Shown: positions 1-64,000 of the stretch, piece after piece
How the letters are laid out: each line of letters starts with the position of its first letter
Position numbering within the stretch: the first letter of the stretch is position 1
Assembly: GCA_050944835.1 (NCBI GenBank)
Contig: JBMNRV010000008.1
Span: forward strand, 7,001-71,000
Source of the DNA: Kiritimatiellia bacterium
GTDB lineage: Bacteria > Verrucomicrobiota > Kiritimatiellia > JAAZAB01
Reading direction: 5' to 3'
DNA: 64,000 nt
The notes under the pieces: generated by a model
The model's database searches: none
What the model saw: only the letters and a program-made list of their open reading frames with translations
What the model was told of the DNA's origin: nothing
Translations under genes and position numbers: made by a program

Positions 1-72
1 AATCCTCTGGCCCTGGATAAAACCCGTTTTCGTCGGCGCCGTGATGCCGGCGCATTAGTTGCTCTTGGCATG
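1..72 (-). CDS. rplT: 50S ribosomal protein L20, N-terminal part (gene runs off the window edge)
   Basis: Minus-strand translation from ATG at 72..70 gives MPRATNAPASRRRRKRVLSRARGF..., typical L20 N-terminus (MxR..RG...R.R.K.L..AKG.). It lies directly downstream of rpmI, as in the conserved rpmI-rplT operon. Confidence 0.75.
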
Positions 73-126
73 GATACCTCTCCGATTTAATGATCAATTT
101 AATGTCAAATAATTGCCGGCAAAGCG

Positions 127-315
127 TTAAATCAAATTAACGAGGCGCTTGGTCTCCACAGGCGCAAGCGTCCTGCCTTTGCGCATCTTCCGTTTGCGTT
201 TGCTGGTCTTGGATGACAACAAGTGGCTGCGCGCTGCGCCGGTGTGTGTCAGCTTGCCAGTGGCTGTTTTGCGGAACCGCTTGGCCACAGCTTTTTTGGT
301 TTTCATTTTCGGCAT
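127..315 (-). CDS. rpmI: 50S ribosomal protein L35
   Basis: 62 aa, very basic: [24 protein letters not shown]...[10 protein letters not shown]. Classic L35 sequence pattern and size. Confidence 0.9.
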
Positions 316-383
316 AATTTATGCTCCTGATAGTTATCGGTTTGCCAGCCGGCGGCTGGGCTGCCGACAGGAAACAACTCGTC

Positions 384-412
384 CTTATATCTATTTACAG
401 CGCCTATGTCAA
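384..412 (-). promoter_or_regulatory. Putative sigma70-like promoter for rpmI-rplT (-35 TTGACA at 412..407, 17-nt spacer, -10 TATAAG at 389..384)
   Basis: Reverse complement of 384-412 reads TTGACAtaggcgctgtaaatagaTATAAG. It sits ~70 nt upstream of the rpmI start, with no infC between it and the upstream gene. Confidence 0.35.
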
Positions 413-483
413 CGTTTGTTTACGTTTTTGCTCAACATTCTATTTCGTTTCCTGAATTTCAAATGCCGTTTTTAGGCTTGTTA

Positions 484-3400
484 TCAGGGGTTGCCAGCCA
501 GCCAGCGAATGCTGTTGATTAGTATTTTAAATTCGATGTCAGGGCCGACGGCAGTAATAAAATTCAACTTGCCGTCAGCTTGGGTGACTGCCTGACAGCC
601 GAGCTCCAAACCGCAGAGAACCACGCGGCCGGCGCCGACAGCGCCGGCTACGACCACATTTTCCGGCTTGCCAGTACGTCCCGATTGGCTGCGCACCAAC
701 ACCTGGCCGTTTGTACCGGGCAGCAGATTAATGAAATCCGGGAAGGCGCTAGTAAATAGTTTTCCGCTCTGCAAGCCAGGCATGCCGTCTGCCAAGCCCT
801 TTCCGGTCAGAGCTGGATGGTCGGCCACGATTTCCATTTCGGGGTAGGGCACATAGTCCACTCCCCGTCCCAGTTCTGGGAACATAGCGCGGCTGGCCAC
901 GCCATACCCGACTGCATGATGCACGAGGAGCGCTCCGCCACCGCCGGTGACATATTCACGAATATGCCGTTCCCAGCCGTCTGCCGGCGCGGCTTTCCGT
1001 ATGTTGCCGACAACCACCACGTCAAACGAGTTAAGTGTTTCAGGCGTCAGACTATCAATCACGGTCACTATCATATTCGGCGGTGGCGGTTGCAAGGCCT
1101 CGACCAGACCCAGTTGGCCGGAATGTGACGTGTTTCTCTGGATGCCGGGATGGACGAATACTCCCACATTGATTTTACCCGGAATTTTCGGTTGCACCGG
1201 TTCGATTTTACGATTACTCTGACGGTATAGAAATTTCATTCCCGGTTGCCGACAATAAAAGGCCGCAGTCTGCGGCGCTGGTTGCGCAATCGGCAGCACG
1301 GTTTTCGCACTGGGGACAATGGCGAAAAATCCAGCCGATTCCGCCGGCAGATTACAGGTCAGTGAGGCGTTGGTCAGCATACCCTGTGCGCCCGTGCGCA
1401 TGTTGACCCAGGCGGCTGGTTGGTCCAACGGTAGGTTGATGGTAAACTGTGCAGGATATTCGATGAAGGGCGAACGGTTAACGACGTTCAAAAGATAACG
1501 CCGCCCATCGGAATACAATACGGCATCCATGTCGGACGCACCGTCCGATTCGATGGTGACCGGTGGTGGGCCGGCCTCTCCAATGAGCAACGCCATTAAC
1601 TCTGCCTTGGCGGCTGGGTTAAGCGGTAATTTTTCACTGATGAATTCGCCGGTATAAAGCAGTTTGCCGCTATTGATGACGCGGCGGCGGATGGGGTGGC
1701 CGCCCACCATGCCAATGACTTCACCGCCCTGGCAGAGTTTTTGCATGATGGCGTTAGCAGTACAACTGGCGCCTTCGACGTAAGCGCAACCACCCTGTTG
1801 GATAAAGGCTTGGATGACGGCGGCAAATTCTTGGGCGAGGTATTTGTTATCCGGCACTAGTAGGAGGCGGTATTCCCGCAGAGCTTCCAGTGTGAAAAAG
1901 CGGGAGAAGATCATCTCCATCTGGATGCCGTTCAGGTCGGCCAGCGCCAGCAGACCCCGTTCCACCGCCAGGTTGCTCTGCTCTTTCGGCATTTCCAGGT
2001 TGCGGATGGTTTCCACCAGCAGATTCTTGTCACGGAACAAGGCGGCATATTTTACCCGGGTCATCTCATTTAACAGACTGTTCATCCCGGAATATTTGAG
2101 CCAGCGATAATATGGGCCGATGATATCCGTGGTTTTCCAGGGCGCGATCTGGAAATAATCCGATCCGGAAAAGTACTGCATACTGGCGCCATACACCGTG
2201 CAGAGGTCCATTTGTTGCGCCAAGTTGCCTTCATCGGCATAGCCGATACAGTTTTCCACCCGGCTGCAATTGCCGAATGCGCCGCACGCATACATCAGCA
2301 GGCGCCGGTAATATGGGAGCGCTGAGTACAGGTCTATGCCGCCCATGTCGAGGTGTCGTGAATGTTCTTCCAAGTCTGACCAACGGAAAGCGTTGTCCAG
2401 ACCTTTGTAGTTGACCACGCTGGAAATGACAGTTTCCGGGTGGCGAGCGCGGATAGCCTGCGCGGCGTCGCGGGCTAGTTCAGTGATGATTTCGGTCCGA
2501 AACAGCAGAAGATTGGCGTAATCCCGGTCGCCGGGATTGCCCCAGTTGGCGGATTGCGGCAGTGGCATGGCGCCGCCATAACGCTGCTGGAACAGGGACT
2601 GGGCGACAGAGTTGGTGTTGTTCCATGAATACTCGTCCATGATGTGGATGTAATCGCCGCCGCCAAGCTGTGCCGATGCCTCCGCGCCATCGCCGAAAGT
2701 TTTCAGGTAATATATCCGATCTTTGACCGGGCAGGGTCGGGGTGCGTCAAACGCTTGCATCTCCTCTTTTGTGAAGGAGATAGTTGGAGGGAAACCAAAA
2801 ATAGCCAGGCCGTTGGCAGCGGCCAAACGCACGAGTTCCTCCCAGCAGGCCAGGTTGGCTGGATTTTGTCCGCCTTCCACGGCCGGACGGATGATGTTAG
2901 CGCCGTATTTAACAGCGGCGGCGACCAAGCGCCGCGCTTTTTCGCGTCCGGCTTCCGCCGGAGTGTCGGCCGCCAGGGTGGGTTTCATCCAGCGCGACCG
3001 TAAATAGATCACTTGGGTGTTATCGTGGCCCGGTTGAGGAATGGCCGGCGGCTTGAACTCTGCCAGGGATTGCCATGCGCCTAACTGGACTTCCGGTGGA
3101 TTGCGATAGGCGATGTAAGCTGCGCGGGCCTCAGGCCAGCCATTGCGCGTTAAAACGATAAGGGTATGGTGACGAGCCCCTGTCGGTTGCAGCCTCAGGT
3201 GGTTTGACAGACCGACATGTGCCAGGCGTTCCAAAGTGACAACCTGGGCCGATTCATGTTCGAAACAAAGTCCCACTCCTGCGCCTGCGGCATCCTGGAG
3301 GGCATACCAGCCTTCTTGCATAAAAGGTTTTAGATTATCGAAAGCCGCCGACGCCATGTCGCCTTTTTCAAACCGGGCTTCAATCAGACGGATACTCGAT

Positions 3401-4947
3401 GGTGATGCATAAGCCATCGTACAGTTGGCGGATTGTCCGCCCGGCGCCCAGCGGCTGGTAAGGCTAATTTCCCCGCCAGACTTCGGTAGAGTATAATCAT
3501 GGGCTATGGCCGGCAGGTCGCCGGCATATAAGACAAACCGGGCGGACTGCCCGGAAACGGGTTCCTGTTGTTCGATAACCACCCGCACCGGGCCGCGTTC
3601 CACGCACCGGGCCGGTATCCAGCGGTTGAGGTCCGTGTGGGTTGGCGCCAGCGCCATGCCGGTGTCAATATCGCGCCATCCGCTGATAAAATTTTCTGTG
3701 CAACCACTCCGCCAGCGCAATGATGCCAAGCCAGGTTGATCCGGCAGAAAGCAAGCAGTAATGGCATCGTTGGCGATTTCCAGCATGGCGCTGGATTCCG
3801 TCACCACCAGCCCGGGCAAACCATCTACCTCCGCTGGCGGCGTATCCGGTCCATCCGTATAGAGAAAAAAGAGCAAATGCCCGTATGGTAGCAGGTCGGT
3901 CTGAAAGATTATTTCCGTTTGATTGTCGGGTAGGGCGGCAGTCTGTGCAGGGATAACCGTGCCGTAATCGGTCGTAAGGCGGAATCCACCTGACAAGGCC
4001 GCCGTATCCAGAACGATGCCGGCCGGTGCAGCACGCCGCGTCAGCCCCACCGGCTCGGCCACCAGGATCGGTCGGCGTTTTTTATACTCCAGTAGATGCC
4101 AGGTCGCGCGCTGGTTTGCTTCCGCCAGATAAAGTGGATTAACCGATGGGTTGGCCATGGCGAATTCATCCGTGGCGGTGACGGCCATGCCGGGTCCACC
4201 GGCCCGGATATTTTCGCCGAGCAGCAGCGACCAGATATTTTCAAAGACAGCGGAATTTTTTTCGCTCATCAATGCGGCCAACTGGGAAAAATAGATTCGC
4301 CCCCCTCCGGCGGCATTCCGGCATTCCAGCAACACGGCGGCTTGGGGACTGACTTCCATGCGTGCCAGCGTCGTCATGCCTTCCGGCGTCTGTAGCCAGC
4401 CGCCGTACCCGGCGGAAAAGGGCGCTGTCGGCAACACATTCGGCGCGCGTCCGAGGGCGGCCAAGCCGGCCTCAGTCAAAACACCCTTGTAATCGCAATG
4501 AGTGGTTTTATCACAGGCCGGTGGCGGGATTATGCCGATACTCCGCAGGAATGCGGCACCGGGGCCGTCCATGACGGCGGCATAGGTGTTATAGTCGAAA
4601 AAAAGCACACCGTCCCGCGACAGGAACTCACGGATGGCCGCTTGGTAAGCGCCCTTGGCGAAAATATCGCGCGCCGCGTTTTCTCCGTTGCGCATGACGA
4701 TCAGCGCCCGGGCATGCTTCAAAGCATTCTCAAACTCCTCTCCGACGGTTTGGCTGATCTTATGCTGATTATAGACCTCCACCCGTACGCCATATTGTTG
4801 CATCTGGGGCATGGCCTTGTCGTCGGCGGCCAGCGCCAAGATGGATATTTCTGCCGCGCCGACTGTTCTTCCTACCACCAGCAGACTGAGCAGACATAAT
4901 AGCCGGCAATATCTGTAAAGTTTGCCATGCTTGAACTCTTTATTCAT
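484..4947 (-). CDS. Giant secreted multidomain glycoside-hydrolase-like protein (1487 aa). It has a central GH42-like (beta-galactosidase-type) TIM-barrel region plus N- and C-terminal ThuA/class-I glutamine-amidotransferase-like (beta-gal trimerisation-like) domains.
   Basis: N-terminal signal peptide (MNKEF...CLLSLLVVGRTVGAAE). Central region shows GH42-like TIM-barrel features (YIAYRNPPEV..., ...GDYIHIMDEYSW...) followed by an 'LLLVPD' trimerisation-type segment. The C-terminal 'FDVVVVGN...GGGALLVHHAVGY' is ThuA/DJ-1-like. Family assignment is by motif recall only. Confidence 0.5.
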   Translation of the reverse strand: MNKEFKHGKLYRYCRLLCLLSLLVVGRTVGAAEISILALAADDKAMPQMQQYGVRVEVYNQHKISQTVGEEFENALKHARALIVMRNGENAARDIFAKGAYQAAIREFLSRDGVLFFDYNTYAAVMDGPGAAFLRSIGIIPPPACDKTTHCDYKGVLTEAGLAALGRAPNVLPTAPFSAGYGGWLQTPEGMTTLARMEVSPQAAVLLECRNAAGGGRIYFSQLAALMSEKNSAVFENIWSLLLGENIRAGGPGMAVTATDEFAMANPSVNPLYLAEANQRATWHLLEYKKRRPILVAEPVGLTRRAAPAGIVLDTAALSGGFRLTTDYGTVIPAQTAALPDNQTEIIFQTDLLPYGHLLFFLYTDGPDTPPAEVDGLPGLVVTESSAMLEIANDAITACFLPDQPGLASLRWRSGCTENFISGWRDIDTGMALAPTHTDLNRWIPARCVERGPVRVVIEQQEPVSGQSARFVLYAGDLPAIAHDYTLPKSGGEISLTSRWAPGGQSANCTMAYASPSSIRLIEARFEKGDMASAAFDNLKPFMQEGWYALQDAAGAGVGLCFEHESAQVVTLERLAHVGLSNHLRLQPTGARHHTLIVLTRNGWPEARAAYIAYRNPPEVQLGAWQSLAEFKPPAIPQPGHDNTQVIYLRSRWMKPTLAADTPAEAGREKARRLVAAAVKYGANIIRPAVEGGQNPANLACWEELVRLAAANGLAIFGFPPTISFTKEEMQAFDAPRPCPVKDRIYYLKTFGDGAEASAQLGGGDYIHIMDEYSWNNTNSVAQSLFQQRYGGAMPLPQSANWGNPGDRDYANLLLFRTEIITELARDAAQAIRARHPETVISSVVNYKGLDNAFRWSDLEEHSRHLDMGGIDLYSALPYYRRLLMYACGAFGNCSRVENCIGYADEGNLAQQMDLCTVYGASMQYFSGSDYFQIAPWKTTDIIGPYYRWLKYSGMNSLLNEMTRVKYAALFRDKNLLVETIRNLEMPKEQSNLAVERGLLALADLNGIQMEMIFSRFFTLEALREYRLLLVPDNKYLAQEFAAVIQAFIQQGGCAYVEGASCTANAIMQKLCQGGEVIGMVGGHPIRRRVINSGKLLYTGEFISEKLPLNPAAKAELMALLIGEAGPPPVTIESDGASDMDAVLYSDGRRYLLNVVNRSPFIEYPAQFTINLPLDQPAAWVNMRTGAQGMLTNASLTCNLPAESAGFFAIVPSAKTVLPIAQPAPQTAAFYCRQPGMKFLYRQSNRKIEPVQPKIPGKINVGVFVHPGIQRNTSHSGQLGLVEALQPPPPNMIVTVIDSLTPETLNSFDVVVVGNIRKAAPADGWERHIREYVTGGGGALLVHHAVGYGVASRAMFPELGRGVDYVPYPEMEIVADHPALTGKGLADGMPGLQSGKLFTSAFPDFINLLPGTNGQVLVRSQSGRTGKPENVVVAGAVGAGRVVLCGLELGCQAVTQADGKLNFITAVGPDIEFKILINSIRWLAGNP

Positions 4948-5270
4948 CTTGAGCCATGTCCTACTTGGGTGTGGTTAACCGTCCACCATATTACCACATC
5001 ATATAGATGTGACAGCGTTAATATATTCCGAAAGGACGGCAAAAGCAAATATAATTATAATCCTTGTTAAATTTTGGTTGCTGTTAGCATTTGTTTAAAG
5101 TATTGGACTACAATGAGTTAATTGGTGTTATATGGTGTGTCATTAAAGACTTAGGACGCCAAAAAAAACTTTTTGCGCTTGTTTTTTGAGGGGTATAGCC
5201 TATACTTTGTCGCAAGTTTTTTAACTGGCTGTCCACACTGGGCGGACGCCAGAATAGTTACCGTGAATAC

Positions 5271-7724
5271 TTGATGGACACAGCGCTTTTACCTTATCCG
5301 CAAGTGGTGAAAATTTCGCCGACGCTCCGGCCAGACGCGGGTTTCAGCCGGGCGGAGACTTCGCTGGAAATGGGGCGGCGCGTTGCCGCTGCCGCAGTGG
5401 CGCTGGTCGGCGCCAACGGCGAACAGGCGCTGGAGATACGTCCGGATCCTACTATGGTTCGCCCGGATGAGTACCGTCTGGATTTTGCGCCGGAGCGCAT
5501 TCAACTGACGGCCGCCGGACCGGTCGGCGCATTTTATGGCATACAGACTCTTCGTCAGATGATTCGTGGCGTCGGCCTGCCCACCGTCGGCTTTATCTCC
5601 GATTGGGCGGATATTCCTATGCGCATTCAGCATATTGACTTGAAGCGACTGGGATGGAACTATGATTACCTTTGCGCTTTGCCTGCGCGTCTGGCGGAAT
5701 TGAAGATTAATTTTATCCTGCTGGAGTGCGAGGATAAATTCCAATTCGATTTCTATGATCAAATTTCCGTGCCATCGGCCTTTACTCCCGACCAATGGCG
5801 CAATTTCGGTCGTATTGCCCATGAGCATTTCATCGAAGTCATGCCGCTGGTTCAGTGTCTGGGTCACCTCGAATACGTCTTACGGTTGCCGCGCTATGCC
5901 GAATTAAGGGAAAATCCGGAGAATTCCTCCCAAGCTTGTCCACTGCATCCCGGGACCTTGGAGCTTTTTCAGCGCATGGCAGGCGAAATCATGGCGGCCT
6001 TTCCAGGCACCCGGTATTTTCATATCGGCGGCGATGAGCCTTTCCTGCTGGGTACTTGCCCGCGGTGTGCCGCGGTGGCCGCCGCCAACGGCAAGGGTGC
6101 GCTTTACGCGGATTATCTCAACCGGGCGTTGGGCTGGGTTCGGGATAGCTGCGGCAAAATCCCTGTTTTTTGGGCGGATATTGTATTGGCGCATCCCGAA
6201 GCCGCCACCGCTTGCAGCAAGGATGCCGTCGCCGTGGATTGGAATTACAAGCCGCTGGCGCTGCGGGAAAAGAGTGTGCTGACCCGCGCGCTTCCGGGCG
6301 GCAATATTGATGCGGAAAAGTATCGTCAATTGCCCGACGCCACGCGCATCCGAGTGGAAAAGTACCTGGAGTTCGACGCCGAGCGCGGTGATTTTTATTC
6401 CCTGCCGGGCGGCCCGCTGCTGCGTTACCTGGGATTTACGGTATTCAGCGCCAGCCACGTGGCACGGGCCGATAATGTGCTGGCACATTCGGCGTCCGTA
6501 TGCCGCCACGGTTTAGCTGGGCATCTTGCCACTTATTGGGCCTCAGCGGACTCGCTCCGACCGCCTTATACAGTTTTCGAGACGCGCTGGCCTGGTATCG
6601 CCATGTTGGGCGCTTCAGCTTGGAATTGCCAATACGAAACCGGGCATCGCGCTTCCTTTTACCAGCGGCTCAGCGCTGCGGGGGAAAACACTGTGGATTT
6701 AGCCGATGCATACGCGGCGCTGGATCAGGCTAACGCCTTGATCCCGCCCAACGACAATAATCGCAACGGTTCGGAATATTTCAAACTCATCGCGCAGGCA
6801 CGCGCTGCCATTCCGGCTGCTGCCGGACTGCACCAGGAAACCATACTGGGCTTTCTGGATAAAATCATCTTGGAGCGCCGTCTGGAAGAATTCAAGCAGC
6901 ACGAGCTGGCGCAGCCAATATTGCCGGAACACAGGTTCCGGCGGATAAATTTACAACCTTGGGTAAATGAAAAATTTTCCAATACCCCTGCCCAACCGGG
7001 CTGGACTCGGATTCCGAACAACGATCTGCGCGATTTTCCGCAGGGCGATGTGTGTTTTCTGGGCGTGCCTTTCCAGATTCTGGAGGAAGGCGCGGATGGC
7101 AACTCAACCGTGATTATGGCCGGTAATTTCCCGAGCTTGCCGCAATTCCAGCCGGCGGTGCGGGGCATCCGCATTGGATGCCGGGCGGCGGCGCTACATC
7201 TGGTGCACAGCCTGGTGGAGGGCAAAGCGAATCTGGACGGGTATTGCGGGAAATATGTGATCCATTACCATGATGGCACAGTCGAAGAAACGCCCCTCTA
7301 TCTCTACCGGCAGATCGGCGCCTGGTGGCGGATTCTGGATGCTGCCGAGGCGCCGGTGGCTTGGTCGGGCGTCAACCAGCAGCGCGTGAATGTCGGGTTG
7401 CACCTGTTTAACTGGTTTAATAAACGTCCCGATGTGGAAATTGTGGCATTAGATATCATCTGCGAAGCGCCGGCATTGCTGTGCCTGGCCGGGGTGACGG
7501 TATCTCTGCCTGCCGGAGCGGGAGCCGTTGGCCAGGACGCTCCGCACTCGGCCATCGGGAAGGCGCTCGACTGTTTGATACGTGAGGAGCAGGCATTGCA
7601 GCAGCGTATTAATAGTATTTTAAGAGGCTGTTTGTCGGCGGATGGCGCAGATGAGGCTGTCCGTGTTGGTTTTGAACCAGTCATGCATTTTCTTTCCGGT
7701 TTGCAAAAAATATGCAGGTTATAA
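5271..7724 (+). CDS. GH20-family beta-N-acetylhexosaminidase-like protein (817 aa) with extra C-terminal domains
   Basis: Catalytic-domain hallmark motif 'HIGGDE' (H-x-G-G-D-E acid/base pair of GH20), in a (beta/alpha)8-like context (RIQHIDLKR..., EVMPLVQCLGHLEY). Confidence 0.7.
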   Translation: MMDTALLPYPQVVKISPTLRPDAGFSRAETSLEMGRRVAAAAVALVGANGEQALEIRPDPTMVRPDEYRLDFAPERIQLTAAGPVGAFYGIQTLRQMIRGVGLPTVGFISDWADIPMRIQHIDLKRLGWNYDYLCALPARLAELKINFILLECEDKFQFDFYDQISVPSAFTPDQWRNFGRIAHEHFIEVMPLVQCLGHLEYVLRLPRYAELRENPENSSQACPLHPGTLELFQRMAGEIMAAFPGTRYFHIGGDEPFLLGTCPRCAAVAAANGKGALYADYLNRALGWVRDSCGKIPVFWADIVLAHPEAATACSKDAVAVDWNYKPLALREKSVLTRALPGGNIDAEKYRQLPDATRIRVEKYLEFDAERGDFYSLPGGPLLRYLGFTVFSASHVARADNVLAHSASVCRHGLAGHLATYWASADSLRPPYTVFETRWPGIAMLGASAWNCQYETGHRASFYQRLSAAGENTVDLADAYAALDQANALIPPNDNNRNGSEYFKLIAQARAAIPAAAGLHQETILGFLDKIILERRLEEFKQHELAQPILPEHRFRRINLQPWVNEKFSNTPAQPGWTRIPNNDLRDFPQGDVCFLGVPFQILEEGADGNSTVIMAGNFPSLPQFQPAVRGIRIGCRAAALHLVHSLVEGKANLDGYCGKYVIHYHDGTVEETPLYLYRQIGAWWRILDAAEAPVAWSGVNQQRVNVGLHLFNWFNKRPDVEIVALDIICEAPALLCLAGVTVSLPAGAGAVGQDAPHSAIGKALDCLIREEQALQQRINSILRGCLSADGADEAVRVGFEPVMHFLSGLQKICRL

Positions 7725-7741
7725 AAAAAGGAGGTCGTCGG

Positions 7742-8947
7742 ATGAATGTATGGAGAAATTGCAGGCAGTTGGCAGTGGCAGCGCTTTGTGTGATCGCTGT
7801 AGTGGCGGGTGCGCAAACCACTTGGTATGTGGCGATGACCGGCGTGGATTCCAACGATGCGGGGCGTGGGAAAAGTTGGGAATTGCCGTTTCGCACGATC
7901 AGCAACGGTGTAGCAAAGGCGTTGGCGGGCGATACGGTCATGGTCTCCAATGGCGTATATACCAACCTGACGGAACTTATCATTTCCCGGGATATTACCC
8001 TTAAAAGCGCCAATGGCGCCGCGGTCACTGTGATTGACGGCAATCATCCCACAATAACCAACCGTTGTATGAAAATCAGCTCTCTAAACGCTGTGGTAGA
8101 TGGATTCACCATCTACAACGGATATGCGCCCATAGGGCTGGGTGGCGGAGTTTTAATTGACCGGGGCGGCACAGTTGTGAACTGCAACATTGTCAGCAAT
8201 AAAGCCGGTTCCGGCAGTGGTTATGGCGGTGGAGGTGTGGTCATTGATGCCACCGGCTTGGTGGCCAACTGTCTGATTGCCTGGAACACAACGCCGAATC
8301 CTAATACACATGGCGGCGGCGTCACTCTCAAGTCCGGGACTACGAATGCATTGTTGTTGAACTGCATAATTGCGCATAATACCGCCAGCCGCAATGGCGC
8401 CGGCATCTACTTTTTCGGCGGAATTGCACGGTACTGTCTGGTGCAGCATAACCGTACAGGTGGCGGCAGCGGGGGCGGCAGCTTTTTGTTTAATGCCGGC
8501 TTGCTTGAAAACTGTACGATTGTCAGCAATAGCTGTACTAATGGTCATGGCGGCGGGGTTTTTATGTCGTCTTCCAGTTCCGGCACCGGCGCCGTCATAA
8601 ATTGCGTGGTTTATTCAAACGTGGCGAGAAGCGCCGCCACGGCGAATATAGGCATATCCGATGGCGGCGTGGGAGTTTTTTCCAATTCCTGTTATTATCC
8701 GGAGCTGCCGGCAGATTCTCAGGCGGTGTCGGGGAACAATACGACTAATAACCCCTTGTTTGTCGGGTTTGCGGAAGGTAATTACCGGTTGCGGTCGGGA
8801 TCACCTTGCGTTAATACCGCCATGCTGCAGCCGTGGATGCCGTGTTCCGACCAAGATGGGCACACGGTACCCGACCGATTTTCCGGGCTGCCGGATATGG
8901 GTTGCTATGAGCTGCTCCGACAAGGTGTGATGTTCAGGTTGAAATAA
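7742..8947 (+). CDS. Secreted right-handed parallel beta-helix repeat protein (pectate-lyase fold; putative polysaccharide lyase/hydrolase or adhesin)
   Basis: RBS AGGAGG at 7729-7734 then ATG at 7742. Signal peptide (MNVWRNCRQLAVAALCVIAVVAGAQ). Many Gly/Asn-rich beta-helix rungs (NGxxxGGGVxxx, NCxIxxN repeats). The ORF track starts at 7712, but the internal ATG with an SD is more likely. Confidence 0.6.
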   Translation: MNVWRNCRQLAVAALCVIAVVAGAQTTWYVAMTGVDSNDAGRGKSWELPFRTISNGVAKALAGDTVMVSNGVYTNLTELIISRDITLKSANGAAVTVIDGNHPTITNRCMKISSLNAVVDGFTIYNGYAPIGLGGGVLIDRGGTVVNCNIVSNKAGSGSGYGGGGVVIDATGLVANCLIAWNTTPNPNTHGGGVTLKSGTTNALLLNCIIAHNTASRNGAGIYFFGGIARYCLVQHNRTGGGSGGGSFLFNAGLLENCTIVSNSCTNGHGGGVFMSSSSSGTGAVINCVVYSNVARSAATANIGISDGGVGVFSNSCYYPELPADSQAVSGNNTTNNPLFVGFAEGNYRLRSGSPCVNTAMLQPWMPCSDQDGHTVPDRFSGLPDMGCYELLRQGVMFRLK

Positions 8948-9003
8948 ACCTGAATCACACTCTTTTCAAGGGCTTATGATTTTTTTTTGGAAAGTCCACC
9001 AGA

Positions 9004-10170
9004 TTACAGCTTGCCGGCGGCAGCTTCTTTAATCAGGCTCAAGCCGATGACTTCCCGTTGAATCTGATTGGTGCCCTCGTAGATTTGGGTGATCTTGGCG
9101 TCACGCATCATTTTCTCGACGGGGTATTCCTTCATATAGCCATACCCGCCCAGAATCTGTACGGCGTCGGTAGTAACGCGCATGGCGGTGTCGGAAGCGA
9201 AGAGTTTGCACATGGCGGAGATTTTGCTGACATCCTTAGCTCCGGCATCAATAAAACGGGCGGCTTGATAGACCAAGGCACGTGCGGCTTCCACTTGGGT
9301 GGCCATATCGGCGAGCATGAACTGTACGCCCTGGAAGGAGCAGATTGGCTTGCCGAACTGGCGGCGCTGGCGGCTGTAGTGTATGGCTTCTTCCAACGCG
9401 CCGGCGGCAATGCCCAAAGCTTGGGCCGCCACGCCGGGGCGGCTCATGTCAAAGGTTTTCATGGCGACGAGGAAGCCCATGCCTTCCCGTGAAAGCAGGT
9501 TTTCTGCCGGCACACGGCAATCCTGAAAGATCAACTCACGGGTAGCCGATGCGCGAATTCCCATTTTGTTTTCTTTTTTACCGAAGGTAAAGCCCGGTGT
9601 GCCCTTTTCCACAATAAAGGCGCTGGCGCCGCGCGCGCCCTTAGCCTTGTTGGTCTTGGCGACAATGGTGTAAATTTCAGCTTCACCGCCGTTGGTAATC
9701 CATTGCTTGGTGCCGTTCAGCACGTAAAAATCGCCATCGCGCACGGCGGAGGTGGCGATAGCTCCGGCATCGCTGCCGGCATTGGCTTCGGTCAGGCCGA
9801 ACGCGCCCAGCGCCTCGCCCTTGGCAATGCGCGGAAGGTATTTGGCTTTCTGCTGATCATTTCCGAACAGAACAATAGGGAAAATTCCCAAGGCGGTCGC
9901 AGCCAGGCTCAGAGCAATGCCGCTGCAAACCTTAGATAATTCCTCGACGCAGATGGTCAGGTCCATGACGCCGCCGCCCATGCCGCCGTATTTCTCCTCA
10001 ATGTACAGGCCGCACAAGTCGGCTTGCGCAAAGACTTTGAGTATTTCATGAGGGAATTCGTTGGCCTCGTCGTAATGTTCGCGGATGGGCTTGATTTTTT
10101 CGATGGCCACCTGGCGGCATACATCTTTGATCATTTGCTGCTGTTCGGTTAATCCGTAATCCATGACCAT
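9004..10170 (-). CDS. Acyl-CoA dehydrogenase (short/medium-chain, butyryl-CoA dehydrogenase-like)
   Basis: Full-length ACAD architecture: N-terminal helical (MDYGLTEQQQMIKD...), middle beta (GxGLTEANAGSDAGAIATSA...YVLNGTKQWITNG), and C-terminal helical with catalytic Glu region (YEGTNQIQREVIG). Confidence 0.85.
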   Translation of the reverse strand: MVMDYGLTEQQQMIKDVCRQVAIEKIKPIREHYDEANEFPHEILKVFAQADLCGLYIEEKYGGMGGGVMDLTICVEELSKVCSGIALSLAATALGIFPIVLFGNDQQKAKYLPRIAKGEALGAFGLTEANAGSDAGAIATSAVRDGDFYVLNGTKQWITNGGEAEIYTIVAKTNKAKGARGASAFIVEKGTPGFTFGKKENKMGIRASATRELIFQDCRVPAENLLSREGMGFLVAMKTFDMSRPGVAAQALGIAAGALEEAIHYSRQRRQFGKPICSFQGVQFMLADMATQVEAARALVYQAARFIDAGAKDVSKISAMCKLFASDTAMRVTTDAVQILGGYGYMKEYPVEKMMRDAKITQIYEGTNQIQREVIGLSLIKEAAAGKL

Positions 10171-10350
10171 CTCCTATATTCATTCTTGTTTATTTGACCG
10201 TGTATTCATGTGTCAGAATGCGACGGTCGGCTTGTTTACAGACTTTGCGTTGAATCCAGCATTGTATGATTTTGAGTGATAATGTCAAATCTGATTGATG
10301 TTTTTTGTGAGATGCGTAGAATGGGCGATTGAATTTGTTGCAGCTGAGAA

Positions 10351-13300
10351 TTGGACATGCTCCCTTTCACCCGTAAAATGTTGATGGATTGGGCGGGCCC
10401 GATGGTGTTTCATCAGGGGCGGGTGTTGTTTGATAAGGGGCTGGTGATGGAGGCGGAGTATCAGCATCCGCTGGCGCGTGGCACAATCCGTTACGGCCAA
10501 GGGACAATCACCTGCCGCTTTAAGATGCTGCCTAACGGCGCTTCCGAAAATCAATGCCCCTGTTATGACAGCCGTCAACGGTGGATTACCTGTGCGCATG
10601 TAGTGGCCACAGGGCTGGAGTTGTTGAAACAGGATGCCCAGCGCGAGTGGAGCGCCGCTGCGTCGCTTTCCCCCCCTTCGAACGTTCGCCCATATCTATG
10701 CCGGGAGTCGCCGGGGTCGGCGGGCGCCACACCGGCGCGCTTAAAACTCCAATTGCCGGAAGATTGGGTGGAATGTTGGCATCGGGGCGGCCGTGTGCCG
10801 GTGTCCTGCCTGGTGGAGTACGCCGGGCGGATACAGCCGGCGGATATTGTGCCCACCGATATTCCACTGGCCTTCGCCGCTCAGGACGAGGCGATTTTGT
10901 TTGTCTGGGAGGATATTGCCGGCGGGCCGGCGCCGGGCCGTATGGAGTTGGCGCCGGCTGATTTTTTGAATCTGTTGACATTACACGCCGGCCGGCATTT
11001 ATGGTTGGGGCCGGATAACCGTCCGATGCCGGTCAAGACGGTCAGAGTGGCGACGCATGCACATGTGTATCTGGACTGGCATACCGGCGAATTGCATTTA
11101 AGTTTGCGTTGCGATATTCCCGGCGCCGGGCTGGACGCCGGACCGGATGCCGCCGTCTATCTTGCGTCCGGACGGGCAGGGTGGGTTTACCAAGCCGGCG
11201 TATTCTGGCCGCTGGCCGCGGTATTGCCGCCACCGCTGCAGCCGATTTATCACGGCCCCGTGCGGATTGAGCGTCCGGCGGTTCCGCGCTGTCTGCAAGT
11301 GGAGCTGGATATGATAGCTCAGCATATCCCGCTGGATTTGGACTTTGATAAAAATCACTTTTCAATTGTGCCGGCGATGCCGCGATACCGGTTGATTGTG
11401 CGTGGCAGCCTGGCCTCCTTAGCCGTTACCCTGCATGCGGAATATGGTGAAATCTCGCTGGTAGCCTGCAAGCCGGATCCGGCGGGCTATTTTGCATTGC
11501 CGGACCCTGACAATATACTGGGCTATGCCGTGCGCAATATGGAGGATGAAAAGCGCGCGGTGGAGCGGCTGGCGGCGTTTGGTTTGCGCGGTGATTGCGG
11601 CGACGCTCTGGCGCCGCTTTCCGGGTTGCGCGAAGTGCGCAATTTTATGGGCGGTGTGTTGCCGGCATTGCGGCGGATCGGGTGGCGCGTGGATTTCACC
11701 GGCAGTATCGCCAATTTCATCGAACAGGCGGAATTTGCCATGCCGGTGGTGCATATCCATGACGATCCCGGCGCGGATTGGTTCGAGGTCTCGTTGGTTT
11801 ATGAGGATGGCCACGGCAACCGCATTCCACCGGCGGAAATTCAAAGAGCCTTGTTAAAGGGGGATGCAGCGTTGGAATACGCCGGGCGGCTGATCCTGCT
11901 TGATACCGGCGCCATCGAGGCCGTGAACGAGATTTTTCGCGATTGCGCCAGCCGTGACGGAGCCCGTCCTGGCGCTTTCCGGTTGGCCGGAATTTATACC
12001 GCTTATGTCCAAACCGCCTTGGCAGCATTGGATGGCATTGACATTGAAGCCTCCCCGGGTTGGATGGCGCGCGCGGACGTTCAAAATCGCGTGCAACCGC
12101 CGCCACCGCTGAAATTAACTCCGGCGCTGGACGAATTGTTGCGCCCATATCAGAAAGAAGGCGTGAGCTGGTTGCGTTTTTTGGAGCAAAGCTTGTTTGG
12201 CGGAATACTTGCCGACGACATGGGATTGGGTAAGACGCTGCAAGCGCTGGCATGGTTCAGTCTGGTGCGATTGCATCCACAGACACGCGGTAAACCATCG
12301 TTGGTGGTTTGCCCAACCAGTCTGGTGGAGAACTGGGCAGCGGAAGCCCAGCGTTTTACGCCTAATTTACGCACATTGATCATTAATGGCGCTGTCCGGC
12401 ATACGCGTTGGGGCGATGTCAACGCCAGCGACTTGGTGATTACTTCCTACGCCCTGTTGCGGCGCGATGTTGAGCAATATTTGGAGTACGAATTTGCGGT
12501 AATCGCGCTGGACGAAGCGCAACATATCAAAAACCGTTCCACTCAGAATGCCATGGCCGCAAAACGCTTGCGCAGTATGCACCGCCTGGTGCTGACAGGC
12601 ACACCGATTGAAAACAGTATTGCCGATATGTGGTCCATTATGGACTTCCTCATGCCGGGCTATCTAGGTTCGTACGAATCGTTTCGGCGGAATTACGAGT
12701 TGCCCACCGCCCAGCCCGGCCCGGACGCTGAGCAGGCGCGTCTGAGATTGCGCCGCAAACTGCATCCATTCGTCCTGCGCCGCCTGAAACAGACTGTTGC
12801 CCGCGAATTGCCGCCGAAAATCGAACGTCTGGCGTTCTGCACCCTGACAGATGATCAACAGCAGGTTTATAATCAATATCTGGAAAATTCACGCCGCCGC
12901 CTCTACAGCATGGTCTCCGCACAGGGATTCCAGCGTGCGCGGATGGAAATTCTGAAGACGTTGCTCAGATTGCGCCAGATATGTTGCCATCTGGATTTAA
13001 TCAAATTGCCGGACGCGCCCCGTGACAGGCCTTCGGCCAAGCTGGAATTGTTCATGGAGCTGCTGAACGAGGCTGTGGACGGTGGCCATCGCGTCCTGGT
13101 CTTCAGTCAATTTACCTCGATGCTGGCAATTTTACGCCGTCGGCTGGATGAACAACGGATGGGATTCAGTTATCTGGATGGGTTGACCAAAGACCGGCTG
13201 CGCGTGGTGAACGAGTTCAATGCCCGCCGGGATATTCCCATCTTCCTGATGAGTCTGAAGGCCGGTGGAACGGGGCTGAACCTTACGGGCGCCGACATGG

Positions 13301-13539
13301 TAATTCATTTCGATCCCTGGTGGAATCCGGCGGTGGAAGCTCAGGCCACCGACCGGGCGCATCGTATCGGACAGGAACGCACCGTTTATATGGTCAAGTT
13401 GATCACTCGCGGCACAGTGGAGGAAAAAGTTCTGGCCATGCAGAAACGCAAGCAGGCGGTGATAGACGCCACACTGCAGACGGCGGCTGATTTTACCGGG
13501 AAACTAACCTGGGAAGATGTCAGGGAGTTGTTGGACTGA
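10351..13539 (+). CDS. SNF2-family DNA-dependent ATPase/helicase with N-terminal SWIM-type zinc finger
   Basis: SWIM CxC...CxH motif (CPCYDSRQRWITCAHVVA) in the N-terminal part. SNF2 motifs LADDMGLGKT (Walker A), DEAQHIKN (DEAH box), LTGTPIEN, and helicase-C QATDRAHRIGQ. Confidence 0.85.
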   Translation: MDMLPFTRKMLMDWAGPMVFHQGRVLFDKGLVMEAEYQHPLARGTIRYGQGTITCRFKMLPNGASENQCPCYDSRQRWITCAHVVATGLELLKQDAQREWSAAASLSPPSNVRPYLCRESPGSAGATPARLKLQLPEDWVECWHRGGRVPVSCLVEYAGRIQPADIVPTDIPLAFAAQDEAILFVWEDIAGGPAPGRMELAPADFLNLLTLHAGRHLWLGPDNRPMPVKTVRVATHAHVYLDWHTGELHLSLRCDIPGAGLDAGPDAAVYLASGRAGWVYQAGVFWPLAAVLPPPLQPIYHGPVRIERPAVPRCLQVELDMIAQHIPLDLDFDKNHFSIVPAMPRYRLIVRGSLASLAVTLHAEYGEISLVACKPDPAGYFALPDPDNILGYAVRNMEDEKRAVERLAAFGLRGDCGDALAPLSGLREVRNFMGGVLPALRRIGWRVDFTGSIANFIEQAEFAMPVVHIHDDPGADWFEVSLVYEDGHGNRIPPAEIQRALLKGDAALEYAGRLILLDTGAIEAVNEIFRDCASRDGARPGAFRLAGIYTAYVQTALAALDGIDIEASPGWMARADVQNRVQPPPPLKLTPALDELLRPYQKEGVSWLRFLEQSLFGGILADDMGLGKTLQALAWFSLVRLHPQTRGKPSLVVCPTSLVENWAAEAQRFTPNLRTLIINGAVRHTRWGDVNASDLVITSYALLRRDVEQYLEYEFAVIALDEAQHIKNRSTQNAMAAKRLRSMHRLVLTGTPIENSIADMWSIMDFLMPGYLGSYESFRRNYELPTAQPGPDAEQARLRLRRKLHPFVLRRLKQTVARELPPKIERLAFCTLTDDQQQVYNQYLENSRRRLYSMVSAQGFQRARMEILKTLLRLRQICCHLDLIKLPDAPRDRPSAKLELFMELLNEAVDGGHRVLVFSQFTSMLAILRRRLDEQRMGFSYLDGLTKDRLRVVNEFNARRDIPIFLMSLKAGGTGLNLTGADMVIHFDPWWNPAVEAQATDRAHRIGQERTVYMVKLITRGTVEEKVLAMQKRKQAVIDATLQTAADFTGKLTWEDVRELLD

Positions 13540-13800
13540 TGCACTTATAAACGTGCCTTAGATGCGTCCCTGCGCTCAGACTTGCCGGGGCCGGTCATCC
13601 AGGTTCAACAGTGTATGTGTGCAGTGGCGTCTAAAAAAGAGTTGTTTTTTTAACGGGAAGATGGCAGAATTTCCTTGCATTGCAATCCGTTATATTGGAA
13701 AATTTGTGCGTAAATGATATTGGTGTTGATGACTGTTTGAGGATCAACGCGTCAATATTGAGTAAATTAAGTTGTTAGTTCATAGTTTTTGTGATCAGCC

Positions 13801-16320
13801 ATGAAAAACATCATTCCAGATAGATCGGCGCGGGTCGGTCGTTTTCCCGTGTTAATCGCATTGTGCGTCGGTATCCTTGTAAGCTGGCCGGTGGACTTTG
13901 CCCTGTCCGCTCAACCAATAACGCTTCATGTGTCTCCGACTAGTTTGCAGCAAACTATGGATATAGGCGCTACTAGTCCCAGCAATATGGAGTTCCAGGT
14001 GTGGACTAAAGGTGCGCAGCCGAAGCCAGATGTAAATTATACGATTACCGACGATGTCTGGTGGATACAAGATATGGGCAGTGGGATTATCTTAGGCGAT
14101 CAAACGAGTGTAGTGGAAGTGGTTTTCAACGATCTGAGCACTTTCGCCGCCGGCGCTTATACCGGTATAATTACGGTAGTCGGGCAGGATATGGGGACGA
14201 ATTATTCGTGGAATGGCACGCAGACGCAACAAGTTGAGGTGGTAATTTCCATCGTGGCTTTGCCGGCGCCGGCTTGGGTTGCGGCCAGCGCTGGCACGTA
14301 TAATAACAAAGTGGAGGTGAACTGGGCGCCAGTGGCGCCGTTCCCTGGCGGCGTGCGTTTTTACGAAGTCTGGCGCGGCAATACCCGGGATTTTAACGAG
14401 CAATATGTCATGCGCCTTGCCAGTGGCTTGGAAACAAACACCTACACCGACACCTCGGCTTTAGCAGGTGAAATTTATTATTACTGGGTGCGGGCGGTTA
14501 ACGGCTACAGCGGCCCGGGTACGTTAAGCCCATATGACGCCGGCTACTGTGCGTTGAAATGCCCGGAGGGCATCTGGGCGTCGCAAGGGGATTACGTTAA
14601 TAAGGTGAACGTGTATTGGGTGGGAGTGGACGGCGCGCAGTTATATGAAATCTGGCGAGCCGACCCGGAATGGAAGTTGCTGCAAACCACGGATGTTCGG
14701 GAATACAATGATTTTGCCGTGACCGAAGGTCGGCGCTATAAGTATAAGGTCCGTGCCATGAAAAATGGTTCACTTATTCCGCCGAGCGCATACAGTCAAG
14801 TAGTTGAAGGTTCCGTGTTGAGCCGTCCGTCAGGATTGTCGGCTACGCAGGGCAGTATGGTGGGGTGCGTTCGATTGAGCTGGTCGGAAGGTTGGGGGGC
14901 GACTGAGTATGAAATCTGGCGGCTGAAAGGCGCGGTTTATGAGATGATCGGCACTGCGTCCGGATTGACTTATATTGACAGAAGTATCGTCTATGGCGAG
15001 CGATATATGTACAAAATCAGAGGGCGCAACGCTTCCGGTGTGACTGAATTCATCGGCCCGGCCAGTGGTTATGCCGGGTCTGTGAGTGGGGATATTAGAA
15101 TCTGGCACCCCGTCTTCCTGCCGCATAAACTCTATGTAGGAGACTCGCCGCGTGTGCTTTCCATGCGGGTAGGGCACTCCGGCGGCGCGCCGGCGACTGG
15201 AATCAACGGTAAATTCTCATTGAATTATTATGCCCGTAGGCTTTCCGATGACAAAATGACTTATATTGGCGGCACGACAGTTAATTTGGCGTTGCGCGCC
15301 GGCGAATCGCAAGTATTGAGTATGCCGGGCAATTTTGTAAAGATGAACTTGCCGGAGGACGAGTATTCCATTGTGGTGAAACTTCTGCCGGCTTGGCCGT
15401 CGCAGTTTGCCGATAACAATATGTTTAACAATTCTGCGACTGTGAATGGGTCGGTTAATGTGAATTTCCTGTCATCGGCGAATTGGTGGAGCTTTAACGA
15501 TTACGATGGCGACGGTATCAGCGATATGGCGGTGAATATTGACGGCGCTTGGTATGTGCGCACAGTAGATGGGCGACACTTGGGCTGGGCGGTCCGTTTC
15601 GGCAACGGCATGCCGGCAGTGTATGGCTTAGATATGGATGGTGATAATCGCGCTGAGCCGATGGTGTTCCGTGATGGCAACTGGCAAGGCATGCTTTCAT
15701 CCTTGGGCTATACACACTACGGGGTTAATGTGGATGCTCCCGGCGCTTTCGCATTGCCGGGCGACTTTACCGGTAACGGCCGCGGCAATCTGGCTGCGTA
15801 TTTCCCAGCGGATTCACGTTGGTGTATAGTGGATGACGCCTTCCGTACGTTGGTCTGGAACGAAGTATTTGGTTGGCCGGGGGTGAAGCCGGTGCCTGGC
15901 GATTACGACGGCGACGGTGTATGGGATTTAGCCATTTATGATGAAGCGAAGAAGTCGTGGTACATCCGCCGGTTGGACGGAAGTTTGATTCTATGGGAAC
16001 ACATGTGGGGCGGCAAGAATTACCGTCCGGTCATGGGTGACTACGATGGTGACGGAATATTTGATATAGCGGCTTACCATGAAACCAGAGGCACTTGGAT
16101 CATTCAGACTGTGGACGGAGTTGACATAGTCCTTAATGTGCAATGGGGCGGCCCAGATATGATACCGGTGCCTGGTGATTACGACGGCGATGGTATATGG
16201 GATTTGGCTGTTTATGATCGCACCACAGGTGAATGGAAGGTGCGTTCCCTGACGCGCGGCATCATCTTGCCCAAAACTTTGTGGGGGGCGCCTGGATATT
16301 TGCCGGTCGGAGTGTTCTAA
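13801..16320 (+). CDS. Secreted protein with three fibronectin-III-like repeats followed by ~5 FG-GAP/VCBS-like repeats (integrin-alpha-like beta-propeller blades)
   Basis: Signal peptide. Three repeats share a Y(E/Y)VWR...YxYxVRA pattern (FN3-like). C-terminal units of ~45 aa carry WGGxxxxPVxGDYDGDGxxDxAxY...W (a Ca-binding DxDxDG FG-GAP signature) repeated about 5 times. Confidence 0.55.
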   Translation: MKNIIPDRSARVGRFPVLIALCVGILVSWPVDFALSAQPITLHVSPTSLQQTMDIGATSPSNMEFQVWTKGAQPKPDVNYTITDDVWWIQDMGSGIILGDQTSVVEVVFNDLSTFAAGAYTGIITVVGQDMGTNYSWNGTQTQQVEVVISIVALPAPAWVAASAGTYNNKVEVNWAPVAPFPGGVRFYEVWRGNTRDFNEQYVMRLASGLETNTYTDTSALAGEIYYYWVRAVNGYSGPGTLSPYDAGYCALKCPEGIWASQGDYVNKVNVYWVGVDGAQLYEIWRADPEWKLLQTTDVREYNDFAVTEGRRYKYKVRAMKNGSLIPPSAYSQVVEGSVLSRPSGLSATQGSMVGCVRLSWSEGWGATEYEIWRLKGAVYEMIGTASGLTYIDRSIVYGERYMYKIRGRNASGVTEFIGPASGYAGSVSGDIRIWHPVFLPHKLYVGDSPRVLSMRVGHSGGAPATGINGKFSLNYYARRLSDDKMTYIGGTTVNLALRAGESQVLSMPGNFVKMNLPEDEYSIVVKLLPAWPSQFADNNMFNNSATVNGSVNVNFLSSANWWSFNDYDGDGISDMAVNIDGAWYVRTVDGRHLGWAVRFGNGMPAVYGLDMDGDNRAEPMVFRDGNWQGMLSSLGYTHYGVNVDAPGAFALPGDFTGNGRGNLAAYFPADSRWCIVDDAFRTLVWNEVFGWPGVKPVPGDYDGDGVWDLAIYDEAKKSWYIRRLDGSLILWEHMWGGKNYRPVMGDYDGDGIFDIAAYHETRGTWIIQTVDGVDIVLNVQWGGPDMIPVPGDYDGDGIWDLAVYDRTTGEWKVRSLTRGIILPKTLWGAPGYLPVGVF

Positions 16321-16456
16321 TTTGTTATAACGCAGCTCGTCCGGAGTCCGCGGCTGTTGCCCCGCGGGGTTTGGCTGCCGATGTTCAATGGGGGCAATAC
16401 CGCTCGGAATGCGGCTGGCTTTGACTTCTGCAGCGCGCTAATCCTAAAATCAGTCT

Positions 16457-17803
16457 ATGACCCGGTTTATTTTTCGTCGCGTATTGCAGATGATTCCAAC
16501 CGTATTGGGTGTAATCATCATCACTTTCATCCTCTTCAATGTCGTCGGCGGCAGTCCCGCCGCCATGACATTGGGCAAAAATGTTTCACCTAAGGCGCTG
16601 GAAGATTTTGACGAGCAACGCGGCTTTAACAAACCTTTGCTGTGCGGGCGCTGGTCCGGCACACGCGCTTATACCGTGTCGGATTTCCGGCAACATGCCG
16701 GCGTCTGGCGCGCTGTGCCGGGGGTGGAATATCAGCCGCCGGTGGACAATACACCGGGTCTGATCCGTCTGATGCCGGGAGAGGCCGTCACCATCCCTAT
16801 GAATTTCGCCCCGCCGGCCGATGGAGCGCTGCGATGGCGCTTGCGTTACCGTTTGGCGGAAGGCCATGCGACGCTGCAGGCGGCGACTTCAGGAGACTCG
16901 TCACATCCTGTGATATTGGGCGCCTTGCCATCCGCGCGGGACTGGAAATCGTATGCGTTGGTGTTTACCAATCCCGCGCCGCCGGCGACGCTGCTGCTGC
17001 ATGCGGAAGCCGCGCCCTTGGAAATCGCCGCCTTGCGCCTTGAGCGCGCCAACCGCGGATTGCTGGATTCGCAGTTCTTTTTTTACCTGCGGCAATTGGC
17101 CCGGCTTGATTTCGGCGTCTCCAATTATTCCAATCAGCGGGTGTCGCAGATGTTGCGCGAAGGCATCCTGCCTTCACTTACACTGACCGTGCCGATTTTT
17201 TTCGGCAGCTTACTGGTTTCAATCATTACCGCGCTGCTCTGCGCGTTCTTCCGCGATACTTGGTTGGACCGCGGCATTGTCGTGGTGACGGTTATGCTGA
17301 TGAGCCTGAACTATCTGGTCTGGATTATTTTCGGTCAGTACCTTTTGGCTTACCGTGCCGGTTGGTTTCCCGTTTGGGGGTATGAATCATGGTATTACCT
17401 TGTGCTGCCGGTGATTATCGGTATCGTCAGCGGACTGGGCGAAAACATCCGCTTTTACCGGACGATCATGTTGGATGAGCTCTATCGTGATTATGTGCGC
17501 ACGGCCTTCGCTAAAGGCGTCAGTCGGCGCGGTGTGCTATTGCGGCATGTCTTAAAAAACGCCATGATTCCTATCCTGACTAATGTTGTGATAGCCATAC
17601 CCTTTCTTTACACCGGCAGCCTGCTGCTGGAGGGGTTCTTCGGGATTCCCGGTTTAGGAGGGATGAGCATCAACGCCTTGAATTATTCTGATGTGGATGT
17701 GGTGCGCGCGGTGGTTTTCATCGGCGCAGTGTTGTATGTCTTTGCAAATCTGTTGACGGATATCGCCTATGCTTTGGTGGATCCGCGCGTCAAATTGAGT
17801 TAG
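16457..17803 (+). CDS. Opp/Dpp-type ABC transporter permease (OppB-like) with an unusually large (~170 aa) periplasmic insertion between TM1 and TM2
   Basis: Canonical OppB/DppB N-terminus (MTRFIFRRVLQMIPTVLGVIIITFILF) and EAA-loop region (FYRTIMLDELYRDYVRTAFAKGVSRRGVLLRHVLKNA). At 448 aa it is far longer than the typical ~310. Confidence 0.8.
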   Translation: MTRFIFRRVLQMIPTVLGVIIITFILFNVVGGSPAAMTLGKNVSPKALEDFDEQRGFNKPLLCGRWSGTRAYTVSDFRQHAGVWRAVPGVEYQPPVDNTPGLIRLMPGEAVTIPMNFAPPADGALRWRLRYRLAEGHATLQAATSGDSSHPVILGALPSARDWKSYALVFTNPAPPATLLLHAEAAPLEIAALRLERANRGLLDSQFFFYLRQLARLDFGVSNYSNQRVSQMLREGILPSLTLTVPIFFGSLLVSIITALLCAFFRDTWLDRGIVVVTVMLMSLNYLVWIIFGQYLLAYRAGWFPVWGYESWYYLVLPVIIGIVSGLGENIRFYRTIMLDELYRDYVRTAFAKGVSRRGVLLRHVLKNAMIPILTNVVIAIPFLYTGSLLLEGFFGIPGLGGMSINALNYSDVDVVRAVVFIGAVLYVFANLLTDIAYALVDPRVKLS

Positions 17804-17824
17804 GGGATTGGAGGAAAGCGGCGT

Positions 17825-18805
17825 ATGGATGCCGACTCGCAATTTACAGAGGCCCCATTGTCGCTCTGGAGCGATGCTTGGCGACGGTTGCGCCGTCGGC
17901 GGTTGGCGCGCTGGTCGTTGGCGGTGATTGTGGTTTATACGGCGCTGGCGATTTATGGCGAGGTGGTGTATCGCTTTTATCGCCACTGTGATCGCACGCC
18001 ACCCTACCGGATTGTGGCGCTGGAACAGGCTTACATGCCGCCCAGTTTCTGCCGGCCGCTGATGGCGCCGTCTGAGCCCGACGCGCCGGTTTGGCATGCG
18101 CCGCTCCGGGTGGCGCGGAATCTGTTGCAACATCCGCTGGGCACAGATAATCTGGGGCGCGATGTTTTGCAGCGCATCATCCAGGGCGCACGCATCGCTT
18201 TCCTGGTGGGGATTATCACTTCTTGCATTGCCATACCTATCGGTGTTGTGCTTGGCAGCCTGGCTGGGTATTTTGGTGGGCGGGTGGATGATTGCATTGT
18301 CTGGATTTATTCAACTTTTGCTTCCATTCCCGGTTTGCTGTTCATTCTGGCGATAGCCATGGTGGTGGGACGCGGTCTGACCGGAGTCTATCTCGGTATT
18401 GGTCTGACCACCTGGGTGGGTTTATCCCGCCTGATTCGCGGCGAAGTGCTCAAGCATAAACGCCGGCCATATGTGTTGGCGGCGCAAGCCTTAGGCATGA
18501 GCCATGCGCGGATCATATTCCGCCATATTCTGCCCAACATTTTACATGTGGTAATTATTACTTTTTCTTTGCGTTTTCCCGCCGCTATCTCTACTGAGGT
18601 GTTCATGAGTTTTCTGGGTATCGGTGTTCAAGGCGAGCCGTCCTGGGGAATCATGATCAGTAATGCGCGCCTGCGATTGTGGCAGGGTATGTGGTGGGAA
18701 CTGACGTTTGTCACACTGGCGATTTTTTTAATTGTGCTGGCTTTTAACCTGTTAGGCGACGCCCTGCGCGATGCACTCGATCCGCGTCTGCGTTCGGCGG
18801 AATGA
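17825..18805 (+). CDS. Opp/Dpp-type ABC transporter permease (OppC-like)
   Basis: OppC-like N-terminus (...SLWSDAWRRLRRRRLARWSLAVIVVY), binding-protein-dependent transport signature (YVLAAQALGMSHARIIFRHILPN), 6 predicted TM segments. Confidence 0.8.
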   Translation: MDADSQFTEAPLSLWSDAWRRLRRRRLARWSLAVIVVYTALAIYGEVVYRFYRHCDRTPPYRIVALEQAYMPPSFCRPLMAPSEPDAPVWHAPLRVARNLLQHPLGTDNLGRDVLQRIIQGARIAFLVGIITSCIAIPIGVVLGSLAGYFGGRVDDCIVWIYSTFASIPGLLFILAIAMVVGRGLTGVYLGIGLTTWVGLSRLIRGEVLKHKRRPYVLAAQALGMSHARIIFRHILPNILHVVIITFSLRFPAAISTEVFMSFLGIGVQGEPSWGIMISNARLRLWQGMWWELTFVTLAIFLIVLAFNLLGDALRDALDPRLRSAE

Positions 18806-18834
18806 CGGGTTTTTCATGGAAGGAGTGAGAAGCT

Positions 18835-19449
18835 GTGGCCGAATACTTGAAAACCGGCATTGCCGCTGTGCTGTTTGATTTTGATGGGACGTTGACGCGT
18901 CCCAACAGCATAGATTTTGCCGGTATCAAGCGCGATATTGGCTGTCCGCCGTCGAGCTCCATCCTGGAGTTTCTCGAAAGTTTGTCGGATGCGCCTCGTC
19001 GGGAGGCGGAAGCCATACTGGAACGTTATGAGGCGCTTGCGGCTTCCGCATCTCAGCCCAATGAAGGCGCCGAGGATTTGATTGTATGGCTGCGCGCGCG
19101 GGGTATGCCCGTAGGGGTGCTGACTCGCAATAGCTATACTTCGGTCCTGACGGCGCTGGCTAATTTTGTCCGTGTGGCGCCGGATGATTTTGCGGTGATT
19201 ATTACACGCGCCGACGTTGTACGTCCGAAACCACATCCGGAAGGTGTGTATTTGGCCGCGTCGCGCCTGGGTGTGGCTGCGACCGCGTTGGCGGTAGTGG
19301 GGGACTACCGCTATGATATTGAAGCCGGCAATCGCGCCGGCGCCGTAACTTTTTTTCTGACTAACGGGCAGCCGCCACCACCCGACTTGACAGCGGATGT
19401 GTTTTTGCAATCTCTAAATGAATTGCCCGCGCTCTTGGCGCCGGAGTAG
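18835..19449 (+). CDS. HAD-superfamily hydrolase/phosphatase embedded in the opp operon
   Basis: Motif I DxDGT (VLFDFDGTLT). Motif III/IV region (VGDYRYDIEAGNRAG). 204 aa. Confidence 0.65.
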   Translation: MAEYLKTGIAAVLFDFDGTLTRPNSIDFAGIKRDIGCPPSSSILEFLESLSDAPRREAEAILERYEALAASASQPNEGAEDLIVWLRARGMPVGVLTRNSYTSVLTALANFVRVAPDDFAVIITRADVVRPKPHPEGVYLAASRLGVAATALAVVGDYRYDIEAGNRAGAVTFFLTNGQPPPPDLTADVFLQSLNELPALLAPE

Positions 19450-20476
19450 AGAATCTAATTGGAAAATCAATAAATTGCGCGAAAAAGATACAACGATATT
19501 GAATTCACCGGAATCAGTTGCCGCGCCACTGCTGTCTGTGGAAGATTTGCGGGTTTACTTTCGTACGGAGCATGATCCGATCCGGGCGGCGGATGGTGTT
19601 TCGTTTAACGTGGCTGCCGGTGAAACTGTGGCGTTGGTCGGCGAAAGCGGATCCGGCAAAAGCGTTACCGCCCTTGCCTTGACGCAGTTGATGGGCAGCG
19701 CCGGGTATATTGCGGGCGGGCGGATATTATTCGATGGGCGCGACCTGCTCCGGTTGCCGCCGGATGAATTGCGGCGCTTGCGTGGTGCGGCGATATCGTA
19801 TGTATTTCAGGACCCATCTTCCTCGCTCAATCCGGTGTTCCGCGCCGGGTGGCAGGTGGCGGAGGCATTGCGATTGCACCGGCGCGACTTGGATGCGCGT
19901 GAAGAAACGCTGCGATTGTTTAAGATGGTGGGATTGGCGGACCCGGCGCGTTGTCTGAGCGCTTATCCGCATGAGATGAGCGGTGGCATGCAGCAGCGTG
20001 TTATGATCGCAATGGCTTTGGCTTGCCGTCCGCGGCTGCTGGTGGCCGATGAACCGACTACGGCCTTAGATGTCACTGTGCAGGCCCAGATTTTGGATTT
20101 ACTTGTGCGGTTGCAGGCGGAACTTGGCATGGCGGTGTTATTGATTACACATAACCTGACCCTGGTTGCGGGGATAGCCGCCAGAGTCAATGTCATGTAT
20201 GCCGGCCGCGTCGTGGAATCCGGAGCGACGGCCTCCATTTTGCGCGCGCCGGCTCACCCTTATACCCGCGGATTGCTACAAGCGGTACCGCGTCTGGGCG
20301 CTGCCGGCGTTGAATTGACTGGCATACCCGGCTCCGTCCCGCACCCGGCGCGCCTGCCGCCCGGATGCAAGTTCCATCCACGTTGCCCGCAGGCGCGGCC
20401 GGAGTGTCGGCGCAGCGAACCGGAGTTAACCGCAACGGAAGAAGGACGTTTTGTACGATGCCCCTATTGGAAGTAA
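19418..20476 (+). CDS. Oligopeptide/dipeptide ABC transporter ATP-binding protein (OppD-like)
   Basis: Walker A GESGSGKS, ABC signature MSGGMQQRV, Walker B LLVADEPTTALD, and C-terminal oligopeptide-ABC extension with Cys cluster (CKFHPRCPQARPECR). The start is uncertain (32-nt overlap with the HAD gene; an alternative TTG lies near 19500). Confidence 0.8.
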   Translation: MNCPRSWRRSRESNWKINKLREKDTTILNSPESVAAPLLSVEDLRVYFRTEHDPIRAADGVSFNVAAGETVALVGESGSGKSVTALALTQLMGSAGYIAGGRILFDGRDLLRLPPDELRRLRGAAISYVFQDPSSSLNPVFRAGWQVAEALRLHRRDLDAREETLRLFKMVGLADPARCLSAYPHEMSGGMQQRVMIAMALACRPRLLVADEPTTALDVTVQAQILDLLVRLQAELGMAVLLITHNLTLVAGIAARVNVMYAGRVVESGATASILRAPAHPYTRGLLQAVPRLGAAGVELTGIPGSVPHPARLPPGCKFHPRCPQARPECRRSEPELTATEEGRFVRCPYWK

Positions 20477-21429
20477 ATGATTTGCAGGTGCGTTATCCGG
20501 TCGGACGCCGCCGCTGGATCACAGCGGTGGACGGAGTATCCTTGACGGTGGCGGCTGGTGAAAGCGTCGGCCTGGTAGGCGAAAGCGGTTGCGGTAAAAG
20601 TACTTTAGGCAATGCTATTTTGCGCCTGACACCGATCAGCGGCGGTGGCGTACGCTTTGATGGCCGTTCCACTGCGGATTTGCGTGGGCGCGCATTACAA
20701 TCGTTCCGTCGGCGCGTACAGATGGTTTTTCAGGACCCATACGGCTCTTTAAATCCGCGCTTGACTATCGGCGCGGCGCTGGAAGAGGTCTTGGCGGTGC
20801 ATCGTCTCGGCAATCGCGCCGCCCGCATGGTGCGGGTGGCCGAATTATTACGGCAGACCGGTTTGGATCCGGATTATGCCCGGCGCTATCCGCATGAATT
20901 AAGCGGTGGCCAGCGGCAACGGGTCGGTATTGCCCGGGCCTTGGCGTTAAACCCGGTATTGATCATCGCTGACGAGCCGGTTTCGGCTTTGGATGTTTCC
21001 GTGCAAGCCCAGATTCTGCGCCTGATGCGCGATTTGCAGCGCGCCGCCGGCTTGGCATGGCTGTTCATTGCGCATGATTTGGCAGTGGTCAATTATATGT
21101 GTCAACGGGTATATGTCATGTATTTCGGCCGGATTATGGAGTCCGGACCTGCCAATGATATATTCAACCATCCGGCGCATCCATATACCAAAGCCTTATT
21201 GGCAGCCGTGCCGACACTGGATGCCGCCGCCGGGGGCAAATATTTGCAAAGCCGTGTGCTGCATGGGGAAACTCCTGCCGCAGGGAGCGCTATTGCCGGT
21301 TGCCCGTTTCATCCGCGCTGCGCGCATGCCAGGGATGTCTGTCGTGCGCAGATACCGCCGTTGACGGAAGAGGCGCCGGGTCGTTGGTGCCGCTGCCACC
21401 TGACATCTGATGTCAAGGTGGCCATCTGA
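20458..21429 (+). CDS. Oligopeptide/dipeptide ABC transporter ATP-binding protein (OppF-like)
   Basis: Start MPLLEVNDLQVRYP at 20458. Walker A GESGCGKST, signature LSGGQRQRV, Walker B LIIADEPVSALD, and C-terminal Cys/His cluster (CPFHPRCAHARDVC). Confidence 0.85.
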   Translation: MPLLEVNDLQVRYPVGRRRWITAVDGVSLTVAAGESVGLVGESGCGKSTLGNAILRLTPISGGGVRFDGRSTADLRGRALQSFRRRVQMVFQDPYGSLNPRLTIGAALEEVLAVHRLGNRAARMVRVAELLRQTGLDPDYARRYPHELSGGQRQRVGIARALALNPVLIIADEPVSALDVSVQAQILRLMRDLQRAAGLAWLFIAHDLAVVNYMCQRVYVMYFGRIMESGPANDIFNHPAHPYTKALLAAVPTLDAAAGGKYLQSRVLHGETPAAGSAIAGCPFHPRCAHARDVCRAQIPPLTEEAPGRWCRCHLTSDVKVAI

Positions 21430-21499
21430 TTGACATATGCAGGACAAATTGCTATTTTAACCCGTAACCATGAGCATTCCTCAGAAATGATTTTTATTT

Positions 21500-22945
21500 A
21501 TGCTCTTCCCTACCATTGATTTTGCTCTGTTTTTCCTGATAGCCTTTGCTTTATGTTGGCTGCTGCGCCAATACTCGACGCTTTGGAAGTGGAGCATGCT
21601 TGCCGCCAGTTACTTCTTTTATGGCTATTGGGATTGGCGGTTTGTCGGATTGCTGATCGGATCAAGCGTAGTTAATCACCTTTTGGCATTATGGATTGAT
21701 CGCTCGGACCGCGTGAGTATGCGCCGCTTGGCGTTGACTTTAGCGTTGGTAATTAATTTGGGCGTGCTGGTGTTTTTTAAGTATGCCGCTTTTTTCGCGG
21801 AACAGGCCTTTTGGATACAACATCACTTTGCGGCTTCCGATGCCGCAGTTGCGGAACGATGGATACCATTGTTAAATTACTTGGGCACCATCATTCTGCC
21901 GGTAGGCATTTCCTTTTTTACCTTCCAGGCTCTGAGCTATGTCGCCGATGTCTATCGGCGGCAAATGAAGCCCGCTGACTGCTGGGTGGATGTGGCGCTC
22001 TTCCTGGCGTTTTTCCCGCAATTGGTAGCCGGCCCGATTGTGCGGGCGCGCGCTTTGATCGGCCAGTTAGCCGGACCGTTGACACCGCGGCGTCTGGACA
22101 TCGGCCGTGCCGCGCCGATGATTATGGGCGGGTTATTCAAGAAAATCGTTGTGGCCAATTATCTGGCGGAAAAAATAGTGGATCCGGTATTTGCGCGGCC
22201 GGACCTATACGGCACGTGGGATGCGCTCGTGGCAGTATATGCCTACGCCATCCAGATATACTGTGATTTTTCAGCCTACTCGGATATGGCCATCGGTTTT
22301 TGCCTGCTGTTGGGGTTCCATATTCCTTTGAATTTCGATGCCCCATACCTGGCCGGCTCTATCCGGAATTTCTGGCGTCGCTGGCATATGTCACTCTCTT
22401 TTTTCCTGCGGGATTACCTCTACATCCCATTGGGTGGGTCGCGTCGCGGTGAAGTCCGTACTTACGTCAACGTGATGGTGACATTCCTACTGGGCGGACT
22501 CTGGCACGGCGCGGGCTGGACTTTCATCATCTGGGGCGGATTGCACGGGGCTTATCAGATAGTGGAGCGCTTGATCGGCAAGTGGATTGGGAACCGTGTT
22601 CCAGATGGATTTGTCACCGACATCATACGCGGGTTGCTTGTCTGGCATTTTGTCTGTTTCGCTTGGCTGTTTTTCCGCTGCCAGACTTTTGGCGGCGCGG
22701 CGGCTATGTTGCAGGCGTTGATGCGTCTGGACCAACCGGTGCAATGCGCCGGCGGCATGGTGTTGGCGGTGATTGTAGTAGGGTATTTGACCCAACTGCT
22801 TGATGGTCGCCGCTGCGAGCGCTTCTGGGACATTTTCGGGCGCTGGCATCCGGTTTGGCAGGGGGTGGCGGTTGCAGTGGTGTTAACTTTGATTCTAGCG
22901 TTGGGCCCTAAGGGCGTTGCGCCATTTATTTATTTCCAATTTTAA
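21500..22945 (+). CDS. MBOAT-family membrane-bound O-acyltransferase (AlgI/DltB/PatA-like polysaccharide O-acetyltransferase)
   Basis: 481 aa, ~10 TM segments. AlgI-like N-terminus (MLFPTIDFALFFLIAFALCWLL). Conserved MBOAT His region (GGLWHGAGWTFIIWGGLHG). Confidence 0.8.
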   Translation: MLFPTIDFALFFLIAFALCWLLRQYSTLWKWSMLAASYFFYGYWDWRFVGLLIGSSVVNHLLALWIDRSDRVSMRRLALTLALVINLGVLVFFKYAAFFAEQAFWIQHHFAASDAAVAERWIPLLNYLGTIILPVGISFFTFQALSYVADVYRRQMKPADCWVDVALFLAFFPQLVAGPIVRARALIGQLAGPLTPRRLDIGRAAPMIMGGLFKKIVVANYLAEKIVDPVFARPDLYGTWDALVAVYAYAIQIYCDFSAYSDMAIGFCLLLGFHIPLNFDAPYLAGSIRNFWRRWHMSLSFFLRDYLYIPLGGSRRGEVRTYVNVMVTFLLGGLWHGAGWTFIIWGGLHGAYQIVERLIGKWIGNRVPDGFVTDIIRGLLVWHFVCFAWLFFRCQTFGGAAAMLQALMRLDQPVQCAGGMVLAVIVVGYLTQLLDGRRCERFWDIFGRWHPVWQGVAVAVVLTLILALGPKGVAPFIYFQF

Positions 22946-23001
22946 CTTCAATATGTTAAGTTTATCCACATCCGGAATGCGGGCGGCATAACGGTCTCTC
23001 G

Positions 23002-23316
23002 TTGCATGGAAGCAGCGGAAGGGTGAACGCAATGCGGGACAGTCATACAAAAGATCGGCGGGATATCGGCGAGCTGCGCGCGGAAAAACAGGCCGGTGTA
23101 TCGCTGCGCCACTTGGTTACGGCATTGCTGGTTTTTTATTTAGTTGCCGCTATTTTGAATGGGCGGCACTTGTACGAGGCGGCCGAACGCCGTCCATACG
23201 GGCCTGTCCGGAGCGTCTGGTTGGCGGCGCTGACGCCGGCGCGCGCCGTTTCGACAGCGCTTGGCGCAGATCGGTTGCGCGCGTCAGTGGAGGATCTGTT
23301 AATTCGGGATCATTAA
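23002..23316 (+). CDS. Hypothetical small membrane protein (104 aa, one TM) between the MBOAT and SGNH genes
   Basis: ORF with a single hydrophobic segment (LVTALLVFYLVAAIL). Its position mirrors the small accessory proteins in acetylation modules (AlgF/WssG-like), but there is no recognisable motif. Confidence 0.3.
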   Translation: MHGSSGRVNAMRDSHTKDRRDIGELRAEKQAGVSLRHLVTALLVFYLVAAILNGRHLYEAAERRPYGPVRSVWLAALTPARAVSTALGADRLRASVEDLLIRDH

Positions 23317-23317
23317 A

Positions 23318-24073
23318 ATGAAAATCAAAATTGTAAAACGAGGACTGATGTGTTTGGCGGTCTGGGCCGCTGTGGTGGCGGTTGGGCGGCCCGGGCCGGA
23401 TTCGGCTGCGACGCAGGCTGTTCCGGCGCGCGTTTTGATTATTGGTGACTCCATGATGTGTTTGCCGTCGCATGCGCTGGAGCTGGCATTGGCCGGGCGC
23501 ACTGGTGTGACCACACGCGCTTACGCTTCCATCGGCACCGGATTGGCCCGCTTGGATTCGTTTGACTGGATGGAGAAAACCCGCTCATTGCTGCAAGAAT
23601 TCAATCCCGACATGACGTTGGTTTGGTTCGGCACCAACGATCGCCAGCCTATGCAGACTACCAACCGCATTGTCAAACTGGAAGAGCCGGAGTGGGAGGT
23701 GGAATATGCCGGACGCGTGAATGCCTTGATGACCTTGCTTCTTTCCGCCAACCCAACGGCGCGCGTGATGTGGCTGGAATTGCCCGATATGCGCGATGAA
23801 AAAATTCAGGCGGATGTGTTGTTGATCAATCGTTTGGTTCAAGCTGAGGCCGAGAAACACCAGCGGGTGGAATTCTTCGGTACGCGCGGGATATTGGGTT
23901 TTCGCGCCGGCAAGTTTACACCGTATGTCATCGGTTCCAAAGGATTGCCGGTTCAGGTGCGTGACCCGGATGGGATACACCTGAATCGCGCCGGAGCCGA
24001 CCGCTTGGCTGAATATATAGTTAAAGCAATCTATGAAACACCATCGGATGCGGAAACAAGTCAGGATCGTTAA
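23318..24073 (+). CDS. SGNH/GDSL-family hydrolase or acetyltransferase partner of the MBOAT (AlgJ/AlgX/PatB-like)
   Basis: Signal peptide. Block I GDS motif (VLIIGDSMM). Block III GTND-like (WFGTNDR). C-terminal DxxH-type catalytic region (DGIHLNRAGADR). Confidence 0.65.
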   Translation: MKIKIVKRGLMCLAVWAAVVAVGRPGPDSAATQAVPARVLIIGDSMMCLPSHALELALAGRTGVTTRAYASIGTGLARLDSFDWMEKTRSLLQEFNPDMTLVWFGTNDRQPMQTTNRIVKLEEPEWEVEYAGRVNALMTLLLSANPTARVMWLELPDMRDEKIQADVLLINRLVQAEAEKHQRVEFFGTRGILGFRAGKFTPYVIGSKGLPVQVRDPDGIHLNRAGADRLAEYIVKAIYETPSDAETSQDR

Positions 24074-27000
24074 TCGGGGATTGGCCTGGATCTGCTCGAT
24101 CTGGCTTGGAATTACGGCAGCGCCGACGGTATGGGCGCAAGATGCCTTAGAGTTATCCACGAATTTCTCATCGGCACAAGCTGTTGACGATGCCACAACC
24201 GCGGCAGTCGTTGCTCCGACCAATCTGGCGGCTGCCAAGCCCCTTGAAGTTGACCAAACAGTGCGCGCCCTGATGTATGAGGCCATGCTCAATGTGCAGG
24301 ATAAGCAATATGAAATAGCCATTCCCAAACTGGAGTCGGTGATTAAAGATGACCCGACTTTACTGGAAGCATGGTCAACACTGGGATGGGCATACTGGGC
24401 TTTGGATCGAAAACAAGATGCGGCAGAGCTCTGGCAGCGCCTGTTGAATATCGCCCCTAACGAACCGATGGGCTATAACCTGATGGCCCAGGTTGCTGTG
24501 TATGATGGCGATTTGACGCGCGCCGAAGAGCTTTTTGAGAAAAGCCTCACGTTAAATCCCGACCAATACGAAATGCGTATCTCATTGGCGCGCGTCCTGC
24601 TCTGGAATGGGAAAACCGAGCAGGCCGCCAAGGATTTGCGCCGGTTGCTGCAGGAGGATCGCGACCGGTTGGACGTGGAAATAGATTTGGCTTGGGCGAT
24701 GTATGCCAATGAGGAGTACGAGGATGTGCTGGAAGTCTGGAACCATATCAATGATGTGATTCCAGACCAGCCCGGTTATATGATGGCGCGCGCACAAGTC
24801 CTGTTGCTGATCGGCTCATTGACGGAGGCGGAAGCCGAAGCGCGCCGTATTCTGGAGATTGACCCTGGCAACCGGGATGCTTTCAACCTTTTGGCCAACC
24901 TGGCCATGCGTGCGCGCCGTCCTGAAGAAGCGATTGATGCTTTGCGCATAGTGTATGATATGGCGAAAACGGATGCCGTTCGGGCTGCGGTGGCGCTGCA
25001 AATCGCTTCCTACATGAAATCCGTGTATGATACCGATAAGACTGTTTTCACACTGTCGCAATGCTTGGATGCCGCTCATGATGCATATAAGTTGGACGAG
25101 GAAAATATTTCCTGCAAACTGTTTTATGGCGAGCTTCTGACTTCTGCCCGCCACTTCGATCGCGCTGAAGATGTTTTCCAATCGGTTATCAAAGAAAACA
25201 ATCCCTTCAACCTGCGCGCGCACATGGGGTTGGTGCACATCCTGTTGGCGAGCATGCAGCTTGATGAGGCGGAGAAGAAAATAAACGAAACCTTTCGCTT
25301 ATTTAATGTCGCTAATCCCTATCGTCACCTGTTATGGGCTCGGTTGCATTTTGCACGCGGCAATATTCCAGAGGCTATGGATGCCCTGGACCGCCTGGAG
25401 CGTGAAGGGGCTGCGGGCGCGGTCTTTACCCTGCTGTATCACGGGATCTCGCCCAGCGAATGGAGCGATGTGCCGTCGGTGCGCCAGTTCCGTGAGCACT
25501 TGATGGTGCTTCGGCGCGCTGGCTTTAAGTTTATTACACCATCGCAATTCAATGATTACTTTGCAAAACATGACAAGCCGCCGGCGGTGGAGGAGAAACG
25601 GTCGTTGCTTAGTCGCGCTCTGCAGGGGGTGCGTGCTTCTTGGAGCGGCCGACGGGTAGAGCAGGCGCAGCGTCTGTCAGATTATACTCCGGATATGACG
25701 GTGTGTGTGACGATGGACGATGCACTCCGCAATTCCTTGCGCTACGGCAATGTGGTGGCGGAAGAATTACAGGTGCCGATAACCATGTTTTTACCAGTCG
25801 GCAACATTTTGAAGCACGACACCTACACGGCTTCATTCAAGGAAATCCGTGACTATAATGCCTCCGGTTTATGGGAGATGCAAAGTCATCTCATGCAGGC
25901 AAGTTATCTCGCGATGACCAACCAGAACGGGCGTGAGGTCAACCCATTGCCGAATCTCGTCTGGTTGCCGGAAAAAAACCGTCAGGAGTCATTGCGCGAA
26001 TACCATGCCCGGCTGCGATATGAGTTTCGCGATTCGCGGCGGATTCTGGCGCGTGAGCTGGGGTTGGGAGAGTCGGAAATCAATGCTGTGGCATATCCCA
26101 TAGGTGACATCGGCCAGGAAACCACCTGCAATATTGATTTCTTCAATGTGCCGGAAGTGATTCTGAACGAAGCCGAGATCACCTACGCTCTGGGATTTAT
26201 CCAAGACGAATTCGGTTATTCCATGCCTTCCGACAACCCCATGCTTTACAAGCGTTATGAGCCCAAACGTTTTACTACCGGGCGTGAGGTGTATCGCGCG
26301 GCCATGCGCAACCATCCGGTATTCGCTGCGCGCCGCATGCGGGCTGAAATCGCGGCTCTGAGCGGTGAGCTGCATTTGGCCCAAGAAATGGTGCGCTTGT
26401 TGAAGCGCGATGGGTATCCCGAGGAAGATTTAGAGGAAATCAACACCATGGTTCATAAACATGTTGCCCGCCTGATGCATGTGCCGGAAACCGCCCCGGA
26501 TGATATTTCTATCAAAAAGGAAGTGTTGTTTGAGCCGCAAAAACCATTCTTGGCGGTCGAAGGCGATTTTACTAAGGCGAATGTAATGATCGAATCGTGG
26601 CATGGCGGCGCCGCCGCCGGGCTTAATCTGAATCCACGCTTGAGCCTGAACGTACGCGCCGGCATCGGCGGCATTAAGCAAACTGTGTTCTCCAACACAG
26701 TGGTTGAAGTTGAACAAACCAGCCGCTCTTCGTCTCGTTCCGATGTCACCATCATAACCGATGGGGAGACGATGCATCAGACTGAATACAGAACCACGGT
26801 TTCCACAGTGATGCTGCAATCCAACCGGGTTGATGAATATAAATACAAGGCCGACGAGCAGATGGTCGGCGCCGCTCTGAACTACATTCATACCCATGGC
26901 GCATACACCATGCTGGACCTGCGTTATCGCTCTTTCACCGGCGATGAATTGGATGAGGATGCCGGTGTCCTGGTCGGTTCCTTAGAACATCAATGGCGGC

Positions 27001-27614
27001 CGGTGCCGGCATTTGACACTTCTGTGCGTTACCAGCATGATCTTGTGCCGTCGGCGCGCAAGTTGCTGGAATACAATGGCTTTGCCCTGCGTGCCATCTG
27101 GCGGGTTAAGGATTGGTGGCACGCATCCACGTTTGGCGCGTTCTCCGTCTTTGATGACGATAATTCCCATTTGCATGCGAATGTCGAAAACTTGTGGCGG
27201 ATGTCAACCCGACACAATGTCTGGCTGGGTTTGCATGACTCGGTTGATACGGTGGATCGCGACAGCGATTTGTATTGGACGCCTTACTGGGATCAACGGC
27301 ATTATCTGGTGCTCCGGATCAGCCAGAGTTACCCGAATTATACTGCTGCGGCAAGGTTCCACTTGGGCTTGCAAAAAGAAAAGGCGCGTCAGGAGGACTT
27401 GGATGCATACAATACCGCCAAAGCCGCCGCCGAGGGAAAAGGTTGGTACCCAGGCAGCAATCCGCAGCAGGGTTGGAACTCATTATTGGGATTAGGGGTG
27501 ACGCTATCACGTCGCTGGCAAAGCGGCTGGGAGTTCAGTGGAGAATTTGTCGTCAATGCCATCCGCGACTATACCGAGCATACAATCAGCGGTCGCTTAA
27601 TGTATCGTTTTTAA
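24033..27614 (+). CDS. Exopolysaccharide export/modification protein. It has N-terminal TPR repeats, a central CE4 (NodB/PgaB-like) polysaccharide deacetylase-like domain, and a C-terminal outer-membrane beta-barrel (PgaA/BcsC/PelB-like porin).
   Basis: 1193 aa with signal peptide. Many TPR-like helices (AWSTLGWAYWALDRKQDAAELWQRLLNIAPNEP... and following). Central CE4-like motifs (VTMDDA ~ TFDDG; AYPIGDIGQ ~ RxPYG). The C-terminal ~450 aa are rich in amphipathic beta strands and end in ...RLMYRF (terminal aromatic OMP signature). Confidence 0.55.
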   Translation: MKHHRMRKQVRIVNRGLAWICSIWLGITAAPTVWAQDALELSTNFSSAQAVDDATTAAVVAPTNLAAAKPLEVDQTVRALMYEAMLNVQDKQYEIAIPKLESVIKDDPTLLEAWSTLGWAYWALDRKQDAAELWQRLLNIAPNEPMGYNLMAQVAVYDGDLTRAEELFEKSLTLNPDQYEMRISLARVLLWNGKTEQAAKDLRRLLQEDRDRLDVEIDLAWAMYANEEYEDVLEVWNHINDVIPDQPGYMMARAQVLLLIGSLTEAEAEARRILEIDPGNRDAFNLLANLAMRARRPEEAIDALRIVYDMAKTDAVRAAVALQIASYMKSVYDTDKTVFTLSQCLDAAHDAYKLDEENISCKLFYGELLTSARHFDRAEDVFQSVIKENNPFNLRAHMGLVHILLASMQLDEAEKKINETFRLFNVANPYRHLLWARLHFARGNIPEAMDALDRLEREGAAGAVFTLLYHGISPSEWSDVPSVRQFREHLMVLRRAGFKFITPSQFNDYFAKHDKPPAVEEKRSLLSRALQGVRASWSGRRVEQAQRLSDYTPDMTVCVTMDDALRNSLRYGNVVAEELQVPITMFLPVGNILKHDTYTASFKEIRDYNASGLWEMQSHLMQASYLAMTNQNGREVNPLPNLVWLPEKNRQESLREYHARLRYEFRDSRRILARELGLGESEINAVAYPIGDIGQETTCNIDFFNVPEVILNEAEITYALGFIQDEFGYSMPSDNPMLYKRYEPKRFTTGREVYRAAMRNHPVFAARRMRAEIAALSGELHLAQEMVRLLKRDGYPEEDLEEINTMVHKHVARLMHVPETAPDDISIKKEVLFEPQKPFLAVEGDFTKANVMIESWHGGAAAGLNLNPRLSLNVRAGIGGIKQTVFSNTVVEVEQTSRSSSRSDVTIITDGETMHQTEYRTTVSTVMLQSNRVDEYKYKADEQMVGAALNYIHTHGAYTMLDLRYRSFTGDELDEDAGVLVGSLEHQWRPVPAFDTSVRYQHDLVPSARKLLEYNGFALRAIWRVKDWWHASTFGAFSVFDDDNSHLHANVENLWRMSTRHNVWLGLHDSVDTVDRDSDLYWTPYWDQRHYLVLRISQSYPNYTAAARFHLGLQKEKARQEDLDAYNTAKAAAEGKGWYPGSNPQQGWNSLLGLGVTLSRRWQSGWEFSGEFVVNAIRDYTEHTISGRLMYRF

Positions 27615-27701
27615 ATTGCGTTTCGCTCTGTTCGCCCCGGCGACCGAGCGCCTGCATGCCTTGTTTTCCTGATGCGGCTATGCGGCTGATCGCCTGTCGT
27701 C

Positions 27702-30700
27702 CTACTCGAACAGCACGATGGCGTCTTGGGCATTGTCGGATTTGACGTCTGCGGCGGAGTCAGTCGGTGTGAGCAGCGGCATGGTGTGCGCGCGGCGCGG
27801 CCCGGCAAATATGCCGTTGAACGGGCAGAATTCACGGACTTCGACTATGCGCCGATCCTTATCGGTGCGCATAACCATGACGGTCTTGTTTGTGCCCAGC
27901 AAGCTGCGTTCTAGTTGCTCGCACCATTCCGCGCTTGGCATTCGATTGACCAACAAGGTCAACCCGTTCAGGTCTAATCCTTGTATCAATGCGAGCATCT
28001 CTGGTATTTTTAAAGTACGCAACGTGGCGGCGCGCACACATGGCAGGAGGCGGATTTGGTAATAGCGGCAGAGGATGCGTAAGTCGGTGAAGTCTTCATT
28101 CGTTTCACGCCGGAGCGTGCCGTCATCTTCTTGCATGAACCAGGGTGGGGCAATCGCGCTCAAGGTGCGCGTCCATGGTTGCAACATCTGAACATAATCG
28201 TCATCGGCCCATGATTCTGCGCGTGGTTTAAACACCCCGATGCGGACGGGCAACGGGCCGCCGCTGACTTCCCGCAGATGAACTTGCGCTACACCGAATT
28301 GCGGCGACCATGGCGCCAGTCCCCACCAACCCAATCCGATTTCGGGCGGGATCGGCAACGGAGCGCCGAAGGCCGGTTTGTCGTTGATGTAACACGACGC
28401 GCCGCAGCCGCGTAACTCCAGACGCAGGCGCACGTTTCCAGGCGGCTTGTTCCAGGCGCGAGTCTGGTTGGCGACAGTCTCGCCATTGTGCCAGACTTGC
28501 AGATAAAGCTGTCCAGTCTGCTCAAACCCGAATCGAATCATGTTCCCTTCACCGCGGCGGGCGTAGAGCCAGAAAAATCCGCGTGTGTCTTCCAACAGGG
28601 CTTCAATGAAACCGCTATGCATCGTGTCGGAACCGGTCAGTCGCAGCACTGCTTCCGTTTGAGCCGGCGCAGCGGTAAGGAGTGGAATTTCATCATCCTG
28701 GTCGGCGGGATCGCCGTAAATATTCCAGTTGGTTGAAATTTGGCCGACGGTGAATTCTTCACGCACGGGCACAGTACGCGGCAGCATTGCAGCGGCCATT
28801 GCGCGTTGCGTGGCGTTGGACGATTGTCGCGCCACATCATCCAGATAATTTATGAGCGGCCATGATTCCGGATGGCTCAGTAGATTCCAGCGCTCAATAA
28901 CCTGAAGCATTTGGCTTTCCATGGCCGGGTCGGCGGCGATTTTCATGATTTCCATGAGGTTGTTGAAGCGGTCGGCTGGTTTCTGGAGTAAGCGATGCAT
29001 CAGAGCGCGCGCGTCCAGATCGCTCGGGTTTTCCTGTATGAGTCGTTGAATTTTCGCCGCTGCGGCCTGCGGCTGTTTTTGAAACAGCAGGAGCTCCGCC
29101 TGCGCCAGTATGATGTCCGGGTTGTTGGGGAAGAGACGCTCATAGACATCCAGCAGGTTTCCGGCATCGTCGCCGCGCTGTGCTTTGGAATACATCAGGC
29201 GCGCACAGCGTACCACAAGGTCAATTTGTCCGGGGTCTTGTTCCAGACTGGCTTGATAGGCGCCAATGGCCGCCCCGATTTCATTCTGTTGCAGATAGGC
29301 ATCGGCGATCAGAGTCATCGGCTCGGCATTGCGTGGGTCCAGTACAGCCCATTGCCGCCAGATTTTAACTGCGTTGTCGAAGTCGCCGCGCTGCAAAGCG
29401 GCGTGGCCCTCTGTGCGCAAGATGTTAGGGCTGGCATCTTGCACCGCGTATGGATCGGCATCGCCGCCGGCCAGCTCATAGAAGGTGATTGGATGCTCAC
29501 TCTGTTCAGGCGTGGCCTTTACTACCGCGATCAAACGGTTAGCGCCGTTGGTTTGGCTCGATTTCAGGAGCGGTGAGTCTGGCGCCACGGCCACGGTTAA
29601 ATTGCTTATGCCTTGGAAGAGCGATGCCAGCGCGGGCACCTGTTCCCAGATTGGCGGTAGGCGCGCAATGATGGAGAGGTTGTGCTTGTTCAAATCCCGG
29701 CTGAACAACTGCAGCCATGTAGTGATCTGGGAAAGCGGCACGGATTGATCCATCTGACTCAGGTTAAGCAGCACGCCCTGCGCCGATAAGGCGGCCGCGT
29801 TGGCGGCAATTTCGCCGGACATGCCGTCTTTAATGCCATCCAGGTTTTCCAGAAAAATTTCCGGCTGAAACATAAGGCGATGAATTCGGGCGACGGCGCT
29901 GTAAAATTCGGCGTTCCAGCCGAATTGTTCGGCATGTCCACCGGCGAAAACCCGCATCCACGGCGGCGAAAAGTGCGTGTAGCGGAAGGCGTTGCGGCTG
30001 ATCCAGTATGCCATGTCGGCGTCGCGGTGGTCGGTCGGTGTAAATGTGATTAACGCCGGTTCGGCGGGCATAAGGTCCAGCGCGGTGATTTCCACGCTGG
30101 CATATCCACGCCGCGGATGCCAAAGGCTGCATCCTATCATACCGGGCCGGATTTCGCCGCGGGTGGAAATAATTTCCTTAAAAATAGGGTGGCCACCAGC
30201 CATGGCGAAAAACAAGCGATCGCGCAAGTAAATATCCAATTGCGCTTCACCGTCCGGTGTGGTGGTGTAACGTCCGGCGCTTAAAGTGAAAGGTTCCATA
30301 CCAGTGTGTTTCTGGCGGAGCCAGGCTTCGCCTTCCGGCGTCAGCACAAGATACAGGTAAGATTCGCCGTCGGGCGAGGCCCGCAAAAAGATGCCGAACT
30401 GTCCAGATTTGATCCGCGCCTGTAAGCGCAGGTGAAAAGCATTGTAAAGGTCGCTGCCGTTCAGCCAGACTTTGGCGCCGGTTGCATCCGGCTGGGCTTG
30501 CAGGATAGCGGAGCGCCCGGTGAGTTTGAATTCGCCCCAGTCCGGCAGCCATGCGAGCGGGGTGTTCATAATTTTCGGGCTGGTATATCCTTTCCGTTTA
30601 GGCCAGGCGTGTTCCAAGCGCTGCATCAGATCATCCGCTGTCCAATCCGATTGCACTAGCAATCGGTTCAGGCGGCGCGGATCAGTATGTCGGGTGTTCA

Positions 30701-31607
30701 GGGCGGTATTGCCATGGATAAAACCCAGATCATAGAAGTGGGAGACCAGGTGCATATTCAGGCGCCGGGTAAATAGCGCGCGTTCATCGTATTGCCCAAA
30801 ATCTCCGTATGGGAAAGCGTATGCGGTAGGAGGCTGGCCGAGTTCATCGGAGATGATTTTACGGCAGTATTCGTGGTCATCAATCAGGCGTTGGCGGAAG
30901 GCATCCGGTGTTTCATAACGCATTTCTCGCGGAAACCAGCGTGGAGTAGTCATGTAATTTCGTTTTTCGCCGGTGTTGTTGGCCAGAACTGTTTCAAATC
31001 CATGATGGCTCTGGGCGCCGGCTTCCCATGCGCCGCTGCGCACCATAGTGCGCACATACGGCCAACGCAACGCTGAAGGGTCTTCATCCATGATCGGTTT
31101 GGTCCAGAGAAACATGACGGCCTGCCACCCGGCGCGTTGCAGGACACGCCGCGCGTCGAAATACGAGGATTTGCGGGAGTGGTCAAAAGTCATCAGGATG
31201 GCTTTGCGCGGCAGCGGGCGGTTTTCACGGTAAAACGCTGTGATGTCGCGTAGAGTAATCGGATGGTATCCGGCCGCCCGTAATGCCTCAAATTGCGCGC
31301 GGAAACGTTCAGGGGTGAGTTCGCCGGGATTAGCGGAAATGCCTTGGTAAGCCAACGCCACAAATTCATAGGCATCGCGTGGGCCGACATCCGTCGGTCG
31401 GAACATAAAGACGCGCGTGACAGCGTAACGGATCGGTGTCCACCAAGCCGCTATCAGGCAGATGATAAGCATGAAGTAAAGCCAAGCTTGCCGATAGCTG
31501 GTCTTCAATGCCTGAACACGCGCCGGCACAATTGGCAGCTTGTCGGCGAGTCTTGACGGACGAGTTGCATCCGTCTGTTTGCCGTGCTGTTCGTTTTCAA
31601 ATTTCAT
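27702..31607 (-). CDS. Inner-membrane-anchored multidomain EPS-modifying protein. It has an N-terminal TM, a CE4 deacetylase-like domain (variant TFDH motif), TPR repeats, and a conserved ~330-aa C-terminal module of unknown function shared with the 33085..35415 product.
   Basis: 1301 aa. N-terminal TM (AWLYFMLIICLIAAWWTPI). CE4-like (ILMTFDHSRKSSY..., AFPYGDFGQ). TPR segment (FDNAVKIWRQWAVLDPRNAEP...AYLQQNEIGAAIGAYQASLEQDPGQ). C-terminal block GFIEALLEDTRGFFWLYARRGEGNMIRFGF...GLGWWGLAPW...GGPLPVRIG is almost colinear with the paralog. ATGA overlap with the upstream GT2 gene suggests translational coupling. Confidence 0.5.
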   Translation of the reverse strand: MKFENEQHGKQTDATRPSRLADKLPIVPARVQALKTSYRQAWLYFMLIICLIAAWWTPIRYAVTRVFMFRPTDVGPRDAYEFVALAYQGISANPGELTPERFRAQFEALRAAGYHPITLRDITAFYRENRPLPRKAILMTFDHSRKSSYFDARRVLQRAGWQAVMFLWTKPIMDEDPSALRWPYVRTMVRSGAWEAGAQSHHGFETVLANNTGEKRNYMTTPRWFPREMRYETPDAFRQRLIDDHEYCRKIISDELGQPPTAYAFPYGDFGQYDERALFTRRLNMHLVSHFYDLGFIHGNTALNTRHTDPRRLNRLLVQSDWTADDLMQRLEHAWPKRKGYTSPKIMNTPLAWLPDWGEFKLTGRSAILQAQPDATGAKVWLNGSDLYNAFHLRLQARIKSGQFGIFLRASPDGESYLYLVLTPEGEAWLRQKHTGMEPFTLSAGRYTTTPDGEAQLDIYLRDRLFFAMAGGHPIFKEIISTRGEIRPGMIGCSLWHPRRGYASVEITALDLMPAEPALITFTPTDHRDADMAYWISRNAFRYTHFSPPWMRVFAGGHAEQFGWNAEFYSAVARIHRLMFQPEIFLENLDGIKDGMSGEIAANAAALSAQGVLLNLSQMDQSVPLSQITTWLQLFSRDLNKHNLSIIARLPPIWEQVPALASLFQGISNLTVAVAPDSPLLKSSQTNGANRLIAVVKATPEQSEHPITFYELAGGDADPYAVQDASPNILRTEGHAALQRGDFDNAVKIWRQWAVLDPRNAEPMTLIADAYLQQNEIGAAIGAYQASLEQDPGQIDLVVRCARLMYSKAQRGDDAGNLLDVYERLFPNNPDIILAQAELLLFQKQPQAAAAKIQRLIQENPSDLDARALMHRLLQKPADRFNNLMEIMKIAADPAMESQMLQVIERWNLLSHPESWPLINYLDDVARQSSNATQRAMAAAMLPRTVPVREEFTVGQISTNWNIYGDPADQDDEIPLLTAAPAQTEAVLRLTGSDTMHSGFIEALLEDTRGFFWLYARRGEGNMIRFGFEQTGQLYLQVWHNGETVANQTRAWNKPPGNVRLRLELRGCGASCYINDKPAFGAPLPIPPEIGLGWWGLAPWSPQFGVAQVHLREVSGGPLPVRIGVFKPRAESWADDDYVQMLQPWTRTLSAIAPPWFMQEDDGTLRRETNEDFTDLRILCRYYQIRLLPCVRAATLRTLKIPEMLALIQGLDLNGLTLLVNRMPSAEWCEQLERSLLGTNKTVMVMRTDKDRRIVEVREFCPFNGIFAGPRRAHTMPLLTPTDSAADVKSDNAQDAIVLFE

Positions 31608-33088
31608 CCGCTACCCCGTGTTCCCCATTTGCCGTGTGAAAGGGTGGCTAAGGCATAATAAATTTGCCAACTGAAAAACACGACATATGTGAATGTAAAC
31701 ACAAATCCCGCCCACCAATGTTTGCGGCCGGTTTTTTGCAGGTGGAAGATTGACCAGATCAACGTCATGGCCAATACGCCGACAGCGTATGAAAGTGTAA
31801 TACCGCCAGTTAGAAGCGGCGCTAAAACGAGCGCCTGCAGGATGATGAACGGCTCAATAACCGGCAAAAACATCATGGCGTACCAAGACAGCGCGGGCAC
31901 AGGATGTTTGCGCCAGATGAATGTGGTTGCGCCGATCATCCCGTGCAGGGAGGAGCGCATCCAGCGCGCCTGTTGCCGGATATATTGCCGCCAGTTTTCC
32001 GGCACAATGGTTGTCGCCAACGCGTCGTCATCATACAGAATGCGGTAGTCGCGCAATACCAGGTTGGTCAGACTGCGATCGTCACCGTAGCGTCCTTCCA
32101 CCCCGAAGACTTTTTCGTTCATCCATTCTTCCATGACATGTAGGATGCAAACCCGACGGTAAGCGGAGAAACAGCCCGGCAGGCAACTGACCATTCCGAA
32201 GATGCTTTCCGATGCCTTCATGATCTTATACGAAAAGAAATAGCGCACATCCTGCATCTTGGTCAACACATTGACGCGGGAGTTTTCCACGTCCGTGTGG
32301 CCGGCAATTCCCCCCACCATCGGATCAATGAATCCCTGTACCAGCTTGCTGACGGCGCCTGGCATCAGGAATGTGTCGGAATCAACGAAAACAATTATAT
32401 CACTGCGCGCCAACAGGGCAGCGCAGGACATCCCATAGGAAAGGCCGCGGTTGAATTCAAAATCCACCACTATCAGACTTCGGAACCGTGCTTGAGCGCG
32501 CATCATTTCCGCCAGAGTATTGTCAGTGGAGCCGTCGTTGACGACGATGACTTCGAGCAACTCATGCGGGTAGCCTTCGGCATACACCCGCGCGATTGAG
32601 CGCGCAATAGCTTTATCTTCATTCATACAGGGTATAGCCACAGTTGTCGGCGGCCTAAATCCTACATCGGGCGGCGGTGCGTAAAAAGCTGCGAAAATGA
32701 AGCGTGAAATAATAAAAATACCGACCACTAAACTGTAAATATTGACGACGGGGGCATACCAGTAATGCTCCATATTGATTACTTGAAAATACACTGCCGT
32801 GGTCAGCAACAAGATGCCTAAGGTGCCGAGCAGTATTATCCCCCAGATCGGCAGTTTGTTATAAAGAAATTTACGGCGCTCTTCCGCGTCTATTTCATGC
32901 GGCAATTCGGCGGGGGGTGGCGGGGTAAACGATGAAAGCGTCAGCGCGCCGCGGCAAAATGGACAAACAGACGGCGTCGGCGCTTCAATGACACTGATTG
33001 AAAGGCGGCAGGCAGGGCATCGGGCCTTAGTGCCGCCGGTTGCGGAAGACGCGGAATTATTGGTAGATGGATGTGTAGAAGAAGTCAT
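31604..33088 (-). CDS. Processive family-2 glycosyltransferase (HasA/NodC/chitin-synthase-like N-acetylglucosaminyl-type synthase) with N-terminal C4 zinc-ribbon and multiple TM helices
   Basis: GT2 catalytic motifs: VIVVNDGSTDNT (DxD-region), FVDSDT, GDDRSLTNLVL (compare HasA GDDRCLTNYA), and QQARW (the QxxRW motif of processive beta-glycan synthases). N-terminal CPACR...CPFCRG zinc ribbon. About 6 TM segments flank the catalytic domain. Confidence 0.85.
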   Translation of the reverse strand: MTSSTHPSTNNSASSATGGTKARCPACRLSISVIEAPTPSVCPFCRGALTLSSFTPPPPAELPHEIDAEERRKFLYNKLPIWGIILLGTLGILLLTTAVYFQVINMEHYWYAPVVNIYSLVVGIFIISRFIFAAFYAPPPDVGFRPPTTVAIPCMNEDKAIARSIARVYAEGYPHELLEVIVVNDGSTDNTLAEMMRAQARFRSLIVVDFEFNRGLSYGMSCAALLARSDIIVFVDSDTFLMPGAVSKLVQGFIDPMVGGIAGHTDVENSRVNVLTKMQDVRYFFSYKIMKASESIFGMVSCLPGCFSAYRRVCILHVMEEWMNEKVFGVEGRYGDDRSLTNLVLRDYRILYDDDALATTIVPENWRQYIRQQARWMRSSLHGMIGATTFIWRKHPVPALSWYAMMFLPVIEPFIILQALVLAPLLTGGITLSYAVGVLAMTLIWSIFHLQKTGRKHWWAGFVFTFTYVVFFSWQIYYALATLSHGKWGTRGSG

Positions 33089-35415
33089 AAAAGCAATATG
33101 GCGTTTGGCGCCTCATGGTCAATCGGCGCAAATTCTTCCGCCATGGCTGGCAGCTCAGGCGGGAGGATTACAGGCAGTATATGTGTGCGCCGCGGCGCGG
33201 GAAACAAGCCGACATGCGCACAGATTTCACGCACCTGCGCGGACGGTTTATTTTCATCCTGCATGACGATCATCAGCGTCAGCGTAGTGTGCAACAGCGC
33301 TTGTTCAGCGGCGGCCAGCCATTCCGGGTTCGGCATCTTGTGCACCAGGATTGTCAAGCCATCGGTGCGGTCGGTGCGCGCCAGTTCGATCAACTCATCA
33401 AAATTCAAGCGATTCGGATGCTCAGTTGCCACCGATGGCAGCAGGCGTACACGATAATAACGGCACAGGAGACGACAATCCATGTCGTCGTCTGTTTTGA
33501 TTGTGGCGATGGCGCCATTCGTGTTTTGGCGATACCAGGCTGGGGCCAGTGCGCTGAGCTCGTGCATACGACTTTTCAGTTGCCGGATTTTTTCCGCCGA
33601 CAATTTACCCTGACAATCCTCATCCTGGGAGGTGGGTGGGATTCCGATACGCACCGGGAGCGGACCTCCTTTCAATCCACGGATGACAGCTCCCGCGCCG
33701 CCGGGCTGCTGACTCCATGGCGCAAATCCCCACCAGCCTAAGCCCATGTCATTCGGTATCGAGAGGGGTGAGCTAAAGGCAGGCGCGTCATCCACGAAAG
33801 CGACGGCGCCATCGCCGCGCAGGTCCAGACGCATTCGCACCGCGCCTTGTCGGCACTGCCGGACACGGTTGTAATTTACGAGCAATTGGCCGTTAAGCCA
33901 GTTTTGCAGGTAAATCCGGTTGTTTTCGTCAAATCCGAACCGAATCATATTGCCTGAGCCGCGGCGGGCATACATCCAGAAAAATCCTCGACTGCTTTCA
34001 ACTACGGCCTCGATAAAACCGTTGGGCATGGATTCCGAACGAGTCAGACGCAGGGATACTTCCGATTGTTTGGCTGCGGTGTCCAGGATCAGGCGGCCGT
34101 GTTGGAATAGGTTGCCATCCTTTGACGCCGCCCAGTCTTGCGACATGCGACCGTGCCGAAATTCTTCTATTGCCGGAGTCTGGCGCGGGAGGAAGTCGGT
34201 GAAAAAGCAGCGTTGTTCGGGTGTGGTTGCCCGCTCCGCCTCCTGTGCGATGAAATTCAGCAACATCCATGATTCCGGGTGGCTCAATAGGTCATGTTCA
34301 CGGATATTGGACGCCAAGGCCGACGCCATGCCGGGACGTTCCGCCGTCGCCAACATAGCGCGCAAGTTATCGAAGCGTTCGCGCATGCTGGGCAATAGGT
34401 CATGCAGCAGGGCCAGCGCCTGCATCTTGTCGGCATCGGATTTGTCCATGCCGCCGTCAATCACTTGTTTGGCAAGGGCACGGGCTTCATCGTGTCGGTG
34501 CCGGCGCACAAGCCAAGCAGCCTGAGCGAGCGCCACCATGGAGTTGTTCGGGAAAATCCGGGCGTAAAAATTCAACAGATCGCGTGCCGCTTCAGGTTTT
34601 CCAGCGGCTGTATCCAGCAGGCGCGCCTTGCGCATGGCCAGCTCAATCTGGCCGGGATAAACTTGCAAGCTGCGGCGGTAATATTGCATGGCTTGTTCTA
34701 TATCGTCAGTAAAAAGATAGACGTCGCCGATGAGCGAAAGAGGTTCAAAGTTTTCCGGCTCCAGCTCGTGCCATTGGGTCCAGATTTTAACCGCATTGGT
34801 GAAGTTGCCGGCATTGAAAGCGTTCCATCCTTCTTGACGCAAGGCATGCGCCCGTAGCTCGGATGTCCAGCGCTCTTCGCGGGTGGGCAAGTCGGATAAT
34901 TCATAATACAAAGCCAATTCCATATCATGGGGCAGATCGGCATAATTGCGTTCGGGCGGCGGCAGGAGCGGCGTCATGGAAGCGCTGAGGGTGACGCCGG
35001 TATAGCTTTCGTAGCCGTGAATCAACAGGTGGTAAACACCCTCTGGTGGCTGTTCGATTTTGATGTCCTCAGTATTGCCCAGTACGAACGGCCGATAGTC
35101 ATATTCGCGCAGGGACGGTTGGTTGGTTTGGGATAGATACAAATCGGCGTCGCCGTCGCCGCCATCCATTGTGATTATCAGGTTTACTTGTCCGGTCTGC
35201 ACGGCAATTGTGAAATACAGAAGTGAGCCCTTCTCGCCGGACAGGTTGGAGATCGTCTGTCCGGCTTGCAGAACGTGCGGTGCGGCAATGTTTTCAATTT
35301 GCGTGGGCGGCGCCGCGACGGCGTCCGGATCGGCGCCTTCCGCCAGGCGTATGATCGGTCCGATGCAGAGCATCAAGATGGCCGTGCGTATAAATATGGA
35401 TTTATTTTTGTGCAT
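33085..35415 (-). CDS. Secreted TPR-repeat protein with N-terminal PPC/pre-peptidase-C-terminal-like beta-sandwich. Paralog of the 27702..31607 C-terminal two-thirds (shared TPR block plus conserved ~330-aa C-terminal module).
   Basis: Signal peptide (MHKNKSIFIRTAILMLCIGPIIRLAEG). PPC-like segment (LYFTIAVQTGQVNLIITMDGGDGDADLYL...). TPR (FTNAVKIWTQWHELEPENFEP...). C-terminal block GFIEAVVESSRGFFWMYARRGSGNMIRFGF...GLGWWGFAPW...GGPLPVRIG. ATGA overlap with the GT2 start. Confidence 0.5.
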   Translation of the reverse strand: MHKNKSIFIRTAILMLCIGPIIRLAEGADPDAVAAPPTQIENIAAPHVLQAGQTISNLSGEKGSLLYFTIAVQTGQVNLIITMDGGDGDADLYLSQTNQPSLREYDYRPFVLGNTEDIKIEQPPEGVYHLLIHGYESYTGVTLSASMTPLLPPPERNYADLPHDMELALYYELSDLPTREERWTSELRAHALRQEGWNAFNAGNFTNAVKIWTQWHELEPENFEPLSLIGDVYLFTDDIEQAMQYYRRSLQVYPGQIELAMRKARLLDTAAGKPEAARDLLNFYARIFPNNSMVALAQAAWLVRRHRHDEARALAKQVIDGGMDKSDADKMQALALLHDLLPSMRERFDNLRAMLATAERPGMASALASNIREHDLLSHPESWMLLNFIAQEAERATTPEQRCFFTDFLPRQTPAIEEFRHGRMSQDWAASKDGNLFQHGRLILDTAAKQSEVSLRLTRSESMPNGFIEAVVESSRGFFWMYARRGSGNMIRFGFDENNRIYLQNWLNGQLLVNYNRVRQCRQGAVRMRLDLRGDGAVAFVDDAPAFSSPLSIPNDMGLGWWGFAPWSQQPGGAGAVIRGLKGGPLPVRIGIPPTSQDEDCQGKLSAEKIRQLKSRMHELSALAPAWYRQNTNGAIATIKTDDDMDCRLLCRYYRVRLLPSVATEHPNRLNFDELIELARTDRTDGLTILVHKMPNPEWLAAAEQALLHTTLTLMIVMQDENKPSAQVREICAHVGLFPAPRRTHILPVILPPELPAMAEEFAPIDHEAPNAILLL

Positions 35416-37798
35416 TCTTGGTGGCCGCAGGCTCTTTGTTTTGGGCTGAACGCGGTTGATTTGCCGGTGTTAAAATTTCCGGCAAATCACGGAGCAAACC
35501 GTGGTTGAGCGCGTAAATCGCATAACCGTCAGCGCCGGCGCTCAGAGCGTCCTGAATTTGACTCAACATTTCCGGCGGCGTCAGCCTGGCAGCGCTGGAA
35601 GCGACACCGATTCCCGGAAGTACGCGTCCGGCAGCGCCGGGTAATGCGATTTGCGCGGTTGTCCATGCGGCAAACTCACCCGGGTTGGCAGTGTAGTTCA
35701 TGGGGCAAACAAAATCAAGAGCATCTTCCCGCAACCATTCTCCCCAGTTTTGGCCTTCCGTTCCGACGCATTCCGGGTAATGCGGGTAAACCGCGGCGGA
35801 TATTATAATGCCGGGTCGGCGCTGACGGAGGCGTTTCGAACAGGCGTTGACGAACTCGCTGATTTGCTGTGCCCGCCATTTGCGGTATTGTTCCCCCAAT
35901 GCGCCGGTCTGAGCCGCCAAGGGCCAAGCGGTTGTTTCCGGCGCATTGACGGCTGCGAAAAACTCTTTCCGGCAAGCCAAACAGCAACAATGCTGGCTGT
36001 CGGGGTAGCGTATGTAATCCAAGTGCAGCCCGTCCGTTGTCACGGCATCGGCCAATTCTTCCAGGCGTGCCAGTTCTAATTCGCGGTTCCGGGTTTGAGA
36101 GGGACAGAGCCAAGCGGTTGTTTGGAATCCAAAGGATTGTTGCAGGCGACCGTCTTGTTCCATTTTTTTGATTTGTGTTGCCGCCAGGCCATCCAGATTC
36201 CAGCAGATATACCAGATATGCGTTTTCAGTCCATTACGGCGGCAGGCTTCAAAAACATCCCGATTCGGATCGGTGTCGCGTGGCACGTGAAGAAAGACAT
36301 CGGTCAATCCGGCAGCAGCCAATTTGGGCGCCACTCGATCCCAGTTTTCTGCCTGCATGGGTGTGCCTACCCAGATGCAGCGCCGTCCCTGGCCCAACTT
36401 CGGCATATTCGCGGCGGCGCGGGCATTCAGCGCTGCTGATAGTTTGTCCGTTAGCCGCCAAGCGGCGGCTGGGTCGCCGGCGTTCAGGACGGCGCGGGCT
36501 TGGTCGCGTAAACTGCGCAGGTCATCAACATCAACGGCATGTTCCCATTCCATAGGGATAGGGCTTGCAGCCAGAACATCGTCCAGTGTGTGCCGTGCGG
36601 CGGCAGCCAGAGTTCCCGGTAGAAATTGATCGAGCAGGGCGGCCAACATGTGCCGCTGCGCTGCGGCATCATCCGCCTGCGGAACATGTGGCATCCAGAT
36701 GCCTTTCGGGGAAGATAAACAGGCGGCTTCGGATTGCCGACGCCCTTGAGCATCGAGCCACCATGCCAGGGTTTTAGTTTCCTTGCTGGCTGCGGATGCC
36801 GTAATCAGGTAGGTGGCGCCGGCTTGAAACACCTGCGGCGGTCCCTGCCAGCTGGGCGCCGTCGCGAAACTCATGGCATGCCAACGGCCTGGACGTTCAG
36901 CGGCGGTGTAGCCGCCGGGTTGCACTCCCATAAGGTTGCCTAGTTTGGCATCGCCACTGTAGCAGACGAATAGGTATCCCTGGCGTTCCAAGTGGCGTTG
37001 AATGTTTTTTAACATTGCGGGTGTAAGATGCGGGTGGCACGGCAGAATCAGCATCCGGTAACGCTGTGGCAAGCTCCGTGAGGCCAGGTCCTCGTCGGAG
37101 ATCATGGCGTAAGGCAGTCCCATTTCCGATAATTGCATACCGATCCAATTAGCGATGCTAGCGCCGAAAGCGCGCTCGGCGGCATTGGCAAACACCTCCG
37201 CCCCGGGCCTGGCGATTGCAATTGCCGCCGATTTGTGGCGCGCCGCATGCAGAATCAGGCGCCCAGCCCCGCGTTTTGCCGACCACGGTGATACGCGATA
37301 GCCTGATGTTGCGCTCCACCCGTCCGGGACGCCCTGGTCTTCAAAATCTGATTTGGGAATCCAATGCCGGGTACGTCCCTGACGCACAGGCAAGGCCGCT
37401 GCGCGCCAGCCTTTGCCAGCGCGCCAGTACCAAGTAATGGATTGAAAAGCGCCCGGATTATCGCAGGTGTATTCCACTTCCAAGCCGTCGGACGCGCTCA
37501 AATCAACTTGGAGGTCGCAATCCCAATAATGCCGGATAGCGTCAGGCATGAACGGGCAAAAGAAGTCTTGTCCATTCGGGGCGTCTCTCACCAGTGGCGT
37601 AAGCGGGCCAGGCTGCCATGCGGAAACTGCATCCGGCAATAAAGACTGGTCGGAATATGCTGGCGGGATGCAAACCGCGCAAAAAAACAATCCTAAAAAC
37701 AACAGTTGGCAAGTTTGCCGTAGATATGCGGCAGCACACTGGCGAATACGGATGGACACAGATGTCACAATTCCATTTCGGGGCATCAGGTATCTCAT
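35402..37798 (-). CDS. GHL10-family glycosyl hydrolase-like protein (YddW/DigH, YngK-like; DUF187) with N-terminal additional domain; putative GlcNAc-glycan hydrolase of the EPS operon
   Basis: 798 aa with signal/TM N-terminus. C-terminal half carries GHL10 hallmarks (TIM-barrel segment ...GLTDVFLHV..., LHLDYIRYP motif, Cys-rich CCCLAC). First gene of a 4-gene overlapping operon (14-nt overlap with the 33085..35415 gene). Confidence 0.55.
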   Translation of the reverse strand: MRYLMPRNGIVTSVSIRIRQCAAAYLRQTCQLLFLGLFFCAVCIPPAYSDQSLLPDAVSAWQPGPLTPLVRDAPNGQDFFCPFMPDAIRHYWDCDLQVDLSASDGLEVEYTCDNPGAFQSITWYWRAGKGWRAAALPVRQGRTRHWIPKSDFEDQGVPDGWSATSGYRVSPWSAKRGAGRLILHAARHKSAAIAIARPGAEVFANAAERAFGASIANWIGMQLSEMGLPYAMISDEDLASRSLPQRYRMLILPCHPHLTPAMLKNIQRHLERQGYLFVCYSGDAKLGNLMGVQPGGYTAAERPGRWHAMSFATAPSWQGPPQVFQAGATYLITASAASKETKTLAWWLDAQGRRQSEAACLSSPKGIWMPHVPQADDAAAQRHMLAALLDQFLPGTLAAAARHTLDDVLAASPIPMEWEHAVDVDDLRSLRDQARAVLNAGDPAAAWRLTDKLSAALNARAAANMPKLGQGRRCIWVGTPMQAENWDRVAPKLAAAGLTDVFLHVPRDTDPNRDVFEACRRNGLKTHIWYICWNLDGLAATQIKKMEQDGRLQQSFGFQTTAWLCPSQTRNRELELARLEELADAVTTDGLHLDYIRYPDSQHCCCLACRKEFFAAVNAPETTAWPLAAQTGALGEQYRKWRAQQISEFVNACSKRLRQRRPGIIISAAVYPHYPECVGTEGQNWGEWLREDALDFVCPMNYTANPGEFAAWTTAQIALPGAAGRVLPGIGVASSAARLTPPEMLSQIQDALSAGADGYAIYALNHGLLRDLPEILTPANQPRSAQNKEPAATKNAQK

Positions 37799-37840
37799 CC
37801 TTCATCCCTCATCCTTCACTCCGCCCTCATCCTTAAGGAT
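37794..37840 (-). repeat. Tandem direct repeats (minus-strand AAGGATGAG x4, plus-strand CTCATCCTT) overlapping the RBS/start codon of the GHL10 gene, followed by a perfect 12-bp palindrome ATCCTTAAGGAT (37829..37840)
   Basis: Read directly in the sequence: tcatccttcatccctcatccttcactccgccctcatccttaaggat. Each unit contains an SD-like AAGGA plus ATG, so several out-of-frame ATGs precede the annotated start. Confidence 0.6.
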
Positions 37841-37867
37841 AATGACAACACCGGGTGGGCGCCGACA

Positions 37868-38203
37868 TTATTCCCAAACATAAGGGTTATCCTTCTTTGG
37901 GGCGCTGTCAGTGTCAAGATTCGTTCCGGTCGGAATGATTCTGCGGAATATGGGCAACTGCGTTTGCGCCGGCGCTGACTCCGGTGCGGGCACAGGCACG
38001 GGCTCCGGTGCGGGTGCAGGCGGCGGTGGATTATCAATCGGCACTACGAATCTTTCGGCGCGGGAAGACGTTTCCGGCTTTTTTTCAGATATCGCTCCCT
38101 CTAGATGTTTTCGCCGGACGCGGGAATTCCAAATGGTGGCGACGGCAAAAACCAAGCTGAGAATGGAGGCAATAATGGTTGTTGCGGTCAGGCTGTCGTT
38201 CAT
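37868..38203 (-). CDS. Small proline-rich single-pass membrane protein (111 aa), first gene upstream of the EPS operon
   Basis: N-terminal TM (TTIIASILSLVFAVATIW) then PPPPAPAPEPVPVPAPESAPAQ low-complexity linker and a short C-terminal tail. Shares the divergent AT-rich promoter region with the response-regulator gene. Confidence 0.35.
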   Translation of the reverse strand: MNDSLTATTIIASILSLVFAVATIWNSRVRRKHLEGAISEKKPETSSRAERFVVPIDNPPPPAPAPEPVPVPAPESAPAQTQLPIFRRIIPTGTNLDTDSAPKKDNPYVWE

Positions 38204-38440
38204 TTCTTTACCTCATATACGGGTAAAGAATAGGATAAAACAACAATGGGTCAAGCTAATTTTCAGCTAATTTTTCATGTTTCATACGAGCTGTTATGGG
38301 CTTTTCTTGGAAATATGAATTGACTTCTAGTAAACATGCAGGTAAATTTGGCTACTGTTATCGGTTATCTGTTTGTTTGCTTTGGACGGCGCCGGACTGA
38401 TAATCGTTGTGCTTTTGTTTAATGTACTAGAATTGGTGTC
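38204..38440. promoter_or_regulatory. AT-rich divergent intergenic/promoter region between the EPS operon (minus) and the RR-KaiC-like-ExeA-like genes (plus)
   Basis: 237-nt non-coding stretch with markedly lower GC than the flanking genes. Genes diverge from it on both strands. Confidence 0.4.
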
Positions 38441-38812
38441 ATGGCTAAAATTTTAATTATAGACGACGATCAGATGATTCTGGGATACTTCAAACGCATC
38501 CAAGATAAGCTGAAAAAAGAAATCGTCACTGCATCTGACGGGATGGAAGGTTGTCAGATGGCGCAGGATCCCGATGTTAAACTCATAGTTATGGATTTCT
38601 GTATTCCCGGTGGTTTAGAAAAGACATCTTTATTGCAAAAATTGAAAAGCCTACGTCCGGAATTGCCGATAATTGTCATTTCTGGCTTTTCCTCAAAGGA
38701 GATTGTTGAGGAGTGCCACAAATTGGGCGCCAGCGAGTTTTTGTCTAAGCCCTTCGAGTTGTCGTTTTTGCCGACGATTATCCGGCGCTTGTTGGATACC
38801 ACACCGGAGTGA
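38441..38812 (+). CDS. Stand-alone response-regulator receiver domain protein (CheY-like, no output domain)
   Basis: 123 aa. Acidic pocket DDD (ILIIDDDQ), phospho-acceptor Asp in LIVMDF, conserved T/S and Lys (FLSKPF). Confidence 0.85.
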   Translation: MAKILIIDDDQMILGYFKRIQDKLKKEIVTASDGMEGCQMAQDPDVKLIVMDFCIPGGLEKTSLLQKLKSLRPELPIIVISGFSSKEIVEECHKLGASEFLSKPFELSFLPTIIRRLLDTTPE

Positions 38813-38879
38813 TAAATCCATAATGAGGCCTTGTTTCATGTGGTAATTGCTAAAATTACATTAAGAACAATTACTAAGT

Positions 38880-40118
38880 ATGATTACTAAGACATTATTT
38901 GGAATTGATTTCTTTGATGCGCATTACGGCGGCGTTTACCGTGGCCGCCCAGTATTGCTTTCAGGGCGCAAGGGGCTGGGTAAAACAACTATCGCGATGC
39001 AGTTTCTGTGCAAAGGATTACAACAAGACGAAACCTGTCTTATGCTCAATACTTTGCCTAACTATAATCTTGATATTTACGCCGATATGTTAGGTTTCTC
39101 GCTGGCGAACCATGTAAATGACGGACGCTTGATTTTGCTGGAAAGCAGTAATTTTAGCGGTGTTTGCGGAACAAAGATGCTGCCGCCGGAATGTTTTGAG
39201 CAACTGCGTCAAATTATAGATACCCACATGATTCAACGGATGGTGATTGACACGATTGTGCCGCTTGTGGCAGTTAATCCGCCAGAGCGCATAAATGAAC
39301 ACATTTATTCTTTTATGCGTTCTTTTGACCGCTTGGGTGTTACCACCTTGATGACGCTCCCTAAGCCGGTGTCGCCTATGGCTGTCCGGTTGAAAAATGC
39401 TTTGGAAGCCGCCCTGCCGATTTCAATTTTACTGAATTCAACTGATGATCCATCAACCTATACATTTCAGGTGGTGAAGTATATGGGGGCGCCGAAGTTG
39501 GCGGCGCCGGTGAATTATAAATTCAAGACGGGCGCAGGGGTTGTCAGTTGCGCCTCCCTATATGCCGAATCAGTTCAGCCGCCGGCGCAGGCGGTGTCAG
39601 GGCCTCCACCGGCGGAAACTAAATCGTCAGTGTCAGCGCCATCAGAGTCTCCACCGGCAGAAACTAAACCGGCAGTGCCCGCACAGACATGGTTTCCTTT
39701 GGTGCAGGCGGCATCAAGGCTGGCATCAGCGGATGCGCCACGAGCAGAGGCGGCATCACGGCCGACACCAGCGGAGGCGCCACGAGCGGAGGCGGCATCA
39801 AGGCTGACACCAGCGGAGGCGCCACGAGCAGAGGCGGCATCTAGGCCGACACCGGCAGGGTCTTCACCGACGGCGCTTTCATCGGCACCGGTTACATCGG
39901 GATTAAGAATGTCCTCTGTATCTGTGCCAACACTGCTTTATGATGATTCTGGCAATGGGCGCAATGGGCGCAATGGACGCAATAAAGTTATTGAAGAGAC
40001 AAAACCTATGCCGAAAGATGCTGAAAAACCGCCAGCGCTGCCGCCCAGCAATGGGAAATTACGGCTTTCGAACTACACACCCAAAAAAATGCCGCTTGAT
40101 AGGAAGGATGAAGGATGA
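38880..40118 (+). CDS. KaiC/RAD55-like RecA-fold ATPase (single RecA-like domain, ~240 aa) with ~170-aa low-complexity Ala/Pro/Arg/Glu-rich C-terminal tail containing tandem repeats
   Basis: Walker A GRKGLGKTT within a KaiC-like N-terminus (FGIDFFDAHYGGVYRGRPVLLSGRKGLGKTTIAMQFL). Tail has 14-aa repeats AASR(L/P)TPAEAPRAE x3.5 and GNGRNGRNGRN. Confidence 0.6.
   Translation: MITKTLFGIDFFDAHYGGVYRGRPVLLSGRKGLGKTTIAMQFLCKGLQQDETCLMLNTLPNYNLDIYADMLGFSLANHVNDGRLILLESSNFSGVCGTKMLPPECFEQLRQIIDTHMIQRMVIDTIVPLVAVNPPERINEHIYSFMRSFDRLGVTTLMTLPKPVSPMAVRLKNALEAALPISILLNSTDDPSTYTFQVVKYMGAPKLAAPVNYKFKTGAGVVSCASLYAESVQPPAQAVSGPPPAETKSSVSAPSESPPAETKPAVPAQTWFPLVQAASRLASADAPRAEAASRPTPAEAPRAEAASRLTPAEAPRAEAASRPTPAGSSPTALSSAPVTSGLRMSSVSVPTLLYDDSGNGRNGRNGRNKVIEETKPMPKDAEKPPALPPSNGKLRLSNYTPKKMPLDRKDEG
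39708..39860 (+). repeat. In-frame 42-nt tandem repeat (x~3.5) inside the KaiC-like gene tail; a second 9-nt microrepeat (GGCAATGGG-like x3.5) at 39951..39984
   Basis: Units gcggcatca(a/c)ggc(t/c)g(g/a)ca(t/c)cagcgga(t/g)gcgccacgagc(a/g)gag are directly visible at 39708, 39750 and 39792, with a partial copy at 39834. Confidence 0.8.
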
Positions 40119-40187
40119 AGTCGAAGACTGAAGGCAGGGTGAAGGCGGGAGTCGGCGATACCGCCTGCCCTTATTCCACTTGTCCAA

Positions 40188-40220
40188 ATCCGTGTTTATC
40201 CGTGCTTCTTCCCATCTGTT
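40188..40220 (+). promoter_or_regulatory. Phased 10-bp direct repeats ATCCGTG(T/C)TT x2 followed by TTCTTCCCATCTG, ~65 nt upstream of the ExeA-like gene; candidate transcription-factor (response-regulator-type) binding site
   Basis: Sequence aaATCCGTGtttATCCGTGcttcttcccatctg. The same 17-mer ATCCGTGTTTATCCGTG recurs at 61306 (3 phased copies), and a related copy on the minus strand lies at ~63879-63898. Confidence 0.4.
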
Positions 40221-40277
40221 CAGCTTAAGCGCATCTGTGACAAACTTGCCAACGGTCGTTTTTAAGGTTAAATTAAC

Positions 40278-41120
40278 ATGTATTCAGCATTTTGGAATCT
40301 GCGTGAAGCGCCCTTTCGAAATGTGGCCGATCCACGTTTTGCGTATTTGTGTGAACAGCATCATGAAGGTTTAGTCCGACTGATTTATATGGCGCGGACT
40401 CGTAAACTCGGCGGCGTTTTGACTGGGCCATACGGCATCGGCAAATCTATGCTGCTGGAATTGCTGGCGCAGGATCTTCGTCGCGATAATGCGTCGCAAT
40501 TCATCAGCATGGATTGTATGCCGGGGAAACCAATTACGGCTGTGCGCCATATTCTGACGTTAATGAATTATGCTGAGCAGGCACAGACCTTTCAGGATCC
40601 GTTCGAGGCTATTGCCTTTTTGCGCCGGAAAGGCACACTGCTCAAGCATACCGTCCTGGCGATTGATGAAGCTCAATCAATCAATGACCCGGATTTTTAC
40701 AACTTTTTGCTGTTGCTTACAAATATAACCTTCACCGACCGCCAACATGGCTTGTTGCCGGCTTTTACCATAATTCTGGTCGGCACTGGCGAATTGCATC
40801 AGGCGGTGATGAGTCGGGAGTTCATGAGCCAACGCTTGCCATTTACCTGGAATCTGGAGCCGCTCAACCAAAAACAAGTTGTGGAATATGTCCAGCACCG
40901 CATCCGCGTCGTAGGCGGCGATATTTGGATTTTCGACACCGCTGCGTTGGATGCGCTGTCGGTGGCTCAAGGCACCCCGCGATTAATCAATAACATTTGC
41001 GATGTAGCGCTGATGTTGGGGTATGCCGCTAATCTCCGGCAAATAAATCTTGAAATCATGCAGCAAGCGGTACAAGAAATCCATGGGCAGCACCCCAAAA
41101 GTCCGGCGCCAAAGGCGTGA
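40278..41120 (+). CDS. ExeA/GspA/MshM-like AAA+ ATPase (N-terminal ATPase domain only; no peptidoglycan-binding C-terminal domain)
   Basis: ExeA-like start (…FWNLREAPFRNVADPRFAY...), Walker A GPYGIGKS, Walker B/DEAQ (LAIDEAQSIND), sensor region (RLINNICDVALMLGY). 280 aa. Confidence 0.6.
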   Translation: MYSAFWNLREAPFRNVADPRFAYLCEQHHEGLVRLIYMARTRKLGGVLTGPYGIGKSMLLELLAQDLRRDNASQFISMDCMPGKPITAVRHILTLMNYAEQAQTFQDPFEAIAFLRRKGTLLKHTVLAIDEAQSINDPDFYNFLLLLTNITFTDRQHGLLPAFTIILVGTGELHQAVMSREFMSQRLPFTWNLEPLNQKQVVEYVQHRIRVVGGDIWIFDTAALDALSVAQGTPRLINNICDVALMLGYAANLRQINLEIMQQAVQEIHGQHPKSPAPKA

Positions 41121-41234
41121 ACCGCCGGATTTGCATTTGGCAAGCTCTTTGGGTTGACATGCCGTAAAAATATGCTAGTTTAAGACGGTTTTCACGCAGG
41201 GCGTTGTTATGAGGCATCTGCGTTATGTCAAACT

Positions 41235-41309
41235 GGGCCGTTAACTCAGCGGGAGAGTGCTATCCTCACACGGTAGAAGTCACAGGTTCAAATCCTGTAC
41301 GGCCCACCA
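41235..41309 (+). tRNA. tRNA-Val (anticodon CAC)
   Basis: Cloverleaf by hand: acceptor GGGCCGT/ACGGCCC, D-stem ACTC/GAGT, anticodon stem CTATC/GGTAG with loop CTCACAC (anticodon CAC), T-arm ACAGG-TTCAAAT-CCTGT, discriminator A, encoded CCA. A TTGACA -35-like hexamer sits at 41154. Confidence 0.9.
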
Positions 41310-41324
41310 TACACCCCCGCCAGC

Positions 41325-42200
41325 TTGTGTCATGCTATGACTGACGCCACTTCGCTTTTGTCACAAGATCCCGGATCTTTATGGTTCGCCTTTGGGTTAA
41401 CCATGCTGGCTGGACTAGCTACCGGTATCGGAAGTCTGCTGGCTTTTTTTACCGATCAGACCAATCGTAAATTTCTGGCGGTTGCCTTGGGCTTCTCCGC
41501 GGGCGTCATGATTTACGTTTCAATGGTGGAAATTTATTGCAAGGGACGTGAGGCGCTGATAGAGGCTTTGGGGACGCGCTCCGGAAGTTGGGCTGCGGTC
41601 GGCGCTTTTTTCGGAGGGATTCTGCTGATCGCATTGATAGACAAGCTCATCCCCGATCACGAAAATCCGCATGAAATACACGGGGTGGAGGAGCTTGATA
41701 CATCTGGGGACGACTGTGCGCCACACTGCCGGGACCCATCCATGTCAAAGCGCATGTTGCGTATGGGCATACTGACGGCTGCGGCGATTACCATCCATAA
41801 TTTCCCGGAAGGTTTGGCGACTTTCGTAGTAGCGCTGCGCGACCCCACCTTAGGCGTTACCATCGCTGTGGCGATTGCCTTGCACAATATCCCGGAAGGG
41901 ATTGCCGTTTCAATTCCAATCTATTACGCCACCGGCAATCGTCGGCGCGCACTGATTTATTCCTTGTTGTCCGGCCTTTCAGAACCGTTAGGCGCGCTTA
42001 TCGGTATGGCATTACTAATGCCTTTTATGTCAACAGCCGTGTTCGGGGTGTTGTTTTCTGCGGTTGCCGGCATCATGGTCTTTATATCGCTGGACCAGCT
42101 GCTGCCTGCCGCGCAAAAATATGGCGAGCACCATCTGTCAATCTATGGATTGGTTGCGGGCATGGCCGTTATGGCGTTGAGCCTGTTGTTGTTTATTTGA
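41325..42200 (+). CDS. zupT: ZIP-family zinc transporter ZupT
   Basis: 8 TM helices. ZIP signature HNFPEGLA in TM4 and HNIPEGIAV in TM5. Size and topology match ZupT (the true start may be the second Met at 41337). Confidence 0.85.
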   Translation: MCHAMTDATSLLSQDPGSLWFAFGLTMLAGLATGIGSLLAFFTDQTNRKFLAVALGFSAGVMIYVSMVEIYCKGREALIEALGTRSGSWAAVGAFFGGILLIALIDKLIPDHENPHEIHGVEELDTSGDDCAPHCRDPSMSKRMLRMGILTAAAITIHNFPEGLATFVVALRDPTLGVTIAVAIALHNIPEGIAVSIPIYYATGNRRRALIYSLLSGLSEPLGALIGMALLMPFMSTAVFGVLFSAVAGIMVFISLDQLLPAAQKYGEHHLSIYGLVAGMAVMALSLLLFI

Positions 42201-42290
42201 AGGCTGGAGATGCCGGACTGCGTGGCGCGCAGTATTTGGCAGTTGAGGCCAAAGTGTGCCGCACGGCATAAAGCAGAACCGGATTAAACG

Positions 42291-42983
42291 TCAGTCGCGG
42301 CGTCCACCAAACAGTCCAGAACGCACCAGATAGTAGAGCAGCGTCATCAGTGAAGTGATCACAGCGGCAACGTAAGTCAAAAATGCCGCGTTCAAAACCT
42401 TGCCGGCATCCGCTTGCTCAGATGGCGTAACAATTCCAGCGGTCACCATTAATTGTTTTGCGCGGGCACTGGCATTCCATTCCACCGGCAGTGTGACCAG
42501 GGAAAAAAGCACTACCAAACCGAACAGGGCGATCCCCAGCATCATCAGCGCGGAGAAATTGAATAGTAGGCCCAAGATGAAAATAATGTAGGATGCATGG
42601 CTGCCGAACTGGGTTGCCGGCACCAGCGCCGAGCGCAGATGAAGCGGCGCATAATGCGACGCATGCTGGATGGCATGGCCGGCTTCGTGGCAGGCAACAC
42701 CCACCGCCGCAAGCGAGGGTGAGTCATATACTTTGGATGAGAGGCGTAATGTGCGCGAAATCGGGTCGTAATGGTCGCTCAGAAAGCCATCCACCCGCTC
42801 AATGCGCACATTGGTGATGCTTTGGCTTGCCAGCAGACGGTGTGCCGCCTCCGCCCCGGTAATGCCGGAAGCCGCGCCTATGCGTGAGTATTTCTTAAAA
42901 GTGCTTTGCGTGTACCAGGAAGCCAACCCTGCCAACACCATGGCCGGCAGCAGCATTATCAAATATAATGGATCGTAAAACAT
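42291..42983 (-). CDS. YugP-family putative membrane-associated zinc metallopeptidase
   Basis: HExxH motif (HEAGHAIQH). YugP-like N-terminus (MFYDPLYLIMLLPAMVLAGLASWYTQSTFKKY). TM segments at both ends. Confidence 0.8.
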   Translation of the reverse strand: MFYDPLYLIMLLPAMVLAGLASWYTQSTFKKYSRIGAASGITGAEAAHRLLASQSITNVRIERVDGFLSDHYDPISRTLRLSSKVYDSPSLAAVGVACHEAGHAIQHASHYAPLHLRSALVPATQFGSHASYIIFILGLLFNFSALMMLGIALFGLVVLFSLVTLPVEWNASARAKQLMVTAGIVTPSEQADAGKVLNAAFLTYVAAVITSLMTLLYYLVRSGLFGGRRD

Positions 42984-43191
42984 TGCCTGTTTACTCCGGT
43001 AGGGGTCAATTATAGATTCCCATGCAGCCTTAAGGCTGGTTTTGACTGGTTATTGTAGCAGGATGGGCTTGAATTTCAAGGCCAAACCGGCTCCCCTGAA
43101 ACTGCGGCAGATTATGTTGTTTTTTGATTAGTTTATTGTTTGCATTAAATTTGCTGGCATTTTTTATGCAAACGAATTACATTATCCCACT

Positions 43192-44760
43192 ATGAATACC
43201 CAATCTTTACCGGCATTGCTGCGGAAAACGGCAACGAATAACCCGCATTTGACTGCAATCGAATTCTTTGAACGCACCTTGAATTTCAAGGAGTTCAACC
43301 AACAAAGCGACAGATTGGCTGCATGGCTGACAAGTCGTGGCATCGTCAAAGGGGACCGAGTAGGGCTGTATTGTATTAATTCGGACTTCTTTGTGGTTGC
43401 ATACTTTGGCATCTTGAAGGCCGGCGCTGTGGTTGTGCCGCTCAACCTGCTGCTCAACCCAAAGGAAATATCCTATATCCTGCAGGATGCCGGCGCTCGG
43501 GGTTTGATTTACTTAGATGCATTTGCGCAATCGGTGGCGGATGTGCGCCAGACAACGCCTTGTCTGGAAGTATTTTTATGCATCGGTGATAATAAGAGCG
43601 CACCGTCAGACGCCGCTTTCACGGAGGCCATCGCCTGTCAGGATGCCGCGCCGGACATTGCCTTGGAACCGGCCGTGGATTTGGCTGCTATTCTTTACAC
43701 TGCCGGCACCACTGGGCATCCAAAAGGCGCCATGTTGTCGCACCGCAATTTGGCCTCCAATGTCGCCAGCGCGGCGCAGGCGCTGCAAATCAAGCCCGGC
43801 CATGAAAAATTTCTTTTGGTTTTGCCGATGTTTCACGCATTTGCAGCTACCGCCGGCATGTTGCTGCCGCTGCTGAACGGATGTTGCGTTGTGCCGTTGT
43901 CGAAGTTTGAGCCTGTGCAGGTGGCTGCGGCGGCGGAGCGAAGCAAGTCAACGATCTTCCTGGCGGTGCCGAGTATGTTTGTTGCGCTTTTGCGCCTGCC
44001 GGAAACCGCCCGCGACCAATTTGCATCGTTGCGCTTCTGCATTTCCGGCGGCGCGTCGCTGCCGAAGGCGGTGTTGCATCAATTCGAAGATAAATTCGGC
44101 AAATTGATTTACGAAGGTGACGGACCGACCGAATGCTCGCCGGTGACTTGCGTTAACCCTATTGATGGCAAACGTAAAGTCGGCACAGTGGGATTAGCGC
44201 TGCCGGATGTCGAAATGCGGATCATGGATGAAGCCGGACAGGAAAAACCGCGTGGTGAAGTAGGGGAGATATGCGTGCGCGGACCGAATGTAATGCGCGG
44301 GTATTGGAAACGCCCCGATGATACACGCGCTTCGTTTTTCGGTGAATGGTTCCGGACGGGTGATTTGGGGCATGTTGATGACGAAGGATATTTCACCATC
44401 GTTGACCGTAAAAAAGACCTGATCATCGTTAACGGTATGAATGTGTATCCGCGGGTGGTTGAGGAAGTGTTGATGCACCACCCCGCGGTGCGCGAGGTGG
44501 CTGTGGTCGGCGAGCCGCATAAACTGCATGGCGAAATTCCTGTGGTTTATATGTCGTTAAAATCAGGATTTAAAGTCACAGGCGTTGACATCCGTACATA
44601 TTGCCGCGATCACTTGGGACGGCATGAAGTGCCGCGTAAGGTTTATTTCATGGATGATCTCCCTAAAAGCGCTGCCGGCAAGATACTGAAACGTGAATTG
44701 CGCCGACATGGTGAATTAGAACGCGGTATTGATCTGCCTAACGGCAAGACTCCGGCTTAA
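43192..44760 (+). CDS. Long-chain-fatty-acid--CoA ligase / AMP-dependent synthetase
   Basis: AMP-binding signature YTAGTTGHPKGAMLSHRNL. Motif II-like segment (TECSPVTC). Also GEICVRGPNVMRGYW and a C-terminal domain with invariant Lys (AAGKILKREL). Confidence 0.85.
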   Translation: MNTQSLPALLRKTATNNPHLTAIEFFERTLNFKEFNQQSDRLAAWLTSRGIVKGDRVGLYCINSDFFVVAYFGILKAGAVVVPLNLLLNPKEISYILQDAGARGLIYLDAFAQSVADVRQTTPCLEVFLCIGDNKSAPSDAAFTEAIACQDAAPDIALEPAVDLAAILYTAGTTGHPKGAMLSHRNLASNVASAAQALQIKPGHEKFLLVLPMFHAFAATAGMLLPLLNGCCVVPLSKFEPVQVAAAAERSKSTIFLAVPSMFVALLRLPETARDQFASLRFCISGGASLPKAVLHQFEDKFGKLIYEGDGPTECSPVTCVNPIDGKRKVGTVGLALPDVEMRIMDEAGQEKPRGEVGEICVRGPNVMRGYWKRPDDTRASFFGEWFRTGDLGHVDDEGYFTIVDRKKDLIIVNGMNVYPRVVEEVLMHHPAVREVAVVGEPHKLHGEIPVVYMSLKSGFKVTGVDIRTYCRDHLGRHEVPRKVYFMDDLPKSAAGKILKRELRRHGELERGIDLPNGKTPA

Positions 44761-44893
44761 CCTTAATGCCTCGGCGGTTCATTGTTCCCGCTCTCCCTGT
44801 GTTAGTCTGTGTCTCCATCCGGAAATATGATTGACTCAGCCGGACTTTTCTGCCAACTTAACCGATAGCTAGAGCGCATCGCTGAACGATTTT

Positions 44894-44968
44894 GCGGGAG
44901 TAATTCAGTGGTAGAATGTCAGCTTCCCAAGCTGAACGTCGCCGGTTCGATCCCGGTCTCCCGCTCCA
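44894..44968 (+). tRNA. tRNA-Gly (anticodon CCC)
   Basis: Acceptor GCGGGAG/CTCCCGC, D-arm ATTC-AGTGGTA-GAAT, anticodon stem TCAGC/GCTGA with loop TTCCCAA (anticodon CCC), T-arm GCCGG-TTCGATC-CCGGT, discriminator U, encoded CCA. Confidence 0.9.
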
Positions 44969-45010
44969 TTCTGCATATCCTTAATGCCGCCTTGATCATG
45001 GAGATACGGG

Positions 45011-46315
45011 ATGCTAAATCAGGAAACCGCAATAAGCACATTAGGCACGCCGATATATCCTTCGCCGCTCTGCCTGGCAGGCGTTCCTGATGAATGCACG
45101 TGCAACTTCGTGCTGGATACCACCCGGGTGCGTTTTCAGGCTGAAATTAATACTGGCAATGACGTTCCAGACTACTTGTTTGAAAAGGCCGGCCCACGCG
45201 CTAAAATATTTTTTGAGCCGCAACGCACACGCGCGGCGATTGTCACTTGTGGCGGGTTGTGTCCAGGCCTGAATAACGTGATCCGTTCGGCGTTTCTGGA
45301 GTTGCATCACAATTACGGCGTGCCGGAGGTGTTTGGTATCCGTTACGGATATCAGGGGCTGAATCCTGAAGTTGCGCTGCCGCCGATCAGGTTGACGACG
45401 GATTTTGTGGAGGATATCCACTTTGATGGCGGCACGGCGCTAGGCTCTTCACGCGGACAACAGCCGGTGGAAAACATGGTGGACTATCTGCAACAGGAAA
45501 AGATAAATATTTTGCTGTGTGTGGGCGGCGATGGCACGCAACGTGGCGCGCATGCCATCGCGCTTGAGGCGCGCCGCCGCAAATTGCCGTTGGCGGTAGT
45601 TGGCGTGCCCAAAACGATAGATAACGATATCTGCTATGTCCGTCAGAGTTTCGGCTATTTCACGGCGATAGAAAAGGCCAGCGAAGTCCTGTCTTGCGCC
45701 CATAACGAGGCCAAAGGCGCGCCGAATGGCATCGGCCTGGTCAAACTGATGGGGCGGGATGCCGGTTTTATTGCCGCTGGCGCCGCATTAGCCAGTCAGG
45801 AAGTTAATTTTGTCATCATTCCCGAAGTGCCCTTCCGCCTGGAAGGCGAGAGAGGGTTCTTAAACGTGCTGCGGCGCCGTATTCTGGATCGCAGGCATGC
45901 CTTGATTGTAGTGGCGGAAGGCGCCGGACAGGATTTGATGTCTGGCGACGCGACTGCCTTTGATGCCTCCGGTAACCGATTACATCAGGATGTAGGAATC
46001 TTTTTGCGCGATCGGATTCTGAAATATTTCCGGGAGCAGAACATCCCGGTCAATCTGAAATATATGGAGCCAGGGTATTTCATCCGCAGTGTGCCGGCAG
46101 ACGCCGAGGATAGTCTGTTGTGCGACCAATTTGCGCGCCGTGCGGTGCATGCTGCCATGGCCGGCAAGACCGACATGCTGGTTGGCCACTGGTCTGGATA
46201 TTTCATCCATGTGCCGATTGCCATGGCGACCGTTAACAAACGCTACCTTAATCCCCGTGGGGGCATGTGGAGCAGCGTAATTGCCGCCACCGGTCAGCCA
46301 CGGCAATGGGAGTGA
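45011..46315 (+). CDS. 6-phosphofructokinase (long, PPi-dependent-type/PFK group III-like)
   Basis: PFK motifs TCGGLCPGLNNVIRS (GGxxPGxN), GGDGTQRGA, PKTIDNDI, MGRDAGFIA. 434 aa. Confidence 0.85.
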   Translation: MLNQETAISTLGTPIYPSPLCLAGVPDECTCNFVLDTTRVRFQAEINTGNDVPDYLFEKAGPRAKIFFEPQRTRAAIVTCGGLCPGLNNVIRSAFLELHHNYGVPEVFGIRYGYQGLNPEVALPPIRLTTDFVEDIHFDGGTALGSSRGQQPVENMVDYLQQEKINILLCVGGDGTQRGAHAIALEARRRKLPLAVVGVPKTIDNDICYVRQSFGYFTAIEKASEVLSCAHNEAKGAPNGIGLVKLMGRDAGFIAAGAALASQEVNFVIIPEVPFRLEGERGFLNVLRRRILDRRHALIVVAEGAGQDLMSGDATAFDASGNRLHQDVGIFLRDRILKYFREQNIPVNLKYMEPGYFIRSVPADAEDSLLCDQFARRAVHAAMAGKTDMLVGHWSGYFIHVPIAMATVNKRYLNPRGGMWSSVIAATGQPRQWE

Positions 46316-46374
46316 TTGCTGGTAAAGTGTTGTCGTCGCATCAGAATATATTTTTCAATTTCTGAAAAACAGCC

Positions 46375-47106
46375 ATGACACATGGGAGTAAACAACACAT
46401 AGTTTGCTCGGGCACACTGACTCGAAGAAAAATGTTGGGCGTGATGATTTTGGCTGGTACGGCTTTAATATTGCCGGGCATATTGTTTTCCCAACCCCCG
46501 TCTGCAAGCTCCACGCAGCATCAAAATACTGAATCGGTATATTCTGTAACCACGGAAACCAAGGACGGAATATTAATTCATGCCACTGCGGAGCCCTACA
46601 AACTATCCTTCAGTGTCAAAGGTCCGATTAAGTGGGGGCAGCCCGTTCCTCTGCTTGTCACTCGCGATGTGATTGCAGAATGGATGAAAGACCCTCAGCG
46701 GGCAATGAGCGTAGCGGATAAATTAATGGTTTTTTCAAAGTCATTTGTCAAACCAAACTTCGTTGAAATTAGAGATATAAGTTTTGATATGGTTAGCTTG
46801 CGCTTTATGTTTCTTGGCGCAGAAGATCCGAAGAGGAGAATTAAGGTAACTGTTACGTTAAAGGATGCAGATAATCGAGCGCTTTACAGCGCATCGAAAG
46901 CATGTTCGGACCAACGCATTTATGCAAAAACTCATAAGGGATGGCTTTCAAGAGTGCAAAATGTGTTGAGTATGGAAAATTACGTAATGATAGAATTTGA
47001 TCCTGCCTTGCTGAAATCAATAAATGGCATAGATGTGATATTTGAAGAGGTCAGACAAACCCAATGCGCTGGGCATCGAGTTTATCCGGGGGAATTTCAG
47101 ATATGA
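46375..47106 (+). CDS. Hypothetical secreted protein (243 aa) encoded in a locally low-GC stretch
   Basis: Signal peptide (MLGVMILAGTALILPGILFSQ; likely true start ~46432). AT-rich codon usage, unlike its neighbours. The 3' end overlaps the convergent uvrD-like gene by ~56 nt. Confidence 0.4.
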   Translation: MTHGSKQHIVCSGTLTRRKMLGVMILAGTALILPGILFSQPPSASSTQHQNTESVYSVTTETKDGILIHATAEPYKLSFSVKGPIKWGQPVPLLVTRDVIAEWMKDPQRAMSVADKLMVFSKSFVKPNFVEIRDISFDMVSLRFMFLGAEDPKRRIKVTVTLKDADNRALYSASKACSDQRIYAKTHKGWLSRVQNVLSMENYVMIEFDPALLKSINGIDVIFEEVRQTQCAGHRVYPGEFQI

Positions 47107-48991
47107 ACCGCGAAGGCATGAAGAAGTTTACACTACCGTCGAAGCCCCTACGCGTTTCCGGTACACACAATGTCAGGTTGTCCTTCGCGCGTGTGACGGC
47201 TACATAAAACAGGCGGCGCTCTTCCTCCTCACCTTCAAAATCTTCCATTGAGCGGGCCGAAGGAAACATGCCATCGGCGGCCCAGATGATGAAGACAGTT
47301 TCCCATTCCAAACCCTTGGCTTGATGCACCGTGCTCAAACGCAGACAATCGCGATCATGATTGCGAGCGATGTCGTTTTCGGCATCCACGTTGGTCACCA
47401 GCGCCACTTCATTTAAGAAATCAGCGGTGGATTCAAATTCGGCGGTGAAGAGAATCATCTCGCATATATCTTCAATGCGACGCTTGGAATCTTCGTAAGT
47501 GTCCAAGGCATATTTTTCGTAAAACGCCTTGATGAATAACGCGATTGCCTCACCTGGATCGTCGGCAAGTTGTTCGTCGAAATATTTTTCCACTATCGGT
47601 TGCACGGCCAGCCAAAGTGGCTGGGCAGAGGCTGGCAAGGATTTGAGCAGTGTAGCGCGGGCCTCCGGCGCATTGGCTTCAAAGCGGTTGCCGAGTTTGA
47701 GCCACAAACGCTCACAGGTTTTGGGCCCGACGCCGGGTAACATGCTAAACAGACGTTTGAAGGCCAGAATATCTTCGGGGTTGTGCAGTACCCGCAGGAA
47801 GGCGCAGACGTCTTTGATGTGCGCTTGTTCAAAAAAACGCACACCGGAAGTTACTATGTATGGAATATGTTCGCGCGCCAGCGCCATCTGTAGTTCCATG
47901 GCGTGGTGGTGGGCGCGGTAGAGCACTGCCATACTGCGCCAGGCTGCGCCGGCGCGGTGGCGTTGGTGCAATTGGTCAATAATGTAGCGAGCCTGATGAT
48001 CGCCATCGCGCAACCGTGCCAGTACCGGCTTGCGATGCGTCGGACGGATCGGCCGCAACACCTTGCTGAATTGGCGTGGATTGCCGGCGATACAGCAGTT
48101 GGCAACCTCCAGAATTTCCGGGACGCTGCGATAATTGGTTTCCAGTTTATACATCCTGGCATCAGGGTAGCGTTTTGGAAACGACATGATGTTGCGGTAA
48201 TCGGCCCCGCGCCAGGCATAGATGCTCTGGAAGTCGTCGCCTACTACCAGCAGGTTGCGGTGTTTGGAGGCCAATAGGTCCACCAGATCGGCCTGAATGG
48301 AGTTAGTGTCCTGATATTCATCCACCATGATATAAAGGAAATGCTCGCGGTAATACTCCAAGACTGACTCCTGTTCATGGAAGAGCTGGAGCGCGTTGAG
48401 TAGCAAATCGTCGAAGTCCATCAGATTTTGTTCAGCCTTCTTGGATATATAACGCTGGTAAACCCGCATAACGTCGGCTTCGTCCACCGGGTAGTATTCA
48501 AAACGTGCCCGGACGACTTCCTCAATTTCCAGCCGCCGGTTGTTAGCTGTGCTGAAAAGCGCCAGCAACACTTCCGGCTTAGGAAACTCGCGGCTTTTTA
48601 ATTTCAATTCAGTCAGACATTCACGCATGAGTGTCCGGCTGTCATCGGCGTCCAGGATGGTAAAGTCATTGCTGTAGCCGATCAGATGGGCGGTACGGCG
48701 CAGGATGCGGTTAGCCATATGATGGAAAGTGCCGCCCCACATGCCGCCGACACCTTGATTGACCAGCGCTTCAGCACGGGTTAGCATTTCCTTGGCGGCG
48801 CGATTTGTGAAAGTCAGTAGCAGCAGGCGGCGCGGGTCAACGCCACGGCTGAGCAAGTAGGCCACCCGATAGACCAGGGTGCGGGTTTTACCGGTGCCGG
48901 CGGCGGCAAGGACGAATAACGGGCCATCCGGCGCTGTCACCGCGGCCAATTGCTCCGGGTTTAATTCACGCTTGAAATCAATTTGGACCAT
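47051..48991 (-). CDS. UvrD/PcrA/Rep-family ATP-dependent DNA helicase
   Basis: Walker A AAGTGKTRT, Q-motif region, DEYQDTN (motif II), and the characteristic 1A/1B/2A/2B layout (...VGDDFQSIYAWRGAD..., ...QAKGLEWETVFI..., ...FYVAVTRAKDNL). Confidence 0.85.
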   Translation of the reverse strand: MVQIDFKRELNPEQLAAVTAPDGPLFVLAAAGTGKTRTLVYRVAYLLSRGVDPRRLLLLTFTNRAAKEMLTRAEALVNQGVGGMWGGTFHHMANRILRRTAHLIGYSNDFTILDADDSRTLMRECLTELKLKSREFPKPEVLLALFSTANNRRLEIEEVVRARFEYYPVDEADVMRVYQRYISKKAEQNLMDFDDLLLNALQLFHEQESVLEYYREHFLYIMVDEYQDTNSIQADLVDLLASKHRNLLVVGDDFQSIYAWRGADYRNIMSFPKRYPDARMYKLETNYRSVPEILEVANCCIAGNPRQFSKVLRPIRPTHRKPVLARLRDGDHQARYIIDQLHQRHRAGAAWRSMAVLYRAHHHAMELQMALAREHIPYIVTSGVRFFEQAHIKDVCAFLRVLHNPEDILAFKRLFSMLPGVGPKTCERLWLKLGNRFEANAPEARATLLKSLPASAQPLWLAVQPIVEKYFDEQLADDPGEAIALFIKAFYEKYALDTYEDSKRRIEDICEMILFTAEFESTADFLNEVALVTNVDAENDIARNHDRDCLRLSTVHQAKGLEWETVFIIWAADGMFPSARSMEDFEGEEEERRLFYVAVTRAKDNLTLCVPETRRGFDGSVNFFMPSRFISEIPPDKLDAQRIGFV

Positions 48992-49841
48992 GATCCACCG
49001 TCACAGCTATCATGGTCAGATTTATCCTGTCCGCTGCCCGAATAACCTGCTCGCGTTCCAATAAAATCGTGCGACCGGCCTCTACGGCCAACGCGGACGC
49101 GCCGGCTCGCTTAAGGACGGCTATGGTCTTTGTTCCAATAATCGGAATATCAAAACGCATGTCATGTCCCTGTTTAGCGACTTTCACCGCCACCATGCCC
49201 GGTCCGCCAAGTTTACCGGCGCGCAGCAATGCGGCATCGGTGCCCTCAAATCCTTCAACCGCTAATATGACGCCGTCCTTGACGGCCACAGTCTGGCCAA
49301 TGTCAAGTCCGCTGATGGCTTTTGCAGTGCGCAAACCCAATTCGATGTCGCTTCGCTCGCGCTCGGTTGGCTCGCGTGTGCTTAAGCGGCCTGGCGTCGG
49401 CATGGCATTCTCCATGAAGCGCCAAGCCGGCAATAAGGTCACACCGATGTTTTGCAGCTCTGCACAGACGGCGCCGAAAATCGTATGGGCATTGCGTGCC
49501 CGCAGACCGGAGAGAATCTGCAGCGAACGGCGGTCCGGGCGCAACCGGAAAAGACTGGTTGGAGTAATTTGCCCGGCCATCACTGCCTGTTTGATGTCGG
49601 CGTTGCGTAAGGTTTCCAGCATGATTTCCAGTTGCCCGAATTTCAGCCAGTGGACTTCATCTGCCAGACGGTTAATCGCCGGGTTGGTTTCTCTCCGGAA
49701 GGCTACGGCCATCAGATGGCGGACACCTTGACGTTTAGCCGATTCCGCCAGCAGCAATGGGTAGGCGCCGCGACCGGCAATCAGACCCAACCGGTCGGGC
49801 AGGGGAATGTCGGGGTTGAGTTTGCTGAACGGTATAGACAT
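48978..49841 (-). CDS. lpxI: LpxI-family (DUF1009) UDP-2,3-diacylglucosamine hydrolase-like protein
   Basis: 287 aa. N-terminal LGLIAGRGAYPLL...GVRHLMAVAF... followed by ...VMAGQITP..., matching the LpxI two-domain pattern (LGLIAGxGxLP / AGxVxRP) as recalled from Caulobacter LpxI. Confidence 0.5.
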   Translation of the reverse strand: MSIPFSKLNPDIPLPDRLGLIAGRGAYPLLLAESAKRQGVRHLMAVAFRRETNPAINRLADEVHWLKFGQLEIMLETLRNADIKQAVMAGQITPTSLFRLRPDRRSLQILSGLRARNAHTIFGAVCAELQNIGVTLLPAWRFMENAMPTPGRLSTREPTERERSDIELGLRTAKAISGLDIGQTVAVKDGVILAVEGFEGTDAALLRAGKLGGPGMVAVKVAKQGHDMRFDIPIIGTKTIAVLKRAGASALAVEAGRTILLEREQVIRAADRINLTMIAVTVDHGPN

Positions 49842-49887
49842 AGTGCAGAGAGTTTAACCTTATTCCTCTGCCGCTATGGAATGTAGC

Positions 49888-51312
49888 TCAGATATCGTAA
49901 TAGAGAGCGAATTCCCAAGGGTGGGGGCGCAAATCCAACGCGGCAACCTCATTTTTCATTTTGTAATTGATCCAGGCGTTTATCACGTCCGGCGTAAACA
50001 CGTCGCCCTTCAGCAGGTAATCATGGTCGGCATTCAGCGCCATCAGCGCTTCGCGCAGTGAGCCGGGCGTCTGAGGAACTTGGGCGGCTTCCGCTGGCGG
50101 CAAATCGTAGAGGTCTTTATCCAGCGGCGGGCCGGGATCAATTTTATTCAGAATGCCATCTAAAGCCGCCATCAGGATTGCCGACATGGCCAGATAGGGA
50201 TTGCAACTGGGATCAGGGCAGCGGAATTCGATGCGCTTGTCCTTGTCCGATGGTGAATACATCGGCAGGCGCACGGCTGCGCTGCGGTTGCGGCGCGAAT
50301 AGGCCAGATTGATCGGCGCCTCGTATCCCGGCGCCAATCGTTTGTAACTGTTAGTGGTCGGGCTGACAAAAGCCAGAAGCGACGGCGCATGCTTCAGAAT
50401 GCCGCCGATGGCGAACATAGCCATTTCCGACATGCCGGCGTAACCATCGCCGGCAAACAGGTTGCGCCCATTTTTCCAGAGTGACAGATGCACATGCATA
50501 CCGCTACCGTTGTCATTGAAGAGCGGTTTAGGCATGAAGGTCGCTGTTTTATTGTGGGCCAGGGCGACATTTTTAATTACATACTTATATTTCAGCATGT
50601 TATCGGCAATATGCACCAAGGTGTTGTAACGCATGTCAATTTCGCATTGGCCACCGGTGGCGACTTCATGGTGATGGGCTTCAACCGGTACGCCGATGCG
50701 CTCCAACGTCAGCATCATTTCGTTGCGGATGTCCTGAAGTGTGTCGCTCGGCGGCACAGGGAAATAGCCTTCCTTGTAGCGTGTCTTGTAACCCAGATTG
50801 GGATTTTCCACACGTCCGCTGTTCCATTGTCCCTCCACGGAATCCAAGTGGTAATAGCCTTCGTGAGAATTCTGATCGAACCGGACATCGTCAAAAATGA
50901 AAAATTCCGCCTCCGGACCGAAGTACCCCGTATCGGCCAGGCCGGTCCGCTGCAAGTACGCTTCCGCTTTACGGGCGATATTGCGCGGGTCCCGGGTGTA
51001 GTCTTCACCGGTGATGGGATCGCAGATGTTGCATATCATCACCAGTGTTTTGGCCTTGAAGAATGGGTCAATAAATGCCGTCTCGGATTGCGGCTTGACC
51101 AGCATATCGGATTCATTAATGGTCTGCCAGCCGCGGATGCTGGAGCCGTCAAAGCCCAGCCCGCGCTCAAAAACTTCTTCCTTCAATGCTGATGCCGGCA
51201 CGGAAAAATGCTGCCACAGACCGGGGAAATCCATGAAGCGGAAATCCACTACTTCGATCTGTTCGCGTTTAATAAAGTTGATTACATCCACGGGGGTTTT
51301 AATATTGTCCAT
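49888..51312 (-). CDS. glnA: Glutamine synthetase type I
   Basis: 474 aa. GS beta-grasp N-domain ([17 protein letters not shown]), ATP-binding [18 protein letters not shown], Glu/Mn sites ([13 protein letters not shown]), NPY adenylylation-loop-like region. Confidence 0.9.
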
Positions 51313-51363
51313 TGCAGCTCCTTCCTGCCAGCATTCCCTGATATACCGAACATTGTCCGGACA

Positions 51364-52623
51364 TTATTGGCGTGTCAGGCGGGCAAATCCCCGTTTGCCC
51401 ACCTGTAAAATACAGCCCGGCGCAACTTCCACATCGGCGCTCGGATCAGTTATCTTCTGATTGCCCAGGCGGACGGCGCCCTGTTGTACCAGGCGCCGGG
51501 CAGCGGCGTTGCTGTCCGCCAAGCCGGCGGCTACGATGAGGGCGGCTATCCAGATACGGTTATTCTTGAATTGATCGCTTGGCAATGTTACTTCGGGAAT
51601 ATCTTTTGGCAATTGATGCTCGGTAAAAATGCGTTTGAATTCATCGGCGGCTGCGGCTGCGGCTGCCGCGCCGTGAAACTTGCCGACTACAGCTTGCGCG
51701 AGCTCGTCCTTGATGTTGCGGGGATGCAATTTCCCCGCATCCAGTGCGCGGCGTTTAGCAGCGATTTCATCGGCTGGACGACAAAGCGCCAGCTCGAAAT
51801 AACGCCACATCAATTCGTCCGGAATGGACATTAATTTGCCGTACATTTCGCCGGGTGGCTCGGTCACTCCGACATAATTACCCAGACTTTTGCTCATTTT
51901 GCGGTTGCCGTCCAAGCCTTCCAGCAATGGCAGTGTCAGAACAACCTGCGGTTCTTTGCCGAATGCCTTTTGCAGATCGCGTCCGACTAACAGGTTGAAC
52001 AGCTGGTCGGTGCCGCCGATTTCAATATCGGCGTCAACCATCACCGAGTCGTATCCCTGCGTCATTGGGTATAGGAGCTCCACCATTGACACTGGGGTGT
52101 TGGCCTGCATCCTTTTTTGAAAATCCTCACGCGCCAGCATACGGGCGACGGTCATTTTGGCGGTCAGGCGCAAAATATCGTCGAATTTCAGCGGTGAGCA
52201 CCATTCCGAGTTAAACCGGACTTCCGTGCGGTGTGGGTCCAGGATTTTAAATACCTGTTCCTGATAGGTGCGGGCGTTGGCCAGAACCTGTTCGCGTGTC
52301 AGGGGCGGGCGGGTTTCGGAGCGTCCGGACGGGTCGCCGATCATGCCGGTGAAGTCGCCGATGATAAAGACCACCAGATGCCCCAAATCCTGAAATTCGC
52401 GAAGCTTGTTAAGCGGTACGACATGGCCTAAGTGAATATCCGGCGCGGATGGGTCGGCGCCGTACTTAACGCGCAAGGGCCGTCCGGCGGCTTTGGCCTG
52501 CTCAAGTTTGCGGCGCAACTCATCACGGGAGACCAAGTCCACCGTCCGGGCTGTGATAACATCCAGTTGTTTGTCTATTTCCATGAAACAGCGCGCATGG
52601 ATAATGCCATCAAACATGCGCAA
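51364..52623 (-). CDS. tyrS: Tyrosyl-tRNA synthetase (with C-terminal S4-like domain)
   Basis: Class I HIGH motif as HLGH (APDIHLGHVVPL), KMSKS motif (KMSKSLGN), C-terminal S4-like (LVQQGAVRLGNQKITDP). Confidence 0.9.
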   Translation of the reverse strand: MRMFDGIIHARCFMEIDKQLDVITARTVDLVSRDELRRKLEQAKAAGRPLRVKYGADPSAPDIHLGHVVPLNKLREFQDLGHLVVFIIGDFTGMIGDPSGRSETRPPLTREQVLANARTYQEQVFKILDPHRTEVRFNSEWCSPLKFDDILRLTAKMTVARMLAREDFQKRMQANTPVSMVELLYPMTQGYDSVMVDADIEIGGTDQLFNLLVGRDLQKAFGKEPQVVLTLPLLEGLDGNRKMSKSLGNYVGVTEPPGEMYGKLMSIPDELMWRYFELALCRPADEIAAKRRALDAGKLHPRNIKDELAQAVVGKFHGAAAAAAAADEFKRIFTEHQLPKDIPEVTLPSDQFKNNRIWIAALIVAAGLADSNAAARRLVQQGAVRLGNQKITDPSADVEVAPGCILQVGKRGFARLTRQ

Positions 52624-52673
52624 AAATCAGCCAGTAATGAGCCGACGGTTCGATGACACATTCCATGTTGATA

Positions 52674-54524
52674 TTACTGCTTGTCTGCGTCTTCATCCGC
52701 AGGCTCGTTGTCTGTGTCTTCCTTCGCCGGCTTGGATGTGTCGTCCTGTTCGGAGGTATTCTTTCCTTCGCCCGGCCGCCATTCTTCGCCGGGAGCCAGT
52801 CCAAAGGCTTCGTTGAAGGCGCCGGCCAGGTCCACCAGGTCTTCCCCAGGGCGCAGGCCTGTCAGCATTTCGTCTTGCACCACGAAGTCTTCGTCCGGCA
52901 GAGAGGCAGCTTTGATGCTCAAGCCAAGGCGGCGTTCCGCCTGATCAATTTTTACGACGCGCGCAGTGATTTCCTGGCCGATCTTCAGGACATCGCGGAC
53001 TTTTTCCACGTGCTCTTCGCCGATTTGCGAGATGTGGACTAACCCGTCAATGCCCTCTTCCAGCCCGATGAAGGCGCCGAAAGACGCCAGTTTGGTGACT
53101 TTGCCGGTGACCACTTGGCCAATGGTGTATTTTGTGGCGATGGACGCCCAAGGGTCTTCCTGAGCTTGTTTCAAACCAAGACTGATGCGTTGGTTTTCGG
53201 GTGAGACTTCAAGAATCACCACATCCACCTTGTCGCCCTTCTTGAGCACGTCGGAAGGATGGTTGACCTTGCGCGTCCAGGACATATCGGAAACGTGAAT
53301 CATGCCGTCAATGCCCTCTTCCAATTCCACGAATGCGCCGTAGGACGTGAAGTTGCGCACTGTGCCGGAAACGCGTGTGCCGACAGGGTAGCGGTCGCGC
53401 ACCAGTTCCCAGGGGTTCTGGGTGGTTTGACGGATGCCCAAAGAGATTTTCTGATCCGTAGCGTTGATGTTCAGCACCACCGCCTCCACTTCCTGCCCGA
53501 GGCTGAGCGCGTCCGAAGCGCGGTTGACACGCTGGACCCAGGAGATTTCGGACACATGCACCAACCCTTCGACACCTGCTTCGATTTCAATAAAGGCGCC
53601 GTAAGGCACGAGATTGACAACCTTGCCCTGTACGCGGGAGCCGACGGAGTATTTCTCTTCAATGTTATCCCAAGGATTCGCAAATTTCTGTTTCAATCCC
53701 AAGGAGACCCGCTCTTTGTCAAAATCAATATCCAGAATCATCACTTCAATGTTATCGCCGACCTTCACCACTTTGGAGGGGTGGCTGACGCGTCCCCAAC
53801 TCATGTCGGTAATGTGCAGCAGGCCGTCTAACCCGCCCAAATCAATGAACGCGCCGAAATCAGTGATGTTCTTGACAACGCCCGAACGCAATTGCCCGAT
53901 TTTGATCTCGGACATCAGTTGGCGTTTTTTCTCGCGGCGGCGCTGCTCGATCAGTTCCCGGCGCGACAGGACGATATTGCGCCGATCCCGGTCAATTTTC
54001 ATGACCTTGAATTCAAAGCGCTTACCCATGTAATCATCCATGTTGCGCACAGGCATGACATCAATTTGTGATCCAGGCAGGAATCCTTTCACACCGCCGA
54101 TGTCAACAATCATGCCGCCCTTAATCCGGCTTTTGACTTCGCCTTCCAACACGCTGCCTTCACTGCTGGAGGAGAGGACGTTATCCCACATGCGTTGCTG
54201 TTCGGCTTTGGTCTTGCTGAGCACTACCTTGCCGTCTTCGTCTTCCAATTGCTCCAGCAACACTTCCACTTCGTCGCCCGGTTTGACTTCGGGCATATCC
54301 TGGAATTCTTCGCGGCTGATGGCGCCTTCAGATTTGTAGCCGATATCAACCAACACCTCATTGGAACGGACTTCCACCACACGGCCGGGGACAATGGCGC
54401 CAGTGGTAAAGTTCTTCAGGGTGTCTTCGTAAAGCTTAGCCAGAGCTTCATGTTTGTCGCTGCTGAATTGATCGAGATCGAGAGTAATGCGGGTTTTTGT
54501 GTTGGTTGCGGTTGCCGATTCCAT
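52674..54524 (-). CDS. rpsA: 30S ribosomal protein S1 (six S1 domains) with acidic/Lys-rich C-terminal extension
   Basis: 616 aa. Repeated S1 OB-fold units (GxVxGxVxxIxxFGAFVxL...GLxHISE), and typical N-terminus MESATATNTKT...FSSDKHEALAKLYEDTLK. Confidence 0.9.
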   Translation of the reverse strand: MESATATNTKTRITLDLDQFSSDKHEALAKLYEDTLKNFTTGAIVPGRVVEVRSNEVLVDIGYKSEGAISREEFQDMPEVKPGDEVEVLLEQLEDEDGKVVLSKTKAEQQRMWDNVLSSSSEGSVLEGEVKSRIKGGMIVDIGGVKGFLPGSQIDVMPVRNMDDYMGKRFEFKVMKIDRDRRNIVLSRRELIEQRRREKKRQLMSEIKIGQLRSGVVKNITDFGAFIDLGGLDGLLHITDMSWGRVSHPSKVVKVGDNIEVMILDIDFDKERVSLGLKQKFANPWDNIEEKYSVGSRVQGKVVNLVPYGAFIEIEAGVEGLVHVSEISWVQRVNRASDALSLGQEVEAVVLNINATDQKISLGIRQTTQNPWELVRDRYPVGTRVSGTVRNFTSYGAFVELEEGIDGMIHVSDMSWTRKVNHPSDVLKKGDKVDVVILEVSPENQRISLGLKQAQEDPWASIATKYTIGQVVTGKVTKLASFGAFIGLEEGIDGLVHISQIGEEHVEKVRDVLKIGQEITARVVKIDQAERRLGLSIKAASLPDEDFVVQDEMLTGLRPGEDLVDLAGAFNEAFGLAPGEEWRPGEGKNTSEQDDTSKPAKEDTDNEPADEDADKQ

Positions 54525-54752
54525 GTTTACTTACTTTTGTTTGGTTCGCGGGCTTGGTTAATAATTTAAATTCATAGACGGAAACAGCCCAATAATTTCC
54601 GGCTAAATCACGTACAGTGGCATTTTTAGGTATAAATGGCAAGCATAAAAACATTCTGGTTTTCCCAAAAAAATCCGGTTATTACTCAAAGACCAGCCCA
54701 AGTAGGTTTGATCGGGGGCTGACGGAGCCCCAACGGGGTGTTACATACCCTG

Positions 54753-54844
54753 CCAGTGCGGCTCGCACCGCCAGTGCGGCTCGCACCGCCAGTGCGGCCC
54801 CGCACCGCCAGTGCGGCCCCGCACCGCCAGTGCGGCCCGCACCC
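54753..54844. repeat. Tandem array of 5 copies of an 18-19 nt unit CCAGTGCGG(C/CC)(T/C)CGCACCG, each able to form a GC hairpin (GTGCGG..CCGCAC); followed by a 9-nt microrepeat (T)GTCCCTxC x4 at 54846..54879
   Basis: Directly visible. Located in the divergent region between rpsA (start 54524, minus) and the LarA-like gene (start 54994, plus). Confidence 0.85.
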
Positions 54845-54934
54845 TGCCGTCCCTTCTGTCCCTGCTGTCCCTTCCGTCCAAATCATACTTGACAAGCAAT
54901 CACAGGTGTGCAACATTCTGTTATACCGGGTGGC

Positions 54935-54987
54935 ATGGAAGATGCCGCATTACGTCTGATGTATAATCCTAAATTCCGGAAAGGAGC
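54935..54987 (+). promoter_or_regulatory. Putative promoter (-10 TATAAT at 54962..54967, preceded by TG) and strong RBS AAGGAG (54981..54986) for the LarA-like gene
   Basis: tgTATAAT is 27 nt upstream of the ATG at 54994. SD AGGAG lies 7 nt upstream of the ATG. No convincing -35. Confidence 0.35.
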
Positions 54988-54993
54988 GAAATT

Positions 54994-56283
54994 ATGCCGT
55001 GGTTTGTCGTTGAAAAGGAATCTGTATCCAAAGCCGAAATGATGGAGTTAGTGGAGCGGGCGGCTGCGGAAGCGCTGCGCCGGATTTGTCCCGCCCCGAA
55101 ACGTGTTTTGCTGCTTCCGCCGGATATTACCCGTGCGCATTGCGGCGCCGGCTGGATAACCAATAAGTTTTATCATGTTTTCTCCAAAACGGCGGAAGTG
55201 CATTTGATTCCGACTCTAGGCCAACATGTGCCGCATACACCGGAGCAAAATACCTGGATGTTCGGCGATGTTCCGGAGGAGCGCATTCACGCTCACGATT
55301 GGCGCGATGGCTCGAAGCGCATAGGCGAAATTTCAGCCGATTATGTCAAAGATATTTCCAAAGGCAAGGCCGATTGGTCAATTCCGATTGCGTTGAACCG
55401 GATGCTTTTGGAAGACAAATGGGACCTGATCATCAATGTTGGGCACATTGTTCCGCATGAGGTGCTGGGATTTGCCAACCACAATAAAAACTATTTTATC
55501 GGGTTAGGCGGCAAAGACACGATCTGCGCCTCGCATATGATGGCGGCCTGCTGCGGCATTGAAAACAATCTGGGACGCTTAATAACTCCCTTGCGTGCTT
55601 GCTACAACAAGGCGGAAGAGGATTATCTCGGCCATTTGCCGGATATGTTTTTCCAAGTGGTTATGGCCTATGATGAAGCAGGCCGCCTGAACCACACCGG
55701 CGTTTATGTTGGTGACGATCTGGAAACCTACTTGCAAGGCGCTAAAACGTCACAAAAACAAAATATCACTATAACGCCGCCACTGAAAAAAGTGGTGGCA
55801 GTCATGCAAGGGGATGAATTCCACAGCACTTGGGTTGCTAATAAAGCGATTTATCGCACCCGCATGGCTATGGCCGATGGCGGCGAGTTGCTGATTATAG
55901 CGCCGGGTCTGAAACGCTTCGGCGAACAGCCGGATGTGGACAAGCTGATCCGCCGGTATGGTTATTCCGGTACGCCAAAGATTATGCAGCTCTGGAAGAC
56001 TCAGCCGGAAATGCAGGATTTGACGCATGGCACAGCCCACCTGATTCACGGTTCGTCTGAAGGCCGCTTTAATATCACCTATGCGCCGGGGCACATGACT
56101 GCTGAAGACATCCGCGGCGTTGGTTACGAGTATATGGACATCGCCGAGGCGCAGAAACGTTATAACCCTGACAAAATGCAGTATGGGTTTAACACCATGC
56201 CGGATGGCGAAGTTGTGTATTATATCGCCACACCTTCGGCTGGGTTGTGGAGCACACGCGAACGCCTTGACGCTGACGCATAA
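54994..56283 (+). CDS. LarA-like (DUF2088) nickel-pincer-cofactor-dependent racemase/epimerase family protein
   Basis: 429 aa. N-terminal DITR(A) segment resembles the LarA (S/N)D(V/I)TRP motif; HVPHT resembles the LarA His-containing loop; HIVPHEVLGFANHNKNYFIGLGGK resembles the LarA VxHH..GFSGG.K block. By motif recall only. Confidence 0.4.
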   Translation: MPWFVVEKESVSKAEMMELVERAAAEALRRICPAPKRVLLLPPDITRAHCGAGWITNKFYHVFSKTAEVHLIPTLGQHVPHTPEQNTWMFGDVPEERIHAHDWRDGSKRIGEISADYVKDISKGKADWSIPIALNRMLLEDKWDLIINVGHIVPHEVLGFANHNKNYFIGLGGKDTICASHMMAACCGIENNLGRLITPLRACYNKAEEDYLGHLPDMFFQVVMAYDEAGRLNHTGVYVGDDLETYLQGAKTSQKQNITITPPLKKVVAVMQGDEFHSTWVANKAIYRTRMAMADGGELLIIAPGLKRFGEQPDVDKLIRRYGYSGTPKIMQLWKTQPEMQDLTHGTAHLIHGSSEGRFNITYAPGHMTAEDIRGVGYEYMDIAEAQKRYNPDKMQYGFNTMPDGEVVYYIATPSAGLWSTRERLDADA

Positions 56284-56362
56284 GGAAGGCTGCTGTAGTT
56301 GCGCCGCCGCCGACAGCCTGCATCCGTCGGAATACCGGCTTTAACCGGCGGGCGCCTGAAAT

Positions 56363-57306
56363 TCCGGCATGGATTCGGGAGAATGATTACAAGCACCGGA
56401 AAGTGCAGGCTGGGATGCCTGGCCGTGGCGCTCTGGTCGCTCGTTTTTGTCGGCTGCCACCAACCGTCGGCGTCGCAAGCGCCGGCGGTTGGCCCGCCGC
56501 AGCGGATTGTATCACTTTCGCCCGCCATTACGGAAATCTTGTTTGCCATTGGTTGCGGTGATCGCGTTGTCGGCGTCACTTCGTTTTGTAAATATCCGCC
56601 GGCGGCCGCGTTGTTGCCGAAAGTCGGCGGGTTTTACGATACGAACTACGAGTTGGTGCTGTCGCTGCAGCCGGACTTGGTGCTGCACACCATCGAACAT
56701 GATGTGGCGGCGCAAAACCTTCAGGCGCTGCATCTGGCGCATCAGGCGTTGTCATGTTTAACATTGCCTGATATTATGGAGTCCATCCGTCGGACCGGCA
56801 CACTGTGCCATACCGCCGCCGCGGCTGATGCCGTGGTGGATGGAATTCAAACACGGATGAAGGCCATCCGCTCCCGGATTCCCGCCGATGCGTCGGCGCC
56901 GGCTGTCTTGGTTACTATCGGTCGCGATCCGAACGACGGCGACTTGGGCAGTGTGTTTCTGGCCGGCCCGAGCACGATTTACGGTGAAATGTTGCAATTG
57001 CTTAGGGCACGTAATGTTTATCAAGGGCAATTGACTTACGCGCAAGTGGGGCGGGAGGGCATTGTGCGGATGAATCCGGACGTGATTATTGACCTGGCGC
57101 CGGATTTGAATGCGGCCGATGTGGATGCCCAGTCACGATTGCGAGCGGATTGGGAAGAGTTGCCCACCGTTACCGCCGTCAAACAGCGCCGTGTACATGT
57201 ATTGACCGGCGATTACGTCTGCATTCCCGGCCCGCGTATTGCCCAGACTATGGCGGATATAGCGCTGGCTATCTATCCCGACCTTGTGTTAGAGGAGGCG
57301 CCTTGA
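56363..57306 (+). CDS. ABC transporter periplasmic substrate-binding lipoprotein, BtuF/FecB-like (cobalamin/iron-siderophore class)
   Basis: Lipoprotein signal (…LAVALWSLVFVGC). Class III SBP pattern (RIVSLSPAITEILFAIGCGDRVVGVTSFCKYP; …VIIDLAPDLN…). The ORF track starts upstream at 56299; the internal ATG at 56363 is preferred. Confidence 0.7.
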
Positions 57307-57308
57307 CT

Positions 57309-58088
57309 GTGCCATTGCTGCAAATGCGTGGGTTGAGTCTGCGGATTGGCGATAAAGACATTCTGCAGGGGATCACCCTTGATGTCCAGCCGGGCGAGTT
57401 CCTCGCGCTGGTCGGACCGAATGGCGCCGGCAAGACTACTTTAATAAAATGCATGGCCGGATTATATCGTAATTGGCAAGGCGAAATTCTGCTGGCAGGG
57501 CAAGATTTACGCAAATTCAGCCGCCGTGCGACGGCATGCCGGATCAGCTACGTGTCACAAACCGAAGAGGCTGATATTCCTTTCACCTGCTTGGAATTTG
57601 TTTTAATGTCGCGCTATCCGCACTTGTCGCCGTTCACCACCTTGCGCCGGGCTGACCGTGAAGCGGCGGAGCAAGCTCTGGTTTTGACCGGTATGCAACA
57701 CTTGAGCGACCGCCGAATGGATACGCTCAGTGGCGGCGAGCGCCGGATGGTGATGATTGCCGCTGCATTGGCGCAAGGCGCGGATTTGATGCTCTTGGAT
57801 GAGCCTACGGCCTTTCTGGACTATCGGCATCAGCGTCAGGTATTGCAATTGCTGGGCGATTTGAACCGGCGGCGCGGTTTAACAGTGGTCGCCGCGTTGC
57901 ATGACATCAATACCGCTTGCCGCTGGAGTGTGCGGGTAGCCGCATTGCGGGATGGCCGATTAGTGTCTTGTACGCCGCCGGCCGACTTGTTGCGGCTGGA
58001 GGCATTGCGCGCGGTTTATAATACCTCATTTGATTTTGTCCGGTTGCCGTCCGGCCGCTCTCTGGCTGTGTTGGAGGATGTCTGGTGA
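57309..58088 (+). CDS. ABC transporter ATP-binding protein, FecE/BtuD-like
   Basis: Walker A GPNGAGKTT, signature LSGGERRMV, Walker B LMLLDEPTAFLD, H-loop LHDIN. The start is uncertain (GTG 57309 or ATG 57336). Confidence 0.85.
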   Translation: MPLLQMRGLSLRIGDKDILQGITLDVQPGEFLALVGPNGAGKTTLIKCMAGLYRNWQGEILLAGQDLRKFSRRATACRISYVSQTEEADIPFTCLEFVLMSRYPHLSPFTTLRRADREAAEQALVLTGMQHLSDRRMDTLSGGERRMVMIAAALAQGADLMLLDEPTAFLDYRHQRQVLQLLGDLNRRRGLTVVAALHDINTACRWSVRVAALRDGRLVSCTPPADLLRLEALRAVYNTSFDFVRLPSGRSLAVLEDVW

Positions 58089-59083
58089 AGCCGCTGCCTC
58101 GTTTATGGATGCTGATGTTATTGGTGGTGACGGCGGTGGTCGTCATCTTAGTGGCGCCGATGCTGGGGCCGGAGTTCATTCCGCTGCATACATTGGTGAC
58201 AGCGCCGGAAAGCCTGGCGGCCTCACTGCTTCGTGAAATACGTATCTCGCGTGTCTTGATCGCTTTCTGTGCCGGCAGCGCTCTGGCGTTGAGTGGGGCG
58301 GCATTTCAAAGTATGTTCCGCAACCCATTGGCTACCCCGTTTACGCTGGGGGTGGCCTCCGGCGCGGCCTTCGGTAGCGCCATGTATATTCGGTTCGGGG
58401 CAAATTTGCTTCCATCCTGTGTCAACGGTGTTGCCTCAGCCGCATTCCTTGGAAGCTTGCTGGCGATTGGTTTGGTTTATGGACTGACCCGGCTGCGGAG
58501 TGGATTTTCAACAGCTACCTTGTTGCTGGCGGGGGTTGCGGTGAGTTTTTTCTTTTCCAGTCTGATAGTTTTTATCCAATACATCAGCGGTGTAGGGCAT
58601 TCCTTTCGGATTATGCATTGGATGATGGGGGCGGTCACGGCAGTCGGCATTGCGCCGGTGCTGCGTTTGTTGCCGTTTATTCTGCCGGGCGCGGCCATCC
58701 TGTTCCTGCTTTGCCGCGAATTGAATTTAATGGAGTTGGGCGATGATTTGGCCGCCAGCCGCGGCGTGAATGTCAAACGGGTGAAACAGATGGTGTTTTT
58801 TGCCGCTTCGCTGATGGTCGGTGGGGTGGTGGCCGTATGTGGCCCGATCGGGTTTGTTGGAATGATGGCGCCGCATTTCTGCCGTTTGCTGTTGGGGCAT
58901 GATCACCGGTTCCTGTTGCCGGGCGCCTTGCTGGCCGGTGGAATATTCCTGGTGATATGCGACACACTGGCGCGCACTATGGTGGCGCCGTTGGAAATTC
59001 CGGTAGGGGTGATTACTGCTTTGCTTGGCGGCCCGTTCTTCCTGTGGATCATGTTGACTCGTCCCGACCGCACAGTGCGGTAG
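58085..59083 (+). CDS. FecCD/BtuC-family ABC transporter permease
   Basis: 332 aa, ~9-10 TM helices. FecCD-family pattern (…RISRVLIAFCAGSALALSGAAFQSMFRNPLATPFTLGVASGAAFG… and …GPIGFVGMMAPH…). 4-nt overlap with the ATPase gene. Confidence 0.85.
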   Translation: MKPLPRLWMLMLLVVTAVVVILVAPMLGPEFIPLHTLVTAPESLAASLLREIRISRVLIAFCAGSALALSGAAFQSMFRNPLATPFTLGVASGAAFGSAMYIRFGANLLPSCVNGVASAAFLGSLLAIGLVYGLTRLRSGFSTATLLLAGVAVSFFFSSLIVFIQYISGVGHSFRIMHWMMGAVTAVGIAPVLRLLPFILPGAAILFLLCRELNLMELGDDLAASRGVNVKRVKQMVFFAASLMVGGVVAVCGPIGFVGMMAPHFCRLLLGHDHRFLLPGALLAGGIFLVICDTLARTMVAPLEIPVGVITALLGGPFFLWIMLTRPDRTVR

Positions 59084-59144
59084 TCTTGCCGCTTGAACCG
59101 CCGGAGCGGCGTTGCCGCTCCGGCGGTCAATTGTACGGTCTTAT

Positions 59145-60776
59145 TTAATCTGCTCCATAAATAATAATCTCCAAGCCAACCAGCGCTAGTCCTGGAGCTG
59201 CGTTGAAGACTAAGCGTGGGCCGACCATATTGTATTGGTCATCCAATTCCATGACAATGGTCATGCCACCGTGACCGGCCTGTGCCAACAGTAAGTTTTC
59301 GTTCATCTTGCGGGCAATCCAGCCCGGGACGGTATCGGCTATAACTTTATAACCGGTTATCTGGTGGCGTTCGTTCAATTTAGCGACGATAACCGCGCCG
59401 CCGTCGCCGGCTTGAGCAAGAATACGATTGCCATCCAAGCTCCGCGCAATCCATCCAGGGATCGCTCCGCACACAACTGTGAATTTGCTCGGCTGATAGC
59501 TGCGGTCTAATTCCTGAATGCCTACCATGCCACCGTCGCCGGCCTGCGCCAGAATGCAATTGCCGTCCAGTGAACGGGCTGTCCAACCCGGCGCGGAATC
59601 AGCCACTACAATAATATTGGTGGGCATACCGGCATCGTCCAACTCGGCAATGGCGACTGCCCCGCCGTGACCGGCCTGAGCCAGCAGCCGATCCTCGTTA
59701 ATGTCGCGGACGACCCAACCGGGCGCGCCGCCAAATATATTTGCTAAACGTAAATTTTGATCTTCATCGTTAAGTCCGATCAGCGTCACTGGCCCATCCT
59801 GCCCGGCTTGAGCAATCAAACGCAAAGTCTTGTCGGCCTCGATGGTGAATATTGCGCGGCCGGTGTTTAGATAAATCTTGTCATTAAGCATCCGCAACGT
59901 TTCAAAGCGGCTATTTGAACGGGCCACTACTTCGTAGCCGACATAAGCGCCGTTCAGCATCAGCAGACGTTGCAATTCGCTGGGCGCGGCGAATGAAGTT
60001 GCAGTGATCAGCACGTGTCCTTCTGGATCAATCTGAAGGCCGGTGCTGCCATCGCCGGTTTGCAACACGGCAAAGCTGTGCCCACTGGGCCGCAATGGCG
60101 CTCGGTTTGGATCGGCTATGGCGGCGGCGACTTCCGCCGCGCTCCAACGATAAACCGTTGAACCGGCAGTGTTATATCCTTCAGCGTAATAGAGGTCACC
60201 GGCGGCGTTGAAAGCCAATGGGCCGCTGGCGTTGCCGATTGTTCCGAGGTTGATAGGAGGGGTGTTGATCAGGTCGCCGTCTGCATCCAGCTCGCTGTAA
60301 TAAATTGAGCCATTAGCCCCGCCTGAAGCCCAGAAGTCGTTCTCATTTCGTGTATCCAAGCCCCAGAGGTTGGTGGAGACGAAGAGATTGGTAGGCGCTT
60401 CGGCAGATGCCGGATTGTACCGGAAATAATTGAAATCAAAGACATTGTAGTTGCCACCATCGTTGAAGTAGATCATATCACCGATAGCGGTCACTCTGGA
60501 GCCGGCAAAGCAGTTGGTGTCATAATACAAACATTGTGATGTGGTGCCGTCGAAACGGTAAACCCCAAAGCCTAAGTCCCAGAACGGGCTGCCGGTTGAG
60601 TAATAGAGATTGCCGTTTGTATCCCAATCGAAAGATACAAGTGCGGCATTCTCGTCTTCGAGATCATAATAAATTTCAGTCTTGTAGCCTGTAGCGCCAA
60701 GCTGTTGGCCGTATGTTAGACCGGCCTGCGCGGCCAGCAGAATACAACCAAATAATTTAATTGCTGCGTGTTTCAT
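59145..60776 (-). CDS. Secreted repeat protein (543 aa). N-terminal domain is rich in aromatic/Gly/Asn residues; C-terminal has 4-5 tandem ~41-aa repeats (LAQAG(D/H)GG…EL(D/N)…PGW(I/T)AR…N…L).
   Basis: Signal peptide MKHAAIKLFGCILLAAQAGLTYGQQ. Repeat units are clearly visible in the translation from about residue 330 onward. Confidence 0.5.
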   Translation of the reverse strand: MKHAAIKLFGCILLAAQAGLTYGQQLGATGYKTEIYYDLEDENAALVSFDWDTNGNLYYSTGSPFWDLGFGVYRFDGTTSQCLYYDTNCFAGSRVTAIGDMIYFNDGGNYNVFDFNYFRYNPASAEAPTNLFVSTNLWGLDTRNENDFWASGGANGSIYYSELDADGDLINTPPINLGTIGNASGPLAFNAAGDLYYAEGYNTAGSTVYRWSAAEVAAAIADPNRAPLRPSGHSFAVLQTGDGSTGLQIDPEGHVLITATSFAAPSELQRLLMLNGAYVGYEVVARSNSRFETLRMLNDKIYLNTGRAIFTIEADKTLRLIAQAGQDGPVTLIGLNDEDQNLRLANIFGGAPGWVVRDINEDRLLAQAGHGGAVAIAELDDAGMPTNIIVVADSAPGWTARSLDGNCILAQAGDGGMVGIQELDRSYQPSKFTVVCGAIPGWIARSLDGNRILAQAGDGGAVIVAKLNERHQITGYKVIADTVPGWIARKMNENLLLAQAGHGGMTIVMELDDQYNMVGPRLVFNAAPGLALVGLEIIIYGAD

Positions 60777-60917
60777 GTGTGCGGACTCCTTGTTTATGCG
60801 ATTTAGAAAAATTTTTACGAAAATTGATGTTTTAAATCAACCTCTTATTCGTGTTGTTTGCTCGTGTGTCACCTCCTTTAATCTTAAAACGGTAGTTAGT
60901 AAACAGAGATTTAGCTA

Positions 60918-61285
60918 TAAAAACACAAGAAGGAGGAATTGAACCGCCAAGGCGCCAAGAACGCCAAGAAAGAAACAGATGAATGAAACCGCAGGTGCAA
61001 GCCGCACTGGCACCACAGATTGACGCAGATACCGGATAATTGGCCACAAAGATGCACAAGAAGCACAAGATTTTTCAGAACACGAACGCATGCTGCGCTG
61101 ACCGGCATCTGCCGGTCTGGCGGATCGGCTGACACCCTGATACGCGAATTAATTCGTGTATTCGGGTGTCCACCGATCCATGTCCGCATAGCGGACAGTG
61201 CGGCATGCGTCCGTGGCAAATCCTCTTCTGCCACCTTGGCGTCTTGGCGGTTCAATCCTATCCCTTTGTGCCTTGTGTGCATTTT
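60918..61285. repeat. Nested inverted-repeat element (~370 bp, MITE-like or structured RNA). Imperfect ~40-bp terminal inverted repeats (60918..60960 vs 61235..61285) enclose three consecutive hairpins: 61100..61117, a 58-nt near-perfect palindrome at 61122..61179, and 61181..61197.
   Basis: GGAATTGAACCGCCAAGGCGCCAAG (60936..60960) is the reverse complement, with 2 differences, of CTTGGCGTCTTGGCGGTTCAATCC (61235..61258). Internal palindrome: GGATCGGCTGACACCCtgatacgCGAATTAATTCGtgtattcGGGTGTCCACCGATCC. Also GACCGGCAtcTGCCGGTC and TGTCCGCataGCGGACA. Confidence 0.6.
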
Positions 61286-61305
61286 TGTTGCTAATTTCTT
61301 TCCTA

Positions 61306-61335
61306 TCCGTGTTTATCCGTGTTCATCCGTGGTTC
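61306..61335 (+). promoter_or_regulatory. Three phased 10-bp direct repeats ATCCGTG(TTT/TTC/GTT) followed by CTTCCTAATCTG; same motif as at 40188
   Basis: ctATCCGTGtttATCCGTGttcATCCGTGgttcttcctaatctg. The 17-mer is identical to 40188-40204. Confidence 0.4.
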
Positions 61336-61338
61336 TTC

Positions 61339-63618
61339 CTAATCTGCGGTTATCCGGTCAGACCAGATCGCCGCTGCGGCATCCAGATCAAAACCGGATT
61401 TTATATCACTGCGCGTAGCAGCTGATGTCTTTTCAATGTGATAAATCAAGTCGCCGTCGGAGTCCGTCAGCCAACGGCTGCCAGTGGATTGAATACGCAC
61501 GAAGCGAATCCAATCCAATCCAAGCGTCCCGATGTCGAAAGAATCGCCGCCGGAGACAGCTGGGTCTGTCGGGTCCGGATCCAGCCCGTTGCTCATAACC
61601 GGATTAACGCCGGCGAAGCCGGTGCGGTAGCAATAGGGATGGTGGAGATTGAGTTTCCCGCTGACCGGGTCATATCGCGGCGAGAAATCGGTTGGAAACT
61701 GATGCCAAGTCACGCCGTCCTGACTGACTGACACTACAGCCGGTTCCATAAACCTAGTCGTTGGGTCCGGTCTGCCGTTCGCGTCATAAATATAGAACAC
61801 ATTTTCAAAAATGGTGAAATCATCGCCCGGCCCGTTCCAAATGGCATTGTCAACGAATTCCAGCGTAATGGCGCCGCCATACGGCGCTGAAGCGCCATTG
61901 TCGTCATTGACGGCGGCGCCGAGTGAAACAACATCAGCCGAACCGTATGCCAGCCCTGCGCCGCGCGGAGGGCCCAGAACGATGCCGGGGAGTTCGGCGG
62001 AACGGAAGGCGTTAGGATGGAGCAATTGCTTTGCCACCACGCGGTCGGCGAATGGTTCGAGCTTTGGCGGCATACGGACTTGCAAGACCGGCGGTGGCGT
62101 GTTGGTGACGGTTACGCCGGATTCTTCCAGAAAAGCGGCGTAATAATAAGCGCCAGGGGCAATGTTTTCATCCAGATATTCCGTGTTGCCGCCATGATAT
62201 ATGGTTTCTCCGTCGGTCGCCTGCGATGGCGGCGTTCCGAGGGTTTTGACGATCCGGACGGTGGCTAGTGGATTGTCCGGAAACTCCCATGTCAGCGCAA
62301 CCCGGGTGCGGCCCAAAAAAGCTGTTAAATTGGATATTCGGCCTGGATCGGACGGCAAAACTGTCAAAGTGAATTGTTTCGTATCGGATTGCTGTGCGGC
62401 ATCTTGCAGCATAACGATTATTTCATATTTACCGGCAACATCCGGTGTGCCCGAGACAATGCCGTCTGGTGCGCAATGGAGTCCCGGCGGCAGTGCAGCC
62501 ATGCTCCAGGTATAAGGCGGGATGCCGCCGGCCGCCTGGAAGGCATAGTTAAAGGGGTGGCCCTGGCGGATGGGCGCCGTTGGGGTTGCGATGATATCCG
62601 GTGTGGTGCGGATATGCAGCATAAATTGACGGGTAATGCTTTGCTGGGCGTCGTGCAGCCAGACAGTAATCGGTATGTCAGAAGGCGGAGCGTTGCTGTT
62701 GATTTCACCGGCAATTTCACCGGTCAATTGGTTCAAGGTTAAGACGCCTAATGTCAACAAATCGCTCTCGGCGCTCCAGAGATAGGGCGGGACGCCACCG
62801 GTTGCTTCGAGTTGGCAGGAATAATAATCACCGGGTGTGGCCGCCGGCAGGTTGGCGGTCAGGATTTCAAGCGGGGTTTCCGGTGTAATGGTCAGGAGAT
62901 ACTCCGCTACATCTTCAGCGCCACGGCTGTCAGTTACCGTCAGGCGGAAAATCGTTGATGAGGGCGTATCGGCGCTTCCGGTTAATTCACCGTTGGTATC
63001 AAGCGTCAATCCCGGCGGTAACATGCCGTCGGTTATGCGCCAGGAGTAAGGCGGCTGACCACTTTCCGCTGCGAATTGGATGGAGTAGGGGGTGTTCACC
63101 CTGCCTGCGGGCAGGGCGCCGGTGGTAATATAAACAAGATTTGTGCTGTCGCCGGTAATCGGTATCCACTTGCCGCCCCGGCGGATTGCGCCGAAGCGTT
63201 CGCGGATGGCAGCTTCTTTGATTTGCGTCGGAGACAGGCTTCCGCCGCCTTCCACCTGTAGTTGCATTGCCGGAATGTTTGACTCTTCCGCCTGAGATGA
63301 AGCCGCATCGCCGTTATAATTTTCCGATGGTGTTTTCGAGGCGGTTAAATGCTGCGCAGGCTGGTCGCTCCCGGCATCGGCCGCTGTCGGCGCACACTCG
63401 GCCGCCGTGGCGCTCTCCGGCAAGATGACACTGCCGGGTGGTGGATTGTCCGGCAACATCCGTTGGGATTCGGCATTGCGATTATTCGTGCCGGAGCACA
63501 GCCAGAGGCAGGCGATAATCGCGAAGATGCCCGCCAAGCAAATTATGATTGCCCGTTTTAGCGCGACGCGCATAAAAAAACCTCCAGGCTCCTGAAAAAG
63601 AGTCTGAAGGCATTGCAT
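61339..63618 (-). CDS. Secreted/membrane-anchored surface protein with several 'putative Ig' (He_PIG/cadherin-like) repeats and fibronectin-III-like domains
   Basis: N-terminal TM/signal (MRVALKRAIIICLAGIFAIIACLWLCSG; likely true start ~63573). Repeats carry GxPPYxW…LPPGL(T/H)… (GQPPYSWRITDGMLPPGLTLD, GGVPPYLWSAESD, GGIPPYTWSMAALPPGLHCA). 759 aa. Confidence 0.5.
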   Translation of the reverse strand: MQCLQTLFQEPGGFFMRVALKRAIIICLAGIFAIIACLWLCSGTNNRNAESQRMLPDNPPPGSVILPESATAAECAPTAADAGSDQPAQHLTASKTPSENYNGDAASSQAEESNIPAMQLQVEGGGSLSPTQIKEAAIRERFGAIRRGGKWIPITGDSTNLVYITTGALPAGRVNTPYSIQFAAESGQPPYSWRITDGMLPPGLTLDTNGELTGSADTPSSTIFRLTVTDSRGAEDVAEYLLTITPETPLEILTANLPAATPGDYYSCQLEATGGVPPYLWSAESDLLTLGVLTLNQLTGEIAGEINSNAPPSDIPITVWLHDAQQSITRQFMLHIRTTPDIIATPTAPIRQGHPFNYAFQAAGGIPPYTWSMAALPPGLHCAPDGIVSGTPDVAGKYEIIVMLQDAAQQSDTKQFTLTVLPSDPGRISNLTAFLGRTRVALTWEFPDNPLATVRIVKTLGTPPSQATDGETIYHGGNTEYLDENIAPGAYYYAAFLEESGVTVTNTPPPVLQVRMPPKLEPFADRVVAKQLLHPNAFRSAELPGIVLGPPRGAGLAYGSADVVSLGAAVNDDNGASAPYGGAITLEFVDNAIWNGPGDDFTIFENVFYIYDANGRPDPTTRFMEPAVVSVSQDGVTWHQFPTDFSPRYDPVSGKLNLHHPYCYRTGFAGVNPVMSNGLDPDPTDPAVSGGDSFDIGTLGLDWIRFVRIQSTGSRWLTDSDGDLIYHIEKTSAATRSDIKSGFDLDAAAAIWSDRITAD

Positions 63619-64000
63619 ACTATGCGCCTGTCATTCCCCTTTCATGCGAAGGAGCCGTGGCGCCACCAGGCGCCGACCAATAACAGCGTGTTAACAACGT
63701 CTCCTGACTTCCGGCTTCCAACCTAATCCTTCGCCTTCCCCTGCCATTTTGAACAGGGTGGCTGATGAAGTTTCGCCGCACCATCCCGACTTGGGATAAG
63801 CGGTCACTAGGCCCGAAAGCTTAAAGGCATCGGGCTTGCGTGATAGCCGGTCACAGTGGCGCGACCGTATCCGATTTACACGGATTTCCGTTTGTTTGCA
63901 CTAAATAAAACTAATTGTTAACCAAAGAACTAATATAGAGCTGCATATAATCAAACCTGTACGATTTGTCAAGTGGAAGTTCCATAAAAAAAGTGTTGAC

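Follow-up and report, generated by a model that had tools for sequence, protein, structure and literature searches.

A four-gene cassette and its surroundings

The window, a stretch of 64,000 nucleotides from an uncultured Kiritimatiellia bacterium, contains a four-gene cassette adjoining an operon for the synthesis of an exopolysaccharide (EPS), a sugar polymer of the biofilm matrix. Three of its genes lie on the plus strand and encode a stand-alone CheY-like receiver (REC; 38441-38812, 123 aa), a single-domain KaiC-like P-loop protein (38880-40118, 412 aa) and a stand-alone ExeA/COG3267-type AAA+ ATPase (40278-41120, 280 aa). A first-pass annotation had described these three genes as a trio. 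All three reading frames are real and lie where they had been placed; however, a fourth member had been overlooked, a small single-pass membrane anchor of 111 aa encoded on the minus strand (37868-38203). This gene is part of the cassette and not an ordinary EPS gene, and orthologues of like design occur in 13 of 15 related loci. The annotation knew of no described system with the trio, and our literature search likewise found no paper describing the four-component combination.

The anchor protein has no Pfam or NCBIfam match. Only ~5-10 periplasmic residues precede its N-terminal transmembrane (TM) helix, which is followed by RVRRKH, a Pro-rich linker, an IFRRIIPTG motif and a C-terminal YVWE (Y-x-W-E). 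Because RVRRKH comes right after the helix, the C-terminal tail is predicted to be cytosolic.

A control region (38204-38440) divides the start of REC from that of the first minus-strand gene. As previously stated, it is a divergent, AT-rich spacer of exactly 237 bp, with a GC content of 0.363 versus 0.544 for the window. A consensus scan found promoter-like sequences directed towards REC (TTGACT-17-TAAATT, 38320-38348) and towards the small-protein/EPS operon (TTGACC-16-TATTCT, 38254-38227, minus strand); the count of such matches in the spacer is not above that in shuffles (9 vs 5.1 ± 2.1). When the spacer is aligned with those of three relatives, 'ATTGACTTC' and 'GTCAAGCTAA' are invariant and two -35-like boxes are conserved. 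Rfam returned no element at the gathering score and only two chance-level, sub-threshold rows touching the spacer and the REC gene.

Pfam and NCBIfam domain scans were run on the proteins of the cassette and of the EPS operon. The minus-strand operon (27702-37798) encodes a GHL10-like protein (35402-37798), a PPC+TPR protein (33085-35415), a NodC/PgaC/chitin-synthase-like GT2 with an N-terminal Zn-ribbon (31604-33088) and a PgaB-like deacetylase+TPR protein (27702-31607). This synthase-dependent EPS operon is the likely target of the cassette; neither PilZ nor GGDEF was detected in its proteins. Convergent with it, on the plus strand, are accessory EPS genes (21500-27614) that Pfam assigns to an MBOAT O-acyltransferase (21500-22945), a DUF459/SGNH protein (23318-24073) and a TPR protein of 1193 aa (24033-27614), whose homologues in relatives also match Polysacc_deac_1. 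The polymer is probably of the poly-GlcNAc type, de-N-acetylated and O-acylated.

Conservation of the cassette and natural fusions

Fifteen related loci from Kiritimatiellia, Verrucomicrobiota, Lentisphaerae, PVC and unclassified MAGs were examined, 14 of which include DNA downstream of the KaiC-like gene; L020 and L021 are interrupted by a contig end on the upstream side of REC. The order REC, KaiC-like, AAA+ (AAA_22) is kept in all 14, at KaiC-like identities ranging from 78% to 40%, and stop/start overlaps of 4-8 nt are frequent between cassette genes. This arrangement is far beyond chance, and the trio that the first-pass annotation considered a possible recurrent cassette is indeed one. 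Whether it always lies next to GT2/TPR genes had also been asked, and it nearly always does: EPS genes (GT2, PgaB-like deacetylase, TPR, GHL10, MBOAT, DUF459) are found at most 10 kb away in 12 of the 15 loci. Around the trio of one locus (L019), no EPS gene lies closer than 10 kb, and the module may therefore also occur outside an EPS context.

The placement of the genes varies among the relatives. In L016 and L017, the cassette sits inside the EPS operon, between the TPR/deacetylase gene and GHL10, with accessory EPS genes immediately 5' of a REC-KaiC-like-AAA+-anchor series on one strand. Accessory EPS genes come after the AAA+ gene in L014 and L015. The anchor gene is divergent in the window locus, L007-L011 and L014, and lies directly 3' of the AAA_22 gene in L012, L013, L016, L017, L018, L020 and L021; the two frames overlap by 4-8 nt in the last five of these, and a gap of ~90 nt separates them in the first two, L012 and L013. 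None of the loci examined contains secretin or pilus genes.

Several natural fusions join members of the cassette. In P0257, a KaiC-like domain is connected by a Pro-rich linker to an ExeA-like AAA_22 domain, and the two match their window counterparts with E-values of 1e-49 and 3e-28. This protein, a single cluster representative, still has the Met inside its AAA+ part, and the fusion may have arisen through loss of a stop codon or through misassembly. P0262 and P0268 carry a degenerate receiver-like N-terminus fused to the KaiC-like domain, and P0273 combines KaiC-like, REC and GGDEF domains. In an independent lineage, Calditrichota, a KaiC-like-REC-GGDEF fusion leads an operon for a TPR protein, a GT2, a bitopic protein and a deacetylase in three of four loci, and this bitopic protein is built like the anchor of the window. 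As read from sequence, these fusions support a physical coupling of the cassette proteins.

Receiver, KaiC-like protein and AAA+ ATPase

The receiver matches Pfam Response_reg at 2.7e-19 (69.8 bits; cut-off 30.2) and possesses the phospho-acceptor Asp52, the acidic pair D8/D9, S81 and K103. Across 15 receiver orthologues, D8, D9, D52, S81-G, K103 and a 'KPFE' motif are invariant, in agreement with its description as a CheY-like single-domain receiver. No histidine kinase is present among the scanned ORFs of the window. Canonical histidine kinases are encoded alongside the cassette, within the operon, in L016, L017, L018 and L021; in the first two, a hybrid histidine kinase comes after it.

The KaiC-like domain is of the KaiC type and not a generic RecA/RadA recombinase. 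It matches KaiC PF06745 at 4.7e-21 (residues 8-169), and in a PDB profile search KaiC is the best match (2e-34), with RecA aligning only around the P-loop. The top 50 Foldseek matches of its AF2 model in the PDB are all KaiC, with target-normalised TM scores of 0.80-0.85 for the CI-domain chains among them. The model (pLDDT 86.6) drops in confidence after about residue 225; the folded domain spans residues ~1-225 (38880-39555), and the remainder is the long disordered, repeat-bearing tail noted previously, rich in Pro, Ala and Ser. The tail contains two motifs, LRMSSVSV (family consensus P[VI]RFS[SN]V) and KLRLSNYTP (RL[SA]x[VI]WKP), and a 42-nt tandem repeat of 3.5 copies on the plus strand (39706-39853; TRF score 240, 89% matches) that encodes 14-aa units, AEAASRPTPAEAPR. 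The repeat is a lineage-specific expansion; the tails of close homologues are 60-90 aa shorter.

Circadian KaiC of cyanobacteria is the best match in both sequence and fold, and the KaiC-like family retains its Walker A (G29, G34, K35, T/S36), Walker B (D124) and conserved Lys (K224 equivalent). However, KaiC has two domains, CI and CII, whereas the window protein has one. The position of the catalytic E77/E78 is occupied by M/L/R and P/A/L, never Glu, and the KaiC sequence 'K-L-R-G' is replaced by 'K-Y-L-G', with the Arg finger R226 absent family-wide; canonical two-domain KaiCs from the same search retain 'FEE' and 'K-x-R-G'. The region that aligns near the KaiC phosphosites has Glu instead of Ser/Thr. 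The family resembles the non-phosphorylated CI domain of KaiC. The first-pass annotation had considered a KaiC-like autokinase that passes its phosphate to the receiver, which is mechanistically unlikely given the loss of the catalytic Glu pair and arginine finger and the histidine kinases co-encoded in relatives. The proposed timer has no specific support: the scanned window genes include neither KaiA nor KaiB, and there is no evidence of oscillation. The term 'non-hydrolysing' is itself a prediction because the invariant Glu88 could serve as an alternative catalytic base.

A precedent is ArlH (FlaH) of the archaellum motor, a single-domain KaiC-like protein that binds ATP without hydrolysing it and stimulates its partner ATPase, hexameric ArlI, at the membrane in a machine that takes CheY input (PMC8978795). 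The window protein is bacterial, whereas ArlH is archaeal, and it scores only 17.9 bits against the NCBIfam ArlH model (cut-off 215). It also differs in its long disordered tail with motifs, in having an AAA+ partner rather than a secretion ATPase and in adjoining an EPS synthase rather than a type IV filament.

The AAA+ ATPase matches AAA_22 (Pfam) at 3.1e-13 and aligns over positions 1-269 of 269 with TIGR03015, the XrtA/PEP-CTERM ExeA-like ATPase (6e-32). Its score of 111 bits is below the 324-bit cut-off, and it is therefore a sister subfamily rather than an equivalog. The motifs comprise Walker A (G50-K56), Walker B (D130-E131, 'DEAQ'), sensor-1 N149, sensor-2 P234-R235 and a putative Arg finger, R186. 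The catalytic motifs are invariant columns across 50 homologues, and the enzyme is predicted to be catalytically complete. Its N-terminal motif, MYxxxWNLxExPF, corresponds to the 'Y..W/F.L.E.PF' leader of the AAA_22 core, a hallmark of the ExeA family; core, leader and 'DEAQ' Walker B are shared with ExeA/GspA, MshM and TIGR03015 (COG3267). The AF2 model (pLDDT 90.2) is most similar to ORC/Cdc6, RuvB, MuB and TnsC, and the chain stops directly after the lid domain. This proximity to DNA-handling initiator/loader ATPases makes a role on nucleic acid possible.

The protein had been regarded as an ExeA truncated by loss of its peptidoglycan-binding domain. The subfamily is instead natively ~280 aa long: among 120 listed homologues, which all lack a TM or peptidoglycan-binding extension, 117 fall in the range 271-306 aa, and three shorter ones, of 231, 245 and 257 aa, align with only 68-90% of the query. 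Its nearest named relatives are short EPS-locus ATPases of the TIGR03015 type, not GspA of type II secretion (T2SS). Over the full length it is 27-30% identical to ATPases of this kind from the EPS loci of D. vulgaris pDV and Roseobacter pTB2, and it has no significant similarity to E. coli GspA. Like MshM and TIGR03015 proteins, it is a short soluble form adjoining TPR proteins; unlike T2SS ExeA, it has neither a TM segment nor a peptidoglycan-binding domain nor a secretin. The two COG3267 EPS loci that were examined did not show the coupling to a receiver and a KaiC-like protein; there, genes for a chain-length determinant and a BY-kinase lie beside the ATPase gene.

A proposed regulatory complex for polymer secretion

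The first-pass annotation had suggested that the module assembles the EPS machine or controls it post-translationally, and this is the best reading. We estimate a probability of roughly 55% that the four proteins form one cytosolic, membrane-tethered regulatory/assembly complex serving the adjacent synthase-dependent EPS machine. The linkage of the genes, the state of their motifs, the fusions and the EPS association are direct observations. The architecture recalls the Bcs system for type II cellulose in E. coli, in which cytosolic regulators also serve a synthase-dependent EPS machine and in which bcsEFG and bcsRQABZC diverge from each other in the way that the cassette and the EPS operon do. 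The architecture of BcsE/F/Q and a beta-strand recruitment mechanism have been described (PMC7439463, PMC7840130, PMC11470070). BcsE, whose N-terminal domain was modelled on KaiC, combines a degenerate RecA/KaiC-like NTPase with a receiver and GGDEF (PMC7439463); an NTPase module of this type and a receiver domain are also present here, and the fused P0273 family, which heads GT2/TPR/deacetylase operons, has exactly the BcsE domain order. BcsF, like the anchor, is a short protein that crosses the inner membrane once and whose gene follows directly downstream; its cytosolic tail recruits the complex by beta-strand addition to the NTPase module of BcsE (PMC11470070). BcsQ is likewise an additional P-loop ATPase that holds ATP.

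Because hhalign (probability 0.1), BLASTP (nothing) and Pfam (no CBP_BcsE or CBP_BcsF) gave no similarity to BcsE or BcsF, the link to Bcs is an architectural analogy, not shown homology. There are also clear differences. The receiver here is separate and fully phosphorylatable, whereas the REC* of BcsE is phosphotransfer-incompetent; the KaiC-like Walker A is intact here and degenerate in BcsE; and a GGDEF* or c-di-GMP site is absent from the window cassette. As partner ATPase, the cassette has an AAA+ protein (ExeA type) where the Bcs system has the SIMIBI protein BcsQ, and the polymer is probably GlcNAc-type rather than cellulose. A phosphorylated single-domain regulator has precedent in EpsW of Myxococcus xanthus, as EpsW~P activates EPS synthesis post-translationally by binding the biosynthetic enzyme EpsZ (PMC12802240). 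That system, however, has a phosphoglycosyl transferase target in a Wzx/Wzy pathway and includes no ATPases or anchor.

An unlikely alternative is that the AAA+ ATPase, KaiC-like protein and anchor act as an envelope-assembly chaperone in the style of ExeA/MshM. They would assemble or insert the TPR export scaffold of the periplasm and outer membrane, much as ExeAB acts on the T2SS secretin, with the receiver only timing assembly and synthase activity not being switched. The intact motifs of the COG3267/ExeA-type ATPase are consistent with this idea, as are the large TPR proteins always near the cassette, and the combination of an ATPase with a small bitopic protein is reminiscent of GspA-GspB, which are neighbours in E. 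coli. Short ExeA-like ATPases in EPS loci of other phyla adjoin OPX/PCP export genes and TPR proteins, and BcsRQ has also been proposed to help synthase sorting or stability (PMC7840130). However, with an ATPase devoid of TM and peptidoglycan-binding segments and an anchor that exposes so few residues, no part of the cassette reaches the periplasm; the lack of secretin or pilus genes in any locus and of significant similarity to GspA also argues against it. This alternative overlaps with the regulatory complex, differing in assembly versus activation, and does not exclude it.

Control of gene expression is improbable. Here, the module would act on transcription, antitermination or translation of the EPS operon, with the AAA+ protein working on nucleic acid, or would be a slow KaiC-type timer with an expression output. 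The conserved divergent promoter region common to cassette and operon and the AAA+ fold closest to the DNA binders ORC/Cdc6, MuB and TnsC could be so explained; BcsE interacts with Nus antitermination factors through its RecA-like domain (PMC7439463), and timers have KaiC proteins as cores. However, Pfam and NCBIfam scans of the four proteins detected no DNA-binding domain, HTH and winged-helix types included, and the AAA+ chain has nothing beyond its lid. A dedicated membrane anchor fits poorly with a DNA-bound regulator, the cassette lies mid-way in the structural operon in L016/L017, and the single KaiC-like domain lacks the slow ATPase and autokinase residues of the clock as well as KaiA/KaiB partners among the scanned window genes. 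The possibility that a RecA/RadA-type recombinase or anti-phage NTPase merely lies beside the EPS operon, conceivable because the RecA superfamily fold is shared and RecA chains enter the PDB list via the P-loop region only, is very slight and is effectively refuted by neighbourhood conservation (14/14). Also against it are the fusions, KaiC matches that exceed RecA by many orders of magnitude in sequence as well as fold, the absence of mobile-element or phage genes near the cassette among the window ORFs scanned and a non-significant best PADLOC match (E 0.002, 15.6 bits).

For the membrane-tethered complex, how the proteins make contact, in which direction the signal runs and how the synthase is affected are all inferred by analogy with BcsE, BcsF and BcsQ. 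A histidine kinase, encoded elsewhere in the genome and in-operon in relatives, would phosphorylate Asp52 of the receiver, with Asp-phosphorylation taking the place of c-di-GMP as the input. The receiver would then dock on the KaiC-like protein, which would be a nucleotide-dependent scaffold or switch and not a clock kinase because ATP binding is kept and the residues for fast hydrolysis and autophosphorylation are lost. Its folded domain and tail motifs would engage the AAA+ ATPase and the cytosolic tail of the anchor, which would carry the complex to the inner membrane beside the GT2 synthase. Once assembled, the complex would activate or stabilise the synthase/export complex. Most likely, then, the complex would be phosphorylation-gated and would switch on polymer secretion at the membrane, analogous to BcsE/F/Q.

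Locus organization and conservation

On the plus strand, the cassette has a receiver gene (38441-38812, + strand, 123 aa, Response_reg), followed by genes for a KaiC-like protein (38880-40118, +, 412 aa, PF06745) and an ExeA-like AAA+ ATPase (40278-41120, +, 280 aa, AAA_22). These three reading frames and the AT-rich divergent spacer that separates them from a minus-strand operon are present as the first-pass annotation described; the spacer spans 237 bp (38204-38440) and has a GC content of 0.363 versus 0.544 for the window. A tRNA-Val gene (anticodon CAC; 41235-41309, +; Rfam 64.8 bits, with ARAGORN concurring) lies directly 3' of the ExeA-like gene and marks the cassette end. Two -35 boxes in the spacer carry weight only because they are conserved in relatives, the number of promoter consensus matches not exceeding that in shuffles. 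Apart from the downstream tRNA, Rfam places no riboswitch or RNA element in the spacer at family gathering score; two rows below threshold and at chance level overlap the spacer and the receiver gene.

According to Pfam and NCBIfam, the minus-strand operon encodes a 111-aa protein, a GHL10-like protein, a PPC+TPR protein, a GT2 enzyme of the NodC/PgaC/chitin-synthase type, and a PgaB-like deacetylase+TPR protein. Genes for MBOAT, DUF459/SGNH, and 1193-aa TPR proteins (Pfam) lie farther upstream, convergent with the operon. Together, these genes make up a synthase-dependent exopolysaccharide (EPS) system whose product is probably a polymer of the GlcNAc type that is de-N-acetylated and O-acylated. 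Neither a PilZ nor a GGDEF domain was detected in the EPS gene products of the window. The GT2 synthase (31604-33088, −), which lacks PilZ, is extended at its N-terminus by ~110 cytosolic residues that bear a zinc-ribbon-like CxxC...CxxC motif and where the regulatory complex might dock. The 1301-aa deacetylase+TPR protein (27702-31607, −) and the 776-aa PPC+TPR protein (33085-35415, −) share a long homologous region (phmmer 6e-142) with no Pfam assignment; an uncharacterised C-terminal module is therefore duplicated within the operon.

Fifteen related loci were compared, 11 from a scan of one genome per species that used a KaiC-like alignment and 4 reached through distant ExeA-like homologues. 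They derive from Kiritimatiellia, Verrucomicrobiota, Lentisphaerae, the 'PVC group', and unclassified MAGs, and their KaiC-like proteins range from 78% down to 40% identity. The order receiver, KaiC-like, AAA_22 is the same in all 14 loci with DNA downstream of the KaiC-like gene, with reading frames often overlapping by 4-8 nt, so the trio recurs in other genomes, as the first-pass annotation proposed to check. Its further question was whether the trio always sits next to GT2/TPR-porin genes; in 12 of the 15 loci, genes of the same EPS set lie within 10 kb. Two others (L020 and L021) reach a contig end just upstream of the receiver gene, and around L019 a 10-kb range holds none. In L019, from a Kiritimatiellia MAG (4792-10864), the trio follows a 1270-aa DUF3857/transglutaminase-like protein and no Y-x-W-E anchor was detected, so other envelope systems may also use the module. 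Two loci (L016 and L017) are colinear, with, on one strand and in this order, MBOAT, DUF459, TPR/deacetylase, receiver, KaiC-like, AAA_22, small protein, GHL10, and hybrid histidine kinase genes. No paralogues of the cassette were found elsewhere in the window. Nine metagenome contigs encode a KaiC-like protein identical to that of the window, and the genomes closest to the window in the KaiC-like scan are Kiritimatiellia MAGs.

The first minus-strand gene (37868-38203, 111 aa), whose product has no family match in Pfam or NCBIfam, also belongs to the cassette. Its product consists of an N-terminal transmembrane (TM) helix, the sequence RVRRKH, a variable Pro-rich linker, the motif F-[RK]-x-[VI]-x-P-x-G, and a C-terminal Y-[VLAQ]-W-E. 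The position of RVRRKH after the TM helix places the C-terminus of this small anchor in the cytosol by the positive-inside rule. Orthologues are found in 13 of the 15 loci, encoded either divergently, as in the window, or directly downstream of the AAA_22 gene; the two frames overlap in L016, L017, L018, L020, and L021 and are ~90 nt apart in L012 and L013.

Gene fusions join the same components. In P0257, a Pro-rich linker connects a KaiC-like domain to a full ExeA-like ATPase (33% identity to the window AAA+ protein over 269 aa, 1e-49; 30% to the window KaiC-like protein, 3e-28). In P0262 and P0268, a degenerate receiver-like N-terminus with the 'PFE[LV]' motif of the family precedes the KaiC-like domain. 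P0273 represents a family of ~560 aa from Calditrichota MAGs that combines a KaiC-like domain, a receiver, and a degenerate GGDEF domain. Its gene is first in the operon in three of the four loci examined, followed by genes for a TPR protein (~1000 aa), a GT2 enzyme (1e-27 to 2e-30 against the window GT2), and a bitopic protein and then, in two of the three (L027 and L029), a ~900-aa deacetylase. The bitopic protein of these two loci has the design of the anchor, namely a TM helix, a basic patch, a Pro/Gln-rich linker, 'MRRFT[LP]PE', and a C-terminal [VT]WK; its counterpart in the third locus (L028) shares no more of this design than the TM helix and the basic patch. A KaiC-like regulator and a tail-motif anchor are therefore tied to GT2/TPR/deacetylase EPS operons in two phyla. 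Just upstream of the fusion gene and divergent from it, L027 (6346-9516, −) and L029 (6274-9075, −) encode a large BTAD + AAA_16/AAA_22 + TPR (SARP/MalT-like) protein, which may be a transcriptional regulator of the Calditrichota EPS operon.

Properties of the cassette proteins

The receiver matches Response_reg (PF00072) over profile positions 1-110 of 111 (2.7e-19; 69.8 bits, cut-off 30.2). Residues D8/D9, D52, S81, and K103 are all present and invariant in 15 orthologues, and on this basis the protein should be phosphorylatable. The window ORFs scanned, all 180 aa or longer, include no histidine kinase; in the relatives L016, L017, L018, and L021, histidine kinases are encoded within the operon, a hybrid kinase gene standing at the end in L021. 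Two receiver-KaiC-like pairs flank a PAS histidine kinase in L018, where the order (5062-11201) is receiver, KaiC-like, PAS histidine kinase, receiver, KaiC-like, AAA_22, anchor. Beyond this duplicated module lie a 1591-aa dCache-HAMP-PAS kinase and additional response regulators, an arrangement that suggests multi-input phosphorelay control.

The KaiC-like protein matches PF06745 at residues 8-169 (4.7e-21; 75.7 bits, cut-off 26.6). Searched against the PDB, the profile of its family matches KaiC (2e-34), chiefly in the CI domain, and RecA only around the P-loop. Likewise, Foldseek with the AF2 model (pLDDT 86.6) returns only KaiC chains among the top 50, with TM scores normalised to the target of 0.80-0.85 for KaiC CI-domain chains. 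On these data, we reject a generic RecA/RadA recombinase, the outcome that the first-pass annotation considered damaging to its KaiC label. The protein has a single KaiC-like domain of ~225 aa followed by a disordered tail and lacks the CI + CII tandem; it scores 42-52 bits against the NCBIfam circadian KaiC models, whose cut-offs are 408-546. No KaiA or KaiB was found among the neighbouring window genes scanned.

The 55 family sequences surveyed retain Walker A (G29, G34, K35 in 53 of 55, T/S36) and Walker B (D124). Positions 59-60, which align with the catalytic E77/E78 of KaiC, are M/L/R followed by P/A/L in all 55 and are never Glu, and K224-L-R226-G of KaiC is replaced by K200-Y-L/M-G, so that the Lys is retained and the Arg finger is lost. 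A search covering 1.84 billion representative proteins delimits a small family of ~50 clusters (50% identity) scoring above roughly 190 bits and shows the loss of the catalytic Glu pair and Arg finger to be a derived feature of it; further down the list, canonical two-domain KaiCs retain FEE and K-x-R-G. A near-invariant E176 lies in the segment aligned with the KaiC phosphosites, as in CI rather than CII. Because the Glu pair and Arg finger are lost and the phosphosite segment is CI-like, we predict an ATP-binding protein with poor or no hydrolysis; the invariant E88, which could be an alternative catalytic base, is a caveat on this prediction. The same features, judged from sequence, fail to support the phosphotransfer from the KaiC-like protein to the receiver that was originally envisaged.

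The Pro/Ala-rich tail includes a tandem repeat (42 nt x 3.5; 39706-39853). Its length is hypervariable, the 412-aa window protein comparing with 322-350 aa in four relatives of 71-79% identity; a 100%-identical cluster representative has 307 aa and is possibly truncated. Two short tail motifs are conserved, P[VI]RFS[SN]V and RL[SA]x[VI]WKP, with the window versions LRMSSVSV and KLRLSNYTP. Homologue tails always retain one or two of these basic-hydrophobic-Ser motifs (RFSxV, RLSxVWKP), which could be docking strands or Ser phosphosites.

The AAA+ protein matches AAA_22 (3.1e-13, Pfam) and aligns with positions 1-269 of the 269-position TIGR03015 model, the ExeA/MshM-like 'XrtA/PEP-CTERM system-associated ATPase' (6e-32), at 111 bits, under the 324-bit NCBIfam cut-off. 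No exosortase lies near the gene. By sequence, it is a sister subfamily to TIGR03015. The catalytic motifs are all kept, including Walker A (G50/G53/G55/K56), Walker B (D130-E131), and sensor 1 (N149), together with a putative Arg finger (R186) and sensor 2 (P234-R235); G50-K56 and D130 are invariant among homologues and E131 nearly so. The fold (pLDDT 90) is closest to ORC/Cdc6, RuvB, MuB, and TnsC. The protein had been described as a truncated ExeA, a reading refuted by family length: 117 of the 120 homologues listed have 271-306 aa, and the other three (231, 245, and 257 aa) span only 68-90% of the query. None of the 120 (231-306 aa) has a TM or peptidoglycan-binding extension, and the window protein aligns full-length with short EPS-locus ATPases. 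It has no significant similarity to E. coli GspA, and no secretin gene was present in any locus examined.

Comparison with known systems

The closest described system by mode of working is the regulatory 'vestibule' of E. coli-type cellulose synthesis, an analogy of architecture. BcsE comprises a degenerate RecA-like NTPase module, modelled on KaiC, followed by REC* and GGDEF* (PMC7439463, PMC7840130). Encoded just downstream is BcsF, a peptide that crosses the inner membrane once; its cytosolic tail extends the NTPase sheet of BcsE by a beta-strand and brings the BcsE2R2Q2 complex to the synthase (PMC11470070). The P-loop partner BcsQ holds ATP. Like BcsE, the window has a RecA/KaiC-like NTPase and a receiver, here as adjacent genes whose frames often overlap, and the two are fused, as in BcsE, in P0262/P0268 and the P0273 family. 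Like BcsF, the anchor is co-encoded in 13 of 15 loci and is predicted to be single-pass with a cytosolic tail. The bcsEFG genes diverge from bcsRQABZC just as the cassette diverges from its EPS operon. However, Pfam gives no match to BcsE (PF10995) or BcsF (PF11120), nor do BLASTP or hhalign for BcsE; the link is kept only as an architectural analogy. Whereas BcsE binds c-di-GMP (RxxD I-sites, GGDEF*), the window cassette has no GGDEF domain, and a degenerate one appears only in the fused Calditrichota relatives.

The archaeal ArlH is a single-domain KaiC-like protein that binds ATP without hydrolysing it and regulates the ATPase ArlI (PMC8978795). The window protein scores 17.9 bits against the ArlH/FlaH model NF052589 (cut-off 215), and no archaellum or type IV filament genes occur in its context; the resemblance is by functional analogy only. 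A single-domain regulator acting on EPS synthesis has a precedent in EpsW~P, which activates an EPS enzyme post-translationally (PMC12802240). The window ATPase, a soluble protein, shares with T2SS ExeA/GspA the AAA_22 core with Walker A/B but has no TM segment, peptidoglycan-binding domain, GspB, or secretin locus. The window proteins thus fall outside the defining limits of circadian KaiC, ArlH, T2SS ExeA/GspA, and TIGR03015. Short ExeA-like ATPases of Wzx/Wzy and PEP-CTERM EPS loci adjoin chain-length determinant, BY-kinase, OPX, and TPR proteins. In two such loci from other phyla, L023 (D. vulgaris pDV; 9001-10320) and L024 (Roseobacter pTB2; 8989-9870), the immediate neighbours are a chain-length determinant and a tyrosine autokinase of the BY type. 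The latter is likewise a P-loop protein whose tail can be phosphorylated, and the pairing parallels that of the AAA+ protein with a tailed P-loop protein in the window.

Proposed function and significance

The linkage of the genes, the domain fusions, the state of the motifs, the association with EPS genes, the kinases encoded alongside in relatives, and the lack of DNA-binding domains are observations. All the protein contacts given below, the direction of signalling, and the effect on the synthase are what we infer. A histidine kinase would phosphorylate the receiver, and REC~P would bind the ATP-loaded, catalytically disabled KaiC-like scaffold, which would couple to the active AAA+ ATPase. 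The cytosolic tail of the anchor would bring the complex to the membrane beside the GT2 synthase, whose activity or assembly would thereby be switched on. EPS control is the part of the first-pass interpretation that this scheme retains, without its phosphotransfer step or truncated ExeA.

A role in envelope assembly, of the kind associated with ExeA-like proteins, is plausible and partly overlaps this scheme, but no cassette member reaches the periplasm. A role in transcription, antitermination, or timing is weakened by the membrane anchor, the absence of DNA-binding domains from the cassette proteins, and the lost KaiC catalytic residues; it keeps a low probability because the AAA+ protein folds like initiator/loader ATPases and the BcsE N-terminal domain binds Nus factors. 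Chance adjacency, a recombinase, or a defence function is rejected, given the conserved gene order, a KaiC match far better than that to RecA, and PADLOC matches that are all insignificant.

The scheme proposed above is our preferred reading, held with moderate confidence. In a more far-reaching version, to which we assign a probability of roughly 30%, the cassette would represent an unrecognised class of phosphorylation-gated, c-di-GMP-independent activators of synthase-dependent EPS secretion. Here a KaiC-family ring or scaffold, loaded with ATP but catalytically disabled, would be under the control of the receiver; tethered by a tail-motif anchor, it would harness an AAA+ motor to switch on a GlcNAc-polymer synthase. 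The split PVC forms and fused Calditrichota forms (KaiC-like-REC-GGDEF*) would then be missing evolutionary links between true KaiC-family ATPases and BcsE, the orphan NTPase*-REC*-GGDEF* protein of enterobacterial cellulose systems.

The component families are known, and source annotations label the cassette proteins 'hypothetical', 'RAD55 family ATPase', and 'AAA family ATPase'. What is new is the combination of the four parts, how tightly it is linked to a synthase system of the GlcNAc type, and the use of a phosphorylatable receiver in place of c-di-GMP sensing. We found no relevant paper on the combination or on TIGR03015, in agreement with the initial remark that no described system with the trio was known. 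To our knowledge, c-di-GMP is the post-translational on-switch of every well-studied synthase-dependent polysaccharide system (cellulose, alginate, Pel, PNAG). The window locus has a conserved receiver/KaiC-like/AAA+/anchor set where the c-di-GMP module would be. It also supplies a testable set of partners for the short 'ExeA-like' ATPases that are widespread in EPS loci. If this set is an activator, it would provide a second, phosphorylation-based logic for matrix production in abundant uncultured PVC and Calditrichota bacteria of digesters, sediments, and guts. It would also represent a non-clock bacterial role for the KaiC family, parallel to archaeal ArlH, and would hint at the origin of the enigmatic BcsE architecture.
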